A stretch of DNA of 52,782 bases, taken from IMG/VR virus record IMGVR_UViG_3300025154_000134, positions 1 to 52,782 of that record, one strand, 5' to 3'. Shown one piece after another: positions 1-52,782 of the stretch; positions within the stretch are counted from its first letter, which is position 1, and each line of letters opens with the position of its first letter. Made by a program: the position numbers and the translations under genes. The notes under the pieces were generated by a model. It worked only from the letters and a program-made list of their open reading frames with translations. It made no database searches and had not been told where the DNA came from. The DNA comes from a virus (lineage: Duplodnaviria > Caudoviricetes).

Positions 1-8
1 CACACGGC

Positions 9-134
9 GCGGGTGTTGGGTGGGGGTGCGTCATGACTGACAACCCGCGCCGTGTGGAAATCTTGACGCAGTTCAAACAGCAGATCGAGGCCCCAACGTG
101 GCCGGAAGATACCGACGCTGAAGAGGCATTGATC
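9..134. repeat. Terminal direct repeat, left copy (126 bp; circular assembly overlap)
   Basis: Identical to 52657-52782 (offset 52648); bases 1-8 do not match. Confidence 0.95.
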
Positions 135-1583
135 GGCGCAATCTTATTCCTGCCTGAGTGTCTGCCGCACATCGCCGGGTTGGTAGTGCCAGACGACTTT
201 TATATTACGCGGTTCGGTTGGATTTTTCAGGCGATTCTCGACGTGTGGCACGGAGGGCAGCAGGTCGATTACCTCACGGTAATCGGGCGGTTGCGCGACA
301 CGGGGCGATTGGAAGAGGTGGGTGGGGGCAGCGTGATCACGAACATGATCAACCATACACCTACCATGTATCACGCCAAGAGTTACGCACAGCGCGTGCA
401 ACACGCCGCCGACCGGCGACGATTGATCGGCGTCATGGGAACTGCGGTGCGCGGGTTTGTAGACCAGGGGGCATCACTGAACGCGCTCTACAGCGAAACT
501 ATGCAAGCCTTTATTCAGGCCAAGCCGCGCAGTTTGGATGTTACGTTGACACTGGGGCGCACGGTATCGGATCGATTCCTTGCGTTACAGTCGCGTGAAG
601 AGGGCGATGTGACGGTGTTTCCACTTCCGTTTGCGGGCTGCCAGGTGGGGTTGCCCTATCTTACGGGGGGTAAATTGTTCGGTATCGGCGGCGATGAAAA
701 GACAGGGAAGTCGGCGCTGGCCGAAACGCTTTCGGAGCACTGGTCAAAACTGGGGTTGCGTGGGTTTTATATCCACACCGAAGAAACCCCGGATGATAAA
801 ATCAACCGTCGTTATAGCCGATGGTCCGGCATTCCGTTTATGCACCTGGAAGCCGGGAAGCTGAACGATGAAGAAAAAGAGCGCCGCGCCCGCGCGATTG
901 AACTCACTGTTCCGTGGGAGCACAACCTGGATATGTATTACGAGAGCTTGCCAACACAGATAGGCATCATGACGTTGATGTTACGAGCCGTTCAGGTGTT
1001 TAAATGTAAATATATCGTGCTCGACAACTTTACCGATGTTCAGTTTGTAGACGTACCGCGCGGGTCTAGCAATGCAGTCGAGGCGATACGGTTGCTTCAA
1101 CAACTCAACGACTTCGCGGCGAAGTACAAGGTGCTCGTCGTGGTCACAACACAGATGAGTACGCAGGACAGCGGCAAGCGTATCGCCTATGGCACCAGTG
1201 GATTCAACAAAAAAATGAGTTGGTTCTGGGATATCAACCGGAAGCCACTCAAGGAACCGCTGACGTATCATGCCGATGGACGGACGTTCAACCTTGACGA
1301 GGGGGAATTTGATCCGCGCGTTGACATTTATCAGCCCGCTGTCCGCTATGGCCGGGCGGTGAAAATTCCGATGTTCGCGGACCTTCGCCGTTACTATTGG
1401 CGCGACCGTGATGAGGTGAGGATTATCGAAACTAAGTTTCCACCCGTTGATTTGCCTGTTCTTTTACGGCCACCAGGCAGTACATTGATGCTCAAGCCAG
1501 GCGCAACAGAAGGCGCGTTCACCGTGGATACGTTGCGACCAGCAAAAGATGATGAAGTTTTCAGAGGTTCCAAAGATGACTAA
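33..1583 (+). CDS. dnaB: DnaB-like replicative helicase
   Basis: N-terminal DnaB domain (AEEALIGAIL...PDDFY...IFQAI), Walker A GDEKTGKS, Walker B IVLD; follows the replication initiator across the circular junction. Confidence 0.85.
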   Translation: MTDNPRRVEILTQFKQQIEAPTWPEDTDAEEALIGAILFLPECLPHIAGLVVPDDFYITRFGWIFQAILDVWHGGQQVDYLTVIGRLRDTGRLEEVGGGSVITNMINHTPTMYHAKSYAQRVQHAADRRRLIGVMGTAVRGFVDQGASLNALYSETMQAFIQAKPRSLDVTLTLGRTVSDRFLALQSREEGDVTVFPLPFAGCQVGLPYLTGGKLFGIGGDEKTGKSALAETLSEHWSKLGLRGFYIHTEETPDDKINRRYSRWSGIPFMHLEAGKLNDEEKERRARAIELTVPWEHNLDMYYESLPTQIGIMTLMLRAVQVFKCKYIVLDNFTDVQFVDVPRGSSNAVEAIRLLQQLNDFAAKYKVLVVVTTQMSTQDSGKRIAYGTSGFNKKMSWFWDINRKPLKEPLTYHADGRTFNLDEGEFDPRVDIYQPAVRYGRAVKIPMFADLRRYYWRDRDEVRIIETKFPPVDLPVLLRPPGSTLMLKPGATEGAFTVDTLRPAKDDEVFRGSKDD

Positions 1584-1821
1584 CGCTTTTGCTCACCTAT
1601 CGGACGACGCGCTGGCCCGCGAGGTCGCGCACTGGGCCGCTGAGCTGCGGCGGCTGGATACCGACGATGCCCGTCTGCGCGGACGCTGGCATGAGGCCGA
1701 CGTGCTCCGCGACGTGTGCCGCCGACTCACGCACGAGCGCCTGAACGCCATCGAAGCCGAGCAGCGCGCCCGGCAGCAGCCGGTAGAGGTCGCGGGCGAG
1801 CCAGCGGGGGTGGGGGCGTGA
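1576..1821 (+). CDS. Hypothetical protein
   Basis: ORF overlapping both neighbours' stop/start codons. Confidence 0.6.
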   Translation: MTNAFAHLSDDALAREVAHWAAELRRLDTDDARLRGRWHEADVLRDVCRRLTHERLNAIEAEQRARQQPVEVAGEPAGVGA

Positions 1822-2885
1822 CATTATCTGAGGGAGGGCGTCATGAGTTTTCTGTTGGATCGCTGTTTACAGGTATCGCCGGACTTGACCTTGCCGCTCA
1901 GTGGGCAGGATTTAGTGTCGCGTGGCAGTCCGATATCAATGTATGGGCGCTTGGGCACTGCGCGCGCAACTTCCCCGGTGCCCGCCAACACTGCATCGAT
2001 GTGCGCGACCTGCGAGGACACGACCTTGAGCCAGTTGACGTTGTTTGCGGAGGACCACCCTGTCAGCCGTTCAGCGATGCCGGGAACAAACGAGGCAAGG
2101 CAGATGACCGCTACCTCTGGCCGGAAATGTATCGCGTCATTCGAGAGCTTGACCCGCAACCCCGCGCCGTTGTTTTTGAGAATGTGCCTGGAATCCGCAA
2201 TATGGTTCTCAGAGAAATACTTACTGACCTGGAGTCCGCGGGCTACAGCCAACAATTCTGCTTTCGAGTTCCACTTGCGGCTCTCGGAGCTACCAACATC
2301 CGGTATCGAATATTCGTCGTGGCCTACACCGAGATCGCAGGAACGCCAGCAGCAGAACAGCGCGGATTCTGGGATGGCACTGAGCAAGGCGTTTCGACAG
2401 GAACCGTGGCCGACTCCGCAGACGCGCGACTTTCGACATGGCAGCAGTCCCGATTCGGATCGGATGCAACGCAAGGCAGCGCAGGGGTGGTCAGAAAATC
2501 TGAACGATGCGGTGTTGCCCTGGGCAACACCGACGGCCAGCGCCGCCAAGGGATCGGGGCCTTATGGGAGCAAGTCGCATCAACACGACACATTGAAGGG
2601 AAACCTGAAAGCTCAAGTCATAATGGCGGATTCGAGTGGGCAACTCAACCCCGGCTGGGAATTGCAGCTGATGGGCTTCCCGCCTGGGTGGTTGAACCTC
2701 ACTGGCCCGCCTGGCGAGGACAGCCCCAGCACGACTGGGAACAGTCCCGCACCGTCACCGGAAACACCGTAGAGGATCGCGCCAAGCAAGTCGAGGCCAT
2801 TGGCAACGCGGTGTCACCGGTACACGCTTATCCACTGTGGATTGCGCTGCGGTATGCGCTTGGGGAGCAGGCGGTGACCGCATGA
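1818..2885 (+). CDS. DNA (cytosine-5) methyltransferase, main (alpha-like) polypeptide
   Basis: Motif I LFTGIAG, IV GGPPCQPFS, VI FENVPG, VIII RYRIFVVA, X AIGNAVSP; motif IX not evident in this frame; GTG start overlaps the upstream stop. Confidence 0.9.
   Translation: MTLSEGGRHEFSVGSLFTGIAGLDLAAQWAGFSVAWQSDINVWALGHCARNFPGARQHCIDVRDLRGHDLEPVDVVCGGPPCQPFSDAGNKRGKADDRYLWPEMYRVIRELDPQPRAVVFENVPGIRNMVLREILTDLESAGYSQQFCFRVPLAALGATNIRYRIFVVAYTEIAGTPAAEQRGFWDGTEQGVSTGTVADSADARLSTWQQSRFGSDATQGSAGVVRKSERCGVALGNTDGQRRQGIGALWEQVASTRHIEGKPESSSHNGGFEWATQPRLGIAADGLPAWVVEPHWPAWRGQPQHDWEQSRTVTGNTVEDRAKQVEAIGNAVSPVHAYPLWIALRYALGEQAVTA
1843..2772 (+). CDS. Nested alternative-frame polypeptide of the C5 methyltransferase (beta-like, motif IX)
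   Basis: 309-aa ORF inside the MTase gene, GGAGGG upstream, repeated WPTP/WATP segments and GQLNPGWELQLMGFPPGW. Confidence 0.75.
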   Translation: MSFLLDRCLQVSPDLTLPLSGQDLVSRGSPISMYGRLGTARATSPVPANTASMCATCEDTTLSQLTLFAEDHPVSRSAMPGTNEARQMTATSGRKCIASFESLTRNPAPLFLRMCLESAIWFSEKYLLTWSPRATANNSAFEFHLRLSELPTSGIEYSSWPTPRSQERQQQNSADSGMALSKAFRQEPWPTPQTRDFRHGSSPDSDRMQRKAAQGWSENLNDAVLPWATPTASAAKGSGPYGSKSHQHDTLKGNLKAQVIMADSSGQLNPGWELQLMGFPPGWLNLTGPPGEDSPSTTGNSPAPSPETP

Positions 2886-3361
2886 AAGCAGCAAACAACG
2901 CGATCCGGCAACACCCGGACGACATCGAAGCGCAGTCAACTGCGCTGATGGCCCTTGGGTTTAGCGACAACCTGACGGCGCATCTCGTGGCGGGTGATTT
3001 CATGGGCCGCCGGGGATATGCTGACTTTGAGCTGAGCAACAACCGCGCGAACATCCGGCGCATGAAGGCGCGCGTGGCGGAATTGATCGCGGCGCGTGAG
3101 AAACTCACGGTAGGCTTGGCACAACCATCCCCCGCGCTGGACGTGGTACTGCCGGAAGGCGTGAGTATGGAAGAGAACACCGACGATAACCGACTGCGGT
3201 TGTATTTTCCAGGCAAGCCTGATGAGGCCACGCGCACGCTGTTAAGATCCAACGGGTGGCGGTGGTCGTCGAGCGCAGGGGCATGGCAGCGCCAGCTAAC
3301 GGATAACGCGCGGGCGAACGTCCATTACATCGCGGATCGGCTGGCGGAGGGCGGGTTATGA
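2882..3361 (+). CDS. Hypothetical protein resembling the C-terminal part of DUF3560-family phage proteins
   Basis: LSNNRANIRR and NRLRLYFPGKPDEATRTLLRSNGWRWS..GAWQR motifs. Confidence 0.6.
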   Translation: MKAANNAIRQHPDDIEAQSTALMALGFSDNLTAHLVAGDFMGRRGYADFELSNNRANIRRMKARVAELIAAREKLTVGLAQPSPALDVVLPEGVSMEENTDDNRLRLYFPGKPDEATRTLLRSNGWRWSSSAGAWQRQLTDNARANVHYIADRLAEGGL

Positions 3362-3579
3362 CTGATCAATACGGACAAACTATCGTATCACGACTGGAGG
3401 CGGCGCTTGAAGTGCTCGAAGAGGCCAGTCATCATGCAAGCCGGTTGCAATTCACGTGGGGGCAAACGCACCCTGAACCCCTACCCAGTGATCTCATGGA
3501 TGTGTTTGGCGCTATACTGCGCGCTGAGCGGATATGCAAAGAGGTGCTGGAAAAGCACAAGGGGGCGGCGCATGACTAA
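3358..3579 (+). CDS. Hypothetical protein
   Basis: GGAGG RBS; ATGA overlap with the upstream gene. Confidence 0.6.
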   Translation: MTDQYGQTIVSRLEAALEVLEEASHHASRLQFTWGQTHPEPLPSDLMDVFGAILRAERICKEVLEKHKGAAHD

Positions 3580-3925
3580 CGACTTGCTGACACGGTTGAA
3601 GGCAATCTTCGCACTCCATAGAGCCGTAGAAGGTGAAGAATCATTTGCGCTGACTACCCACGCGCCAGACTTGATAGCGATCACGTGGCCTGAATTGATC
3701 GAGGCGGCGGAGCGCGCCGAAGTGCTCGAAGGGGCGTTCAAGGATATTGCAGAAAACCGCTGGAACTATTGGCCCCCACGAAAAGGCGAGGTTCACTGCA
3801 AGTGGTGCGGACTGCGAACGTGGGCCAGTGATATAGATAAAGACGAGAAACACGAAGCTACGTGTCCAGTTATTCTAGCCCGTGATCTTTTGAATGAACA
3901 CGAAGGGAGAAGCAACACACCATGA
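3572..3925 (+). CDS. Hypothetical protein, possible Zn-binding
   Basis: CKWC...HEATC; coupled to neighbours. Confidence 0.6.
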   Translation: MTNDLLTRLKAIFALHRAVEGEESFALTTHAPDLIAITWPELIEAAERAEVLEGAFKDIAENRWNYWPPRKGEVHCKWCGLRTWASDIDKDEKHEATCPVILARDLLNEHEGRSNTP

Positions 3926-4347
3926 CTAACACTTGCGAGAAGTGTAGCAAAGTCCTGCAATCGTTTGAAATCTTCGGCAAGCCCGGACAAACGTTGTGTT
4001 TTGCCTGCGACCAGCGATGGAATAATCCGCCTAAGTTGCTGCTTGCTGAATCCACCGTATGGACCTGCACATCATGTGGCGCGTGGGCTGGGCGGTTTCC
4101 TGATTTCATGGGAGATGATGGATTCTGGCAGTGCGGCAAATGCGGGAATACGTCTGTTAATCAGCGCGAGGGGCGTCCCTATGGCCCAAAGTGCAAGGAC
4201 TGGGACTGGATCGAACGAGAATTCAATGACATGATAAGTGTTCTAGGGGTGAAATTTATCGAGGATGTCAAGACTGATCCGCCGATGGAAGATGATGAGT
4301 GCGATGACGAGTGGTATCCGCTTGAGATTTTGGTGCCATTGCCATGA
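3922..4347 (+). CDS. Hypothetical Zn-finger protein
   Basis: Four CxxC pairs; ATGA overlap. Confidence 0.6.
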   Translation: MTNTCEKCSKVLQSFEIFGKPGQTLCFACDQRWNNPPKLLLAESTVWTCTSCGAWAGRFPDFMGDDGFWQCGKCGNTSVNQREGRPYGPKCKDWDWIEREFNDMISVLGVKFIEDVKTDPPMEDDECDDEWYPLEILVPLP

Positions 4348-4706
4348 CTAACTTCAGTGTAGTGGGACGGACACTTTCATATGGGATGAGCCGAGAAACA
4401 TTGCGTCAGCATATTGAACGTGACGAGTTTCTAGTACGCTTGCGCGTTTGCGGTATTTCAGAAGACAGCGCGCTCATTCTTTTCGAGGAAATCAAGCAAG
4501 CGTGTTATCGGGGCGTTTATCTTAACTCTGCCCTCGCAACATCCTTGATGGATCGCGTTCGAGACATGGCGGCGCGCGGGGATAGTGTGGCACAGATGAT
4601 CGAATGGATTCGGGCATGTCCACCTGAGTTAGAGTGGCAGTGGAAGGCTGAATGCATAGTACCGAGCGCCTACCCTGGCGGGCCTGGAAGGATATACACG
4701 CGATGA
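4344..4706 (+). CDS. Hypothetical protein
   Basis: ATGA overlaps at both ends. Confidence 0.55.
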   Translation: MTNFSVVGRTLSYGMSRETLRQHIERDEFLVRLRVCGISEDSALILFEEIKQACYRGVYLNSALATSLMDRVRDMAARGDSVAQMIEWIRACPPELEWQWKAECIVPSAYPGGPGRIYTR

Positions 4707-4963
4707 CTGACACCTACCTGATGGACGACTTCTACCCCGGTTGTCCCGTCACCACGCGGGACAAGGCGCTTCGTATCGCGCGCTTCTGGTGCTGGTCCGG
4801 TGTCGCGCCGTATCAGTATCGCGCGTGGGTGGTCTTCTGGGACTCACGCGGGTGCAGGCCGCGCGTCAAGTTGTTCGACGTGGCAGAGCTGCGCTTGAGC
4901 GGTGAGAGCGCCGAGCCGCCGGAGATGCCGGCGTGGGCGCAAGGGAATGGGGTGAGGGAATGA
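4703..4963 (+). CDS. Hypothetical protein
   Basis: ATGA overlaps at both ends. Confidence 0.55.
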
Positions 4964-5613
4964 GTGACATACAACGTGGCGATGCGCGCCAGATCGAGTT
5001 ATCACTGGCGAACGAAAGCATTGACCTCATTTTTACCGACCCGCCATACTCGCGCGAATATCTCGAGCTGTACGGATGGCTGGCGGAGACAGGCGCACGA
5101 GTGCTGAAGCCTGGCGGGTTTGTGCTGGCGATGGCGGGCGGCCTGTATAGCGACCAGATACTAGCCATGATGAGCCAGCACTTAACCTACTATTGGACAT
5201 TCCACGTCACGCTGACGGGTTCTCAGACAGGGAAGGTTCATCCCGGTGGCAACCCCAAGCCGATCATCACGCGCGTGAAACCTATTTATGCGTTTGTCAA
5301 GGGTTGGGGTAGTCCTCGCACGGTGGTGTATGACCCATTCGCTGGCGACGGTAATGACAAACGATTTCATCACTGGGGGCAGGACATGCAAAGCGCCCGG
5401 TATTATGTGGACTGCTTCAGCCATCCCGGTGACGTGGTGCTCGATCCATTTTGCGGCGGTGGCACCACGCCCGTCGTGTGCCAGGCGTTGGGGCGGCAGT
5501 ACATCGCGTGGGACCAGGACGCGGCGGCAATCGAAACAACACGCGGGCGGTTGCGTAATCCGTTTTACGCGTCTCGCCTTGGAGAGCAGACAGTGATGGA
5601 GTTCGCCAAATGA
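4960..5613 (+). CDS. DNA N6-adenine/N4-cytosine methyltransferase (beta class)
   Basis: IFTDPPY catalytic motif before the [14 protein letters not shown]-binding motif. Confidence 0.9.
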
Positions 5614-5861
5614 TCACCTACAAAACATCGCCTGACCGCGTCCACTGGCAGCCCGCGCCGTGGGCCGCGTTCGAAGAGTGGGAGGGGGGCGCGCGTATCG
5701 TCGCGCTGCGGGGCGCGTGCCCAGATTCATTGCGCCAGGCCGCGTCACTGTGGCTGGTGGACGGGCGCAACTACCAGGCGGAGCGCATCGAGACAGCGGG
5801 CGATACCGTGCGCGTGTACGTGCGAGAGGTGGGGCCGGACGTTGCCGAGGTGGGGGCGTGA
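5610..5861 (+). CDS. Hypothetical protein
   Basis: Coupled ORF. Confidence 0.55.
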
Positions 5862-6085
5862 AAGACAGCGCCGAGTTGCGTGAACTCGTGTACTTCACAT
5901 GTTATCCTGCGGACAGGTTCACGGACGCTGAAATCGTGCTTATGGCTCGGTTGGCATTGCACGATCAACGTCCAGCGGTGAAAGTGAGAGCGACCGAGAT
6001 GTTCAAGGCGGCGATGCTTGGCTTATGGCATGACGATCCTATACGGTATAACCGTGTTGGGCTATTGGCACTTAAGGCTTTCTGA
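5858..6085 (+). CDS. Hypothetical protein
   Basis: GTGA overlap with the upstream stop. Confidence 0.55.
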   Translation: MKDSAELRELVYFTCYPADRFTDAEIVLMARLALHDQRPAVKVRATEMFKAAMLGLWHDDPIRYNRVGLLALKAF

Positions 6086-6251
6086 ATTAATTGCGAGAAC
6101 CATAATTCGCATAAGCGACGTTTTAAACACCCCCCTGCCCCAATTGTATGTGTTTTTGGAAAGGGTTACGCGCGGGTGTTAATGTACGGGAGAGTTAACG
6201 TCCACATTGCAACGGCGTGCGCATAGACAGTTGATCGGGGTAGGTGGCGTT

Positions 6252-6280
6252 TTGTATTTCCAGGCAAAATGGGTTATACT
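6252..6280 (+). promoter_or_regulatory. Sigma70-type promoter
   Basis: TTGTAT-17 bp-TATACT. Confidence 0.6.
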
Positions 6281-6281
6281 T

Positions 6282-6404
6282 TGGTTGCTGCGTTATTTCA
6301 TCATCGGGAAACAAAAGGGCTTCAAGCGCCCTGTTGTATTGGTGTCTACTTGATGGTGAGACGCAGCAACCAATACAGCTGGGCACTTGGAGCCTTTTGT
6401 GTTT
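6282..6404 (+). ncRNA. Structured leader with alternative pairing (C4/CI-antisense-like or attenuator)
   Basis: Long stem 6311-6343/6369-6400; 6352-6372 is complementary to 6282-6305. Confidence 0.55.
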
Positions 6405-6414
6405 GGAGTCAATC

Positions 6415-7161
6415 ATGCCACAATTCGAAACAGTATGGCAGCGGGGGCATCAGAGATATGTTGACATAAAGATTGCGGAAACGCCCAAGTACGCGATTGC
6501 ACTAGCCAGGGTATTGAAGTGGCTGAATGAGGGCAAATACAATGAGGAATATGTAAATTCCCTCGTGCAGACCGCATCTAAAAGTTACGATCTTTACGAC
6601 GCCGCAATTTTTTTGCGAATGCACACGGCGATGGTAAAGGGCGATATAATTTTCACGACGATTCATTTTGGCGAAACTCCTTGTGCAGACAGAGCTATAA
6701 CTGAGAACATCCGCAAACTTGCCAAGTTGTCCGATACTCGTTTTTTCAGCGTGGATAAAAAAGGGAAACGGAGAGAGGAAGAATTACACATTGAAGCCAC
6801 ATTTGAGGGAGGATCGCAGAGTGACTATGATGGTGTATTGAGTTGGAACGGTCCTCTTGAATTAGGGACAACGAAGGGGGCAGCGTGTATAGTTGCCGAC
6901 GGTTTTATGCCGCTTGAAGTTGGCTATACCTACGCTGAACGTACTTTCGGGCATTTGGCTAATGAACGAAGCTTAGCGCGATGGCCTTATGGAAGTGAAA
7001 AGATATGGTTGTTTCAGGTGGTCAATAACGATCTGTGGAATGTCCGATTCAAAACGATAGAGAAGATGGCCTTTCCTGAGCCTGAGCCTGAGAACGAGGG
7101 CATTGTCGAGATTGAGCAAAAGCCAGTATATGCGCAACTTCCCATGTTCTTAAACTTGTAG
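6415..7161 (+). CDS. Hypothetical protein (moron-like, own promoter)
   Basis: GGAG RBS; 248-aa ORF; visibly more AT-rich than its flanks. Confidence 0.75.
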   Translation: MPQFETVWQRGHQRYVDIKIAETPKYAIALARVLKWLNEGKYNEEYVNSLVQTASKSYDLYDAAIFLRMHTAMVKGDIIFTTIHFGETPCADRAITENIRKLAKLSDTRFFSVDKKGKRREEELHIEATFEGGSQSDYDGVLSWNGPLELGTTKGAACIVADGFMPLEVGYTYAERTFGHLANERSLARWPYGSEKIWLFQVVNNDLWNVRFKTIEKMAFPEPEPENEGIVEIEQKPVYAQLPMFLNL

Positions 7162-7199
7162 TCTATGGCGGGGATCGCCCCGCCCCGATGGAGGAGTGA

Positions 7200-7571
7200 A
7201 TGATGATCAAGAATATGAAGTTCAACATGCTATACCGCGCGAATCACTTTCAGCGCGTGACTGTTTCTCTATTCTGGCGCGATCTGGCGTGGCGCTTGCC
7301 GCATAGGTTGGTTATGTGGTGCGCCTATCGCGTGTTTGCGCACGCCACTACTGGCGAGTACGGCAACTCGTATCCCGGCGATCTCACGGTAATGGAAGCT
7401 ATGCGACGCTGGGATGAAATTGTTAATTCCCACCGCCCCGATGGAGGGAATGATGGCAACGGACTTGAAGGTCGTAACGAAAAACCCACGCGCGCTAGAT
7501 GGGATCGTTCAACAATTTGGTGCGGCGGTGAAGGAATATCACGGTCTCGCAGGCCAGTACGATCAGGTTGA
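7200..7571 (+). CDS. Hypothetical protein (true end may be near 7425)
   Basis: GGAGGAG RBS; C-terminus overlaps the next gene by about 120 bp. Confidence 0.5.
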   Translation: MMIKNMKFNMLYRANHFQRVTVSLFWRDLAWRLPHRLVMWCAYRVFAHATTGEYGNSYPGDLTVMEAMRRWDEIVNSHRPDGGNDGNGLEGRNEKPTRARWDRSTIWCGGEGISRSRRPVRSG

Positions 7572-7710
7572 ACCTGACACGTATCTCGTGCGGTGTTTCG
7601 GTGATCCTGGGTTTGTCGAATTCATGATTGAGCATCAGGGATATGGGCATGTAATCGGGCGGACGCTAGTAGACCCTGCCCAGCAGGAGGCCCCCCCCGA
7701 CGAACATTGA
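7450..7710 (+). CDS. Hypothetical protein
   Basis: GGAGG RBS and ATG at 7450. Confidence 0.6.
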   Translation: MMATDLKVVTKNPRALDGIVQQFGAAVKEYHGLAGQYDQVEPDTYLVRCFGDPGFVEFMIEHQGYGHVIGRTLVDPAQQEAPPDEH

Positions 7711-7738
7711 TGTCTGGATTATACCGAAGACCAAAACG

Positions 7739-7975
7739 GTGCTGGTGACCGACGATCCCGGCGTGCCGATTGCTGCTTGCGTCATCGGTGACGAACCGCG
7801 CGAAAACGCGGGCAGCGTCAAGCACTTCGGTGACGTGAATGACGCGATGTACTACGCTGAACGAGAGCGCGATGAACGCGGGTATACGCTCCAAGAAACG
7901 TGGCGCTTCGCACCGTGGGCCGATCCGTACTACGTTGGATATGTTGACCAGGAGGTCGCCGCCGATGGCGCGTAA
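7739..7975 (+). CDS. Hypothetical protein
   Basis: ORF in operon; the frame stays open upstream to about 7700, behind a GGAGG. Confidence 0.5.
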   Translation: MLVTDDPGVPIAACVIGDEPRENAGSVKHFGDVNDAMYYAERERDERGYTLQETWRFAPWADPYYVGYVDQEVAADGA

Positions 7976-8075
7976 ATGGGGAGACCTCGTGTTTAGAGGT
8001 GAGCACGTTTATCGCCGCCCGCCGTGGTGCCCGCTATTCGTGTTTTTGCTGCTGCGGCGTTGGTTTGAGATATGA
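7965..8075 (+). CDS. Small hypothetical protein
   Basis: GGAGG RBS; coupled ORF. Confidence 0.4.
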   Translation: MARKWGDLVFRGEHVYRRPPWCPLFVFLLLRRWFEI

Positions 8076-8134
8076 TGACTAGCCCCCCAGCCGCGCGTGT
8101 GGAAGTCGGGCGAAGTGATCGAGGTGGTGCTGCC

Positions 8135-9034
8135 ATGATTTATACCGTTGGGCATAGAGACAATTACCTTAGGGCCATTGCCGAATCACAGGATGGATAT
8201 ATCGAAAAAACGGGGCGGCAATCCGGGTATAATGGGGGCTGTGCATTCCGCACAATTGAGGATGCACGTCGTGCGCTTGACGAATTCAATCAGCCATCCT
8301 GGTGTGTATGGGGTCTGGACGCAAAATGGAATTGGGATACTGAACCAAGTTTATCTGGGGCATGGTGGCACGATTTGTTGGTTACCAGTCGAATTGTGCC
8401 CATTCCGCAAGAACTGGAAAACAGTAATGATAGCTCAGCGCATCATCAACCAAGGAGATGTGAGATGAAGAAAATACCATCGTTGTTCAAGCGCGACTAT
8501 GAAGGCACCCGCCAAGTCTATGACGAACTGGTGGACGGAACGGAATGGGTGCAGGCCGGTGAGGGAATAGCGACCGAGAAGGTGGATGGAACTTGCTGTC
8601 TTGTCAGGAATGGAAAATTGTACAAGCGGTATGACGCCAAACACGGCAAAAATCCACCAGCGGAGTGGGAACCTGCCGAAGACGAACCTGATGAAAACAC
8701 AGGTCATTGGCCGGGGTGGCTTCCGGTGGGAGAAGGTCCCGAAGATAAGTGGCACCGGGAGGCGTTTGGTTCGACGCCGATATTTTATAATGGAACGTAT
8801 GAATTGATTGGGCCAAAAGTTCAGGACAATCCATACGACTTGGCCCAACATCACCTCGTGGAGCATGGCAGCATTGTGATAGATAACGTGCCGCGCACCT
8901 TTGAGGCGTTACGCGACTGGTTATTTGACAATGATGCTATTGAGGGCATTGTATGGCATCATCCCGATGGTCGAATGGTGAAGATCAAGCGGCGCGATTT
9001 TGGGCTGCCGTGGCCTGTCAAACATGCGAAATAA
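8135..9034 (+). CDS. RNA ligase-like nucleotidyltransferase (DUF5565/RLIG1-like), in frame with an N-terminal hypothetical domain; probable internal start at 8465
   Basis: ATEKVDGTCC (KxDG), GTYELIGPKVQDNP, EGIVWHHPDGRMVKIK; AAGGAG before ATG 8465. Confidence 0.7.
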   Translation: MIYTVGHRDNYLRAIAESQDGYIEKTGRQSGYNGGCAFRTIEDARRALDEFNQPSWCVWGLDAKWNWDTEPSLSGAWWHDLLVTSRIVPIPQELENSNDSSAHHQPRRCEMKKIPSLFKRDYEGTRQVYDELVDGTEWVQAGEGIATEKVDGTCCLVRNGKLYKRYDAKHGKNPPAEWEPAEDEPDENTGHWPGWLPVGEGPEDKWHREAFGSTPIFYNGTYELIGPKVQDNPYDLAQHHLVEHGSIVIDNVPRTFEALRDWLFDNDAIEGIVWHHPDGRMVKIKRRDFGLPWPVKHAK

Positions 9035-9245
9035 CAGCGCTCTGCCCCTCACCCCGCTACTATCTGGGGATCGCGGCGTGGGCGTGGTGTCCAAGCGCCC
9101 GATCCCCATCGTGGGCGGCGTCATTCCGCTTGGCACGCTGGGCATCGTGGTGTTCGTGCATAACGCCGTGTGTCGCGTGCAATTCGTGGGATTCTGTTCA
9201 ACGTCCAACGTCGATGTGTCCGCGCTGCGCGTGGTGGCGCGGTGA
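9024..9245 (+). CDS. Hypothetical protein
   Basis: Coupled ORF. Confidence 0.45.
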   Translation: MRNNSALPLTPLLSGDRGVGVVSKRPIPIVGGVIPLGTLGIVVFVHNAVCRVQFVGFCSTSNVDVSALRVVAR

Positions 9246-9265
9246 TGGCATATAGGAGGCATGAA

Positions 9266-9606
9266 ATGAACTTGCCGGAATATTTACGCCATTCGCGCGA
9301 ACGGCGTGGGTATACGCTCAATGACTTGGCGGAGATGACCAAGATATCCGTGTCGTTTCTGTCCGACCTGGAACATGCCGTTCCGATCCGTCGTTAGACA
9401 GTTTACAGCGCATCGCCAACGCCTACGGGATGGGTGCAGGTGATCTCCTGATCGAAGCTGGGTATACGGTGCAGCATCACATCACGGAAGAACGCCGTGC
9501 CCAAGTCAAATGGTACGCTGAGCGGGCGCTTGAATTGGCGCAGCAGCAATTATGGGAAATGGGACCGTGGCCGCTGCACGTGGGCGGAGAAGTGCAGGAA
9601 TTGTGA
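9266..9606 (+). pseudogene. XRE-family HTH regulator with a 1-bp frameshift near 9377
   Basis: LRHSRERRGYTLNDLAEMTKISVSFLSDLEH continues as RSDPSLDSLQRIANAYG in the adjacent frame. Confidence 0.8.
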
Positions 9607-9643
9607 TGGCACATAGTGCCGCTGGCACTAAGGAGAGTGAACG

Positions 9644-9943
9644 GTGAGTATTCGACCAGACCTTGACGCAACTGACGTGAGGCGGTGCCCAAATTGTAGA
9701 GGGCTGAAACTGGTATGGGTTATGCCCACTGGCGACCCTGATCGCCCCTTCTTCTATTTCGACGACGGAGGATGGGACCGGGGAATGTGGGCCACAGATG
9801 ATGATATGGCACCATGCCCTGTTTGTAATGGCAGCGGGGGCGTGTTTCCTGCGCCGCCTGGAACCGTGATACCAGCGCCAGAACCAGCGCCCCAGTTCTG
9901 GGTACTGCTGGCGGCGGAGGTGCCCACTGATCCCAATAACTGA
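9644..9943 (+). CDS. Small Zn-finger protein
   Basis: CPNCRG and CPVCNGSG motifs. Confidence 0.6.
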   Translation: MSIRPDLDATDVRRCPNCRGLKLVWVMPTGDPDRPFFYFDDGGWDRGMWATDDDMAPCPVCNGSGGVFPAPPGTVIPAPEPAPQFWVLLAAEVPTDPNN

Positions 9944-9971
9944 ACGCATCTCCGGCGCGGACCGGTGGCGC

Positions 9972-11198
9972 ATGGCCCAGCGCGTACACGCCCTCGACGG
10001 CACGCGGTGGAGTGACATCGCTCTCGATCTCTGTGTCTCGTGCTTTGGCGGGACGTACACACCGACCGAGGGCCAGGTCAAAGCGGCGCGGCGCGATTAC
10101 GCCCGGCTCCGCGAGGTGCACGGAAACGGGAGCGCGGCCAGTCCGAAGACCAGCCGCGCGGGTGTCGAAGCGGGTGCAACGACGAGACGAGTATCGCCTG
10201 TTTCGAGCGGCGCGTCAACCTTTGATAGTGTTGAGGATGGAATAAGCGACGATGTAGCCTGGACGCCTGCGCCCGACTTCGTGAGTGCGGACAGTCGCCG
10301 TGATGCGCTGCGCCAGTATCTTGGTACGACGTGGGCGGCGCAGCGGGTGTATGTGTTGGCTCCGGCGAAAACGCGCACGGTGGCCGCTGTGGGGGATTGG
10401 CACGGCAACATTGACCCTGCTATTCTGGCGGCGTTGATCGAGGCTCAGGCGGATGTGTACGTAATCGGCGGTGACACCTATGATCAGGCGTATGCTAGTT
10501 CGTGGGCACCTTCCACACCGGGGGAAGCGGTGCGTGCCCACGAACAGGGGTTTCGGCAGGAGAGCGCCAACAATCGCGCGACGTTGGAAACACTGCTGGA
10601 TAACACAGCAGGCGTGGTGCGCGTGTTCCTTGGCAACCATGATATCAGGGCGTGGCGGGCGGCCTATGATGCGCTGCCAGCGTGGGTATTGTTTCACTGG
10701 GCTGATCCGTTTCAAATGCTGCTGGATGGATTGGGGGAACGGGCGGCAATGGTTGGTCACGAGGTGCGCTGGCACTTCCCCGATGGGCACGTACAAAATA
10801 CGGGCCATGATGATGAGTTTGTCTACGTGTGTGGTGACGTGCTTTTTTCGCACATGAATTTTACCGGGGGCGCGACCGAAACGGGGGTGTCGAAAATATG
10901 GCGGCACTGGTTCCCGGAATGGTCGCGCCCGCTCAACCTGACTCACGTTCGAGTGATCGTGCACTTTCACGTCCACCAGCGCAATTTACACAGTCGAGCT
11001 GGAGGCCACATGCTGCTGGTGGAGCCGGGCATGGGCGGAAGCATCACAGCGGAGGCATACAAGACGGGGTACAATGGTAAATGGCGGCCCGGCGTGCAGG
11101 GGTTCGTCGTGCTGCGCCAATACAAGGACGGCGATGATTGGCGCACGGACTTGGGCAGCGTCGAAATGATAGCGCCGCGCGTGGCGGCGGGAAAATGA
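9972..11198 (+). CDS. Calcineurin-like metallophosphoesterase
   Basis: GDWHG, GGDTYD, LGNHD, SH and HFHVH motifs. Confidence 0.85.
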   Translation: MAQRVHALDGTRWSDIALDLCVSCFGGTYTPTEGQVKAARRDYARLREVHGNGSAASPKTSRAGVEAGATTRRVSPVSSGASTFDSVEDGISDDVAWTPAPDFVSADSRRDALRQYLGTTWAAQRVYVLAPAKTRTVAAVGDWHGNIDPAILAALIEAQADVYVIGGDTYDQAYASSWAPSTPGEAVRAHEQGFRQESANNRATLETLLDNTAGVVRVFLGNHDIRAWRAAYDALPAWVLFHWADPFQMLLDGLGERAAMVGHEVRWHFPDGHVQNTGHDDEFVYVCGDVLFSHMNFTGGATETGVSKIWRHWFPEWSRPLNLTHVRVIVHFHVHQRNLHSRAGGHMLLVEPGMGGSITAEAYKTGYNGKWRPGVQGFVVLRQYKDGDDWRTDLGSVEMIAPRVAAGK

Positions 11199-11221
11199 CA
11201 CTCGCGCCGCACCTCGCCCGC

Positions 11222-11250
11222 TTGACAATCTAACCATTAACGCCTATACT
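11222..11250 (+). promoter_or_regulatory. Sigma70-type promoter upstream of the packaging/structural operon
   Basis: TTGACA-17 bp-TATACT. Confidence 0.8.
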
Positions 11251-11255
11251 TGTCC

Positions 11256-11570
11256 TTAACGGATAGTGGTAGGCGTTTTTGTCCCTCTCCTCCTGGTTAG
11301 GGGGCGCGACACCCTCTACGCGCCCCCGCAGTGAAACCGTTGGGGCGGCCCGCTATAAAATCGGCTCCTGAGTGCTCCTTGCGGGCGGCGGGCACTCGAA
11401 CGATGCGTATCTCCGTGCTGCGGCACGGTGAGAAGTGACGGGCTTTCCCGTCCAGGCGGCAATGGACCGCTACGGCTGGCGGGGCTGGCCGATAACAGCC
11501 CCCAGCAGTTGCAGACTACCGGGCGCAGATAGGCGACGGTATTTTGTGCTATGTGCGATAGGTGAGTATG
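11256..11570 (+). ncRNA. Candidate structured leader or ncRNA
   Basis: At least five GC-rich hairpins in a non-coding stretch of about 320 nt. Confidence 0.4.
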
Positions 11571-11609
11571 GCGAAAGCCTATGACGGTGACAGGTGAAAC
11601 AAAAACCCC

Positions 11610-12173
11610 ATGACGGTGAGGTGTGATGCAAAAACGCGGCGCGGCACGCCATGTCAACAGCCCGCCGGGTGGGGAACCAAACACGTCGGGGAAGGGCGCT
11701 GTAAATTGCACGGGGGTGCAAGTCCGCGCGGAGTTGAGTCCGCTAACTTCAAAACAGGGTTGTATGCTCAATATCTCCCCAGCAAGATCAACGACAAGGC
11801 GCGGGTGTTTCTGGAAGCCGATCCGCTCGAATTGGTGTCGGAAATGGCACTCTTGCGCGCCTTGTTGGCCGAATATGCTAGCCGTTTGCAAGACTTACCT
11901 ATCACCGCCCTTGACATTCAGCTTATGGCTGATCTTGCGGAACGCGTGGGGAGGTTCTCTGAGCGCATTAATAAAATGCGGAATGACACGGCCCTCACTG
12001 GCGCTGAAATGGTATATTTGGCGGCCCGCGTGGCCGATGTTGTGGTGAAATATATTGACGACCCAGATGAGCAGCGGCGTTTTGTCACAGAACTCTTGGG
12101 CCCAATTCCGAACGATGGTGTTGGGCAATTTGGACGCCAAAACAAGCAGGACGTTATCACGCTTTCCGGGTGA
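11610..12173 (+). CDS. terS: Terminase small subunit (HGGxSTG-type N-terminus)
   Basis: CDAKTRRGTPC...GRCKLHGGASP...FKTGLYA; directly upstream of the large subunit. Confidence 0.75.
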   Translation: MTVRCDAKTRRGTPCQQPAGWGTKHVGEGRCKLHGGASPRGVESANFKTGLYAQYLPSKINDKARVFLEADPLELVSEMALLRALLAEYASRLQDLPITALDIQLMADLAERVGRFSERINKMRNDTALTGAEMVYLAARVADVVVKYIDDPDEQRRFVTELLGPIPNDGVGQFGRQNKQDVITLSG

Positions 12174-13533
12174 TGACTTCGCCGCTTTCTGCCCGCAGCG
12201 TCTTGTCGTGCAAAACAAGGACGGCGCGCTTGCACCTTTACAACTGAATACCGTACAGCAGGCGCTTACCGGAGCACTCACCGGGCGCGACCTCGTGCTC
12301 AAGGCGCGGCACGTGGGTATCAGCACGGCGTTACAAGCCACGCTGTTTTGGCATACGCAGCGCGGCAACGTGCGGACGCTGACCCTCTGTCACGAGGACG
12401 ACTTGACGCAGGAAATCCGGGCGATGGTGGACAGGTTCTACAACAACCTGCCGGACCATTCGCCCGTGCGTAAGTTCGCCAACGCCACGTTGACCACCTA
12501 CCCGGAGCTAAATAGCCAAGCGCGTATCGCCACGGTGGGAGGCACGACGGGCAGCAAAAAGGGTCGCGGCGGCAGTGTGACGCATATCCACGGGTCTGAG
12601 GTCGCCTTCTGGCCGGATGCCGCCGGGGTCATGGCGGCGGCCATGCAGGCTGGACACCCGGCGATCTATTTGGAAAGCACGCCCAACGGCGCGCAGGGGT
12701 ATTTTTACACGCTGGTCATGGAAGCACTAGACGGCAACAGCGACTGGACGTTACACTTTTTCCCGTGGTGGATGGAGACAGATTACACGCTGCCCCTCAC
12801 CGACGGCGAGCCGCTTACACTGACGGACGAAGAGCAGGCGTTATGTGCGGCGCATGGCTTGACGCAGGAACAGATCAACTGGCGGCGGGCGAAACAGCGG
12901 GAACTCAAGCACCTGTTTATCCAGGAGTATCCCGAAGACCCGTTGTCGTGTTTCCTGCTGTCGGGGACGGGCTATTTTGGCGACCTGTCCAGCGTGTTTG
13001 TCGCGCCCACCGGGGCGGCTTATGACCCGGACCACCGGTATTATTGCGGGTTGGACTGGGGCCAGGCCAACGACTTCACCGCCGCGAGTGTGATCGACAA
13101 AACCGCGCTGGTGGAAGTAGAGGTGCTGCGGCTGAACAAATTACCGTGGTCGGAGATACGGCGTCAGGTGCGATTGTTGTGCGACCGCTGGCACTGCGAA
13201 ACCATCACGCCGGAAACGAATAGCATGGGGCCGAACATCGAAGAACTCTACCGGGAATTTGAAGTTGGGGAATGCGAGACGACCATCATCCCATTCACAA
13301 CGACCAACAATACGAAGTATGACGCGGCGGTGAATTTGTATGAGGCGCTGCACGAGGGTGGGTTGAAACTACTGCCGGACTCAGTGAGCAAGCGGGAACT
13401 CCTGGCCTTTCAGGCATCACAAACCTCGACGGGCCTCTGGCGCTTGGCGGCGGCAGAGGGGGAGCACGACGATACGGCGATCGCCAAACTGCTGGCGTGG
13501 GTAGGCACAACACGCGGAAGGGGATTTGTCTAA
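12115..13533 (+). CDS. terL: Terminase large subunit (start uncertain; ORF open from 12055)
   Basis: LKARHVGIST, HGSEVAFW, ESTPNG, nuclease motifs GLDWG and HDD. Confidence 0.92.
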   Translation: MVLGNLDAKTSRTLSRFPGDDFAAFCPQRLVVQNKDGALAPLQLNTVQQALTGALTGRDLVLKARHVGISTALQATLFWHTQRGNVRTLTLCHEDDLTQEIRAMVDRFYNNLPDHSPVRKFANATLTTYPELNSQARIATVGGTTGSKKGRGGSVTHIHGSEVAFWPDAAGVMAAAMQAGHPAIYLESTPNGAQGYFYTLVMEALDGNSDWTLHFFPWWMETDYTLPLTDGEPLTLTDEEQALCAAHGLTQEQINWRRAKQRELKHLFIQEYPEDPLSCFLLSGTGYFGDLSSVFVAPTGAAYDPDHRYYCGLDWGQANDFTAASVIDKTALVEVEVLRLNKLPWSEIRRQVRLLCDRWHCETITPETNSMGPNIEELYREFEVGECETTIIPFTTTNNTKYDAAVNLYEALHEGGLKLLPDSVSKRELLAFQASQTSTGLWRLAAAEGEHDDTAIAKLLAWVGTTRGRGFV

Positions 13534-13802
13534 TGCGCAAAGGGCTATTGGTGGGTTTGGGGTTGGCCTTGGTTATTGGCGTGTTGTGTTACCCGGTCTC
13601 GGCGGCCACTTACGATATCGCACCGGTTCAGGTGCAACTGCGCAGCGGGGCGGAGATTGCGGGCTATGACTGTTACCCGGCACGCACGGCGCCGCTGGAA
13701 GGCGATACTTTCGCCCTCGTTACGCTCAACACGTCCAAAGGTGCGGCGTTCTACGAATGCACCTTAACAACACTTACCCTACTGGATATGCCTCATGACT
13801 GA
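13533..13802 (+). CDS. Hypothetical exported protein
   Basis: Signal-peptide-like N-terminus. Confidence 0.6.
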   Translation: MRKGLLVGLGLALVIGVLCYPVSAATYDIAPVQVQLRSGAEIAGYDCYPARTAPLEGDTFALVTLNTSKGAAFYECTLTTLTLLDMPHD

Positions 13803-16203
13803 TGTAAGCCTGCGGTCACGGCTGCACGCGGCCAGGGTCGCCTGGACGGTAGGACGCCCACCGGTCCCCGCGCGGACGATGGAGACCTCGGCCCGGCGCG
13901 AGCCGATGATGATGTGGCCGTCGCGGGTCATGGACCAACCGCAGTGGAATATGGTGGACCTGCAATCGTATATCGATAGCGGCTTCAACCTCAACTCGGT
14001 GATTTACAGCGCGATCATGTACAAGGCGCGGGCGGTGGCCTCGGCTCCCCTGATGTCCTATCAGGGCGAAATGGACGAAGCCGAGGCGCTGGACCGCAGT
14101 CACCCGCTGGCGCAGGTGTTGGTGCGCCCCAACCCGTTCCAATCAGCCATCGAATTCCAGCAGATCAACACCGTGTATTTCAACCTGGCGGGGAATGCGT
14201 ACATCTACTTTGCACGTGAGCGGGCGGGGGACGTGCCATACGCCATGTACACCCTGCGGCCCGACCGGGTGAAGATCATCCCGACGAAAGACGCCCAGAA
14301 GCCGGTGCTGGGGTTTGTGTACGTGCCAGAGGGGTTGTCACTGCGTGACGGCTACCCCATGCTGCCCGAAGACGTGATGCACGTAAAACTGCCCAACCCC
14401 GGCGATCCGCTCAATGGGGCGGGGTATGGGCTGTCGCCCCTGGCCCCGCTGGCGCAGTCGGCCAATGTTGACAACGACATCACGCGCTTTTTGAAAGTGT
14501 TCTTCCAGAAGGGCGCGATGTTCCAACACGTGATCACGTTTGATCGCCCGATGGGGGACAAAGACATGGCGGCGGCGCGCGACCGGTTTGAGCAGATTTA
14601 TGGCGGCGTCGAAAACTGGGCCAAAGCGATGGTAATGGATAGCGGTGGTAAGGTGTCGCGGGTGTCACCCACCTTCGAGGAAATGGGCTTTGAAACGGTA
14701 GACGAACGCAACGAGGCGCGTATTTTAGGCCCGTTCGGTGTGCCGCCGATTCTTATTGGGACACGCCTGGGCCTGATGCGCAGCACGTACAGCAATTACG
14801 AAACGGCGCGCACGGCGTTTTGGGAAGACACGCTGCTGCCTGAATTACGGTTATTTGAGAATGAGTACCAACACTTTTTGGGCGATGATGATCTATTCGT
14901 GCGGTACGACGTGTCGTCCGTACCCGCGCTGCGGCGTGATATCGTAGCGCAGACGGGGGCGGCGCTGAACCTCATTCAAGGCGGCGTGCCGGTTCGGCAA
15001 GCTTTGGCGGCGGTCGGACTGGAAGTTGAAGACTTTGAGGGCGAAACGGCTGAAACAGATGCGCCAGCCTCAACGACCACAACCGACGAGATACCGGTCA
15101 ACGTCGAAACCACGCAGGGCCTCAACGGTATTCAGGTGCAATCGGCATTGCTGGTCTTGGAACAAATGCGGGCGGGCACGCTAACCAGCGCGGCGGCCAT
15201 TGAGTTCCTGGTCGCGTTGGGTATTGAACGCAGCAGCGCGGCGGTGATCACGTCGGGTGTGCCCGATACGCCCGCCGCTGAATCTGCGGAGATGGAGGCG
15301 GAGATAGAACCGCCAACACCTCCCACCCTGCCCGATGTTGACCAGAGTGGACAGAAGGCGCGCAAGGCGTATGATCCGTATGCCATGCAACGCAAAATGG
15401 ACACCCTCGCCGTGTCCAACGAAACACGGTTCGGCGATAGGGCCGCCAAAGTCTTCGACGCCGAAGCGCGGGAATTGGACGCCATGATCGACGAGGTTCA
15501 GCGCGAATCCCGGCGGCGTAAGGGCAGTTTCCAGTGGCGACTGCTGCAAGGTATGATCGAGGATTGGTACAAAACGAATCAGCCGGAAGTCTGGCGTGAG
15601 GCGTTTGTGCCCCTGATTGAAGGCGTCATGATCGACGCGGGGCAGGAATGGGCTGCCGCGTTGGGTGTGCAGTGGAACGTGCGGAATATCCAGGGCGAAG
15701 CGTGGTTTCAAAACTACACGCTGAAATTTGCGCAGCCGATCACCGACACCAGCAGCGCGGTCGTCAAGGACGTGATCGCCCAAGCCATGTCGGAAGGATG
15801 GTCGATCCCGCAGATGCAAGAACGGCTGGGGCTGGTCTTCCAACAGTGGGCCGAGGGCAACCTGTCACCGGATGATTTCGAGTGGATGCAGGCGCGGTTG
15901 CCGAATTACCGCCGTGAAGCCATCGCGCGGACAGAAACGATCCGCGCCTCGAATGCTGGTACTCACGAACTGGGCAAACAGTGGGGGGTCAAATTCAAGG
16001 GCTGGCTGTCGTCCGGCAACGATGGCCGGACACGCGACTCCCACATTGAAGCGGGTGACACGTATGGGCCGGGCGGTGAGCATATCCCGCTGGACGACTC
16101 GTTTATGGTGGGTGGCGTGGCGATGTTGTATCCCGGCGACCCCAGTGCTCCGCCTGATGAAACCGTTAACTGTCGCTGCACTCAGTTACTCTACACTGAG
16201 TAG
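13795..16203 (+). CDS. HK97-family portal protein fused to a MuF/SPP1 gp7-like minor head domain
   Basis: Portal motifs RPNPFQS, GNAYIYF, GYGLSP, FGVPPILIG; C-terminal IARTE, DGRTRDSH, YPGDP...VNCRC. Confidence 0.9.
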   Translation: MTDVSLRSRLHAARVAWTVGRPPVPARTMETSARREPMMMWPSRVMDQPQWNMVDLQSYIDSGFNLNSVIYSAIMYKARAVASAPLMSYQGEMDEAEALDRSHPLAQVLVRPNPFQSAIEFQQINTVYFNLAGNAYIYFARERAGDVPYAMYTLRPDRVKIIPTKDAQKPVLGFVYVPEGLSLRDGYPMLPEDVMHVKLPNPGDPLNGAGYGLSPLAPLAQSANVDNDITRFLKVFFQKGAMFQHVITFDRPMGDKDMAAARDRFEQIYGGVENWAKAMVMDSGGKVSRVSPTFEEMGFETVDERNEARILGPFGVPPILIGTRLGLMRSTYSNYETARTAFWEDTLLPELRLFENEYQHFLGDDDLFVRYDVSSVPALRRDIVAQTGAALNLIQGGVPVRQALAAVGLEVEDFEGETAETDAPASTTTTDEIPVNVETTQGLNGIQVQSALLVLEQMRAGTLTSAAAIEFLVALGIERSSAAVITSGVPDTPAAESAEMEAEIEPPTPPTLPDVDQSGQKARKAYDPYAMQRKMDTLAVSNETRFGDRAAKVFDAEARELDAMIDEVQRESRRRKGSFQWRLLQGMIEDWYKTNQPEVWREAFVPLIEGVMIDAGQEWAAALGVQWNVRNIQGEAWFQNYTLKFAQPITDTSSAVVKDVIAQAMSEGWSIPQMQERLGLVFQQWAEGNLSPDDFEWMQARLPNYRREAIARTETIRASNAGTHELGKQWGVKFKGWLSSGNDGRTRDSHIEAGDTYGPGGEHIPLDDSFMVGGVAMLYPGDPSAPPDETVNCRCTQLLYTE

Positions 16204-16214
16204 TGGAGGTCATT

Positions 16215-17549
16215 ATGTACGAGGTCTACCGGTTGGGGAACGGACGGCGTGATTTAGTCGATAAGGCGCGCGATTACGAGACGGCCCGCCAGCGCGCGAT
16301 TGAGGCCAGCGCCTTTCAGCGCGCGTTGTTCATTGTGGTCCGCGAGGGCTTTGGCGACCCGCTGTATTATGCGTATGACGGTGTGGGCGGGGATCAGGCG
16401 ACCGTGTTGCCACGCGTTCACATTGCCCCGGCGGAGTCCGTCGCGGGGCAGGATGACCCGCCGCGTGGTCGCCGCAAGGGACCGAGCGAGACGAAAGCGC
16501 GGATTACGCCCCAGCGGGAATACAAGATCGGTCCTGCTTACGTGGTAGAGTGCAAGGCCGTTGATGACGGCAAGCTGGGCATCGTTGAGGCAGTCGTGAG
16601 TGTGTATGGCGTGTTAGATGACGGCAGAGATATCATCTCCAATTCGTTTTTTGCTAAGTCGTTGTCTGAACACGGACACCGCGTGCGCGTACTCAATAGT
16701 CACAGCCTCAAAGACGGTGTGCTTGAGGTGATAGGGAAGCCACTCTTGATGCGAGAGGTTGGGCGGGAAGAATTGCCATCTGAAGTACTGAACCGGTATC
16801 CAGAAGCTACCGGCGGCTTTTTGACTACAACTCAATTCATGTTGAGTGATGCGCGTAGCAAGGCGGTTTATGATCGACTAGACGCAGGCTGGATTAACGA
16901 ATGGTCTATAGGCTTTGATGATTTGCAGTCTGAGAAGTCCCGGCTGGTTCGGCGCACTTATAACGGAACACAATGGCGTTATGACCGAGCGTCAATGGAA
17001 GACCCGCCCGAATCCCTGGTTACTGACGACTCCGGTAGACCTATTGTGGCGCGACTACTACGCCAAGGACGACTCTGGGAATACTCTCCCACAGTCTGGG
17101 GAATGAATCCGGCCACAAGTACAGTAAGCGTTAAGGATATAGGCGGAGAAAGCACCGAAACCGACGCTCTATCAGATGACGACATAGCGCAGGACGCAGA
17201 TACAACCGCTCTTGACGTAGAGCAGGACCCCGATCCCATCGATACCAAAGTGGGGCGCGTCCTGAGCAGCGTTAATTTTACTCGTATTCAACAAGCGTAT
17301 ACCCTGCTGAACGAGGTCATGCAGTCGGCAGGGTTGCTTGACGAAGAGGCGGCAGACGATACAGCCGCCCGGCATGGCGAATTGCAACACACCAGCGGCG
17401 ACGGGCCGCACGAAGGTCTGACACCCATCTCGGACGAGTCGGCCACTCCGACCGAGACCGGGCCGCAGGCGAACGAAGCACCCGACACCAAGCGAGCCGA
17501 TTTGCTGCGAACAATTGAGCAGCGACTAGCTGAAGTGGAGGAACAATGA
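16215..17549 (+). CDS. Prohead protease (HK97 type) with acidic scaffold-like tail
   Basis: VLNSH, IGKP, WSIGF, LWEYSPTVWGMNP. Confidence 0.85.
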   Translation: MYEVYRLGNGRRDLVDKARDYETARQRAIEASAFQRALFIVVREGFGDPLYYAYDGVGGDQATVLPRVHIAPAESVAGQDDPPRGRRKGPSETKARITPQREYKIGPAYVVECKAVDDGKLGIVEAVVSVYGVLDDGRDIISNSFFAKSLSEHGHRVRVLNSHSLKDGVLEVIGKPLLMREVGREELPSEVLNRYPEATGGFLTTTQFMLSDARSKAVYDRLDAGWINEWSIGFDDLQSEKSRLVRRTYNGTQWRYDRASMEDPPESLVTDDSGRPIVARLLRQGRLWEYSPTVWGMNPATSTVSVKDIGGESTETDALSDDDIAQDADTTALDVEQDPDPIDTKVGRVLSSVNFTRIQQAYTLLNEVMQSAGLLDEEAADDTAARHGELQHTSGDGPHEGLTPISDESATPTETGPQANEAPDTKRADLLRTIEQRLAEVEEQ

Positions 17550-18853
17550 CCACGAAGGAAAAAGTCGAGCGCTATAAGGCACTCTACGCCCAGGCCAGAA
17601 CTCTGGTCGAGGGCGGGGATGTCGAAAACGCCGAAAAAATGTTGAAAGAAGCCGATGACCTTAAGGCGTCTGCCGCGCGTGAGCTTGACATCCTCAAACG
17701 CGCTACGGACGGCGAAACGGATGTCACCGGTCTGGAACAGAAGAGCGCCCCGCGCCCGCAGGCAGAGCCGGAGCGAAAGACGAAGTTTGACAACTACGAC
17801 GAATGGGCCAACAGCATGGCGCGTTTCCTGACCAAACAGCAGCCCGATCACCGTCTGAAACTGTGGAATGACGTGGGTGATAATCCGATCCCGCTCTTCA
17901 ACGAACAGAAACAGATGGTTGAAAACGTGGGCGCGTCCGGTGGCTTCCTGGTGCCGGTGGAACAGAGTAACGAGATCATGGCGATTGTCGCCGAACTCGC
18001 CATCGTGCGCCCGCGCGCGACCGTCATTCGCATGGTGCGCCGTCAGTATTCCCGCCCCGTGTTGGACCAGACCGGTACCACGGCTGGTCGCCCGCACTGG
18101 TTCGGCGGCATGGTGTTCTACTGGGGCGAAGAAGCCGCTGAGAAGACCATCACAACCGCCAGTTGGCGCGAAGTGAATCTGGTTGCCAAGAAACTCTATG
18201 GCTATACGCGCGCCAGTGATGAACTGGTAGACGATGCGATCATCAGCCTGAGCGATTACCTGCAAGGCCCCACGGGCATGGCGGGCGGTATCGCCTGGAA
18301 TGAAGACTATGCGTTCCTGCAAGGCAATGGCGCGGGGCAGCCGCTTGGCGTGATCAACGCTGGGGCAACCATCACCATCAATCGCCAACAGGCGGGGCCG
18401 GGTGTTGATCCCGTCACCTATCACGACCTGACCGAAATGCTGGAACACCATCTCGAAACGGAAAACAGCATGTGGGTCGCGTCACTGTCACTGCGCGGAT
18501 CGCTGATGCGCATGACCTATCCGTCCAGCAACCCATCGCTGGTGTGGCAACCGAGCGCGCGTGAAGGCAATCCCGATACGCTGCTAGGCCGCCCGATTGT
18601 GTGGACCGAAAAGGTTCCGCTGAGTGGGTCTGCGGGCGATATCGGCCTGTACGACTTCCGACACTATTGGGTTGGCGACCGGCAGGCGCTCACGTTTGCC
18701 AGCACCAACGCCGAATATTTCAAATACGACCAGACGTCGTACCGCATGGTGCATCGCGTGGACGGTCGCCCATGGATGAATACCTATTTTACTCTCCAGG
18801 ACGGAACGTCTACAATTTCGCCCTTCGTTATATTAGGGGCTAAGAGTACGTAA
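17546..18853 (+). CDS. Major capsid protein (HK97 fold)
   Basis: GGFLVP, ASDELVDD, FLQGNGAGQPLGV, TLLGRPI, RVDG motifs. Confidence 0.93.
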   Translation: MTTKEKVERYKALYAQARTLVEGGDVENAEKMLKEADDLKASAARELDILKRATDGETDVTGLEQKSAPRPQAEPERKTKFDNYDEWANSMARFLTKQQPDHRLKLWNDVGDNPIPLFNEQKQMVENVGASGGFLVPVEQSNEIMAIVAELAIVRPRATVIRMVRRQYSRPVLDQTGTTAGRPHWFGGMVFYWGEEAAEKTITTASWREVNLVAKKLYGYTRASDELVDDAIISLSDYLQGPTGMAGGIAWNEDYAFLQGNGAGQPLGVINAGATITINRQQAGPGVDPVTYHDLTEMLEHHLETENSMWVASLSLRGSLMRMTYPSSNPSLVWQPSAREGNPDTLLGRPIVWTEKVPLSGSAGDIGLYDFRHYWVGDRQALTFASTNAEYFKYDQTSYRMVHRVDGRPWMNTYFTLQDGTSTISPFVILGAKST

Positions 18854-18913
18854 CTCTTAGTAGATGAAATACTAGCACTCTGTACCTTCTCACGAAGGTA
18901 GAAAGGCAAGACC

Positions 18914-19345
18914 ATGCCGTACTGCACTGCGTTTTATGAAGAGTGGGAGCTGCTGGATTACATCTATGGGGATGCGGTCGCAGCGAACACCGAGAGCAAT
19001 ACCGGGGCGATTCTCCTGGCTAACTATGCCCAGACCGTGATCATCATTCACCCAGTGGATGTCAATGACGCGCTGGACGTGGATATCGAACAGGCGACCA
19101 CCGCTACTGGCACTCTGTCATCGTTTGACAGCGCGTCCAAAGACGTGACCATCGCCACGACCGACACCGGTCCCACCGTGATCAGAATTCGACACGAGGA
19201 ATTCGCGGCAGGATATGAGTATCTGAATGTCGAAGTCACAACCGGGAACACCGGGGGTGACGGGAATGAGTTCGTGGTGGAAGTGTGGGCCGAGCCGGTC
19301 TACAAACCGGCGTCCACCAGCCTCCTCGAAGAAGTAGCCGACTAG
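18914..19345 (+). CDS. Probable head decoration protein
   Basis: Directly after the capsid gene; beta-rich and acidic. Confidence 0.55.
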   Translation: MPYCTAFYEEWELLDYIYGDAVAANTESNTGAILLANYAQTVIIIHPVDVNDALDVDIEQATTATGTLSSFDSASKDVTIATTDTGPTVIRIRHEEFAAGYEYLNVEVTTGNTGGDGNEFVVEVWAEPVYKPASTSLLEEVAD

Positions 19346-19437
19346 GGAATCTAGTCAACGGGGCGGCTAGGCGCGCGCGCTGAAAAGGGTACTCCGGCCC
19401 CTGCCGCCCTGAACACGGAGCGCACAAGGAGAGTGCA

Positions 19438-19707
19438 ATGACAGAGAACCGAGAATCGAGACGCGTCGCTTACTTTGATGTATCCTATGAAATGCTGGCA
19501 ATAGTACTAAACCTGCCAGAAGGCACCAAAATTGAGCGCGTGCTAACGCCCGACGATGGCTCATACTGGAAACGTGCGATGTTTCGGGTTGTAGCAAGCC
19601 ATCCTGATCTGCCGGAAGTTTACGAGGGAGAACAATTGCCCCGTGCAAAACCATCCCGTGTCAGAAACGCCGACGGAACCGTAACTTTTGGTGACTGGGG
19701 GCTGTAA
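19438..19707 (+). CDS. Hypothetical protein
   Basis: AAGGAG RBS. Confidence 0.6.
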   Translation: MTENRESRRVAYFDVSYEMLAIVLNLPEGTKIERVLTPDDGSYWKRAMFRVVASHPDLPEVYEGEQLPRAKPSRVRNADGTVTFGDWGL

Positions 19708-20348
19708 TGTGGGTCTGTCTGCGCTGTCGTAAGACGTTGATCATTAAGGGCGCGCCCCACCACTACGCCCCCGGCGAATGGGTCAAGGTGGGTCGCCACA
19801 TCGCGCGGGAATGGCTTGCGGGCGGCGAAGCGTATGACTTCGCGGGGGACGGCTCCGGCGCGGTCGCTGACAAAACAACCGGCATCGTATTACTGAGTGC
19901 ACCGCCCGATGGGTGGATGGATCGCTGCCGGTCTGCGCTTAGCATCGAGGTTGCGTCTATAGACGCCCCGTGTGTGCCATTTGCTGAAACGCTACTGTAT
20001 ACGCCCGGTTTCGACCTACGTCTTGATCTGGTATTAATCGGGTTGGGCCTGTTGAAGCGGTGGCAGGTCGCCGTGCCGTTATGGGATTATACAACTCTTG
20101 CGGCTCACGTGGGCAGCGAAGACGAACGCGCCCGTACGAAGGCGATCATTCGAGACCTTCGCGTGCCGCTGCGTGACACACGGTTGGTATTCTTGCGGCG
20201 CTGCGCCCAAACTCGTGAATTGGTTGAATGTTGGAATGAAGAGACCGCCGATAGCACCGAGCCGCGCCTTGCCTTCCTGCGGGCCATGTATCGGATCAAG
20301 CCGGTAGTGTGCGACCTTCCGGCGAGTTGGACAGGGAACGTGAGATGA
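19707..20348 (+). CDS. Hypothetical protein, degenerate glycosyltransferase-like
   Basis: C-terminus (W..E...LAFLRAMY) parallels the next two GT genes; no DxD motif. Confidence 0.55.
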   Translation: MWVCLRCRKTLIIKGAPHHYAPGEWVKVGRHIAREWLAGGEAYDFAGDGSGAVADKTTGIVLLSAPPDGWMDRCRSALSIEVASIDAPCVPFAETLLYTPGFDLRLDLVLIGLGLLKRWQVAVPLWDYTTLAAHVGSEDERARTKAIIRDLRVPLRDTRLVFLRRCAQTRELVECWNEETADSTEPRLAFLRAMYRIKPVVCDLPASWTGNVR

Positions 20349-21016
20349 CATGGGATAGAGCCTTAACGCACACGTGGGCGGTATCAGATGGCCTGATATT
20401 CGCCGATACGCTGAATTACCGTGAAACGCGCGGAGCGGTGATCGTAGCGTATGGGGAACGGGCCAAAGCGGCGGCGGGGGTCTGTATGGACGCGCTCAAA
20501 GTAGTGTGTCCTGATCTCCCAGTGACGGTCTACTGTACGCCTGCGGGTGATCTGAGTGACGAACAGGAGTCACGCCGGGCCAAAGCAACTATGTTACGCT
20601 GGTCGCCCTACCGGCAGACGGCCTACCTGGATGCTGACACAGTGCCCGTCTCGGACATTAGCGCGGGGTTCGCCATGTTGGACGACGGCGCTGATTTGGT
20701 GATCACACCCAGTGACAACCAGGGCGATACGTGGTTGTGGCATGTGGGCGAAGATGAACGCGCGGAAACACGGGCGGCGCTTGGCTTTCAGGCATTGCAG
20801 TTACAGGCGGGCGTGCTGTTTGTGAAGAGGAACCGGCGCACGCGCCTGCTGTGGGCAGCGTGGGAACAGGAATGGAACGAGCACCAGGGGCAGGATCAGG
20901 CGGCACTCCTGCGGGCGTTGTATCAGTGTCCGGTGAAGGTGTGGCTGTTGGGCAAACCGTGGAATGGCGGGGCCGTCATTGGGCACCGCTGGGGAGCGAT
21001 ACGTCGTGCGAATTAA
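20345..21016 (+). CDS. GT-A fold glycosyltransferase (GT8-like)
   Basis: YLDADT (DxD), LQAGVLF, DQAALLRAL. Confidence 0.8.
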   Translation: MTWDRALTHTWAVSDGLIFADTLNYRETRGAVIVAYGERAKAAAGVCMDALKVVCPDLPVTVYCTPAGDLSDEQESRRAKATMLRWSPYRQTAYLDADTVPVSDISAGFAMLDDGADLVITPSDNQGDTWLWHVGEDERAETRAALGFQALQLQAGVLFVKRNRRTRLLWAAWEQEWNEHQGQDQAALLRALYQCPVKVWLLGKPWNGGAVIGHRWGAIRRAN

Positions 21017-22649
21017 CATCGTCGCGCGTGAAGGCGCGCAGCAGGATGGGACCATTTTACAGCGACTCGTGTATGAGTTGGCTCAGGACCCCGCGTTTTC
21101 GGTGGCCGATTCCCCCGATCCGCGCGCTGACTGTAACCTGTTCTTCCCATACCTCGATTACGCGCGTTTTCCCGACTTCCACGCTACGCCCACGGCGGCC
21201 TGGTTTTCTCATCTCGACAATGGACGCGAAGACAAAGAGCAAACCTGGGAGCAAGCAGCGCAGGCGGTCGATTTACGGTTGACCAGCGCGCGACTGTATC
21301 AGGCGCAGTTGGAGCCGTTTGGCCTCACGCATCTGCTCACACCGCCATTGGACCGTGAGCACTTCGCTCCCCCGCCGACGGGCGCGCAGAAGGACGACCA
21401 CGCACGGCGGATTGTAGGGACATCGGGGTATGTCTATCCGGGCGGGCGCAAAGGCGAAGACCTCATCAGACGGTTGGCACACGATATGCCGCAGGTCTCG
21501 GTGATTGCCAGCGGTCGCGGGTGGCCGGTGGAGTCACAACATCATCACTGGTCAGCGATGCCAGCTTTTTATCGTGGATTAGATATCTATGTGTGCACCA
21601 GCGTGATTGAGGGGATCGGCTATGGGCCGCTTGAGGCGATGGCGTGCGGGGTTCCGGTGGTTATTCCGCGTGGCGTGGGCATCTTCGATGAACTGCCCGA
21701 TCTCGAAAACGTGCACCGGTATGAGGCGGGGAATTACGAGGGGCTGCTCGCGGCGGTTCAGGTGGCCGTGTCCCGGTTGGATGAAGGGGGTTACAACCCT
21801 GACAGTCTACGGTCAGCGACCGCGCGGTATACTCATGACGCCTGGGTAACTAGCACCGTTCAGGCATTTGAGTCACTGTTGTACGACAAACCGCTGCTTG
21901 CCCCACGATCCCCGTGGGCCGATCACGCAGGGGTGTTTTACGTGGCCTACGGTGATCCGGCGCGTGAGTGCGCTGCGCGGGCGATCACCAGCTTTAAGCA
22001 GTTTATGCCCGGCGTGCCCGTGGCGCTGGTCAGTGACCGCCCGCTCAACGCAGGGGAAGATGTGTTTGTCCAGAACAAAGATGAGGATGTTGGGGCACGC
22101 AGCGTCAAAACCCAAATCTATGACCTCGCTCCGGCGGAATGGGAATATGTACTTTGTCTTGATGCAGATACAGAAGTCGTGTCCGACATTTCGTTTCTAT
22201 TCCAGGTTCTAGAGGACGGTTATTCGGCAGTCTTCTGCACCAACCCAGCGCAGTACGTATTGGGGCGTGAAATGACCCGGCCTGATAATGCCGATGAATG
22301 CGCCGAGACGTTTAAGATCGTGGGCACCGATGAATTCCTGCAACTGAACGGTGGCGTGTTCGCCTTTCGACGCTCTGAGCGAACGGCGGAATTCTTTCGA
22401 GCGTGGCACCGCGAATGGAATCGTTACGGCAAACGAGACCAGGCAGCGCTGGATAGAGTGTTGTATACCAATCCGATCCGCATTTTGGTGCTGGAAAAAA
22501 CGTTCAACTGCATTACGCGCTATGACCAACCTGACGGGGCAGCGATTTTGCACTATCCGCTGACGGCACGACGGTGGCGGGGGATGTTACCAGGGCGGCT
22601 GGACAGCGACGAAAGTTGGGCGGTGTTACATCCGGGGGGCGCGGTATGA
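21006..22649 (+). CDS. Bifunctional glycosyltransferase (GT4-like GT-B plus GT8-like GT-A)
   Basis: EGIGYGPLEAMACGVPV; LDADTE, LNGGVFAF, DQAAL. Confidence 0.88.
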   Translation: MRINIVAREGAQQDGTILQRLVYELAQDPAFSVADSPDPRADCNLFFPYLDYARFPDFHATPTAAWFSHLDNGREDKEQTWEQAAQAVDLRLTSARLYQAQLEPFGLTHLLTPPLDREHFAPPPTGAQKDDHARRIVGTSGYVYPGGRKGEDLIRRLAHDMPQVSVIASGRGWPVESQHHHWSAMPAFYRGLDIYVCTSVIEGIGYGPLEAMACGVPVVIPRGVGIFDELPDLENVHRYEAGNYEGLLAAVQVAVSRLDEGGYNPDSLRSATARYTHDAWVTSTVQAFESLLYDKPLLAPRSPWADHAGVFYVAYGDPARECAARAITSFKQFMPGVPVALVSDRPLNAGEDVFVQNKDEDVGARSVKTQIYDLAPAEWEYVLCLDADTEVVSDISFLFQVLEDGYSAVFCTNPAQYVLGREMTRPDNADECAETFKIVGTDEFLQLNGGVFAFRRSERTAEFFRAWHREWNRYGKRDQAALDRVLYTNPIRILVLEKTFNCITRYDQPDGAAILHYPLTARRWRGMLPGRLDSDESWAVLHPGGAV

Positions 22650-23515
22650 TCAGTGTTGCCGTTGTGTGTCGTGCCAAGGGATTTGATGAAACACGGCTAA
22701 AGCTGGGATGGTGGTCTCACGGCGTTCCCGATCTAGATTGGGCCTTTTATCCTGCCATAGACGGGCAAGTGATCAATAAAGACCGATTGGCAGCGCAGGG
22801 CCACGACCTGATCGTATGGGAAGATTGGGTCTGGAATACGTGGGAAGGCACGTCGTCTATCCCGATTTACGCGGTCATGGTAGACAGCAACACCAGCCCG
22901 CGCCGCCGTCGCAATTATATAGCACGCGCTAAACAAGCTGATGTAATCCTGGTCGATCAGGACCATTTAAAAACATTTCGCGGTATGGGGAAGCCTGTTT
23001 ACCGTTGGTCGTATGGCGTTAATCCAGCAGTGTTTCGTGCGCAAGACAAGACAGTTGATGTGGCCTATCACGTGCAACACACAGACGACCGTAGTAAATT
23101 GCACGACTATTTGCGGGGATGGACACAGAATAACTCGCAGTGGCGCGTCACGATGGGCGGCAATATGACCATCGCACAATATGCGGTGCGAATTGGGCAG
23201 GCGCGGATCGTCGTACACAAACGGACACATGAACAGTGTCGCTCGCACCGTTTTTTTGACGCGCTGGCAGCGGGGTGCTGTCTACTTACCGACCGGGGAT
23301 GGTCGGTTAATGAAGATGGGTTCAGGCCGGGACATCACTTTCTGGAATGGAATGACTATCGGGATTTGACGGAGATGATTGAACGCCTGTTAGAAACAAA
23401 CGAATGGACCAAATACGCCAACGTGGGCCAGGCTTTTGTACTGTCGCGCCACACGTGGGCACACCGGGCAGCAGAGTTCATCCGCATTGTGGAGGATACA
23501 CGTGCTTCTATTTAA
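22646..23515 (+). CDS. Glycosyltransferase (YkvP/CgeB-like)
   Basis: RFFDALAAGCCLLTD and VLSRHTWAHRA. Confidence 0.8.
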   Translation: MISVAVVCRAKGFDETRLKLGWWSHGVPDLDWAFYPAIDGQVINKDRLAAQGHDLIVWEDWVWNTWEGTSSIPIYAVMVDSNTSPRRRRNYIARAKQADVILVDQDHLKTFRGMGKPVYRWSYGVNPAVFRAQDKTVDVAYHVQHTDDRSKLHDYLRGWTQNNSQWRVTMGGNMTIAQYAVRIGQARIVVHKRTHEQCRSHRFFDALAAGCCLLTDRGWSVNEDGFRPGHHFLEWNDYRDLTEMIERLLETNEWTKYANVGQAFVLSRHTWAHRAAEFIRIVEDTRASI

Positions 23516-24164
23516 CGAAACGGGCATTCATGACGACTTGTGGGCGGCGCTCGAAGAACACGAACCGTTTATTCGCACGATCATAGCCGACGTGTATACG
23601 CGCCTGGATGAACACTACCCGAAACGTGAGACCCGCGATTATGAGGCGGCGCTGTTGTACATCATGGCCCGCCAGTACAATGCTCCCGGCGCGCGGATCG
23701 TGGAGATTGGCACGTGCTGGGGCTGGACGGCAGCGGTTATGCAGACCGCCGCACCGTTGGCCCATATCATCACCTGCACGCCTAGCCCGAACCACATCGT
23801 CATCGCGCGGCGCAACCTGGAGCCGAACTTCCCGCGCGTGGAAGTCTTTGGCGGGCGCTCGGTGGACCTGCTGCCGCAGCTCGCGCCAGACAGTGTTGAC
23901 ATGGTATTCGTGGACGGTGATCACCAGCACGTGGCCGATGACCTGCCGTTTTACAATGTGCTCAAACCGGGAGGCTTGATGATCCACCATGACTACTGCC
24001 CTGATAAACCGTTGTGCACCGGGCCGCGCCCCTGCCGGTGGGTGTATGACACGGTGAATTCGTTTAGCGCACGGTTGGCCCATGAGCCTGACGTATTGAT
24101 GGTGGACCACAACAAAGAGGGCATAGCAGGGCACTACCGGCGTGAGGGGGAGGTGTGGCTATGA
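23502..24164 (+). CDS. Class I SAM-dependent methyltransferase (Methyltransf_24-like)
   Basis: VEIGTCWG, DMVFVDGDH, LKPGGLMIHHDY. Confidence 0.85.
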   Translation: MLLFNETGIHDDLWAALEEHEPFIRTIIADVYTRLDEHYPKRETRDYEAALLYIMARQYNAPGARIVEIGTCWGWTAAVMQTAAPLAHIITCTPSPNHIVIARRNLEPNFPRVEVFGGRSVDLLPQLAPDSVDMVFVDGDHQHVADDLPFYNVLKPGGLMIHHDYCPDKPLCTGPRPCRWVYDTVNSFSARLAHEPDVLMVDHNKEGIAGHYRREGEVWL

Positions 24165-24799
24165 CCGACTACATTTCAGTCGCCGAAGTCAAGACGCGCC
24201 TGCAAAAAGGACCCGCGACGACGGACGACACTCTGCTAAAAGCATTAGTCACCGCTGCCAGTCGCGTCGTGGATCGGGTCTGTAATCAACCTGATAATTT
24301 TTTCGTGGCGCTGACGGAGGCCACGGCGCGCACGTTTGGCGCGCGTGGGCGTGCGTGGGTGACAATTGATGAGTGCACCAGCATCTCCGGGGTGGCGGTC
24401 AAAGACAGCGTGACCGACGACACGTATACCGCCTGGACCACCGATGATTATATCCCGTTCTCAGGCGACCCGGATAACCCAGACTTCAACTCGACGCCTT
24501 ATAACGGGTTGATATGCCATCCCAACGGGGATTACGCCGCGTTCCTGGATGGCAAACTCGGTGCGATCCGCGTGCCCACCGTCCAGGTAACAGCGACGTG
24601 GGGCTATGCTACGGCGGTTCCTGCGCAGATCAAAGAAGCGGCGGGGATTCTGGCGGGGCGCTGGTTCAAACGCGGCCAGTCGTCCTGGTCGGATACGTTA
24701 GCCAGTCCTGACATGGGCGGACTCATGTATACGATGGCAATGGACCCTGATTTCAGACTCATTCTTGAGCGTGGGCGGTTCATCCGCCAGTCATTTTAG
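24161..24799 (+). CDS. Head-tail adaptor protein
   Basis: YISVAEVK, AASRVVDRVC, TATWGY..VPAQIKEA. Confidence 0.8.
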   Translation: MTDYISVAEVKTRLQKGPATTDDTLLKALVTAASRVVDRVCNQPDNFFVALTEATARTFGARGRAWVTIDECTSISGVAVKDSVTDDTYTAWTTDDYIPFSGDPDNPDFNSTPYNGLICHPNGDYAAFLDGKLGAIRVPTVQVTATWGYATAVPAQIKEAAGILAGRWFKRGQSSWSDTLASPDMGGLMYTMAMDPDFRLILERGRFIRQSF

Positions 24800-24807
24800 G
24801 AGGCAGT

Positions 24808-25209
24808 ATGGGCAGCAACCGAGAAACCATCAATGAAGCGGGGTTTGGCCGCAGTGACGCCAAAACCGTTACCATCCCTACGGGGAACAACGGCGGCAAC
24901 CTGGGCGTATTGGACCTGGAACGTAATTACGTATACATCATCATCAAATGTGCTGACCTGGCGGGCATTCCAGCCAGCACCGCGCTGACCCTAACCGTGG
25001 CGTATGATCGGGATGACGCCCTTTGCACATTATACGAGCGGGATGACCCTGAAACCCAGTGGAGCAAAACGCTGCCCACGTCGGGAAGTATGGCGTTTGC
25101 GCTGGTTCATGCGTTGGCGGTACAGCGGCTCAAGATCGGGTTGTCGAAGGACACGACCGCGCCCGTGACCTTTACGGTCTACGGGGTGGCACAGAGTATC
25201 CAGGGGTAA
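24808..25209 (+). CDS. Hypothetical virion protein
   Basis: GGAGG RBS; lies in the head-tail module. Confidence 0.6.
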   Translation: MGSNRETINEAGFGRSDAKTVTIPTGNNGGNLGVLDLERNYVYIIIKCADLAGIPASTALTLTVAYDRDDALCTLYERDDPETQWSKTLPTSGSMAFALVHALAVQRLKIGLSKDTTAPVTFTVYGVAQSIQG

Positions 25210-25211
25210 GC

Positions 25212-25676
25212 ATGGCGGATGATGTGTCGGTTGACATTCAGGGCGTCCTGGAAACACAGGCCGAAATGGAGCGGATTATCCGCGATCTGCGCGGCGACCG
25301 CTTCCTGAACGCCCTGCGCGACTGCACGCTGTGGGTGCAGACGGACGCCAAGATCAACGCGCCGGTAGACAGCGGGCGGCTGCGCGCCAGTATCACGCCC
25401 GACGTGCGGACAGACGGCGATACGGTGATGGGTGTAGTAGGCAGTAACGTAACGTATGCGCCCTACGTTGAAACAGGGACACGTCCTCACTGGCCGCCGG
25501 TGGGGGCGCTCGAAACGTGGGCGCGACGGCACGGCACAACCGCCTTTGTCGTGGCGCGGGCGATTGCCCGTCGGGGCACTCGTGCCCACCGTTACATGCA
25601 GCGGGCCGCTGAGTCGAACACCGGGCGTATTCAGACCCACCTGGACAGTGCCGTCGGGGAGATTGTCGAACGATGA
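25212..25676 (+). CDS. HK97 gp10-like neck protein
   Basis: APVDSGRLRASI, YAPYVETGT. Confidence 0.85.
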   Translation: MADDVSVDIQGVLETQAEMERIIRDLRGDRFLNALRDCTLWVQTDAKINAPVDSGRLRASITPDVRTDGDTVMGVVGSNVTYAPYVETGTRPHWPPVGALETWARRHGTTAFVVARAIARRGTRAHRYMQRAAESNTGRIQTHLDSAVGEIVER

Positions 25677-26113
25677 CCGCTACTAACTCAGCATTGGTCA
25701 CAGCAGTCGCCGCTGAAATGGCGGAAATTACCAGCGCAACGGTGCAGTCTGGGGCCAGTCTGACCGAAGGCATCAACGACACGTTGACCATCCAGGTTTA
25801 CCCAGAAAGCGGCGAAAGTGCGCACAACAGCCGCACCGACCGGAACACGTTCGGCAAGGGGCTAGAGCTGCGCCGTCGTATCGTGCATATCGACGTGTAC
25901 GCGCGCGCGCGCGCACATATCGGCGAGGATATGGTCGCCGTCACCTCGGCGGCGGATGACGTCGAGGCCAAACTGAACGAACAACAAAGCAGCCCACCCT
26001 TCGGCGTGGCGGGTGTCAAAACATGGCATTACACCTGGCAGCGCGTGATCTTCAGTTACGGCGGGGTGGAATACGTTGGCATTCGGTTCGTACTAACATT
26101 CGTGAGTTCATAG
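25673..26113 (+). CDS. Tail terminator protein
   Basis: Size and position before the tail tube gene. Confidence 0.65.
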   Translation: MTATNSALVTAVAAEMAEITSATVQSGASLTEGINDTLTIQVYPESGESAHNSRTDRNTFGKGLELRRRIVHIDVYARARAHIGEDMVAVTSAADDVEAKLNEQQSSPPFGVAGVKTWHYTWQRVIFSYGGVEYVGIRFVLTFVSS

Positions 26114-26128
26114 GTCAGGAGCTATTCA

Positions 26129-26578
26129 ATGACTGTCACAACAACGGCAATTGTCGCAACAAATTGTGTGATCTTGCTGGATAACGCGGCCAACGTGCCG
26201 GTGGACATCAGCGGATCGACCAACAGCGCCACCATCGGCCTGGAGCACGGCGTGGCGGAATGGCGCACGTTTTCGACGCAGTGGAAAAGCCGCAAGGTAG
26301 TCGGCAAAGACGCACCGGTCAGCTTGCGGCTCGTATACAGCACCGCCGCCGCCGAAGGGGCCATGCTGCTCAAGAACTGGTTTACCGGTGGGGTAGATGC
26401 GGCGCGTTCGTTGTATATCGACATCCCCGACGACCAACCCGGCGCGTTCAGGATGTATGGTGAGTACGTGCTGGAAAACTTGAACATCAATCTTGACGCC
26501 GAAGCCGACGACGTGGTGCGTGTGGAAGCTGACCTCAAACCCACCGGCGAAGTTCAGTTCGCTACCGTGAGCACCTAA
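26129..26578 (+). CDS. Major tail tube protein
   Basis: 149 aa; DISG...; position before the chaperone and tape measure genes. Confidence 0.75.
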   Translation: MTVTTTAIVATNCVILLDNAANVPVDISGSTNSATIGLEHGVAEWRTFSTQWKSRKVVGKDAPVSLRLVYSTAAAEGAMLLKNWFTGGVDAARSLYIDIPDDQPGAFRMYGEYVLENLNINLDAEADDVVRVEADLKPTGEVQFATVST

Positions 26579-26589
26579 GCGGAGGACGT

Positions 26590-26916
26590 ATGGCAAAGCG
26601 ACTAAATGTCTATCGAGTGGACTCAAGCATCGTGCAGGGTGAGGGGTCGTTCGTGGAAATCCGCGCCCTCACACGCGACCAAGCGAAAGAGGATAGAAAA
26701 GAACTCGTCGCCGCGCGTGACTTGTCTGACGATCAACAGGAAGAGGCATCGGACGCGTGGATCGCCTCTATGGTTGCGGGATGGGATTGGGTGGATGACA
26801 ACGGACTTCCACTGCCGCTTCCCGGTACTGATGTGTCAGTGATCGGGAAGTTGTCCATTCAGGAACTAGGGTTCCTTGTCGAGACCATTGAGGGCCAGAT
26901 CACCCGAAAAAAATAA
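26590..26916 (+). CDS. Tail assembly chaperone (gpG-like)
   Basis: Position; ends in A AAA AAA TAA. Confidence 0.75.
   Translation: MAKRLNVYRVDSSIVQGEGSFVEIRALTRDQAKEDRKELVAARDLSDDQQEEASDAWIASMVAGWDWVDDNGLPLPLPGTDVSVIGKLSIQELGFLVETIEGQITRKK
26907..26913 (+). other. -1 programmed ribosomal frameshift slippery site
   Basis: A-AAA-AAA directly before the stop; the -1 frame is ORF 26916-27146. Confidence 0.7.
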
Positions 26917-27146
26917 TGAGCCAGTTCCGGGACTGGCAGTTTACCAAGGGCGCAGTTGACCCGCCAGAGGAATATGCCGAATATTTGCTCTGCAAAGCTG
27001 TGTACCACTGCACCCCTGACGAACTGTCCGAGCAGGATGAATGGACGACCAACCTTCATTTTGCGTTTTATGTCGAGGAACTGAAAGCGCAAGACAAGCA
27101 GCGCGGAACAACGAGGCGCATAGGCAGGACAAAACGTGAGCAGTAA
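26916..27146 (+). CDS. Tail assembly chaperone extension (gpT-like)
   Basis: -1 frame relative to gpG; YHCTPDEL motif. Confidence 0.7.
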   Translation: MSQFRDWQFTKGAVDPPEEYAEYLLCKAVYHCTPDELSEQDEWTTNLHFAFYVEELKAQDKQRGTTRRIGRTKREQ

Positions 27147-29571
27147 CACCATTGAAATCCTGATCAAAGCCACCGACAAGGCTACCGGTGTCATCGGTAA
27201 AGCCACCGGGGATTTGCGCAACCAGTTTGACAGCTTGGGCAAGGCCGCGCTCAAAGTAGGAGCAGGCGCAGCCCTGGGTGGTATTACGGCGCTTGGTGCG
27301 GGCCTGGGCCTGGCGCTCAGCGAAGCGATGGAAGCCGAAGTCAACATCGCCAAACTGGAAGCCGTGCTCAAGGCGACGGGCGGGGCGGCGGGGCTGACGA
27401 AGGATGAAGTATTGGGCATGGCCGACAGCCTGAGCACCGTCACGCGGTTCAGCGACGATGCGATCCTGGCCGGGCAAACCATGCTGCTCACGTTTACAAA
27501 TATCGGCGAGGATACCTTTCCGCGCGCGACGGAAACAATGCTCGACATGGCCGAGATGTTCGGCGGGGTAGACGCGGCCAGCGTCATGTTGGGCAAGGCG
27601 CTCAACGACCCGATTCAGGGCGTGACCGCACTCCGGCGCGTGGGCGTGCAGTTGACGGATGCCCAGGAAGACATGATCAAAGCGATGGTGGAGTCCGGTG
27701 ACGTGGCGGGCGCTCAGACCGTCATCCTGGACGAACTCAACCGCGAGTTTGGAGGCATCGCCAAAGCTGCCGGGCAGACGCTTAGCGGGAAATTAACCAT
27801 CCTCAAAAACAAGTTTCTGAACGTGGCGGAGGCGGCTGGAATGCGCCTGCTGCCGGTATTGTCCAGCCTGATTGACCGTTATCTCACGCCGTTGGTGCCC
27901 AAAATCGAACGAGTGGTCGCCGTCTTTGGCAACTTTATCGAAATGATGTCGATGGGATCGCGGTATTGGGCCGAGGCGGGTGAGGCACTTGGTTTTTTGA
28001 TGGGTAATACAGACGGCGCGAACAAAGTAGCGTTTAAGATGGTGCAAACATTCTGGGACGTGGTTGACGTGGTAAAGAACCTCGCAGGAACTATCGGGGG
28101 ATTTATCAGCGAACACAGCCAAGCCTTTATCGCCGCGCTCGCGGCCATTGGCGCGGTCATTGCGGGAGCCGCCATCGCCGCCGGGATAACCGCCATTGCC
28201 GCTGCCGTCATGGGTCTGCTGAGTCCGCTAACGCTGGTTATCGGGGCCATCGCCCTACTGGCGGCAGCGTGGGCGGAGGACTGGGGCGGCATTCGCACGT
28301 TCGTTACCGATAGCGTATGGCCGCTACTCAAGCCCATTTTTGAGGACCTCAAACTATGGCTGGAAGACACGATTCCGAAGGCCATTGACGCGCTAGAGAC
28401 TGCGTTTACTGACCTCAAAACCGCGTTTGATACCGGAGGTTTGGGGGCGGTGGGTGAGTTGATCCTTGAAAGCCTCGAAACTGGATTGGGGGAATTAAGT
28501 ACGTGGGCGTTAGACAACATTGTAACACCGATTGTGGCAACGCTGGTGCTTACCGATTGGGGTGAGGTCGGCAACACATTACAAACGTTGCTCGAAAAGT
28601 TTCTGGGTATCGCCGGATCGGGACTGACAGACCTGGGCACGTGGATACTAGACAAGATCGTCGCCCCGGTCGTCCTGGCGCTGGCGGCTGTGGATTGGTC
28701 TGCGGTCGGTAGCACACTATTGACGCTGCTCGAAAAGTTTTTGTCTTTTGCCGGTCGCGGGTTGGCTTCTATGGGCGAGTTCATCTACCAAAAAATCATC
28801 GCGCCCACGATTGAATACCTCGCCGGGGTCAATTGGTCCTCGGTCGGCAGTACGTTATTGACACTACTCGAAAAGTTCCTATCGTTTGCTGGACGGGGAT
28901 TAGCAAGTATAGGCGAATTCATCTACCAGAAGATTATCCAGCCCACGATTGAATATCTGGCAACAGTTGACTGGGGCAATGTGGGGAGCACGTTGCTCAT
29001 ACTGCTCGAAAAGTTATTGGGTGTCGTCGGATCGGGTATCGAAGATATTGGCGCGTGGGCGTATGAAACGGTTATCGCTCCAATTGTCGCCAAGCTCACG
29101 TCGGGGGATACCTATACAGCATTATGGGAGTCGGCAAAACAGGCGGGGTCGGCCATCTTCGATGCCATTATTGCCGCATTGGGTGATCTGCCGAACGAGT
29201 TGATCAAAATTATCAATGATGCGATTCCTAATCATGTTGACTTCGGGTCGATCCATGTCCCCGACTTAGGCCCATTGGGCGGCGGGTATGACGTGCCTCT
29301 TTATCTGGAAATTCCCGACAGCCCAATTCCTCATCTCGGCACGGGAGCTATTGTCACCAGTCCCACCCTGGCGCTGTTGGGCGAAATAGAACCAGAAGCA
29401 GTGATTCCGCTATCGCGCCTGAACGGTGGAGGGGCAAGTGGTGGCAGAACACTAACGATCAATACCGTGAATGTCTATGGCGTGCAAAACGCTACACAAC
29501 TGCTCGACCAGCTAGAGCAGGAAGCACGACGGCGCAATCGACGGCTCACCACTAGTATGGCGGGGGGATAA
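27136..29571 (+). CDS. Tape measure protein
   Basis: Ala/Gly-rich helical; LGKALNDPIQG; C-terminal PTLALLGE..PEAVIPL. Confidence 0.92.
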   Translation: MSSNTIEILIKATDKATGVIGKATGDLRNQFDSLGKAALKVGAGAALGGITALGAGLGLALSEAMEAEVNIAKLEAVLKATGGAAGLTKDEVLGMADSLSTVTRFSDDAILAGQTMLLTFTNIGEDTFPRATETMLDMAEMFGGVDAASVMLGKALNDPIQGVTALRRVGVQLTDAQEDMIKAMVESGDVAGAQTVILDELNREFGGIAKAAGQTLSGKLTILKNKFLNVAEAAGMRLLPVLSSLIDRYLTPLVPKIERVVAVFGNFIEMMSMGSRYWAEAGEALGFLMGNTDGANKVAFKMVQTFWDVVDVVKNLAGTIGGFISEHSQAFIAALAAIGAVIAGAAIAAGITAIAAAVMGLLSPLTLVIGAIALLAAAWAEDWGGIRTFVTDSVWPLLKPIFEDLKLWLEDTIPKAIDALETAFTDLKTAFDTGGLGAVGELILESLETGLGELSTWALDNIVTPIVATLVLTDWGEVGNTLQTLLEKFLGIAGSGLTDLGTWILDKIVAPVVLALAAVDWSAVGSTLLTLLEKFLSFAGRGLASMGEFIYQKIIAPTIEYLAGVNWSSVGSTLLTLLEKFLSFAGRGLASIGEFIYQKIIQPTIEYLATVDWGNVGSTLLILLEKLLGVVGSGIEDIGAWAYETVIAPIVAKLTSGDTYTALWESAKQAGSAIFDAIIAALGDLPNELIKIINDAIPNHVDFGSIHVPDLGPLGGGYDVPLYLEIPDSPIPHLGTGAIVTSPTLALLGEIEPEAVIPLSRLNGGGASGGRTLTINTVNVYGVQNATQLLDQLEQEARRRNRRLTTSMAGG
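28504..29095 (+). repeat. 138-bp (46-aa) tandem repeat, four copies plus a partial, inside the tape measure gene
   Basis: CTCGAAAAGT recurs at 28591, 28729, 28867 and 29005. Confidence 0.85.
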
Positions 29572-29572
29572 C

Positions 29573-32377
29573 GTGGCGACTATTACCCTCAATGCCGTCG
29601 ATATCAGTGCCTATGTGGAGTCCGCCGCCATCGTGGTGGGCTTCCGCGATCCGCTGCAACACGTCGCCAATGTGGGCACGTGTTCACTGGTTGTCATGAA
29701 CAAGGACCGGTATTTCAGCCCCAGTAATACCGCCAGTCCATTTTATGCTGCGCTGCGCCCCAACCGTCTCGTGACGGTGGTAGAGGGCGAGCAAACGTTA
29801 TTTCGGGGGTATGTGGAAAGTATCGCGCCGGATGCCGGGCAATACAGCGAGGGGCAGCGCTGCGTGATCGAGTGTGGTGATCTCCTGTCGCGCGAACAGG
29901 CGTACATGATCAGCCTACCGCTGCAAGTTAATAAAACACCGGGAGCGCTGATCAAACTCATCAGCAGCGCGGCCCTGGGGGCACCCTGCGCGACGGCGAC
30001 CCTTACTCTCTCAGGCCAGCCGGACAACAACAGCACGATCACTATTGGCGACATCACGTATATGTTCAAGTCTGCATTGACCCCAGCAGCCAACGAAGTG
30101 TTGATCGGCGCGACAGCCAGCGCGACAGCGAATAACCTTGAAGCCGCCATTCATGCGGCGGGGGAAGAATTCGGGACTGGCTTGTATGGCACAGGCACGG
30201 AGAAAAATGCACTGGTGACGGCGTTTTATGAAGCGCTCGGAGGGGAAGCGGGGGGCACAACTACCATTGAACCGGTCGCTGGGGTGACGTGGGATTTCAT
30301 CGGGGATATGGGGTATGGCGAAAAACAACTGGCGCAGAGTTTCAACGTCAGCGCCGGAGTGCTCAGTGAAATTCAGGTGTATATCGACAGCCAAACGGCG
30401 GGCACGCCGGGCACCATTACCTGGGCGCTGTGTGAGGATATCAGCGGGTATCCGCTGCTTGAAATACAGTCGGGCACCTTTACACCCACGCCCGGCCAAT
30501 GGAATACGATTGCCGTTGTCGATGGTGTGAGCCTTCAGGACAGTTCACCCTACTGGCTCACGTTACGCCTCACCACGCCGCCAGCGGGGGTCGCGTATTG
30601 GTCCTGGCGTTTTGGGAATAGTAATTACACACCGGGTGTGAGTGCGCTCAAATATCCCCCCGCCGCCTGGATACATACAACGCCTTACGATCAGTTCACC
30701 GTGATCACAACTGATGCGGTGTCGGACGCTAATATCGATCTCACCGCCGTCGCGCGCGGCGCGTGGGGCAATGACATCCCGGTGAGATCGATATTCAACG
30801 AGGCGACCAACGGTGATTTCAGCGGCGGTGAGAGTGACTGGACGTTTTGGACCGATGGCGTAGAGCACCACGAGGTGCTAGATGGCAAACTCCACATTTA
30901 CCGCGAAGGTGGGACCGGGGCTACATTCTATCAGGACACGGGGGCAGCGATGACTGCCGGGGCTAATGTGGCGCTGTTTTTTAAGGTCGCCAATGTTTCC
31001 GGCAGCGCAAAGGAGTTTTACGCCATTGTGCGTGACAGCACCGGGTACACCGGGCAGTTGTACGATACCTATACCATCGCAGCGGGGGCAGCGGAAACGG
31101 TTCAGGCGTGGAACAAGACGGCAACACATGCCTGGGCTGACACGCGAGTTGAGTTCTTCATTGTCACGGACGACAATGAGGCGGCGCTTGTGTTTGATGA
31201 CATCCGGCTGCATATCAATACGTCGGATATTGTTGCTTCCGATGCCACCCTGACCGGCGGCATTGACGAACCGGCGGGGTATCTGGACATTGACAACGGC
31301 CAGGGTGTTGTTGAGATTGCGGCGGACACGTGGAGATCGGATAGCACCAATGCGCTGACGGCGTTGAGTGATGTGGCGGAAAGCAAATTCAGTTATCTGT
31401 GGTGTGCGGCGGATGGTACATTGACCTTCAAAGATCGTCTGTTGCCGTTTGAATTGGCAAACGCCGCCGCCGATTGGACACTAAACGATGATCATAATAT
31501 CCAGGATACCGTATTAAATATTCGAGACATCGTTAACCGGTGGAGTGTCACGTATAAACCACGAGGGACCACGACGAGCGGGGTCATTGCGCGTGCCGAT
31601 GGGGTGTTAGACGTGCCGGGGCGTGGCGCCATCAGCGAGACAGGCAGCAATTATAAACGCTGGAATCCCACCGATGATATCACGCAAAATGAGGGGTCGC
31701 GTACATTCGTGATCCCCTTCGTGGATACCGGTACGGGCAAAGCTGCGGGCGTGGAATCACTCACGCTGCCCCTGGTCGCTGGAACAGATTATCACGTCTA
31801 TGATGAGTCGGGCTTTGATTACACCAACAGCGGACGTATTAAGTTTTCAGTGGCGGTCACCGGCAGCGGGATCGAGGTGCACGTCACCAATACCGCAACA
31901 GGAACACTGTATATTCACGACTTACAAATTCGCGGCGTCTTATATATCGCGTATAATCAAGTGACGATGGCGATCGATGACGCAAGCAGCCAGAGTGATT
32001 ACGGGTTGCGTGCCCAGGCCTACACCATGCCGCTGCAAGTATCCGAGGGGGCCAATCTGGCGGAGCAGATCGCGCGTTATTTGCTCAACCGCTATGCGAC
32101 ACCGACGACTCGTGTAACCACCGTCGGGTTTGAGGGGCCAGAAGTCGTCAATGGAGTCAGTCTATATACGGCGCAGATAGGGCAGGTGGTCAACCTATCC
32201 GAAACACAAACACTGACCACTGGGGCGCGCCATTGGATTATCGGATTAACCTATTCACTCGCGGCGCAAAGCCTCAACAGCATCGGGTGGATACTGGCTC
32301 CCCTAAGCGCCAAAACATACCTGACGCTAGACGATGCAGTCTATGGATTACTCGATAACAACTATCTGGCATTATGA
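29573..32377 (+). CDS. Tail tip/hub protein with inserted carbohydrate-binding-like domains
   Basis: Follows the tape measure; LFRGYV hub motif; NGDFSGG..W CBM-like insert. Confidence 0.75.
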   Translation: MATITLNAVDISAYVESAAIVVGFRDPLQHVANVGTCSLVVMNKDRYFSPSNTASPFYAALRPNRLVTVVEGEQTLFRGYVESIAPDAGQYSEGQRCVIECGDLLSREQAYMISLPLQVNKTPGALIKLISSAALGAPCATATLTLSGQPDNNSTITIGDITYMFKSALTPAANEVLIGATASATANNLEAAIHAAGEEFGTGLYGTGTEKNALVTAFYEALGGEAGGTTTIEPVAGVTWDFIGDMGYGEKQLAQSFNVSAGVLSEIQVYIDSQTAGTPGTITWALCEDISGYPLLEIQSGTFTPTPGQWNTIAVVDGVSLQDSSPYWLTLRLTTPPAGVAYWSWRFGNSNYTPGVSALKYPPAAWIHTTPYDQFTVITTDAVSDANIDLTAVARGAWGNDIPVRSIFNEATNGDFSGGESDWTFWTDGVEHHEVLDGKLHIYREGGTGATFYQDTGAAMTAGANVALFFKVANVSGSAKEFYAIVRDSTGYTGQLYDTYTIAAGAAETVQAWNKTATHAWADTRVEFFIVTDDNEAALVFDDIRLHINTSDIVASDATLTGGIDEPAGYLDIDNGQGVVEIAADTWRSDSTNALTALSDVAESKFSYLWCAADGTLTFKDRLLPFELANAAADWTLNDDHNIQDTVLNIRDIVNRWSVTYKPRGTTTSGVIARADGVLDVPGRGAISETGSNYKRWNPTDDITQNEGSRTFVIPFVDTGTGKAAGVESLTLPLVAGTDYHVYDESGFDYTNSGRIKFSVAVTGSGIEVHVTNTATGTLYIHDLQIRGVLYIAYNQVTMAIDDASSQSDYGLRAQAYTMPLQVSEGANLAEQIARYLLNRYATPTTRVTTVGFEGPEVVNGVSLYTAQIGQVVNLSETQTLTTGARHWIIGLTYSLAAQSLNSIGWILAPLSAKTYLTLDDAVYGLLDNNYLAL

Positions 32378-32385
32378 GGTGACAC

Positions 32386-32886
32386 ATGGCCTGGACAACC
32401 CCTAAAACGTGGGCGGTCGATGAACTGATAACGGCCACCAATTTAAACACGCACCTGCGGGATAACTTGAATGCGCTGAAGTCTCCGCCCAAGGACCTGG
32501 TAGACATCAGCGCCGCCAACTATACCGTGGGGAGTACCTCGTGGCAGGATGTGGACGCGGCGTTGACACTGAGCTTAACGACTGCGGGGGGTGATGTGCT
32601 GGTGGGGTTCGTGGGGTCTATTTCACACTCCTCCACGAACAACATTTATTTCGGCCTTGAGGTCGATAGTGTTGATTACGTAGCAGATGACGGGATTTGC
32701 ATGGACGCGCCCGGCACAGTGCCCAGAACGATATCGTTTGTTTACCGACTCTCCGGCCTGGCCGCCGGGGCATACACCATCGTGCTGCGCTGGAAGGTCA
32801 GCGCCGGAACGGGCACGATGTACGCGGGGGCAAGTGGCGCGGGACAGAACGTCCATCCGCAGTTTTGGGCACAGGAGTTAGGATGA
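32386..32886 (+). CDS. Minor tail protein
   Basis: MAWTTPKTW...LNTHLRDNL N-terminus typical of minor tail proteins. Confidence 0.7.
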   Translation: MAWTTPKTWAVDELITATNLNTHLRDNLNALKSPPKDLVDISAANYTVGSTSWQDVDAALTLSLTTAGGDVLVGFVGSISHSSTNNIYFGLEVDSVDYVADDGICMDAPGTVPRTISFVYRLSGLAAGAYTIVLRWKVSAGTGTMYAGASGAGQNVHPQFWAQELG

Positions 32887-32887
32887 C

Positions 32888-34570
32888 ATGAGCGCTTTTG
32901 ACATCGCCTTTTTTGGCAGTGTGCCGCTGATGAGCGGGCAACCCGTTAAATGTGCGATCACCTCCGAGGCGGCGGCGACCGTCTATGACGCGTTCAGCGT
33001 GACGATCACATTTTCCCGCGCCGTCGTCGATTTCACGGCGGCGGCTCAGATCACCGTCGCCAATGGCACGGCGGGCGATCCGGTGGACAGCGGCGACGGC
33101 ATCACGTACACGGCGACGATCACACCCGCCGCCAGCGGCACGGTCTCGGTATCCGTCGCGGCGGGCGTCTGCGAGGACGCGGACGGCAACCCGAACAGCG
33201 CGAGTAACACGCTGACGCGCACGGCGGGACTCATCTTGCTATCCGCCGACCTGCTGTATTTGTTTGATCCTGCCAGCGCTTATGTCTATGCCGATGCCGA
33301 GCTGACCACTCCGGCGGCAAATGGTGGCGCTGTGCGCGGCTTGAAGGATCGCAGCACCAATGCGTATCACTTGACTCAGGCGGGCGTAGCAGGTTTGTGT
33401 CCAACCTACCGGGACAGCGTGGCAGTGTTTGGTAATCGCCCGGCGCTAGAATTCGACGGGGGGGATTATCTGTCCAAAACGGGACTTAGCAGTATTTTAG
33501 GCAACCTGACGACGTATTCGCTGTACGTTGTATTTGCATCAACCAACGGCGTTGACAAAACAATGATGTCGGAAGGAAATAGCGGCAACGATACTCCCTG
33601 GCTGAGTGTCTTGTATGCAGGGAGCGCCGGGAAGATGCGCCCATTCCATGTTGGTGACGGAGGGGCGTATTCCGCCCCGCTCGATCCCAGCACATTTAAC
33701 AACAATGGAATCGTCAAGGTACTTAGTTTTCGGCGTAACGGTAACAACTTCTCGTCCTATATCAACAACTGGACGGGCGTGGTTGCGTCAACTACCGACC
33801 CCGGCACAACAACTCTGGACCAACTTTGCCTCGGCGGATTGTTGCGTATCGCTTTTGCGTCCGGATATATCGGTCAAATTGCGCTTGTCGCTGCCTATAG
33901 CGCAGACAACTACGCCACTATCGAGCCGATTTTGCAAGCCTATTTCGGAATGGACAGTACCTATTATCCTGGCGCTAGTCATTTCTTCTGCGTTGGAGAT
34001 AGCAAAACTCTCGGCGTAAATGATGGTGATCGTCACGAGCTGGGCGGCTTTGGCTATCCGGCGCTGTTGGGGGAGGGATTGACCACGATCACGGGCGTGA
34101 AGTGGCGCGAGCTTCGCCCTCGCGCAGGCCATGACGGTTATCGCGTTTCCCACGTCACATCTGTTATCGCGGCAGATTTGGCGGCTGCTACCGGGACCGC
34201 GCCCGCGCACGTACTACTCAATCTCGGCACTAACGACGCAGCCGCTCTCCCGGCAGAAGAAACCTGGAAAGCAGATTATGCCACGATTATTGAGGCTATC
34301 CACGCGAAGTGGACCTCTGCAAAAATCTATCTTGCTAAGCCTGTGCGTCTGAATGCCGCTCCGCCGTCTACACCTGTCGCGGCCTGCGCGACGATGTGGG
34401 GCTATATCGACGACCTGGTTGCCACCTACAATTACGTGTATGCGGGTATGGATGAAACCGATTTAGAAGGGGGCGACGGCTACGTGACGAACTTTGCTGA
34501 TGCGCTGCATCCCAACCACACGGGTTATGTCGCTGTAGCGGCACTATGGCAGAGCATACTTCTCGCCTAA
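32888..34570 (+). CDS. Virion protein with Ig-like, LamG-like and SGNH hydrolase domains
   Basis: VTITFS...YTATITP (Ig-like); VGDS, LGTND, DALHPN (SGNH). Confidence 0.8.
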   Translation: MSAFDIAFFGSVPLMSGQPVKCAITSEAAATVYDAFSVTITFSRAVVDFTAAAQITVANGTAGDPVDSGDGITYTATITPAASGTVSVSVAAGVCEDADGNPNSASNTLTRTAGLILLSADLLYLFDPASAYVYADAELTTPAANGGAVRGLKDRSTNAYHLTQAGVAGLCPTYRDSVAVFGNRPALEFDGGDYLSKTGLSSILGNLTTYSLYVVFASTNGVDKTMMSEGNSGNDTPWLSVLYAGSAGKMRPFHVGDGGAYSAPLDPSTFNNNGIVKVLSFRRNGNNFSSYINNWTGVVASTTDPGTTTLDQLCLGGLLRIAFASGYIGQIALVAAYSADNYATIEPILQAYFGMDSTYYPGASHFFCVGDSKTLGVNDGDRHELGGFGYPALLGEGLTTITGVKWRELRPRAGHDGYRVSHVTSVIAADLAAATGTAPAHVLLNLGTNDAAALPAEETWKADYATIIEAIHAKWTSAKIYLAKPVRLNAAPPSTPVAACATMWGYIDDLVATYNYVYAGMDETDLEGGDGYVTNFADALHPNHTGYVAVAALWQSILLA

Positions 34571-34637
34571 CGAGAACACCCCGCCGCGCGCACCGTTCGG
34601 GGCCACGCGCCGTGAGTGCAAAAAGGAAATGGGAATG

Positions 34638-35399
34638 TTATTGACTGCGAGTCCATTCAAAGAACACCTCAATACGCTGCGCAATCTGTTTTGCTTTGCG
34701 CGAGCCGTATTTGCGCGTCAACCACTTGAGAGGATCGTAGGCATTTTTGGACAGGTTACACGAACTGCACAGAGGAACCATGTTCGTTGGTACAGTGCCG
34801 GGATTTTCGGGGCGCGGATCAGACAATGCAATCCAGTGATCGAGATGAGGTTCAATTTCACCGAAGAGATCGCGCAAGGGCCTACTGCACACAGCGCAAT
34901 ACCCATGCCAATATTCCAAAGCGCGTCTATGGTCTGCGATAGAAAAGAAGAAAGGCACCTTTTGTTTTCTGGAACGACGCCGAAGCGCGGCTTGTTGATA
35001 TATTCCACGATTCTCTCGCCTGTGTCGGTCGTTATAGGCCTTTTTTGTCTCTCGGTGTTTTTGATATTTTTGACGATTTCGCTTGCGCATCTCTTCGATA
35101 TTGGCTGCATAGCGTTGACGGTCTTTTGCACGTTTTTTCTCTGGATTGGCATCGTAATTTCTCTTGCTTCTCTTGCGTTTTTCTATAACATCTTCTGGAT
35201 GGTCCGCGCGATATTTGCGAGCGATGTCGGGGTTATTGAAACGATATTGACGTCCGATTTTAACTTGGCAATCCTTGCATACAGATCGCAATTCATTTCG
35301 GCGACCTTTAAGCGCAAAAAATTCGTGCGTAGCGGCCTTAACTTCGCCGCACTTTGTGCAACGCTTGAAACCATCGGGGATCGTGGTATCATTGGTCAT
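34638..35399 (-). CDS. HNH homing endonuclease with N-terminal Zn ribbon
   Basis: CTKC..CKDC; CAVC...HLDHWIAL...VPLCSSCNLSK. Confidence 0.88.
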   Translation of the reverse strand: MTNDTTIPDGFKRCTKCGEVKAATHEFFALKGRRNELRSVCKDCQVKIGRQYRFNNPDIARKYRADHPEDVIEKRKRSKRNYDANPEKKRAKDRQRYAANIEEMRKRNRQKYQKHRETKKAYNDRHRRENRGIYQQAALRRRSRKQKVPFFFSIADHRRALEYWHGYCAVCSRPLRDLFGEIEPHLDHWIALSDPRPENPGTVPTNMVPLCSSCNLSKNAYDPLKWLTRKYGSRKAKQIAQRIEVFFEWTRSQ

Positions 35400-35571
35400 G
35401 CTCTGTCTCCTTCGTAGACTGAGGGCCAGTGGGATTGCCGTCCGCGACTGGCACAATTATTTTACCATACACGAGGGAATAAGGAAAGGTTCAGCATGGC
35501 GTGTTAGGGCCGCGCCACACCGAACCTTCAACATCATTGTACATCTAAAGCCCTGGGAGCAGGGGAACTGT

Positions 35572-36276
35572 ATGGACACTCTCATGCACATTCCGATCAT
35601 CCTGGCACAAACGCTGCCAGAACTATCGCCGCTTGGCGACGCTGGGGTAGCCATTGCCGTGGTAGCCGGGTTCGTGATCATCGCACGGGCGGCTTTTGGC
35701 GTCATGTCCAAGTGGCTGGATGTCAGCGACCGCAACAACAAGGCGCAGAACGAGAATGAGTCTAAACGTGTCGCCAACGAAGAAAAACAAAGCGACCTCT
35801 TGCAAAAGACGACCACCGAACTAATGCGCGTCTCTGATGTATTGTCCATTCTCGCCGACCGACTCGATGTCGGGAATGGCAGAACAGCTACTATTCAAAC
35901 CGCGCTGGATAGCGCAGTCGCAGCCATGCACACGACGGCAGACGGGCATGGTGTGCTGTTGAAAGCGATGCCGCAGGAGGTGAGACGCACGTTGCAGAGC
36001 GACTTTGAACAACTTAAAAAAGACATTCCGCAGGCAGTCGAGACGGCGCTGGAAAAACATACGCGCGAGCTGCGGCAAGACATCGAAACCTTGAGTACAA
36101 CGTTGGCTGATCGCGTTGCCACACTGAGTCAGGAAATACCCACCAAAACGACCTTGTTGCTGCGTGCAGACATGGCGGCGCTGACTGCCAAAGTTACTGC
36201 GCTGCTCAAAGCAGTCGAGAAGCCTGAAACACAACCGGAGCCAGAAACTAACCAGGAGCAATCAACCGATGGATAA
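35572..36276 (+). CDS. Membrane-anchored coiled-coil protein (possible lysis protein)
   Basis: One TM segment followed by a long coiled coil. Confidence 0.6.
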   Translation: MDTLMHIPIILAQTLPELSPLGDAGVAIAVVAGFVIIARAAFGVMSKWLDVSDRNNKAQNENESKRVANEEKQSDLLQKTTTELMRVSDVLSILADRLDVGNGRTATIQTALDSAVAAMHTTADGHGVLLKAMPQEVRRTLQSDFEQLKKDIPQAVETALEKHTRELRQDIETLSTTLADRVATLSQEIPTKTTLLLRADMAALTAKVTALLKAVEKPETQPEPETNQEQSTDG

Positions 36277-36706
36277 CGTACAACTCTACACCGAGTCCGA
36301 GGACGCCTTGCAGTTCATCGTCAGCGTGGGTATTCCTAGTCTCGCGGGCCTTGTGTTCCTGATCTTGGGCGTGATTGGCGGCACAGAACTGGCCGCTCGC
36401 GTGCGGGCCACGGCAGTGAAAGTGCGTAAATACGTTGACGAGCCGACCGATCTGGTCGTCGTGACGTTGGAAGGTATCGGGGAATTCGTATTCCACAAGG
36501 ATATGGACCCGGCAGACCTATCACGCATCTTGACGGCGGTCACGGACGCGCTGGCGAAAAAAGAAGCGATTCCCGTGCCGTCGCAGGCCGCTACGACTAC
36601 CGTGACTATTACCGCGCCACCGCCCGCTGTTATTGAAGCGCTCGAAGCCATCCCCGCGCTGGAACAATGGACTACGACCATGCCGCCGCAGGACGCCGTG
36701 AAATGA
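36269..36706 (+). CDS. Membrane protein (holin candidate)
   Basis: AGGAG RBS; N-terminal TM segment. Confidence 0.55.
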   Translation: MDNVQLYTESEDALQFIVSVGIPSLAGLVFLILGVIGGTELAARVRATAVKVRKYVDEPTDLVVVTLEGIGEFVFHKDMDPADLSRILTAVTDALAKKEAIPVPSQAATTTVTITAPPPAVIEALEAIPALEQWTTTMPPQDAVK

Positions 36707-36903
36707 CCGACCAACGTAAATGGTGGCTCATTGATGACAAAGAAATCCAAGCCATTCGGGCAGCGCTGGTCAATGCGTATAAATATTCGCTGAACCAAGA
36801 AGACAAAGCGGATTACGCAGAAATGATCATGCTCCTGGATACCGGACTGCACGTGACTGACGCCGTGCCTGCTGATTTTGCTGAGGAGACTGCGCAGTCA
36901 TGA
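36703..36903 (+). CDS. Hypothetical protein
   Basis: ATGA overlaps. Confidence 0.55.
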   Translation: MTDQRKWWLIDDKEIQAIRAALVNAYKYSLNQEDKADYAEMIMLLDTGLHVTDAVPADFAEETAQS

Positions 36904-37121
36904 AACCCTTGTCATGGTGGACCACACGTCACGCATTCGTCAAACCCATGAGCGATTGCGCCTTGTTTGATGGCTGGATAGTGGCGAACGAAACACCGCT
37001 GCAATCAATCGGGGATGATCGGCGGCGGTTCGGATGGCGTGTCGCTCTCTCCAATGCCGTGACGCTGTTGCGCATGTGGTTGGATGATGAATACTTGAGG
37101 TCGCGTCATGATCCCGATTAA
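36900..37121 (+). CDS. Hypothetical protein
   Basis: GAGGAG RBS; ATGA overlap. Confidence 0.5.
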   Translation: MKPLSWWTTRHAFVKPMSDCALFDGWIVANETPLQSIGDDRRRFGWRVALSNAVTLLRMWLDDEYLRSRHDPD

Positions 37122-37299
37122 TCACGATCACCTGTTTGGCGTCATTGTACGCACGCTGCACGTTATCGGGCCAGCCCACAAGCCGCGTAGACATCCCCGC
37201 CCCCCGTGGTCAGGGCGGCGGCTCCCCACGTTTGAGGAATCACTTGCGTGGTCATTGAAAGAATACCGCGCGATATGGGAGGAGTTGGCTAAACTATGA
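37108..37299 (+). CDS. Hypothetical protein
   Basis: Coupled ORF. Confidence 0.45.
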   Translation: MIPINHDHLFGVIVRTLHVIGPAHKPRRHPRPPWSGRRLPTFEESLAWSLKEYRAIWEELAKL

Positions 37300-38039
37300 C
37301 CCGCGCCTGGGACATACAAATTACCTCTAACTGGTGGCTGTCGCTCGGTATCCACATAGACCACACCGATCCGAGTATCACGCTGCATTTGCCCGGTCTG
37401 ATTATCTACGCCGGGCATTGCGTTCAGCCCGGTTTCGGCGGATGGAGTTTGCGCTCCAAGAACGCGATGATCATACCGATGGGGGTAGACAAAGAGCGCA
37501 GCAACTTTGTGTCATTCGTGACGGGGCTGCTGCTGATGGCGCTGCTCATGACAGCCATCAGCGTACAGGGGGCGCAGAATGTTGCATCGCTGGTCTGTAT
37601 CCAGGTCAACGCCGATGGCACGTTTCACAGCGTGCCATGCGCCGATACGATGGTATCGCCGTCGCCTAGTGCGCCGGTCGCATCAGCAACGAGCACGCCG
37701 CCAGCAAGCGCGACGCCCGTAGAGGCCACGCCCACGCTCGAGCAGTTCCCTACGCCATCGCCACTTCCCACTACGACCGCGACGGCGCTGCCCACTGTCA
37801 CGCCGCCGGTGTGTACGTTGACGGCTGCGGGAAACATCAATGCGCGTGAAAAGCCCGGCGGGGAATTCCTGTTCCTAATCAGCGTGGGAACGCAGCTCGT
37901 GCCTGATGCGCGGGTGACGTGGGCGGGGCTGTTGTACTATCGAATACTTCTACCAGGGGGCACATCGCACGCTTGGGCGGCGGACTTCTTTACCGAAAGC
38001 GGCAACTGCGGGGGTTTGCCGACTGTCGATCCGTTTTGA
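37296..38039 (+). CDS. Membrane/secreted protein with Pro/Thr linker and C-terminal SH3b-like domain
   Basis: TM segment, PSPSAP...TPTL linker, NINAREKPG...W. Confidence 0.6.
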   Translation: MTRAWDIQITSNWWLSLGIHIDHTDPSITLHLPGLIIYAGHCVQPGFGGWSLRSKNAMIIPMGVDKERSNFVSFVTGLLLMALLMTAISVQGAQNVASLVCIQVNADGTFHSVPCADTMVSPSPSAPVASATSTPPASATPVEATPTLEQFPTPSPLPTTTATALPTVTPPVCTLTAAGNINAREKPGGEFLFLISVGTQLVPDARVTWAGLLYYRILLPGGTSHAWAADFFTESGNCGGLPTVDPF

Positions 38040-38046
38040 GTCAACC

Positions 38047-38898
38047 GTGTTGACGGGCGTGCACGTACTCCCTGGTGCATCCTACGCCAATGTTGACGCG
38101 GCGTCAGACGGCGTAGTAAAAACCGCGCTCTATGCCACCATTGGCGAACAGTGGAAAGCCAATCACCCCGATGGGGTCTGGATACACCGGGGAATGCTGG
38201 TCGGGCCTGACATGCGCGATTATCCCACCATCTACGAGTGGTATAACCCGCAGATATACGCCCGTGCGAGCGAGCAAAGTTGGACGCGCGGCGCGGATTA
38301 CAACGAGTTCATGAATGAATCTGGCGCGCCAGACTGGGATACCTTCGTCTCCTTTACCATCGGCGTGTTAGAGTGGGGCGGGGATCGCGGGTATTGTCTT
38401 TTGTGGGGTTCGTTTGCTGCTGGGAATCCAGACTATCCCGCGTGGGCCGATCTAGTGCGGATCATCGAATGGGCGGACGAACACCCTTGTGGAACGGACG
38501 CCAACGGCAACCCGCGCTATCACAATCTGGCGCTACACCAACCGCTTTACATGCCGCCCGACATCGCGCGTGGCGCGTGGGTCCTGGAACAGCACATCGT
38601 AGATCGGCATCGACTGGTCGATGAACTTGTGCGCGGCTATACCGGGCGTGGGCTGGCTGATCATCCATCGGGCGGCGTGTGGTTTACCGAGTACGGGCTA
38701 CATGATGGCTACAGCGGATCGTGGTCGGACTCATTCTCATGTGAGGAAATCGCGCGGTCGTTCGCCTACAGCGCGGAACGGTTAAACGAAACGGCCCCGT
38801 TTGTACGGGGCTTTGGGTACTGGACGTTCGGGGATGCTCAGAGCATCTGGACTGACGACCAGGCGTGTTCAGGCGAGATAGAGCGGGCGGTGGGCTAG
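38047..38898 (+). CDS. Glycoside hydrolase (clan GH-A-like), endolysin candidate
   Basis: EFMNE acid/base motif, LALHQ, WFTEYG nucleophile motif, GYWTFG. Confidence 0.65.
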   Translation: MLTGVHVLPGASYANVDAASDGVVKTALYATIGEQWKANHPDGVWIHRGMLVGPDMRDYPTIYEWYNPQIYARASEQSWTRGADYNEFMNESGAPDWDTFVSFTIGVLEWGGDRGYCLLWGSFAAGNPDYPAWADLVRIIEWADEHPCGTDANGNPRYHNLALHQPLYMPPDIARGAWVLEQHIVDRHRLVDELVRGYTGRGLADHPSGGVWFTEYGLHDGYSGSWSDSFSCEEIARSFAYSAERLNETAPFVRGFGYWTFGDAQSIWTDDQACSGEIERAVG

Positions 38899-38981
38899 TC
38901 TTCGAGCGACTGCGCCGCGTACCACAGCCGCGACAGGGCAAGGGCGGGGGAGTCGGCGTAGTATCTCGGATATATCTTTCA

Positions 38982-39761
38982 TCATTTCCCTACATTTTCT
39001 GTCATCCATTGGAAAAACTTTTCAACCTGAAGAATTATGGTGTTCGCGTTTCTTTTTCCGAACTTTTTAGTTATCCATACAACAGGATCACAGGCTTGTT
39101 TTGATTGATTACATGAACTGCAAAGCGGTATCATATTATCTTTAGTGGTGCCAGGGCAACGCGGATCGGAAAGAGCGATCCAGTGGTCCATATGCGGCTC
39201 AATATTTCCAAACAAATCTCGCAAGGGATTTCCACATGCAGCGCAGCAACCATGCCAATATTCCAAAGCGCGACCCTCGTCTTCTGAAGTAAAATTGCAT
39301 GGTAAAGCGGCGTGACGCGCATCTCGCCGTCTCTCTTGTGCTCTTCTCTTAAGAGGATTAGCTTTGGCCCACAAGCGATGTTGTTCTTTGGATTTTTCGC
39401 TATTCACCCTTTTATATTCTTTGGTGCGTGCAAGTATTCTAGTTTTGTTTTTTTCGTAGTGGCGTCTATTATTTTCTTTTTTCCGTTCAGGGTTATTTTT
39501 ATCCCATGAACGAGAAGTAGCACGACGAGTTTCTAGATAATCATTATTTAGAGAATGTTCTGAATGATATTGTTTTTTATATTCCCGGATTTTCGCGCGG
39601 TTTTCAGCATAATACTGTCTGTCATTTTTTTTGGAGCACTCACGGCACTCTGATCTAAGTCTACCTCGGTCAAGACGAAAATAATTAAGAGTGGACGGCT
39701 TTTCCTCGCCACATTGTGAACAACGCTTGTGTCCATTCAAATTTGAAGTATTATTAGACAT
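38982..39761 (-). CDS. HNH homing endonuclease, paralog of 34638-35399
   Basis: Shared RALEYWHG.CA.C..PLRDLFG.IEPH.DHWIALSDPR...PLCSSCN.SK. Confidence 0.88.
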   Translation of the reverse strand: MSNNTSNLNGHKRCSQCGEEKPSTLNYFRLDRGRLRSECRECSKKNDRQYYAENRAKIREYKKQYHSEHSLNNDYLETRRATSRSWDKNNPERKKENNRRHYEKNKTRILARTKEYKRVNSEKSKEQHRLWAKANPLKRRAQERRRDARHAALPCNFTSEDEGRALEYWHGCCAACGNPLRDLFGNIEPHMDHWIALSDPRCPGTTKDNMIPLCSSCNQSKQACDPVVWITKKFGKRNANTIILQVEKFFQWMTENVGK

Positions 39762-39893
39762 GCTGCACCTCCTTACAGGTGTGGTAGCCCTGGGTGTTTA
39801 CAGCACGCCAGGGCATTCTTTTGAGGTTCATATATTGTACCTCAAAATCACCGTTCCGCAATCGCGCGGCGCAGGTCGGTGGGCGTCATGGTG

Positions 39894-40118
39894 TCAATGT
39901 CTGTCATGCGTCCACCTCTCGATGGCTTCGGCCAGGTCCAGGTTCAACGCGCGAGCGGCAGCTTGTACCAAGTCTTCGAGCCGCGTCAGTTCGGAGAGGA
40001 TCGCTTGTGATTCCTCTGGCGACAGATTGGCATAGATGGTGTCTACATCGCCAACCATTGATGCTGAAATGCGCAGTGTTGAGCGTGCTGATTTCAGGTA
40101 TGCTTCGTGTGCAGTCAT
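39894..40118 (-). CDS. Hypothetical protein
   Basis: Coupled to the upstream ORF. Confidence 0.5.
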   Translation of the reverse strand: MTAHEAYLKSARSTLRISASMVGDVDTIYANLSPEESQAILSELTRLEDLVQAAARALNLDLAEAIERWTHDRH

Positions 40119-40509
40119 CCCTCACCGTCCGTGTCATCGCCGCACGTGCATTCCGCGAGTGTCTTCCCACAGTCGGGGCAGGTGAGCACCGCGAGCAAGT
40201 CGGGCGAGAATTGCAACTCGCCGCCCCCCATGAACGGGATGCCGTCGTACTCATTCATGGATACGATCTGCTCTCGCAGCCGCGCATTCTCCGCCAGCAG
40301 CGCGGGTATGTCGGTACGGGCGGCGGCGATGAACTCGGCGTTCTGCTCCCCCGCTGCCATCCAGGGGCGCACCGAGCAAACATCTATCGGATGCGTCTCT
40401 GAGATCACCAACCTGTGATCGGGGTGCGCTTCGTCTATTCGTACATACCACGGCCCCGGCGTTGCGCCTCACACCGCGCTTTGATCGCGTCAAGCTCCTG
40501 TTGGTTCAT
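40115..40509 (-). pseudogene. Ead/Ea22-like protein with a 1-bp frameshift near 40465
   Basis: MNQQELDAIKARCEA | TPGPW...NAEFIAAARTDIPALL; the intact paralog at 42349-42783 has one extra base at this position. Confidence 0.8.
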
Positions 40510-40558
40510 TGGTGTCTTCCTCCATATATTCGTACTGGTTATCGGCGGCGGTTGCGGG

Positions 40559-40779
40559 CTAGACTTCGAACAGTCGCGGTTGTTTTTCCTCACACTTGCA
40601 CGATCCGAAATCTTCCATGGCCCGTTCGCTGGCTACGCGCTCAATTGTCAAGCCGTCGCGTATCCACTTGGAGACCTCACGGCTTACCGTGTCCCTGCGC
40701 TTTGGGTTTCGATGATCGCGCCAACCACCACACCACACGAACACCGGGCAATATAGGACATTGCATAATCGTTTTCCAT
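40559..40779 (-). pseudogene. Small hypothetical protein with a probable frameshift near 40708
   Basis: GGAGG and ATG 40779 give MENDYAMSYIARCSCGVVVGAII; NPKRRDTVSREVSKWIRDGLTIERV continues in the adjacent frame. Confidence 0.5.
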
Positions 40780-40996
40780 CGTTTCATCCTCCATCTAGGG
40801 GCGACTCGCGCTGCCCCGCTAGTGTAGTACACTCTAGCTACGGGGGCGGGTGTCGTCAAGGATGGCCCGCCCTCGTGCTGTGTGGCCCGCAGGCCCGTAT
40901 GCTCAGACTTGCGGGTCTACGCCGCGTCACTGTTCCACGCGGCCATCACGGCCAGCGCGCACAGCGCCACGAACACCACGGCGATCACCGCCAGCG

Positions 40997-41116
40997 TTAG
41001 CAGTCATACCTGCCTTTTCTTTCATGATCCTCCATAATGAGCGTCACTATATACACAAGCGTGCCAAAAAAGATACCGAAGCCGCAAAACGGCATCACCA
41101 ACTCAGTCAGAGTCAT
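40997..41116 (-). CDS. Small membrane protein
   Basis: 39-aa hydrophobic ORF with ATGA overlap. Confidence 0.4.
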   Translation of the reverse strand: MTLTELVMPFCGFGIFFGTLVYIVTLIMEDHERKGRYDC

Positions 41117-41415
41117 GACCGCACCGTCCTGCGATAGCGCCGCTCCCTGCACGCTTTGGAGGCCAACTCATACGCCAGCCTCACCCGGTCCCGATAGGCT
41201 ACCCGCGACCAGTCACGGTGGCTATTACGCATCAGGGTCACGGTGTGAGGCTGCACGTACCGGGTTTCATAGTCCTCGAAAAACACTTCGATCATACCCT
41301 CGCGGACCGTCAACACGTAACCAAGACTGCCAGCATGCAGGGGTATTATGCCGTGCAGACTGTACAGCGGGATGGTCGTGCGAATGGTCGCGCCGGGGCG
41401 GAGGTCAGCGGTCAT
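41113..41415 (-). CDS. Hypothetical protein
   Basis: ATGA overlaps. Confidence 0.55.
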   Translation of the reverse strand: MTADLRPGATIRTTIPLYSLHGIIPLHAGSLGYVLTVREGMIEVFFEDYETRYVQPHTVTLMRNSHRDWSRVAYRDRVRLAYELASKACRERRYRRTVRS

Positions 41416-41714
41416 GACGCGCCCTCGGTCCCGCTGAAATCACTCAGCGTGGCATTAGGCACCGTGATGTCACTCCCAGCGAAATCCTCTACCTGGTGCG
41501 AAAAGGTGAACATTGCATCGAAGGCTCCCCATTCTTCCATAGGCGGGGCGGCTACCGGCTCTCCGGCGTCGTGCGCGGTCGTGCCGTTGCGCGAGTCCTC
41601 GAAGACAGCCCATGCCTCATTCCAGCATGTCTGACATAGCGGGTTGTGCGGCAACGCAAAACGCCCGCACCCCTTGGTTGCACACTTCTGCGGACGGTTT
41701 CTATTCACTGACAT
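41412..41714 (-). CDS. Hypothetical Zn-finger protein
   Basis: CATKGC...CQTC; GAGGAG RBS. Confidence 0.6.
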   Translation of the reverse strand: MSVNRNRPQKCATKGCGRFALPHNPLCQTCWNEAWAVFEDSRNGTTAHDAGEPVAAPPMEEWGAFDAMFTFSHQVEDFAGSDITVPNATLSDFSGTEGAS

Positions 41715-41802
41715 TCTGTAAACTCTCCTCAGACACTAAGTGGTCAAAAATCGGACAATCGACGCGGCGCACAAACACCGCGCTTTGTTTGATTAGATGC
41801 GA

Positions 41803-42126
41803 TTACACGGCATATACCATGTAACCCACCAAGAGAATAAATCCCCACCGAACCGGAACTTTTATCGTCACTTCCAACATGGCACTCCACCACGGTTCTG
41901 ACTTATCATGTGTGTTTGTTTCTGGTGTTGGCTGAAGCGCTGTCGCAACAAGCGCGATCCCGATGGCGGAGCGGATATTTAAAATCGGTGCGGAAAACGT
42001 AGGGACAATAAACCATCCCCATAATTCTTTGATTACGTATCCCTCAAGGATGACACCGAATACAATCAGCAGTACGAACCAGACTAAGGCCAATACGCAC
42101 CCTTCACTAGACATTTTCTTATTCAT
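41803..42126 (-). CDS. Membrane protein
   Basis: Three hydrophobic segments; LWGWFIVP motif. Confidence 0.7.
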   Translation of the reverse strand: MNKKMSSEGCVLALVWFVLLIVFGVILEGYVIKELWGWFIVPTFSAPILNIRSAIGIALVATALQPTPETNTHDKSEPWWSAMLEVTIKVPVRWGFILLVGYMVYAV

Positions 42127-42169
42127 GACACTCTCTCCGTTTTCACTCGATTCAGACGAATAGTGTTCG

Positions 42170-42345
42170 ACGCGGCGGGCTGGGCTGTAACGTGCCGGGG
42201 TGCGAGTCCCGGTCGGACAAAAACAAGAGCTTGTCCGTGTCTCTAACGTGTGACATAAACCCCGCCCGCGTTGCCGTCTACTCGTGCTCGGACTGGGCGA
42301 CCTCTACGCGCGGCGCTTGCGTAGGGGGCGGCGCTGCTGCGGTTG
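42170..42345. ncRNA. Candidate structured intergenic RNA
   Basis: GCGGGC/GCCCGC closing stem around CCGGG/CCCGG, CGGACAA/TTGTCCG and GTGTC/GACAT hairpins. Confidence 0.4.
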
Positions 42346-42348
42346 CGG

Positions 42349-42783
42349 TCATTTTATGAATCCCTTTTCTGCCATCAGCGCCCGCAGGTTTAGTATTTCC
42401 TTCTTGATTTCCTCTTGTTGCTCGATATATTTTATTTGGCTTCCAATCCATTGAAGCCGCGTTGCCGCCTCTTCCTGAATGGCTTCATCGCGCGCTTGGG
42501 ATACACGCTCAAGCTCCGCCGTTAGCGCGGCGATGTGGTCGAGCAGCACAGGGATGTCCGTGCGGGCGGCGGCGATAAACTCGGCGTCAGGTTTGCTATC
42601 CAGTGCATCACTTATATTGCTCATTGACCAGCTTGGGCCGTCAATCTGATACACTGGATCGCGCTCAGCGTCTCCCCAATTGACCCACAAATTCCATTCT
42701 TCAAACTTCCACGGTCCCGGCGTTGCCGCCTCACACCGTGCTCTGATTTCGTCAAGCTCCTGGTTATCCATCGGCGCGCTCAA
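42349..42783 (-). CDS. Ead/Ea22-like protein
   Basis: ELDEIRARCEAATPGPW...DAEFIAAARTDIPVLL. Confidence 0.75.
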   Translation of the reverse strand: MSAPMDNQELDEIRARCEAATPGPWKFEEWNLWVNWGDAERDPVYQIDGPSWSMSNISDALDSKPDAEFIAAARTDIPVLLDHIAALTAELERVSQARDEAIQEEAATRLQWIGSQIKYIEQQEEIKKEILNLRALMAEKGFIK

Positions 42784-43235
42784 CAGTGCCCGCAGTTGGC
42801 GGGCGTGTCGTAGTCGGGCGGTAGGGGGGCGGGGGCGGCGGGCACGATGGCGTGCAGTGCATCAAGAATATCTACCGCTGCTTGCCGTCTTCCGGCCTGG
42901 TAGCCTCTACCCTGCGGACTAAGTGGCTGTGCTTTTTCATCAACGCCACACTGGGCAGCCCAGTTGATCATGTACTGACATTCCTGCCTAACAGTAGCAA
43001 GCATCCCCTGCAACCGGATGCACTCGGCTTCCAGCGCAGTGGTCGTTTCTTGTGCCGCATGAACCATCCCGCGCATGGTTTGAACGTCACCGCGCACGGC
43101 GTCCACATATCCTTCTGGCCCCACTTCGCCGTAGGTTAAGGTCGAATAGCACTCGCCTGCGGGAAGCGTTATCTGGTACACATCCAGTATCCATTGCACA
43201 TCGTTCAAAAAGGCAAGCAGTCTGTGTTTCATCAC
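42780..43235 (-). CDS. Hypothetical protein
   Basis: GGAGG RBS; coupled ORF. Confidence 0.6.
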   Translation of the reverse strand: MMKHRLLAFLNDVQWILDVYQITLPAGECYSTLTYGEVGPEGYVDAVRGDVQTMRGMVHAAQETTTALEAECIRLQGMLATVRQECQYMINWAAQCGVDEKAQPLSPQGRGYQAGRRQAAVDILDALHAIVPAAPAPLPPDYDTPANCGHC

Positions 43236-43279
43236 ATCATCCTCCTGGGCGGCGCGTGGCCGCCCTCGTGTCTGCGTCG

Positions 43280-43738
43280 TTAGTCGGGATCAAGCCACGC
43301 GCTGAGGTCAGTCGGGATCGTCGCGCTCGGTTCCAGCACAATATCGCCGGGCATAAACGGATCGCGCCCGTCACTCTTGAGCACCTTTTCATACGCTTTG
43401 GCGTCAAGCGTGATCAGGTCGGGGCGTTTTTCTTCCGCCCACACCCGCGCCGCCGCAAGGTCGTATTGCGCGCGCTTATTCTCACGGATACCCACGCCGC
43501 CGCCGAGCTTCTTTTGCCCGGTCGCCAGAAATTCAGCGATGGCCTGCGCTCGAATGGCGGATTCGAGCTGTTTCAGGTCTTCGGCGCGAGTGGCAACCAC
43601 AGCAATCAGTTCAGCGTTCTCTCCTTCGAAGCAGGCGCGGCGGTCGTTCAAAACGCCCTGCGTGGCTTCGTATATCGCGCGGCTGAACGCATACTGGCGT
43701 ACTTTGGTTTCCAGGTCGGTTTGTTTAATTTCGTTCAT
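43280..43738 (-). CDS. Gam/Gp157-like coiled-coil protein
   Basis: Coiled coil followed by GVGIRE..Y....A..WA...LD.KAYEK; next to the recombinase. Confidence 0.55.
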   Translation of the reverse strand: MNEIKQTDLETKVRQYAFSRAIYEATQGVLNDRRACFEGENAELIAVVATRAEDLKQLESAIRAQAIAEFLATGQKKLGGGVGIRENKRAQYDLAAARVWAEEKRPDLITLDAKAYEKVLKSDGRDPFMPGDIVLEPSATIPTDLSAWLDPD

Positions 43739-43797
43739 TGTTTCTCCCTCATTCCTCATTCTCTGCGTGATGGATGCGTAGCCCCGGCCCCGTGCGT

Positions 43798-45297
43798 CTA
43801 CAGGTCCAGCGCCCCGGCGGGATCGCTGGCGTCGAACATCTCGGCGGGCTGTTCCGTGCCGAGGCGTTGCACCTTCGCTGCGCAATCATCGCACAACCGC
43901 GAGTCCACCGGGTTGATCGTGCGCTGGCCGCCGCACTCAACACATTCCTGAGCCAGCGTGTCAACCATGAGCCAAAACACGGTCTCGTCTTGCACGTCTG
44001 TCAGGTGTTCCACGCCCAACCGCGCCTTGAGTGTTTCATACGACACGGCTACTTCCTTCAACTTTGCGTGGATTTTCCTGCGTTCCTTGTCAACGACGGT
44101 CGCTCCCCACGGAGCAGGGGCAGGGGCGGTGTCAATAACTTCGCCGTCTTCGGTGATGGCAACGTCGGGAGCGTTGTTGAACTGGTTCAGGAGCGCGATC
44201 TGCTCGACCACGATCTTGAATTCGTCAGGGGTAATGGACGTTCGCCGCCAGTCGGTGATCATCAGGCGGTTATTTATCTGATCGTCCGTGACGCCCAACT
44301 CCGCGCGGTAGGACTCGGCGCGTTTGATCGCATCAGGCGTGAGCCACTCGGCAGGTTCTGCGGGTGAAGATTGCCCGTTGATAATCATGGGCGGCGTGTC
44401 GCCTTCAAAGACGTATTCGCCCTCTACCACGTCACCGCCCACGATGTGGGGCAGGTTGATCGTGAGGTCTGCGAATTTGTAGTACAGGTCGCGCCGGGCG
44501 CGTTTCTCCGCTACCCATGCCCCATCTCGCCCGTTGGGGATGTCGTTGGCGATGCGCTTGACCGGGTGTTTGCCGTTCACCTTCGGGGCGTCCCAGTCTA
44601 CGCCGTCTTTCATCGCTGCCCACCAACCAAACCCGGTTTTGGGTTCATAGCCGATTCCGGCGGCGCGACACTTTATCGCCTGGTCCAATTCGTGGCCTTC
44701 GACCACGTAAGCAATGGAACCGTCTTCGATATCCTGATCCGAAATTCCGCGCGCTTTCATTTCATCCACCGTGAGGCGGCGAACCTTTTCCATCAGCGGT
44801 TTGGAGCGGATGATCAGCGCCTTGTAATCGGGCATAACTGTGAGGATTTCTTTTTCTTCCCATTGCCCGGTCACATCGTTTTTGGTTTTCTTTTTGTTGA
44901 TCCAGGCGTGCAGGTAAAACTCTGGCGTCAACCCGGTCAGCAATCCAACCATCGCCACATAGCGTTGGTGCGCCGGTTTCAGCCCGTCAAACTTTGGGCA
45001 GAGCGCGACCTGCATCGTCATCTCTTGCAAGACCTGCTCATTACCGTACAGGGACACGCGGCGATCAATCGTCGCCACTTCATTCCGTTGCCGTGCGGTT
45101 GCCATAATACTGCTCTCCATATCCGCTAATTTGGTTTTCAATTGGTTGAGTTCTGACTCATACTCGTGTCGCATTTTGAGCGCCCACACGGGCCACTCGG
45201 CGGGCGGTTGGTCGTCGCGCCGTGGCGTTGCGGTTGTGGTCACGCTTCCGGGGCCGCTAATGCGGCGGCTCTCGCGGGGTGTCTGCTCAAGTGCCAT
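43798..45297 (-). CDS. Putative single-strand annealing recombinase (RecT/Red-beta-like) with C-terminal Zn ribbon
   Basis: GLTP, DYKALI, VAEKRARRDL.YKF resemble the family core; CVEC..CDDC. Confidence 0.55.
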   Translation of the reverse strand: MALEQTPRESRRISGPGSVTTTATPRRDDQPPAEWPVWALKMRHEYESELNQLKTKLADMESSIMATARQRNEVATIDRRVSLYGNEQVLQEMTMQVALCPKFDGLKPAHQRYVAMVGLLTGLTPEFYLHAWINKKKTKNDVTGQWEEKEILTVMPDYKALIIRSKPLMEKVRRLTVDEMKARGISDQDIEDGSIAYVVEGHELDQAIKCRAAGIGYEPKTGFGWWAAMKDGVDWDAPKVNGKHPVKRIANDIPNGRDGAWVAEKRARRDLYYKFADLTINLPHIVGGDVVEGEYVFEGDTPPMIINGQSSPAEPAEWLTPDAIKRAESYRAELGVTDDQINNRLMITDWRRTSITPDEFKIVVEQIALLNQFNNAPDVAITEDGEVIDTAPAPAPWGATVVDKERRKIHAKLKEVAVSYETLKARLGVEHLTDVQDETVFWLMVDTLAQECVECGGQRTINPVDSRLCDDCAAKVQRLGTEQPAEMFDASDPAGALDL

Positions 45298-45305
45298 GAC
45301 TTACC

Positions 45306-45563
45306 TCACTTGTCTCTATGGCCGTTGAGGGCCATGTATCGGTCATAGGGCGTTTGCCGTGCGCGTGGTGTGCTACTCATCAGCGCCCAGTGATCCACGG
45401 CGTGTTTATAGCATCGGACACCGGCGCGGCGCTTGGCCTCACGGAACGCAGCAGCTTTGGACATCCCGCCGCCTTCGAACCAAACCCCGCCAATCGTGAT
45501 CGCCACGCGGTGCGACTGATAGCCGAAGGCGGTTGTCTGGATGGTGCCCCATCGCCCCGTCAT
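45306..45563 (-). CDS. Hypothetical protein
   Basis: ATGA overlap. Confidence 0.5.
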   Translation of the reverse strand: MTGRWGTIQTTAFGYQSHRVAITIGGVWFEGGGMSKAAAFREAKRRAGVRCYKHAVDHWALMSSTPRARQTPYDRYMALNGHRDK

Positions 45564-45799
45564 ATCTGCCACCCTTGGAGCAGGCCCAGGCTCCTGCACA
45601 TCACGGCCCCATTCAGCGCAGCAGTCAACCACGCTTCCAGGTCGCCGTCGCGGGCGTGGGTGACGGCGTTCGTCGGGCGCGTGTTGCCGCGCTCCTGCAA
45701 ACGCACGGTATCGGTGTCCCAATCCATCACGACTCCGCACTCCGAAAACGCGGCGCGCATTTGTTGAAGGTCAGCGGTACAAAGTTCATTGGCGTCCAT
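45560..45799 (-). CDS. Hypothetical protein
   Basis: AGGAG RBS. Confidence 0.55.
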   Translation of the reverse strand: MDANELCTADLQQMRAAFSECGVVMDWDTDTVRLQERGNTRPTNAVTHARDGDLEAWLTAALNGAVMCRSLGLLQGWQI

Positions 45800-45824
45800 A
45801 ATATAGTCTCCTAGTTATCAAAAT

Positions 45825-46061
45825 TCAGAACGGGGCGGGGGCGTCATACACCGGCACCAACGCCGGGTCGTCGGATAGGCGGTCGGGTACGTCTTCGGTC
45901 GCTGTGACCGCGCTGACCACTGGGGCCGCCTTCTGTGCCAGGGCGTGCAGCCGATGGTACAGCAGGCACGCGCCGGGTGTGTTGGGGCCGCGCTGCATGA
46001 CCTGCCGGGCGAGCGTGATCAGGCGGGCGAGCTCATCAGCGTCGATGGTGATGTGGCTCAC
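45825..46061 (-). CDS. Hypothetical protein
   Basis: GGAGG RBS; GTGA overlap. Confidence 0.55.
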   Translation of the reverse strand: MSHITIDADELARLITLARQVMQRGPNTPGACLLYHRLHALAQKAAPVVSAVTATEDVPDRLSDDPALVPVYDAPAPF

Positions 46062-46498
46062 GCTTCCACCTCCACAAACTCGCCGCCGCGCACGTCGTGC
46101 AGTTGCGCGGAGTAGTCGGCGTACAGCGGGGCGCGTTTGGCTTCGTAGTCGGCGTCCAGCGTGTCGCGTTTGGCTTCGTAGTCGGCGTCCAGCGTGTCGC
46201 GTGCGGACTGCCACGCCTCGATGATTGGCCCGGCCTGCTGCGCGACTTCGCGCACACGGTTGTCAATCGTCTCGCGCAGGCGTTCAGCCCACGCGGGGAT
46301 GGCCATCTGGTCGAGCGTTACCGCCTCATACGGAGGCTTACACTCGGTGCGCAGCCAGTGCGCCAGGGCGGGATCGCCTTGGTCGTCAAGGCTCAGTGCG
46401 GCAATAAGCGGCTCGTGGTGCATCGTCAGACCGTGATACACCGTGATTTCGTCGGTCAGCGGGTCATGCTGTACAGTACTTGAATGATTGTTGCACAT
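46058..46498 (-). CDS. Hypothetical protein with 11-aa repeats
   Basis: RDTLDADYEAK twice, then RAPLYADYSAQ; AGGAG RBS. Confidence 0.7.
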   Translation of the reverse strand: MCNNHSSTVQHDPLTDEITVYHGLTMHHEPLIAALSLDDQGDPALAHWLRTECKPPYEAVTLDQMAIPAWAERLRETIDNRVREVAQQAGPIIEAWQSARDTLDADYEAKRDTLDADYEAKRAPLYADYSAQLHDVRGGEFVEVEA

Positions 46499-46549
46499 CT
46501 CTCATGTCTCCTGTGCCCCCAACGGGGCTATTATTTTACGCGGTCAGAA

Positions 46550-46828
46550 TTACGCGATCACGACCGGCACCAACGTCGCCAACAGCGCGATCACCATCAC
46601 CGTCCACCGCAGCAGCCATTCGCCGCGCTTGACGCCCGCTGATGGTACGTAGTGTAGTACCAGCGCGTTATGATCGTGCGCCCACTCTGCGAGCGTGGCC
46701 TGTTCATTGCGCGTGAGCGTGCAGTCCGGCGAGCGCAGCCACGCGTCGAGCGCGGCGGTGTCGATGCCGTCGGTGACGGGGTCACGAAACGGGGTCAGGG
46801 TGATCTCTGCGTAGCGGGTGTTAAACAT
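46550..46828 (-). CDS. Hypothetical protein with C-terminal TM segment
   Basis: GGAGG RBS; first gene after the leftward promoter. Confidence 0.6.
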   Translation of the reverse strand: MFNTRYAEITLTPFRDPVTDGIDTAALDAWLRSPDCTLTRNEQATLAEWAHDHNALVLHYVPSAGVKRGEWLLRWTVMVIALLATLVPVVIA

Positions 46829-46882
46829 GGTGCGTGCCTCCTGCCCCGGCGACGGGGCTGATGCTCTCAACTCTATGCCTTT

Positions 46883-46911
46883 ATTATAAACCCTATCTAG
46901 CAAGATGTCAA
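46883..46911 (-). promoter_or_regulatory. Consensus sigma70 promoter of the leftward early operon
   Basis: TTGACA-17 bp-TATAAT on the minus strand. Confidence 0.88.
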
Positions 46912-46935
46912 TAGGCAAACTTGCCATACTGCCCC

Positions 46936-47358
46936 CTAATTGTTAGGGTATCGACTTCGCAGCAGTTGCATTCCCTGAGATCTGCCATAATTTTTGCTGT
47001 TCGCTATGTACTTGTCATTCCGTAGAGGTGCACCGTGGTTGTGCAGTTTCACAATCCAGAATCGTTCTCGCTGGTGGGCCTGTTGGTATGGCACTGTCTC
47101 AATAACAACTAACACTGGCCGCAGCCTCGCTTCTAATAATTCGCGTATCCACAGCGCCAGCTTTGGGCTTGCAACATACGGTTTTTTAACGCACATGTGG
47201 CTTATCATCCGCCCCTTGGGATTAATAGTAACCCCCACATAACAAATTCTGCTGTCGCGCGGATCGACCAATGCATAGATAGTATGAGGTTTTGTCAGCA
47301 GGTTGTGCCGTCGGGTGTCAATTCCTTGTTGTATTGACGCGCTTGATCTTGTAGTCAT
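46936..47358 (-). CDS. GIY-YIG endonuclease
   Basis: TIYALVDPRD...YVGVT..PKGR...H; ERFWI...LRN. Confidence 0.85.
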   Translation of the reverse strand: MTTRSSASIQQGIDTRRHNLLTKPHTIYALVDPRDSRICYVGVTINPKGRMISHMCVKKPYVASPKLALWIRELLEARLRPVLVVIETVPYQQAHQRERFWIVKLHNHGAPLRNDKYIANSKNYGRSQGMQLLRSRYPNN

Positions 47359-47384
47359 TTCTCATTTCCTTTATGATTTGTCTT

Positions 47385-47413
47385 ATTTTATCACCAAACA
47401 AGCAAGATGGCAA
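47385..47413 (-). promoter_or_regulatory. Sigma70 promoter for the GIY-YIG gene
   Basis: TTGCCA-17 bp-TAAAAT on the minus strand. Confidence 0.65.
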
Positions 47414-47430
47414 ACAGACACGACGGCGTA

Positions 47431-47459
47431 TTGACAATCAGAACGGGATAGTTTAAAAT
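47431..47459 (+). promoter_or_regulatory. Rightward sigma70 promoter
   Basis: TTGACA-17 bp-TAAAAT. Confidence 0.8.
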
Positions 47460-47486
47460 TGTTTACAGGTAGAAAGGAGACGCCAC

Positions 47487-47741
47487 ATGGGCGATGAATT
47501 GAGTTTTCGCGTTAGTTTCAGGCTCAATGGAAAGGCTGCACGAGCGTTCCTTGAGGAACAAAGCCGTATCTTGCGCCTGACAGGTTCAGCAGTACAGTCA
47601 GCCAAATCAACCCTCGGTGAAGCGGCTGCAATTGAATTTCTCAACAGGCGCGGTTATGACGTGCCGAAGTCCAGTACGAACTGGGGCGGTCGCCGCGAGG
47701 AACCCGAAACCGTCACCGTTCAGCAGGAGGTGCAGGCATGA
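47487..47741 (+). CDS. Small putative DNA-binding regulator
   Basis: AAGGAG RBS; first gene after the rightward promoter; beta strand followed by two helices. Confidence 0.55.
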   Translation: MGDELSFRVSFRLNGKAARAFLEEQSRILRLTGSAVQSAKSTLGEAAAIEFLNRRGYDVPKSSTNWGGRREEPETVTVQQEVQA

Positions 47742-47881
47742 AGCACATCGTTCCGCTCGTGATCGTGGTCGTCATGGCACTCGCCCCCGTGCGCGCGCCC
47801 AAGTCGCTGCCACCCGGCCCGCCCGACAGTGGCTGCGGCGGCATGGTTGACACGCCCGCGTGCGGGTACGCGGGGCCGTAA
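47738..47881 (+). CDS. 47-aa putative exported peptide
   Basis: GGAGG RBS, ATGA overlap, MKHIVPLVIVVVMALA signal-like N-terminus. Confidence 0.5.
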   Translation: MKHIVPLVIVVVMALAPVRAPKSLPPGPPDSGCGGMVDTPACGYAGP

Positions 47882-47889
47882 ATTGACAT

Positions 47890-48032
47890 GCCCCCTGGCC
47901 CTGGCGGGTGTCCGCGTCAGAACACTGTCGGGCGGTTCGTGGTCTGCGCCGATGAGCCTGGCGAGTACGGACCAAAATAACGGACGGCTCCACGATACGC
48001 CGTCCGAGCGGGTTCGATCCCCGCAGGGGGCA
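47890..48032 (+). ncRNA. Oversized tRNA-like RNA 1 (143 nt)
   Basis: Perfect acceptor stem GCCCCCT/AGGGGGC plus A; perfect T-arm GCGGG-TTCGATC-CCCGC; interior of about 110 nt with several hairpins. Confidence 0.6.
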
Positions 48033-48146
48033 GCATACCAGTAGGGGGTGCGGTGACGAAAAGAGGATTAAGCCCGCACACACGATAGGCCCTTCACTCC
48101 CAGGAGTGGTCCCGTCCTGGCACAAAATGAGAGAAACGGGACACAT

Positions 48147-48289
48147 GGATCGGCGGCGTGGTGGGAACACGCGCAGCAAGTTAACCGCTTGCGAATTCGG
48201 TAGCTCAGCGGATAGAGCAGGGAATCGCAGACCCGAATGGTAATCGGGCAGTCGTTTCCACGCGCGGGTTCGACTCCGGCCCCGATCCA
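48147..48289 (+). ncRNA. Oversized tRNA-like RNA 2 (143 nt)
   Basis: Acceptor stem GGATCGG/CCGATCC plus A; D-arm GCGT..GG..ACGC; GGTTCGACTCC T-loop; second D-arm-like TAGCTCAGCGGATAGAGCA inside. Confidence 0.55.
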
Positions 48290-48435
48290 CAGTGCTATCG
48301 CCGGGGCGTGGTGGGACCGGCAGCCGACTAGGATCGCAACCTGGCCGAGGAATGTGGGAAGCTGCTCGCGATAGCACACCCCGCGCCGCAGGGGGCATCT
48401 GCGGCACACACTCAGGAGAGGGAGAGGGTACAGAA

Positions 48436-49146
48436 ATGGACCAACCAGGAGACGTTGTATATAGCGATTCGGCTGCTGTTCTGGCGCGCGCGCTGGTGGA
48501 CCTGCGTGATCGCGTCATTCAGAAGACGCGCATACAGTTCAACAACCGCGTGGCCGCGATGGACCAGGAGCGCGACTCAGACGTTCATCAGGCTTTGATC
48601 CTCAAGTGGCACGCGCACTTTGAAGACCTCGAAAAAGCCCTGGACGCGGACATCGCCACCATTGCCGAATCCCTACCCATCGTGCAGGAGATGACCGCTG
48701 TCAAGGGCATTGGTACCATGTTGGCGGTCAAGGTGGCGGCGCTCATTGATATTGAGCGGGCAGATACCGTCTCGGCACTGTGGAAGTACGCCGGATATGG
48801 TGTGACCGAAGGGGCACGGGACCGCCTCGAAAAGGGCGAGAAAGCGCCCTACAACATCCGCCTGAAAACGACCTGTTTTCTGGTGGGCGAAAGTTTCATC
48901 AAGTGCAATTCGCCCTATCGCCGCATATACGATGAGGCCAAAGCGTTTTATGAAACAGCTCATCCCGACTGGACTCCGGGTCACCGGCACAATGCCGCAC
49001 GCCGGAAGATGATCAAGTTGTGGCTGTCTCATCTATGGGTGATCTGGCGCACGTTGGAAGGGTTGCCAGTCAGTGATCCCTACATCATCGCGGGGGATAA
49101 CAACCATCACCGGTACATTGGCCCTGAGCAGTTCGGCTGGGGTTAA
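48436..49146 (+). CDS. tasA: TasA-like RNA-guided DNA-binding protein (IS110/Nop-related domain, no nuclease domain)
   Basis: Coiled coil, VKGIGTMLA, VSALWKYAGY, SPYRRIYDEAK, HNAARRKMIKLWLSHLW; 236 aa; no DEDD/RuvC N-terminus; array abuts the stop codon. Confidence 0.8.
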   Translation: MDQPGDVVYSDSAAVLARALVDLRDRVIQKTRIQFNNRVAAMDQERDSDVHQALILKWHAHFEDLEKALDADIATIAESLPIVQEMTAVKGIGTMLAVKVAALIDIERADTVSALWKYAGYGVTEGARDRLEKGEKAPYNIRLKTTCFLVGESFIKCNSPYRRIYDEAKAFYETAHPDWTPGHRHNAARRKMIKLWLSHLWVIWRTLEGLPVSDPYIIAGDNNHHRYIGPEQFGWG

Positions 49147-49399
49147 GCCATGCTATCGGAGTAACCCAGCACTAATAAGCGAGCCGTGGAAAAAAAGGAA
49201 CCCATTCTTCGGAAGCGAGCCATGTTGACAGAGTAACCCATATATAGGAAGCGAGCCAGTTTCCTTAAGTAACCCAACCCGAATAAGCGAGCCGCAGTCT
49301 ATAAGGAACCCATCATTCAGAAGCGAGCCGAAGATACCAGAGCAACCCATAGAATCCGAGCGAGCCAACGGATACAAGAAGCCCAGTGACAGTAGAGCG
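49146..49399 (+). ncRNA. TIGR-type tandem interspaced guide RNA array, 7 units
   Basis: Unit AGCCR-N9-AGNAACCCA-N9-AGCG; starts at 49146, 49182, 49218, 49254, 49290, 49326 and 49363. Confidence 0.88.
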
Positions 49400-49427
49400 C
49401 ATGACAGCACACCCCCAGGGGGACGCG

Positions 49428-50249
49428 ATGATCGACTACCTTGACACCGTGCAGCACATGGACGCGCTCGACCTCCTGCGTAGTCTGCCGGACGCGAGCG
49501 TGGATATGATTTTCACTGACCCGCCTTACGGCCACAACAACAACAACGGCGATCTTATTCAGCGCCGGGAACTGGCACTTGGAAAAGAAAAAGCAGTCCG
49601 TGAGTCTCGGCCAATACTGAACGATGGACCAGAAGCCAACGATCTGTTTTATCGGTTTTTGGGGGAAGCACAACGGGTGTTAAAACCGGGAGCCTGCTGC
49701 TGCTGCTGCTGCTGCGGCGGCGGCGGCCCCGATCCACAATTCGCACGGTGGACTCTGTGGATGGATGAAGTTATCGGATTTAAGCAGGCTGTAGTGTGGG
49801 ACAAAGGGCCAATGGGGATGGGGTGGCATTATCGCCGCAGTTATGAGTTTGTCCTGGTAGCGCAAAAACCCGGCGCGGCATGTAAATGGTATGACGTCAC
49901 CCGCGCGATTGAAAACATTATCCGACCCGGCAACGGGGCGTCGAAACAAATACCAGCCGAAAGCGATCATCCTACAAAGAAGCCGGTGGGGTTGGCAATG
50001 TGGTTTATCAGGTTGCACAGCCAACCCGGAGATATTGTATGCGATCCGTTTGCGGGCGGCGGTTCTACGCTAAAAGCGGCTCGATTGTTAGGGCGAAGGT
50101 TTATCGGGGCAGACTTGGACTTGTATTGGGTTGATTACACCCGCCGCGAATTACAGCAACCGTACACACCGCCGCTGTTCGACCTCGACGCGCCCGCGCC
50201 ACCCGCCGCCGCGCAGCTGCCGCTCATGGGCGAGGGGGACGCGCCATGA
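49428..50249 (+). CDS. DNA N6-adenine/N4-cytosine methyltransferase (beta class) with Cys7-Gly4 run
   Basis: IFTDPPYG, HPTKKP, VCDPFAGGGST. Confidence 0.9.
   Translation: MIDYLDTVQHMDALDLLRSLPDASVDMIFTDPPYGHNNNNGDLIQRRELALGKEKAVRESRPILNDGPEANDLFYRFLGEAQRVLKPGACCCCCCCGGGGPDPQFARWTLWMDEVIGFKQAVVWDKGPMGMGWHYRRSYEFVLVAQKPGAACKWYDVTRAIENIIRPGNGASKQIPAESDHPTKKPVGLAMWFIRLHSQPGDIVCDPFAGGGSTLKAARLLGRRFIGADLDLYWVDYTRRELQQPYTPPLFDLDAPAPPAAAQLPLMGEGDAP
49695..49727 (+). repeat. (TGC)7(GGC)4 trinucleotide repeat
   Basis: Read directly from the sequence. Confidence 0.95.
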
Positions 50250-50491
50250 GCCGATCACTGGTATGGGAAGTAGCGATCCTCAAAGCGGCCACGAAGGTGC
50301 TGACTCTCGACATTACGCGCAACGTTCTGTGGAATATGGCACGGTTCGATCACGGCTTGGTGAACCTGGCGCGGATGGCGGATGGTGACGTGCAGGACGC
50401 AGAGCGCGCCCTCAAGCACCTGGAAACCATGACGGCGGCGGAATACTACGGGCTGGAAGACGACACGCCCGGCGGCCCTGAGCGTCCATGA
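50246..50491 (+). CDS. Hypothetical protein
   Basis: ATGA overlap. Confidence 0.55.
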   Translation: MSRSLVWEVAILKAATKVLTLDITRNVLWNMARFDHGLVNLARMADGDVQDAERALKHLETMTAAEYYGLEDDTPGGPERP

Positions 50492-50496
50492 CTTGC

Positions 50497-50524
50497 TTGA
50501 CAGCGCGCCGGGACGCGCTATACT
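50497..50524 (+). promoter_or_regulatory. Sigma70 promoter upstream of the replication operon
   Basis: TTGACA-16 bp-TATACT. Confidence 0.7.
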
Positions 50525-50529
50525 TGGGG

Positions 50530-50693
50530 GTGTACGGTGATCGTACCGGTGCTGGCCACATCGTGAACATACAAGGGTTAACGGGCGACCAAGAAGGCTC
50601 CTGAATTTTGGGAGCGGCTGAACCGACGTGCTTCTTGGCCAGAGATGCATCAGGTCGCCCGCAGCCGCTGCCAAAGTCCAGGAGTTTTGTTGT
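50530..50693 (+). ncRNA. Structured leader (C4/CI-antisense-like or attenuator)
   Basis: Stem 50598-50620/50662-50684 followed by a T-rich tract; loop segments complementary to 50582-50596. Confidence 0.55.
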
Positions 50694-50706
50694 CTGAGGT
50701 GAGCAC

Positions 50707-50937
50707 ATGACAACCCCGCCGCCAAGTGTATCCCACCAGCGAGAGTCATCCCTTCGCGCTATTCGAGCCGGACTAGACACGGCAGGCTTCCGGCATAGCC
50801 ACCTGACCGATAATCAACTAAACGAGGTGATCGGGACGATGTGTTTCAACATTTTGATGCAGGGTGCAGATGTCTATGACTGGCAGCAATGGGTAACGGA
50901 GATGCGCGCGCGGCTCGACAAGGACGGTGCGGCATGA
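50707..50937 (+). CDS. Hypothetical protein
   Basis: GAGGTG RBS. Confidence 0.6.
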   Translation: MTTPPPSVSHQRESSLRAIRAGLDTAGFRHSHLTDNQLNEVIGTMCFNILMQGADVYDWQQWVTEMRARLDKDGAA

Positions 50938-51626
50938 AAGCGCCAAGCGAACGACATCTTGAGGATTACATCTGGGAACACCCCGAAGCGTTGGGAACGA
51001 TTAACCTTCCGCCCGAATACGGTGAAGATTGTGCTATGTATTCTTTTGTGCTACGACAGTTCCACTTGCCGTCTGGCATTGTAGACCTTATCGGGTTTGA
51101 TTACCGCATGGTAATTTTTGAGCTTAAGAAAAACGTAGTCACTGCACAGGCATTAACTCAGCTCATGCGTTATATGCGCGATCTGCAACGCATTGTCGAT
51201 CGCCTACTTATGACCTTGATGGAGTCACAAGTAACTGAGCCGTGGGCACGCTTACATTTCGATGTGAATCGCATTGGACCCAACCCCCTCTTAGCGGGCA
51301 CGCTGATTGGACACGACATTGAAGACAACAATCTTTTGATCGCCTGCCAAGCCTGTAACGTCGACGTGTATTTATACGAATACGAGAATGGCGTGTATAC
51401 CTTTGAAGACATCAGTCTTAACACTATTATGGGAATGGATGTATATGACAGTGTTTGCCGACTTGCGGCAGGCGAGATTGGCAAGGCGTTCTTTGATCAC
51501 TTCCGACAAGATATCGAAGATCATCCAGCACGAGACGTACAAGTGCAGCGAGCCATGTTCTCTGTACTTAAAGCGGCAGAAGCTCATCTTAAAGAGCGTG
51601 ACGAGATCACAGGCGGTGCAGTATGA
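50934..51626 (+). CDS. PD-(D/E)XK nuclease, NucS C-terminal-like
   Basis: ERHLEDYI, RQF.LPSGIVDLIG, IFELKK, QLMRYM. Confidence 0.7.
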   Translation: MKAPSERHLEDYIWEHPEALGTINLPPEYGEDCAMYSFVLRQFHLPSGIVDLIGFDYRMVIFELKKNVVTAQALTQLMRYMRDLQRIVDRLLMTLMESQVTEPWARLHFDVNRIGPNPLLAGTLIGHDIEDNNLLIACQACNVDVYLYEYENGVYTFEDISLNTIMGMDVYDSVCRLAAGEIGKAFFDHFRQDIEDHPARDVQVQRAMFSVLKAAEAHLKERDEITGGAV

Positions 51627-52684
51627 GTGAAGAACGTCTTATTACGGTTCCAGACAACGCGCGTGGGTTTTACATCCCGCAAGAATACCTGGATATTTGT
51701 ATTCAAGAACGAGCGCGCAAAATATCCAAGGGCCAAAACAAAGGACAAATATCTACTTACCAAGAACAAGACGATGCAGCGGCGGCCATCTTGCGCATCT
51801 TGGAGCGGTGGACTGTCTGGAAAATGAAGCAGTCTAGCAAGGCCCAACCAGACGATCTGTGGATATTCCTTTCACAATCGATGCTGCAAGAGTGGGAACT
51901 GCTTAATGCCTACGGCGAGAGTAGGATCGCCAAAGGATGTGAGTTGTTAGTAGAGCGAGGGTTTGTTGAACGTCGCCGCAATCCAGTGGCATCTAAGCGA
52001 TGGGATCGAACATTTCAATACCGGTTTATGACCGACAACGTACAAGAAGCCGTAAACAATCTTCGCCCATACCTTAATATTAAGGAATGGATAGTTCAAT
52101 ATCAAGGAATGCATTCCTCAATATCAATGGATCGAAACTTTAATATTGAGGAAGCAATACCACAGATACCTTCACAGGAGTCTGCACAGATACCAGAACA
52201 ACAATCTTCTGCGCCTAGTGGCGCGGCGCAGGTTGAAACCCCTGCCAAAGAGATATCCCCCTTCAAGGAAATGCAGACATCCGTGGTCGAGTTGCTATTC
52301 AATGGAAACTGGACACAAGGTGATCGCGCGGGAGCAATCGCTCACATGCTGCTAGGTACATCCAACGAGCCAGCTTTCAAGAAATACAACCTTGAGAAAG
52401 CGACAACGCCGAATGAATTTCAGCGCGTTGTCGAAGCGTATCCACCAGACCTGACATTTCCAAGAGGCGCAGCGAAGATCAATCAGGCGGTATACGACTA
52501 CCGCCAACAACCAGAGGGTGAGGCGCAGCGTAAAACGACTGAACCGTCATCCGATCCAGAATACGAGCGCCTGACAACCTATAACCCAATCTTCGATACC
52601 ATGACGTTTGAGGAAATCCGCGCCTTTAAGGATAACCAGATGCTCGAAAATCTAGAGCGGGTGTTGGGTGGGGGTGCGTCATGA
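51623..52684 (+). CDS. Phage replication initiator / replisome organizer
   Basis: Winged-helix-like LVERGFVERRRNP...WDRTFQY; internal iterons; stop overlaps the DnaB ATG. Confidence 0.75.
   Translation: MSEERLITVPDNARGFYIPQEYLDICIQERARKISKGQNKGQISTYQEQDDAAAAILRILERWTVWKMKQSSKAQPDDLWIFLSQSMLQEWELLNAYGESRIAKGCELLVERGFVERRRNPVASKRWDRTFQYRFMTDNVQEAVNNLRPYLNIKEWIVQYQGMHSSISMDRNFNIEEAIPQIPSQESAQIPEQQSSAPSGAAQVETPAKEISPFKEMQTSVVELLFNGNWTQGDRAGAIAHMLLGTSNEPAFKKYNLEKATTPNEFQRVVEAYPPDLTFPRGAAKINQAVYDYRQQPEGEAQRKTTEPSSDPEYERLTTYNPIFDTMTFEEIRAFKDNQMLENLERVLGGGAS
52072..52155. repeat. Four 22-bp-period iterons (putative replication origin)
   Basis: AATAT cores at 52076, 52098, 52120 and 52142; the first lies in the palindrome CCTTAATATTAAGG. 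Confidence 0.75.
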
Positions 52685-52782
52685 CTGACAACCCGCGCCG
52701 TGTGGAAATCTTGACGCAGTTCAAACAGCAGATCGAGGCCCCAACGTGGCCGGAAGATACCGACGCTGAAGAGGCATTGATC
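52657..52782. repeat. Terminal direct repeat, right copy
   Basis: Identical to 9-134. Confidence 0.95.

Follow-up and report, generated by a model that had tools for sequence, protein, structure and literature searches.

The locus

Positions 48436 to 49399 of the DNA analysed here, a stretch of 52,782 nucleotides from a tailed phage (the window), hold a gene for a Nop-domain protein, tasA, and an array of seven repeat units that follows it on the same strand (Table 1). Gene and array share one base: the A at position 49146 is both the last base of the tasA TAA and the first base of the AGCC that opens the array. The units have the common scheme AGCC-R / spacer A / AGNAACCCA / spacer B / AGCG and measure 36, 36, 36, 36, 36, 37 and 37 nt in order; all 14 spacers are distinct. 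This parse agrees base for base with the initial annotation, which had let a seven-unit array begin at the last base of the stop codon, and it returned exactly the spacer pairs, the 14 distinct spacers, the two 37-nt units 6 and 7 and the unit 7 loop AGAAGCCCA that had been read there.

Table 1. Coordinates of the features at the tasA locus, numbered from the first base of the window
Feature	Position	Strand	Description
Candidate promoter	47431..47459	+	TTGACA-17-TAAAAT, 11/12 consensus match; about 1 kb upstream of tasA
tasA	48436..49146	+	ATG 48436, TAA 49144-49146; 236 aa; nuclease-less TIGR-associated Nop-domain protein
Predicted tigRNA-processing dyad codons	49081..49107	+	Tyr216 (49081-49083), His224 (49105-49107); C-terminal loop
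Dual-repeat TIGR array	49146..49399	+	Seven units; regular-expression parse
Unit 1	49146..49181	+	36 nt: AGCCA / TGCTATCGG / AGTAACCCA / GCACTAATA / AGCG
Unit 2	49182..49217	+	36 nt: AGCCG / TGGAAAAAA / AGGAACCCA / TTCTTCGGA / AGCG
Unit 3	49218..49253	+	36 nt: AGCCA / TGTTGACAG / AGTAACCCA / TATATAGGA / AGCG
Unit 4	49254..49289	+	36 nt: AGCCA / GTTTCCTTA / AGTAACCCA / ACCCGAATA / AGCG
Unit 5	49290..49325	+	36 nt: AGCCG / CAGTCTATA / AGGAACCCA / TCATTCAGA / AGCG
Unit 6	49326..49362	+	37 nt, 10-nt spacer A: AGCCG / AAGATACCAG / AGCAACCCA / TAGAATCCG / AGCG
Unit 7	49363..49399	+	37 nt, variant loop, 10-nt spacer B: AGCCA / ACGGATACA / AGAAGCCCA / GTGACAGTAG / AGCG

The array has two kinds of repeats: the edge repeat, AGCGAGCC-R, measures 8-9 nt and the loop repeat, AG-N-AACCCA, 9 nt. 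Both start with AG and end with CC-R. Full edge repeats start at positions 49178, 49214, 49250, 49286, 49322 and 49359, and the array ends are formed by truncated ones, with the 3' half AGCC (49146-49149) coming first and the 5' half AGCG (49396-49399) last. Between the repeats, each unit carries two variable segments of about 9 nt, composed of 8 fully variable positions and a purine-biased ninth.

The periodicity of the array is unique in the window. The core AGCGAGCC occurs there 8 times, compared to 1.9 +/- 1.3 times in 100 shuffles, none of which reaches 8; six of the eight copies belong to the array, with spacing 36/36/36/36/37. The array is also the sole place in the window where 6-mers recur at least four times at distances of 34-39 nt. 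Contigs from three other public runs, one spanning 49151-49405 and two reaching only the 5' part of the array (49030-49258 and 48937-49215), show 0 differences, which excludes an assembly artefact as the source of the array. Tandem Repeats Finder with minimum score 30 did not report it, which fits the earlier remark that repeat finders would miss such an array. The array RNA does not fold stably (z-score 0.02, 200 shuffles), as expected for arrays of the dual-repeat rather than the stem-loop type.

In CRISPR-Cas systems, which include cas genes, repeats of approximately 25-36 nt alternate with single spacers of about that length. Repeats of 8-9 nt with two 9-nt spacers per unit do not correspond to this architecture, and neither Tandem Repeats Finder nor PADLOC, the latter applied to TasA and two neighbouring proteins, gave a match (for PADLOC at E below 0.005); a CRISPR-Cas assignment was thus rejected.

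The TasA protein

TasA is a Tas-family Nop-domain protein without nuclease domain. It scores 197.5 bits with the curated TIGR-Tas model NF052498 of NCBIfam (TIGR_Tas_endo, cut-off 100), and phmmer aligns its residues 29-231 with chain residues 125-319 of the TasR structure 9MTY (E 1.1e-27); the phmmer match to TasH has E 1.7e-17. Just 28 residues precede the stretch aligned to TasR. Because TasA aligns solely to the portion of TasR that follows the RuvC domain, it is of the nuclease-less TasA type. The TIGR-TasA assignment made at first inspection is thus upheld by the curated model, by the match to 9MTY and by the published dual-repeat layout.

The AlphaFold model (pLDDT 92.7, pTM 0.87) is all-helical and consists of a coiled coil and a Nop domain. 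Two long helices, residues 10-43 and 52-77, make up the coiled coil, forming a long helical hairpin (10-77) in the model, and the core motifs GIG and LWKYAG are located at residues 91-93 and 115-120. Neither Pfam nor the model shows a nuclease domain, a sub-threshold match to Transposase_20 being the sole Pfam signal. The coiled coil, the GIG...LW.YAG core and the missing nuclease had all been recognised before, and on each of them Pfam and the model agree. Best Foldseek matches are TasH and TasR with TM 0.73-0.78: the top PDB folds include TasH chains 21kl_A (TMq 0.78) and 9w04_B (E 5e-11), and superposition on TasR 9mty_B gives rmsd 1.9 over 202 columns. A Nop-like fold is therefore present, as the proposed comparison with TasR, Nop5 and IS110 proteins had anticipated. 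Nop5 itself (1NT2, 3PLA) is a weak fold match (1nt2_B, E 1.2, TMq 0.37); unlike this archaeal box C/D protein, TasA has no fibrillarin-binding N-terminal domain and would target DNA instead of rRNA.

Residues Tyr216 and His224 constitute a predicted tigRNA-processing dyad, comparable to that of TasH. In alignment A2 they occupy the same columns as Y289 and H296 of SpTasH, residues that are named catalytic for pre-tigRNA processing in PMC13421893. H224 is invariant in all 11 sequences of this alignment and at least 90% conserved in alignment A1; at the position of Y216 some relatives have W. Around the Tyr216/His224 loop, confidence of the model goes down to 72-77 per ten-residue block.

The bridge-RNA recombinases of IS110/IS621 elements (8WT6, 8WT9) resemble TasA in having a Nop-like domain for RNA binding (Foldseek E 2e-4, TMq 0.58; NF033542 E 9e-7). 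The phage locus differs from them in lacking both the DEDD catalytic domain and a single bridge RNA with two loops. Assignment of TasA to the IS110 transposase family was rejected, as Transposase_20 reaches 12.6 bits against 21.3 and NF033542 covers only its model positions 147-259. The label is nevertheless found in older annotations: PHROG 4285, which TasA matches with E 8.6e-40, is called transposase, several mycobacteriophage homologues carry the same annotation, and the Transposase_20 match, weak as it is, exists (E 0.19). One could thus regard the locus as what remains of an IS110-type mobile element after decay or loss of activity. We find this extremely unlikely in view of a TasA that has no DEDD/RuvC-like domain, stays at 28.4 bits with the NF033542 equivalog model (cut-off 140), and is encoded by an intact ORF retaining all 36 of the 36 columns that are invariant across a 34-sequence alignment. 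Decay is not apparent in the array either, where five of the seven units are perfect and the region is unchanged in the contigs of the three other runs. By analogy with the nuclease-less relatives, we infer that TasA is a programmable DNA binder and not a transposase.

Related loci

In viral contigs, the single protein as query found 0 relatives, whereas an alignment as query found 66. Periodic chains of at least four units of 34-39 nt accompany 59 of 71 related loci (0/71 in shuffled sequences, 2/71 at a control lag), and in 58 of these 59 the repeat motif is on the tas strand. Across 13 close loci, 81 units give the consensus AGCGAGCCA-n9-AGnAACCCA-n8-A, in which 8 positions of each spacer have an information content of about 0 bits. 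Edge and loop repeats begin with the same base in 30 of 33 distinct array consensuses (22 A/A, 6 T/T, 2 G/G), as would be predicted for a single symmetric dimer that reads the two repeats. Two loci have GG-type repeats, and one of them shows CGG in both edge and loop.

Constant repeats and variable spacers in homologous arrays had been predicted, and this is what closely related phages display. The arrays of one pair (L025 and L026) with 96% identity between the tas genes agree at 366 of 380 repeat positions, compared to 72 of 304 variable positions (24%). Invariance of spacers was not seen. Only one of the 14 window spacers, a low-complexity 9-mer, was found within 36-nt units of related arrays, at a single locus.

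These comparisons also bear on a trivial source of the 36-nt period. It is divisible by three, and a minus-strand ORF of 85 aa (49153-49410) remains open through the array, so that the repeat might code for a 12-residue protein motif. The two 37-nt units, however, shift the frame of the repeat inside this ORF. All eight variable places have about 0 bits without any codon pattern, the variable positions are down to 24% identity where the tas genes are 96% identical, and the motif keeps to the tas strand, next to tas, in 58 of 59 loci. The coding-repeat reading has hardly any probability left.

Among 42 arrays with at least six units, the first third had on average 1.87 repeat mismatches and the last third 1.27; the last third was the worse one in 8 of 36 informative arrays. 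The higher mismatch at the start is an artefact of the truncated first edge repeat and does not bear on polar repeat decay along arrays.

Genomic context

The phage is from groundwater or soil. According to CheckV, the window represents approximately 66% of its genome. The candidate promoter upstream of tasA is the only sigma-70-like site on the + strand between 47400 and 50400, where the consensus used may not be that of the host; the promoter scan gave 4 sites compared to 1.2 expected in shuffles. No Rfam family reached threshold over the window. Of the 12 runs (8 studies) listed for the locus, none is of RNA, and the contigs compared above are DNA.

Behind the array, the ATG of a DNA methyltransferase gene (49401-50249) is placed at 49401, 2 nt after the last AGCG, and no terminator is found between the array end at 49399 and this start. 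The only + strand terminator-like site, at 49982, is inside the methyltransferase gene; in three relatives (L006, L069 and L002) a hairpin with a T-run follows the array. When seven flanking proteins of the window were sought in the 71 related loci, none recurred except the methyltransferase, at one locus.

The close junction without terminator permits the idea that TasA works together with the abutting methyltransferase, either in guided methylation or by array processing through which the 5' end of the methyltransferase mRNA is defined. Box C/D snoRNPs, described as combining a Nop protein with a methyltransferase (PMC12045711), would provide a precedent. In the stronger form of this idea, array and methyltransferase would be one functional unit, in which the TasA-tigRNA complex recruits or gates the methyltransferase; if true, DNA methylation would be RNA-guided, and the unit would be a counterpart of box C/D snoRNPs at the level of DNA. 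In the weaker form, a cut at the last edge repeat would yield a near-leaderless methyltransferase mRNA with expression under TasA control. We consider such a partnership very improbable, and a single functional unit in particular is very much to be doubted. A homologue of the methyltransferase is present in only 1 of the 71 related loci, and a DNA methyltransferase domain in 1 of 132 nearest-neighbour ORFs. The phage has further DNA methyltransferase genes at 1716-2882 and 4933-5610, therefore adjacency of such a gene to the array can be due to chance. Moreover, TasA does not have the N-terminal domain by which Nop5 binds fibrillarin, and Faure et al. 2025 (PMC12045711) give a ParB-like gene as the only one consistently linked to tasA.

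Search for targets

The seven guides had 0 matches in the 52.8-kb window at up to 3 mismatches, with both strand arrangements and gaps of 0-2 bp allowed. At 4 mismatches there were 12 matches, compared to about 6 per seven mispaired control guides. Guide cores of 8+8 nt with gaps of 0-4 likewise had 0 window matches at up to 1 mismatch. We extended the search to five related phage genomes, four of them 93-100% complete: their 98 units, compared with their own genomes, gave 0 matches at 0-1 mismatches and counts equal to those of mispaired controls at 2-3 mismatches. On genomes of 42-64 kb, such controls yielded some 0.1-1 near-matches. Finally, 329 unique spacer pairs from 47 loci had 1 match at 1 mismatch in 670 kb, with 0-4 matches in ten mispaired controls. 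In 596 billion bases, any random 18-mer should turn up about 17 times, which makes 18-mer matches in a collection of that size uninterpretable.

These results bear on the possibility that the guides regulate the phage's own genes, TasA being an RNA-guided repressor of the phage lifecycle with sites in the phage genome. Regulation of viral lifecycles is listed as one possible role of such systems (preprint 10.64898/2026.09.09.750476), and a third of this phage genome lies outside the window that was searched. With seven guides lacking a match in the window, and the 98 units of related phages lacking one in their own, mostly near-complete genomes, we regard self-regulation as unlikely. The absence of self-targets in this phage and the five related genomes argues against simple self-regulation and for targets elsewhere; as no target was found in 52.8 kb of the phage, it is most likely the host chromosome or rival mobile elements that carry the natural targets.

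Window guides were also compared with the collected loci with arrays unmasked (674 kb). Self-referential guides directed against repeat junctions were not seen there, and two matches at up to 2 mismatches correspond to chance level. One of the two is unit 4 partly pairing with its own DNA.

Relation to known TIGR-Tas systems

TIGR-Tas systems are compact RNA-guided DNA binders or cutters that need no adjacent motif, and they are of interest as tools. The locus described here is no new kind: the TIGR-Tas family, the TasA subtype and this very protein have already been published, the identical 236-aa sequence being present in supplementary file 3 of Faure et al. 2025 (PMC12045711). With system and protein catalogued, the high interest attached to the locus in the initial annotation is not supported. 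Our analysis adds a fully parsed seven-guide example from a groundwater/soil phage, a controlled null result for self-targets in this phage and five related genomes, and confirmed wholesale spacer replacement between phages with 96% identical tas genes.

Dual-repeat TIGR arrays are described as consisting of two alternating repeats of 8-12 nt and spacers of about 9 nt in a 36-nt unit, usually with 5-15 units and with truncated edge repeats at both ends; they typically, though not obligatorily, end in a rho-independent terminator (PMC12045711). A box D start and a box C end on both repeats, with covariation of edge and loop, mark the dual-repeat type, and both repeats of the phage array have them (AG...CC-R). 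The best comparison is FpTIGR-TasA of Flavonifractor plautii, whose TasA binds 36-nt RNAs (Faure et al. 2025, Science, PMC12045711). Common to both are a solo Nop-domain Tas protein, a same-strand edge/loop array that is closed on either side by a truncated edge repeat and has two approximately 9-nt spacers in each 36-nt unit, and the lack of conserved accessory genes. The phage array differs in having no terminator, a methyltransferase gene 2 nt downstream and a base common with the tasA stop codon.

TaTasR (9MTY) and SpTasH of Salicola phage CGphi29 (9W03, 9W04, 21KL) have the same coiled-coil and Nop fold (TMq 0.73-0.78), and the Tyr/His processing dyad of SpTasH is kept in the phage TasA. 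With a RuvC or HNH nuclease at the N-terminus, these proteins cleave the two strands of the target, whereas TasA here should bind without cutting. In the TaTasR complex repeats open with UG; in the phage array both open with AG (box D). MbTasA and PlTasA are nuclease-free as well and are reported to be dimeric binders of matched DNA and reversible repressors of transcription, PlTasA being a dimer on target DNA (preprint 10.64898/2026.08.11.744272) and TasA and dead TasR acting as repressors (preprint 10.64898/2026.09.09.750476). Unlike PlTasA, which has a stem-loop array, and MbTasA, which is treated among stem-loop systems, the phage locus is of the dual-repeat type and retains the processing loop; according to the latter preprint, stem-loop Tas proteins have no Tyr/His processing loop.

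Proposed mode of action

Very probably, the locus is a dual-repeat TIGR-TasA system of a tailed phage acting in the way outlined here. The points that fit this explanation less well are the failure to find a window target for any of the seven guides, the missing terminator, the 37-nt units 6 and 7, repeats opening with AG and not UG, and the Trp that some relatives have at the position of Tyr216. Judging from characterised relatives, tasA and the array would be transcribed together. TasA would hold the precursor as a coiled-coil dimer, with one Nop domain on an edge repeat and the other on a loop repeat, and the loop with Tyr216 and His224 would cleave between AGCG and AGCC, resulting in tigRNAs of 36-37 nt. 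The two spacers of such a tigRNA would pair with opposite DNA strands, spacer A on one stretch and spacer B on the adjoining one, giving a target of approximately 16-18 bp without need for an adjacent motif. On this target TasA would remain, the DNA being bent and left uncut, and would block transcription or replication; this effector step is extrapolated, as the TasA proteins tested for DNA binding and repression (MbTasA, PlTasA) use a stem-loop array (PlTasA) or are treated among stem-loop systems (MbTasA). Units 6 and 7, with their 37 nt, may be poor guides.

Tas identity of the protein

Tas proteins comprise RuvC-bearing TasR, HNH-bearing TasH (such as SpTasH from Salicola phage CGphi29) and nuclease-less TasA. 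The 236-aa protein had been proposed in the initial annotation to be a nuclease-less protein of Tas/Nop type, and structure comparison bears this out. Against the NCBIfam equivalog NF052498, "TIGR-Tas system RNA-guided endonuclease", it scores 197.5 bits (cut-off 100). In a phmmer search of solved structures its residues 29-231 align with residues 125-319 of 9mty_A (E 1.1e-27), a chain of the TasR-tigRNA-DNA complex that Faure et al. solved (PMC12045711); TasH follows with E 1.7e-17. The portion of TasR ahead of residue 125 is the RuvC nuclease, whereas just 28 residues precede the common region in TasA, which therefore has no space for a nuclease. AlphaFold2 prediction from 34 homologues gave a confident model (pLDDT 92.7, pTM 0.87) in which two long helices (10-43, 52-77) lead into a helical domain, with confidence falling in loop 211-230. 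The top PDB folds for this model are TasH (21kl_A, TMq 0.78; 9w04_B, E 5e-11) and TasR (9mty_B, rmsd 1.9 over 202 columns); weaker ones are the IS621 recombinase (E 2e-4) and Nop5 (E 1.2 only).

Residues Y289 and H296 of SpTasH process tigRNA (PMC13421893), and their alignment columns are occupied in TasA by Y216 and H224. H224 is invariant across the alignment containing SpTasH; position 216 is Trp in some relatives.

The only Pfam match of TasA is sub-threshold (Transposase_20, E 0.19), and PHROGs places it in phrog_4285, a family labelled transposase (E 8.6e-40). An IS110 family identity was rejected, the NCBIfam IS110 equivalog giving 28.4 bits against a cut-off of 140.

TIGR-Tas systems were described in 2025, with TasA called the commonest effector (PMC12045711), and a 2026 preprint reported 6,685 arrays from 20,096 tas loci. 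In the 2025 paper, supplementary file 3 carries an identical 236-aa sequence in at least two rows, one of which gives the gene coordinates found in the window; the file also includes relatives linked to two of the loci compared below, one from L069 itself and one from the metagenome that yielded L003. Both this kind of system and the TasA protein are thus already known.

Architecture of the array

The final A of the tasA stop codon is base 1 of the repeat array (see table). A regular-expression parse resolves the array into seven units, each a predicted tigRNA, of the pattern AGCC-R / spacer A / AG-N-A-R-CCCA / spacer B / AGCG; in order, the units measure 36, 36, 36, 36, 36, 37 and 37 nt. When unit boundaries are read through, the edge repeat is AGCGAGCC plus a purine; its 3' half starts the array and its 5' half closes it. 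The loop repeat is AGNAACCCA, with the variant AGAAGCCCA in unit 7. The 14 spacers of the parse, every one distinct, are exactly those listed in the initial annotation, whose observation on the locus is confirmed and whose interpretation as a TIGR-TasA system is supported.

Features of the window
Feature	Position	Strand	Basis or remark
tasA ORF, 236 aa	ATG 48436, TAA 49144-49146	+	ORF reading
Repeat array, seven units	49146-49399	+	regular-expression parse
Full edge repeats (n=6)	49178, 49214, 49250, 49286, 49322, 49359	+	repeat reading
ORF across the array, 85 aa	49153-49410	-	
N6/N4 DNA methyltransferase	49401-50249	+	Pfam E 2.8e-28; starts 2 nt past array, no terminator between
Other methyltransferase genes	1716-2882, 4933-5610, 23436-24161		
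tRNA-like elements	47889-48034, 48193-48290	+	
Sigma-70-like site	47431-47459	+	1 kb upstream of tasA
GIY-YIG protein	46936-47358	-	E 2.6e-5; flanks TIGR locus
NucS_C-like protein	50889-51626	+	E 1.7e-6; flanks TIGR locus
Endonuclease VII/HNH protein	38985-39761	-	E 3.6e-25; stand-alone
RNA ligase and metallophosphoesterase genes	8072-9031, 9972-11195	+	
Terminase	12055-13530		tailed-phage gene
Portal	13795-16200		tailed-phage gene
Major head protein	17546-18850		tailed-phage gene
Tape measure	27136-29568		tailed-phage gene

The window contains 8 copies of AGCGAGCC, 6 of them in the array, against 1.9 +/- 1.3 in 100 shuffles, none of which reaches 8. According to a 6-mer scan, the array is the sole place in 52.8 kb where any 6-mer recurs at least four times at 34-39 nt. 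Contigs of three other public runs overlap it (one spanning 49151-49405, two the 5' part of the array) and show 0 differences at array positions, so that the array did not arise in assembly. Tandem Repeats Finder reported nothing on the array, and no stable fold was found in the array RNA (z = 0.02). The minus-strand ORF that crosses the entire array shows a rhythm of 12 residues; it results from the 36-nt period and might wrongly be annotated as a gene.

Related loci

Searching proteins with TasA gave 171 matches at E <= 0.001; among the best 120, nearly all are 222-306 aa long. Phage records account for 87 matches, including the phage of SpTasH and 82 mycobacteriophages; the best of them, and the closest cultured-phage relative, is Microcystis phage Mvi-JY20 (39% identity). 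We compared 71 related loci: 66 from viral contigs, the Microcystis phage locus and four from genomes, the closest of these four being Ornatilinea apprima (49% identity). In 59 of the 71, four or more units form a periodic chain, as opposed to 0/71 shuffled loci and 2/71 when a control lag (44-49 nt) was used. The position of the array relative to tas is downstream in 32 loci, upstream in 18 and on both sides in 9; 58 of the 59 loci carry the repeat motif on the strand of tas.

The consensus derived from 81 exact 36-nt units in 13 close loci is AGCGAGCCA-n9-AGnAACCCA-n8-A; its information content is about 0 bits at eight positions per spacer, with a purine bias at the ninth. Base 1 of the edge equals base 1 of the loop in 30 of 33 distinct array consensuses (A/A 22, T/T 6, G/G 2). 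Of the two loci with GG-type repeats, one ends both repeats in CGG and the other has the same GG, its preceding base not determined. Such agreement is the covariation between edge and loop that was attributed by Faure et al. to a single symmetric dimer which reads both repeats (PMC12045711 section 8).

The initial annotation had expected homologous loci to keep their repeats and vary their spacers. In L025 and L026, a pair with 96%-identical tas genes and flanks 91-94% identical, repeat positions are alike at 366/380, and variable positions agree at 72/304, which is chance level; the spacers are therefore not invariant.

Whole units with an identical spacer pair recur at 1709 and 2224 in L004 and at 1675 and 2179 in L025 (array 1675-2394), where one spacer A is also joined to two distinct spacers B, at 1747 and 1963. 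These recurrences hint at array growth through unit duplication and recombination. L004 is a complete 41.9-kb phage with terminal repeats (G001), in which arrays at about 1637-2475 and 3220-3760 flank tasA on both sides, with 26 exact 36-nt units counted. In three loci (L006, 3150-3200; L014, 400-450; L069, 3150-3195) unit 1 lies within the final tasA codons or the stop codon within the first edge repeat; the TGA of L069 sits in GTGAGCC, and the window likewise joins TAA to AGCC. Mvi-JY20 (PP438412.1) carries an unannotated array of about ten units at 3131-3470 (edge TGCGAGCC, loop ACGAAACCC), following a tasA annotated as "hypothetical protein"; the array ends in a hairpin and then a T-run, and a small opposite-strand ORF is annotated within it.

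Proposed mechanism and targets

The analysis shows that the protein is a Tas family member which lacks a nuclease and keeps the processing dyad, and it likewise shows the layout of the array and the pattern seen in comparison with related loci. By analogy with characterised relatives, the array would be co-transcribed with tasA, a TasA dimer would bind edge and loop repeats, and the Tyr/His loop would cleave the AGCG/AGCC junction, releasing 36-37-nt tigRNAs. In the target DNA, spacer A would pair with one strand and spacer B with the opposite strand of the adjoining stretch, and the complex would bind without cleavage, blocking transcription or replication. The experiments behind this scheme were made on other systems: binding of 36-nt RNAs was found for FpTasA (PMC12045711 section 5), and TasR supplied both the structure and the tandem-spacer rule (sections 6-8). 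In a 2026 preprint (10.64898/2026.09.09.750476 section 12), TasA was seen to bind DNA and to repress transcription. The TasA proteins examined for these activities, MbTasA and PlTasA, apparently belong to stem-loop systems, and the last step is therefore extrapolated to the TasA of the window, which is of the dual-repeat kind.

Targets were sought with each guide (one spacer pair) in both strand arrangements at gaps of 0-2 bp, mispaired spacers serving as controls. The seven guides have 0 matches at up to 3 mismatches in the window, which is about 66% complete, and 12 at 4 mismatches, about 6 being expected; 8+8-nt cores at gaps 0-4 have 0 matches at up to 1 mismatch. The 98 units of five related phage genomes, of which four are 93-100% complete, had 0 matches in these genomes at 0-1 mismatch, and their counts at 2-3 agreed with those of the controls. 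A cross-search of 329 unique spacer pairs against 670 kb found 1 match at one mismatch (controls 0-4). Within the sequence searched, including the roughly 66% complete window, the guides of this clade are therefore not aimed at their own phage genomes. Hosts or rival elements are the likeliest targets; published work likewise treats the natural targets as unresolved.

Genomic surroundings

Structural and packaging genes identify the window as a tailed phage. The sigma-70-like site, a candidate promoter, is the sole one on the plus strand near tasA. No terminator was found after the array. A homologue of the adjoining methyltransferase occurs in 1/71 related loci, and a DNA methyltransferase domain in 1/132 nearest-neighbour ORFs, the remaining neighbours being diverse; the pairing is not conserved across related loci. 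Such varied neighbours agree with the view of Faure et al. (PMC12045711) that TasA has no fixed partner, save an occasional ParB-like gene. The only unusual features of the locus, its lack of a terminator and the methyltransferase gene that abuts the array, are most likely incidental. All three nuclease-type genes of the table are stand-alone; the two that flank the locus, GIY-YIG and NucS_C-like, do not recur in the 71 related loci, a comparison that covered flanking genes.

Three methyltransferase genes of the window are DNA-type (PHROGs or Pfam) and one is generic. The one next to the array encodes seven Cys then four Gly (CCCCCCCGGGG), and its stretch 49685-49738 was passed over as a repeat in read mapping.

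Two tRNA-like elements, each with an insertion at the anticodon loop, lie in the non-coding stretch of about 550 bp 5' of tasA. The tRNA model of Rfam matches 48194-48288 at 21.6 bits, below its gathering score of 29, and the match has a 29-nt insert. At default settings ARAGORN called nothing there; with a relaxed threshold and introns allowed it gave Leu(cag) (57-nt insert) and Cys(gca) (23-nt insert). The two elements could be tRNA genes that carry introns or have decayed. The RNA ligase gene (phrog_14301, E 2e-76) and the nearby metallophosphoesterase gene (E 7e-7) may form an RNA or tRNA repair pair.

What the first reader, a model, noticed from the sequence alone, without database searches (positions are those of the whole stretch)
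49151..49395. Predicted guide targets are AT-rich and one contains a -35 box: possible RNA-guided transcriptional repression
Joining spacer A to the reverse complement of spacer B (the TIGR geometry as I recall it) gives TGCTATCGGTATTAGTGC, TGGAAAAAATCCGAAGAA, TGTTGACAGTCCTATATA, GTTTCCTTATATTCGGGT, CAGTCTATATCTGAATGA, AAGATACCA(G)CGGATTCTA and ACGGATACA(C)TACTGTCAC. Target 3 contains TTGACA. Targets 3 and 5 share CAGTC(C)TATAT across the half-site junction. The set is more AT-rich than this GC-rich genome. I saw no full self-target, but a search by eye is not exhaustive. Inference: a nuclease-less Tas may silence promoters of host defence genes or of competing mobile elements.
Basis: inference. 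Interest (0 to 1): 0.75.

Follow-up and report, generated by a model that had tools for sequence, protein, structure and literature searches.

The report
Phage TIGR-TasA guides, targets not found
This is a real seven-guide RNA array next to a nuclease-free TasA protein in an uncultured groundwater phage, but the promoter-like box and AT-richness of its predicted DNA targets do not show that it silences promoters, and no target was found.

Summary
The array and the seven predicted 18-bp targets are real and were derived correctly. At 49147-49399 lies a dual-repeat TIGR array of seven units with a 36-nt period. It starts directly after the stop codon of a 236-aa nuclease-free TasA gene (48436-49146). 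The window is a whole 52.8-kb tailed-phage record.

- **AT-richness:** confirmed. Spacers are 38% GC and the genome is 56.8%. This holds across the family: spacers were lower in GC than their flanks in 64 of 79 related loci, and the guides are A-rich and C-poor. So it tells us about the guides, not about this phage's targets.
- **TTGACA in target 3:** 6% of letter-shuffled sets of this array's seven targets contain it.
- **Motif shared by targets 3 and 5:** 16% of shuffles reach the same similarity.
- **Targets:** no site with 3 or fewer mismatches in the phage itself. None with 1 or fewer in 1.8 Mb of related loci. Only scattered exact hits, mostly inside genes, in IMG/VR.

Repression by TasA is already published for another TasA (bioRxiv 10.64898/2026.09.09.750476). 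One weak hint remains: TTGACA occurs 11 times against 4.2 expected in 744 relatives' guides.

Verdict: a new member of a known kind, with unknown targets. The scan has noted TIGR-TasA loci on other DNA before.

The parts
47431..47459 (+). Sigma-70-like promoter match (TTGACA, 17 nt, TAAAAT; 11 of 12), the nearest consensus promoter upstream of tasA on the same strand
   Evidence: This is a consensus match only. Use of this promoter for tasA is inferred.
48436..49146 (+). tasA: a 236-aa nuclease-free TIGR-associated protein (coiled coil plus Nop domain), with a GGAGAGGGAGAGGG ribosome-binding region upstream
   Evidence: phmmer against PDB: 9mty_A E 1.1e-27 (query 29-231 on chain residues 125-319 of 331) and TasH 21kl_A E 1.7e-17. 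PHROG 4285 E 8.6e-40. No Pfam family at E <= 0.01. 171 homologues of about 230 aa.
49147..49150 (+). 5'-truncated edge repeat (GCCA) that opens the array directly after the tasA stop codon
   Evidence: [quoted passage not shown]
49151..49186 (+). Unit 1: spacer A 49151-49159, loop repeat 49160-49168, spacer B 49169-49177, edge repeat 49178-49186
49187..49222 (+). Unit 2: spacer A 49187-49195, loop 49196-49204, spacer B 49205-49213, edge 49214-49222
49223..49258 (+). Unit 3: spacer A 49223-49231 (contains TTGACA), loop 49232-49240, spacer B 49241-49249, edge 49250-49258
49259..49294 (+). Unit 4: spacer A 49259-49267, loop 49268-49276, spacer B 49277-49285, edge 49286-49294
49295..49330 (+). Unit 5: spacer A 49295-49303, loop 49304-49312, spacer B 49313-49321, edge 49322-49330
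49331..49367 (+). Unit 6 (37 nt): 10-nt spacer A 49331-49340, loop 49341-49349, spacer B 49350-49358, edge 49359-49367
49368..49399 (+). Unit 7 (degenerate last unit): spacer A 49368-49376, degenerate loop 49377-49385, 10-nt spacer B 49386-49395, 3'-truncated edge repeat AGCG 49396-49399
   Evidence: [quoted passage not shown]
49427..50249 (+). N4/N6 DNA methyltransferase gene directly behind the array. The ORF is open from GTG 49386; I judge ATG 49427, behind an AGGGGGA ribosome-binding site, the likelier start. It is a neighbour, not a conserved partner.
   Evidence: PF01555 E 3e-28. The start was judged from the sequence. A homologue lies within 10 kb of tasA in only 10 of 169 related loci.

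Best explanation
Bases 49151-49395 are the spacer-bearing part of a seven-unit dual-repeat TIGR array. The edge repeat is AGCGAGCCR and the loop repeat is AGNAACCCA. The array is very probably transcribed together with the upstream nuclease-free tasA gene of an uncultured tailed phage from groundwater metagenomes.

By analogy with characterised systems, the transcript is cut inside the edge repeats into 36-nt tigRNAs. A TasA dimer holds one tigRNA. Spacer A pairs with one DNA strand and spacer B with the other, over an 18-bp site that reads A + rc(B). With no nuclease domain, the complex simply sits on the DNA and blocks transcription or replication there.

The sites are not in the phage itself. 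They most likely lie in host DNA or in competing mobile elements, and they remain unidentified.

The features that drew attention do not identify promoters. The single TTGACA is within chance. The low GC reflects a family-wide bias of the guide RNAs: they are A-rich, C-poor, and end in a purine.

Shown here: the anatomy, the homology, the absence of a self-target and the composition statistics. Inferred from other systems: processing, dimer binding and repression.
For: Anatomy:
- Seven units have start-to-start spacing of 36 nt (37 once). Two 9-nt repeats alternate, and both start with AG and end with CCA or CCR. The array has a 5'-truncated edge repeat at its start and a 3'-truncated one at its end.

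Protein:
- E 1.1e-27 to the Nop part of 9mty_A and E 1.7e-17 to TasH.
- Only about 28 residues precede the aligned part, so there is no room for a RuvC or HNH domain.
- H224 aligns with the TasH processing residue H296, and Y216 lies one residue from Y289. In alignment A1 these positions are H in 32 of 36 sequences and Y in 28 of 36.

Family:
- 114 of 170 sources (169 loci plus the window) have 36-nt-period arrays, which parse into near-identical edge and loop repeats in most of them.

Function of relatives:
- MbTasA binds target DNA and reversibly represses a reporter and cysG in E. coli. I read sections 12 and 13 of bioRxiv 10.64898/2026.09.09.750476.

Geometry:
- The published 8-nt 3' overhangs fit only A + rc(B).

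No self-target:
- The best own-genome hits have 4 mismatches in either half-site order, with gaps 0-2.
- No site with 7 or fewer mismatches that are all synonymous: 0 of 575 coding hits.

Composition is a family trait:
- Spacer GC is below flank GC in 64 of 79 non-redundant loci, mean -8.2 points, Wilcoxon p 9e-12. The window ranks 8th of 79.
- Guides are A 0.33, G 0.28, T 0.22, C 0.17 in both spacer A and spacer B. These pair with opposite DNA strands, so the bias belongs to the RNA.
Against: - Nothing here shows expression, processing or DNA binding for this locus.
- No terminator-like site follows the array, and its promoter is only a consensus match 1 kb upstream.
- Pfam does not recognise the protein.
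- No target was found anywhere, so a guide function cannot be demonstrated. The array could be drifting without cognate sites.
- The Y/H spacing is 8 residues here against 7 in SpTasH.
- A weak signal favours the promoter idea that I set aside. TTGACA/TGTCAA occurs 11 times against 4.24 expected in 744 non-redundant guides of relatives. That is rank 16 of 2024 hexamer classes and tied top of 102 same-composition classes. The signal was present in both halves of the data: 7 vs 2.6 and 5 vs 2.1.
Confidence: 0.6

Rival explanations
1. The guides are aimed at promoters (the -35 region) of host defence genes or of competing mobile elements, so that TasA acts as a natural promoter silencer.
For: - Target 3 contains TTGACA.
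- The phage itself has a TTGACA-type promoter match, so its host probably reads such boxes.
- TTGACA is 2.6-fold over-represented in relatives' predicted targets: 11 vs 4.24, about the top 1% of hexamer classes.
- TasA represses transcription in a reporter.
Against: - One TTGACA among seven targets arises in 6% of shuffles.
- Only 11 of 744 relatives' guides carry it.
- TATAAT is under-represented: 3 vs 10.2.
- The replication half alone is not significant: 5 vs 2.1, and 7% of shuffles reach it.
- The AT-richness is strand-asymmetric in the RNA sense, so it is not a promoter signature.
- The exact IMG/VR hits lie mostly inside long ORFs.
- No host genome could be tested.
Confidence: 0.12
2. 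The array has no cognate targets. It is a drifting or decaying guide array, or an RNA whose variable parts need only stay unstructured. Its AT- and purine-rich spacers would then reflect RNA-level constraints alone.
For: - No target in the phage, in 1.8 Mb of related loci or in IMG/VR beyond scattered hits.
- The last two units are irregular.
- The window's spacers are no closer to relatives' spacers than shuffled ones: 9 vs 8.2 matches at 1 or fewer mismatches.
- There is a family-wide composition bias and a fixed terminal purine.
Against: - Five of the seven units keep exact 36-nt geometry with intact boxes.
- tasA is intact and its family is large and conserved.
- The array is identical, with 0 differences over 49151-49405, in a contig of a run from another study.
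- The searchable DNA does not include the unknown host.
Confidence: 0.15
3. The guides regulate the phage's own genes (autoregulation or life-cycle control), or they recognise rival alleles of its own genes, with the resident copies recoded.
For: - 8-mer half-site matches cluster at the 5' side of tasA (48231, 48293, 48369, 48515). Only 3.7% of shuffles reach a cluster of that size.
- Earlier scan notes report recoded self-targets in other phages. Those notes are unchecked.
Against: - No full site with 3 or fewer mismatches in either order.
- 0 of 575 coding near-matches differ only synonymously.
- Half-sites in total are not enriched: 9-mers 5 vs 4.1, 8-mers 25 vs 17.9 +/- 5.
- Single spacers did not guide cleavage by TasR (PMC12045711).
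Confidence: 0.04
4. TasA recruits the DNA methyltransferase encoded directly behind the array. This would be RNA-guided DNA methylation, by analogy with box C/D snoRNPs.
For: The methyltransferase gene starts about 30 nt after the array on the same strand, with no terminator-like site between them. Nop-domain proteins scaffold guided methylation in snoRNPs (established knowledge; also the discussion passage).
Against: A homologue of this methyltransferase lies within 10 kb of tasA in only 10 of 169 related loci, and at variable distances. No other neighbour is conserved: 0 of 169 for each of the nine other nearby ORFs.
Confidence: 0.03

Closest known systems
Dual-repeat TIGR-TasA systems (e.g. 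FpTasA of Flavonifractor plautii; Faure et al. 2025, PMC12045711)
   Same: A solo Nop-domain Tas protein next to an array of alternating edge and loop repeats, with two 9-nt spacers per 36-nt unit. Box C (CCA) and box D covary between the two repeats. The edge repeats at both array ends are truncated.
   Different: Box D reads AG rather than the UG described for TaTasR, in both repeats. A purine always precedes it. No tasParB gene is nearby. No terminator-like site follows the array. Nothing has been tested experimentally.
MbTasA and catalytically dead PateTasR/CsTasR as RNA-guided repressors (Xu et al., bioRxiv 10.64898/2026.09.09.750476)
   Same: A nuclease-free Tas protein. The proposed mode of action is the same: guide-directed binding that blocks transcription.
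   Different: I did not establish MbTasA's array type or its identity to this protein. PateTasR and CsTasR are stem-loop systems that lack the Y/H loop, while this locus is dual-repeat with a probable Y/H dyad. The published repression used engineered guides, and natural targets are unknown there too.
TaTasR (PDB 9mty) and SpTasH of Salicola phage CGphi29 (PDB 21kl, 9w03)
   Same: Homologous coiled-coil and Nop region (E 1.1e-27 and 1.7e-17) and the same tandem-spacer guide logic.
   Different: Those proteins carry RuvC or HNH nuclease domains and cut both strands. This protein starts about where their nuclease domains end.
Natural nuclease-deficient CRISPR effectors and dCas9-type silencing
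   Same: RNA-guided DNA binding without cleavage that blocks transcription. The comparison is made in the discussion read.
   Different: The protein fold is unrelated. There are two 9-nt guides on opposite strands instead of one long guide. No PAM is needed. No adaptation genes are known.
Box C/D snoRNPs (Nop56/58, Nop5)
   Same: A Nop domain binds box C/D-like motifs that flank two short guides.
   Different: snoRNPs pair with RNA and carry a methyltransferase. Here the target is DNA, and the adjacent methyltransferase gene is not a conserved partner.

Membership tests
TIGR-Tas (dual-repeat, TasA type) | The Tas protein has a Nop domain homologous to characterised Tas proteins | tested here: met
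   phmmer: 9mty_A E 1.1e-27 over query 29-231; TasH 21kl_A E 1.7e-17
TIGR-Tas (dual-repeat, TasA type) | No RuvC or HNH nuclease domain (this separates TasA from TasR and TasH) | tested here: met
   The protein is 236 aa. The alignment begins at residue 29 and maps to chain residue 125 onward of 9mty_A. No nuclease family was found in Pfam. Homologues are about 222-306 aa. Longer forms were not searched.
TIGR-Tas (dual-repeat, TasA type) | Array of two alternating 8-12-nt repeats separated by 9-nt spacers, with a 36-nt unit, next to tas | tested here: met
   Seven units. Spacing is 36 nt five times and 37 once. The array starts at the base after the tasA stop codon.
TIGR-Tas (dual-repeat, TasA type) | Box C (CCA) at the end and box D at the start of both repeats, covarying between edge and loop | tested here: met
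   Both repeats start with AG and end with CCA or CCR. The covariation rule is in PMC12045711. In relatives the starts covary as AG/AG or TG/TG.
TIGR-Tas (dual-repeat, TasA type) | [quoted passage not shown] | tested here: inconclusive
   Truncated edge repeats are present at 49147-49150 and 49396-49399. No terminator-like site follows the array.
TIGR-Tas (dual-repeat, TasA type) | C-terminal Y/H loop for pre-tigRNA processing | tested here: inconclusive
   H224 aligns with SpTasH H296. Y216 lies one residue off Y289. These positions are conserved as H in 32 of 36 and Y in 28 of 36 sequences of A1. Activity was not tested.
TIGR-Tas (dual-repeat, TasA type) | [quoted passage not shown] | not testable with these tools
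   No run on record as RNA was listed among the holders. This needs small-RNA sequencing of the RNP.
RNA-guided transcriptional repressor (TasA / dead TasR sense) | Guide-dependent binding to a natural DNA target that lowers its transcription | not testable with these tools
   No natural target was found. Repression is known only for other Tas proteins with engineered guides.
RNA-guided transcriptional repressor (TasA / dead TasR sense) | Predicted targets enriched in promoter elements | tested here: inconclusive
   In the window, one TTGACA, chance 6%. In the family, TTGACA 11 vs 4.24 but TATAAT 3 vs 10.2.

The most novel reading that the evidence does not exclude
A minority of phage TasA guides, including tigRNA 3 of this array, are aimed at sigma-70 -35 hexamers. 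TIGR-TasA phages would then carry a natural CRISPRi-like set of promoter silencers. The 2.6-fold excess of TTGACA in 744 independent guides of relatives would be its first statistical trace. The purine-rich guides with an obligatory terminal purine would define a site rule for this clade: a purine-rich half, a central R|Y step, then a pyrimidine-rich half.
Probability: 0.1. Interest if true: 0.7.

Novelty: new member of a known kind. Interest (0 to 1): 0.3.

Why it matters
Both papers in the held library that mention natural targets of tigRNAs say these are unknown. A natural TasA target in a promoter would give this new class of RNA-guided systems its first biological role. This locus does not deliver that. 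Its guides match nothing I could search, and the clues that looked like promoter targeting are chance or family-wide guide properties.

Two things are useful for later work.

- **A caution.** Low GC, purine-richness and the central R|Y step of predicted targets come from constraints on the guide RNA. They should not be read as evidence about the targets.
- **A cheap test.** The modest TTGACA excess seen in relatives' guides can be checked on the full published catalogue of tigRNAs.

Tried and rejected
**Searches for targets that found nothing**
- Own genome: both half-site orders, gaps 0-2, up to 4 mismatches.
- Own genome: near-matches whose differences are all synonymous, 0 of 575.
- 800 unique tigRNAs of the window and relatives against 3.6 million positions of related loci with arrays masked. 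This gave 0 exact hits, 0 with one mismatch and 97 with two. Mispaired controls gave 0-1, 1-5 and 56-86.
- The window's seven targets against the same 169 loci unmasked. The only hit below 3 mismatches had 2, and there were 25 with 3. Mispaired controls gave 0-2 and 23-28.
- IMG/VR exact scans of six of the seven targets with a 0-2 base gap gave 0, 1, 1, 10, 3 and 4 stretches.
- Those 19 stretches have 25-53% GC, and 17 of the 19 lie inside ORFs of 100 aa or more. Several are duplicates of one another. None shares protein similarity with the window: tblastx found no hit at 1e-6.
- A relative in a cellular genome: 687.5 kb of about 700 kb of MAG G001 was fetched. Its 27 parsed tigRNAs had no site with 1 or fewer mismatches, and counts at 2-3 mismatches equalled the mispaired controls.

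**Host and close relatives**
- Megablast of 40000-52782 against the phage collection gave no match.
- Portal tblastn gave at most about 30% identity.
- The best TasA hit among cultured phages was 38.8%, in a Microcystis phage.
- The genome-contig scan gave only 9 loci at 30-37% best-segment identity.
- A search of 401 genomes of G001's phylum found 7 with a match, and 6 of those were distant.
- So no host genome could be searched.

**Ideas tested and dropped**
- Conserved partner genes: none, and the methyltransferase is present in only 10 of 169 loci.
- ParB-like neighbour: none found in Pfam.
- Guides shared with relatives: no excess.

**Other checks**
- No tRNA and no Rfam family at gathering score anywhere in the window.
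- Expression: no RNA holder was listed.
- No structure prediction, complex prediction, fold or atlas job was run. The sequence match to solved Tas structures made them unnecessary.
- The first array parser placed spacer boundaries inconsistently and was replaced. Arrays that failed the parser or the repeat filter were left out of the counts. Pairs were kept only when both spacers were exactly 9 nt. Window units 1 and 6 were added by coordinates.
Figures S4-S5 and table S1 of PMC12045711, and the TIGRSafari resource, may already show spacer composition or targets. In the main texts, 'GC content' and 'AT-rich' have 0 occurrences in all three papers, and 'seed' has 0 in Guan et al.. 'Purine' has 0 in Xu et al. 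and was not searched in Guan et al. In Faure et al. 'purine' occurs only about cryo-EM density.

**What I read of each paper**
- Xu et al.: abstract, sections 5, 10, 12 and 13, and found passages.
- Faure et al., Guan et al. (10.64898/2026.08.11.744272) and PMC13421893: found passages only.
- All other papers: search listing only.

Full report
**What is there**

The window is a complete virus record of 52,782 bases with 56.8% GC. It encodes a large terminase, a portal protein, a tape-measure protein and a DnaB-like helicase, so it is a tailed phage. It has no near relative in the phage collection. Its portal is at most about 30% identical to those of cultured phages.

Identical pieces of it occur in contigs of groundwater- and soil-labelled metagenome runs from several studies. 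One 255-base contig of run X9 covers 49151-49405 with no difference. Runs X7 and X8 look like one data set filed twice.

**The protein**

The ORF at 48436-49146 (+) encodes a 236-aa protein.

- Pfam finds nothing at E <= 0.01.
- phmmer against solved structures gives 9mty_A at E 1.1e-27, with query 29-231 aligned to chain residues 125-319 of 331.
- TasH of Salicola phage CGphi29 (21kl_A) scores E 1.7e-17.
- The aligned part is the coiled-coil and Nop region. Only about 28 residues precede it, so no RuvC or HNH domain is present. That makes it TasA in the nomenclature of Faure et al. 2025 (PMC12045711, passages).
- The protein database holds 171 homologues at E <= 1e-5 among 1370 candidates. 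The best non-identical one is 67% identical, and the 120 listed are 222-306 aa long.
- H224 aligns with the SpTasH processing residue H296, and Y216 lies one residue from Y289. In alignment A1 these positions are H in 32 of 36 sequences and Y in 28 of 36.

**The array**

The array starts at the base after the tasA stop codon.

- Seven units follow, each made of spacer A, loop repeat (AGNAACCCA), spacer B and edge repeat (AGCGAGCCR).
- Five units are exactly 36 nt and unit 6 is 37 nt.
- Unit 7 has a degenerate loop, a 10-nt spacer B and a 3'-truncated edge repeat.
- Both repeats begin with AG and end with CCA or CCR. This is the covarying box D / box C arrangement described.

The loop and edge assignment follows two published rules: the loop repeat is A-rich, and arrays start and end with truncated edge repeats.

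A methyltransferase gene (PF01555, E 3e-28) follows about 30 nt later, with no terminator-like site between.

**Are the 18-mers right?**

All seven are reproduced.

The order A + rc(B) can be checked against the literature. TasR cuts each strand at a fixed place within the part paired to each spacer and leaves 8-nt 3' overhangs. Overhangs are 3' only if each spacer pairs with the 3' half of its strand. On one strand that reads spacer A followed by the reverse complement of spacer B. This derivation is mine. I still ran every search in the opposite order as well.

**What is beyond chance**

- **AT-richness is.** The 14 spacers have 38.1% GC, and none of 20,000 random draws from the genome was as low. 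The phage's own intergenic DNA has 57.7% GC, so its own regulatory DNA is not AT-rich.
- **The TTGACA is not.** 6% of letter-shuffled target sets contain it, and 11% contain it or TATAAT.
- **The motif shared by targets 3 and 5 is not.** 16% of shuffles reach the same similarity.

**The family view**

With alignment A1 I fetched 80 viral, 9 genomic and 80 metagenomic loci that encode relatives.

Arrays with a 36-nt period were parsed in 114 of 170 sources, counting the window, and most have near-identical repeats.

In 79 non-redundant loci, spacer GC (positions 1-8) is below flank GC in 64. The mean difference is -8.2 points, with Wilcoxon p 9e-12. Spacer GC still tracks flank GC (r = 0.55). 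The window ranks 8th of 79.

Guides are A 0.33, G 0.28, T 0.22 and C 0.17, and both spacer A and spacer B show this bias at every position. The two spacers pair with opposite DNA strands. A bias that follows the RNA sense in both therefore belongs to the guide, not to a DNA region such as a promoter.

Position 9 is a purine in 82-97% of spacers and in 14 of 14 here. The centre of every predicted target is thus R|Y by construction. My inference is that the guides are selected to stay unstructured and to form stable purine-RNA/pyrimidine-DNA hybrids. This was not tested.

**The promoter idea in the family**

TTGACA was named before I looked at relatives, so it is a fair single test.

| Data set | TTGACA/TGTCAA observed | Expected | Note |
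|---|---|---|---|
| First set, window included | 7 | 2.6 | 1% of shuffles reach it |
| Independent second set | 5 | 2.1 | 7% of shuffles reach it |
| 744 non-redundant guides, window excluded | 11 | 4.24 | rank 16 of 2024 hexamer classes |
| Same 744 guides, against same-composition classes | 11 | class mean 4.5, sd 2.4 | tied top of 102 classes |

That is a real but weak hint, roughly p = 0.01-0.02, and it concerns 1.5% of guides. Against it, TATAAT is under-represented (3 vs 10.2). Within single spacers a first-order Markov null gives 7 vs 2.3.

**Search for targets**

- The phage holds no site with 3 or fewer mismatches.
- It holds no synonymously recoded site: 0 of 575.
- Half-site matches are not enriched overall. 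There is a marginal cluster at the 5' side of tasA, which 3.7% of shuffles reach.
- 800 guides against 1.8 Mb of related loci gave no hit with 1 or fewer mismatches. Counts at 2 mismatches were near those of mispaired controls: 97 against 56-86.
- The window's own targets against the same loci, arrays included, behaved like the controls.
- Exact IMG/VR scans of six targets gave 19 stretches. They are scattered, mostly in low-GC contigs and inside ORFs, and unrelated to this phage.
- In the one cellular relative that I fetched nearly whole (G001, 687.5 kb), 27 guides had no self-site with 1 or fewer mismatches.
- The host of this phage could not be identified, so the most relevant DNA was not searched.

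**What is known**

Xu et al. (bioRxiv 10.64898/2026.09.09.750476) show that MbTasA and two dead TasR proteins bind DNA and repress transcription reversibly in E. coli. They propose host-gene silencing, suppression of competing elements or life-cycle control. They also state that natural targets cannot yet be determined, because the spacers are short and genomic context is lacking. Guan et al. make the same suggestion in their introduction.

A library search for 'tigRNA' together with 'natural targets' returns only the Faure and Xu papers.

**Verdict**

The locus is a new member of a known kind. Earlier notes of this scan describe TIGR-TasA loci in other phages, some with candidate targets. I tested two of those scenarios here, recoded self-targets and guides aimed at arrays, and found neither.

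Noticed in passing
window 47890-48289: This region directly upstream of tasA contains tRNA-like arms (GGTAGCTCAGCGG..., GGTTCGA...CC). ARAGORN calls no tRNA and Rfam finds no family at gathering score.
   Followed up: partly
window 48292-48301 and 48370-48379: A perfect 10-bp inverted repeat lies in the tasA leader. Each arm carries the first 8 bases of spacer A1. Together with 8- and 9-mer matches of spacers B4 (48231) and B5 (48515), it forms a cluster of half-sites that 3.7% of shuffles reach.
   Followed up: partly
window 46047-46258: A 33-nt-period direct repeat, with 71% self-match at that period, was picked up by the periodicity scan. It was not examined.
   Followed up: no
window 49685-49738: A run of TGC codons followed by GGC codons (poly-Cys then poly-Gly) lies inside the methyltransferase gene. 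Contigs of other runs seem cut there.
   Followed up: no
window 47431-47459: A near-consensus sigma-70-type promoter (TTGACA, 17 nt, TAAAAT) on the + strand. It suggests that the host polymerase reads classical -35/-10 boxes.
   Followed up: no
L081 / G001:C2 (about 6.3-11.4 kb on the minus strand and 45.9-46.4 kb on the plus strand of the contig): The MAG G001, labelled as uncultured Candidatus Saccharibacteria, carries five TIGR arrays on both strands around one tasA. Their repeats are nearly identical to those of the phage clade.
   Followed up: partly
L053 (11193) and L073 (8102): Two unrelated loci share an identical 9-nt spacer. Its reverse complement matches 8 of the 9 bases of the window's spacer A3, the one with TTGACA. 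By my estimate about two such identities are expected by chance among some 1000 spacers.
   Followed up: partly
window 49151-49405 in run X9: The array is letter-for-letter identical in a contig from a soil-labelled run of a different study. No spacer turnover is visible between these samples.
   Followed up: partly
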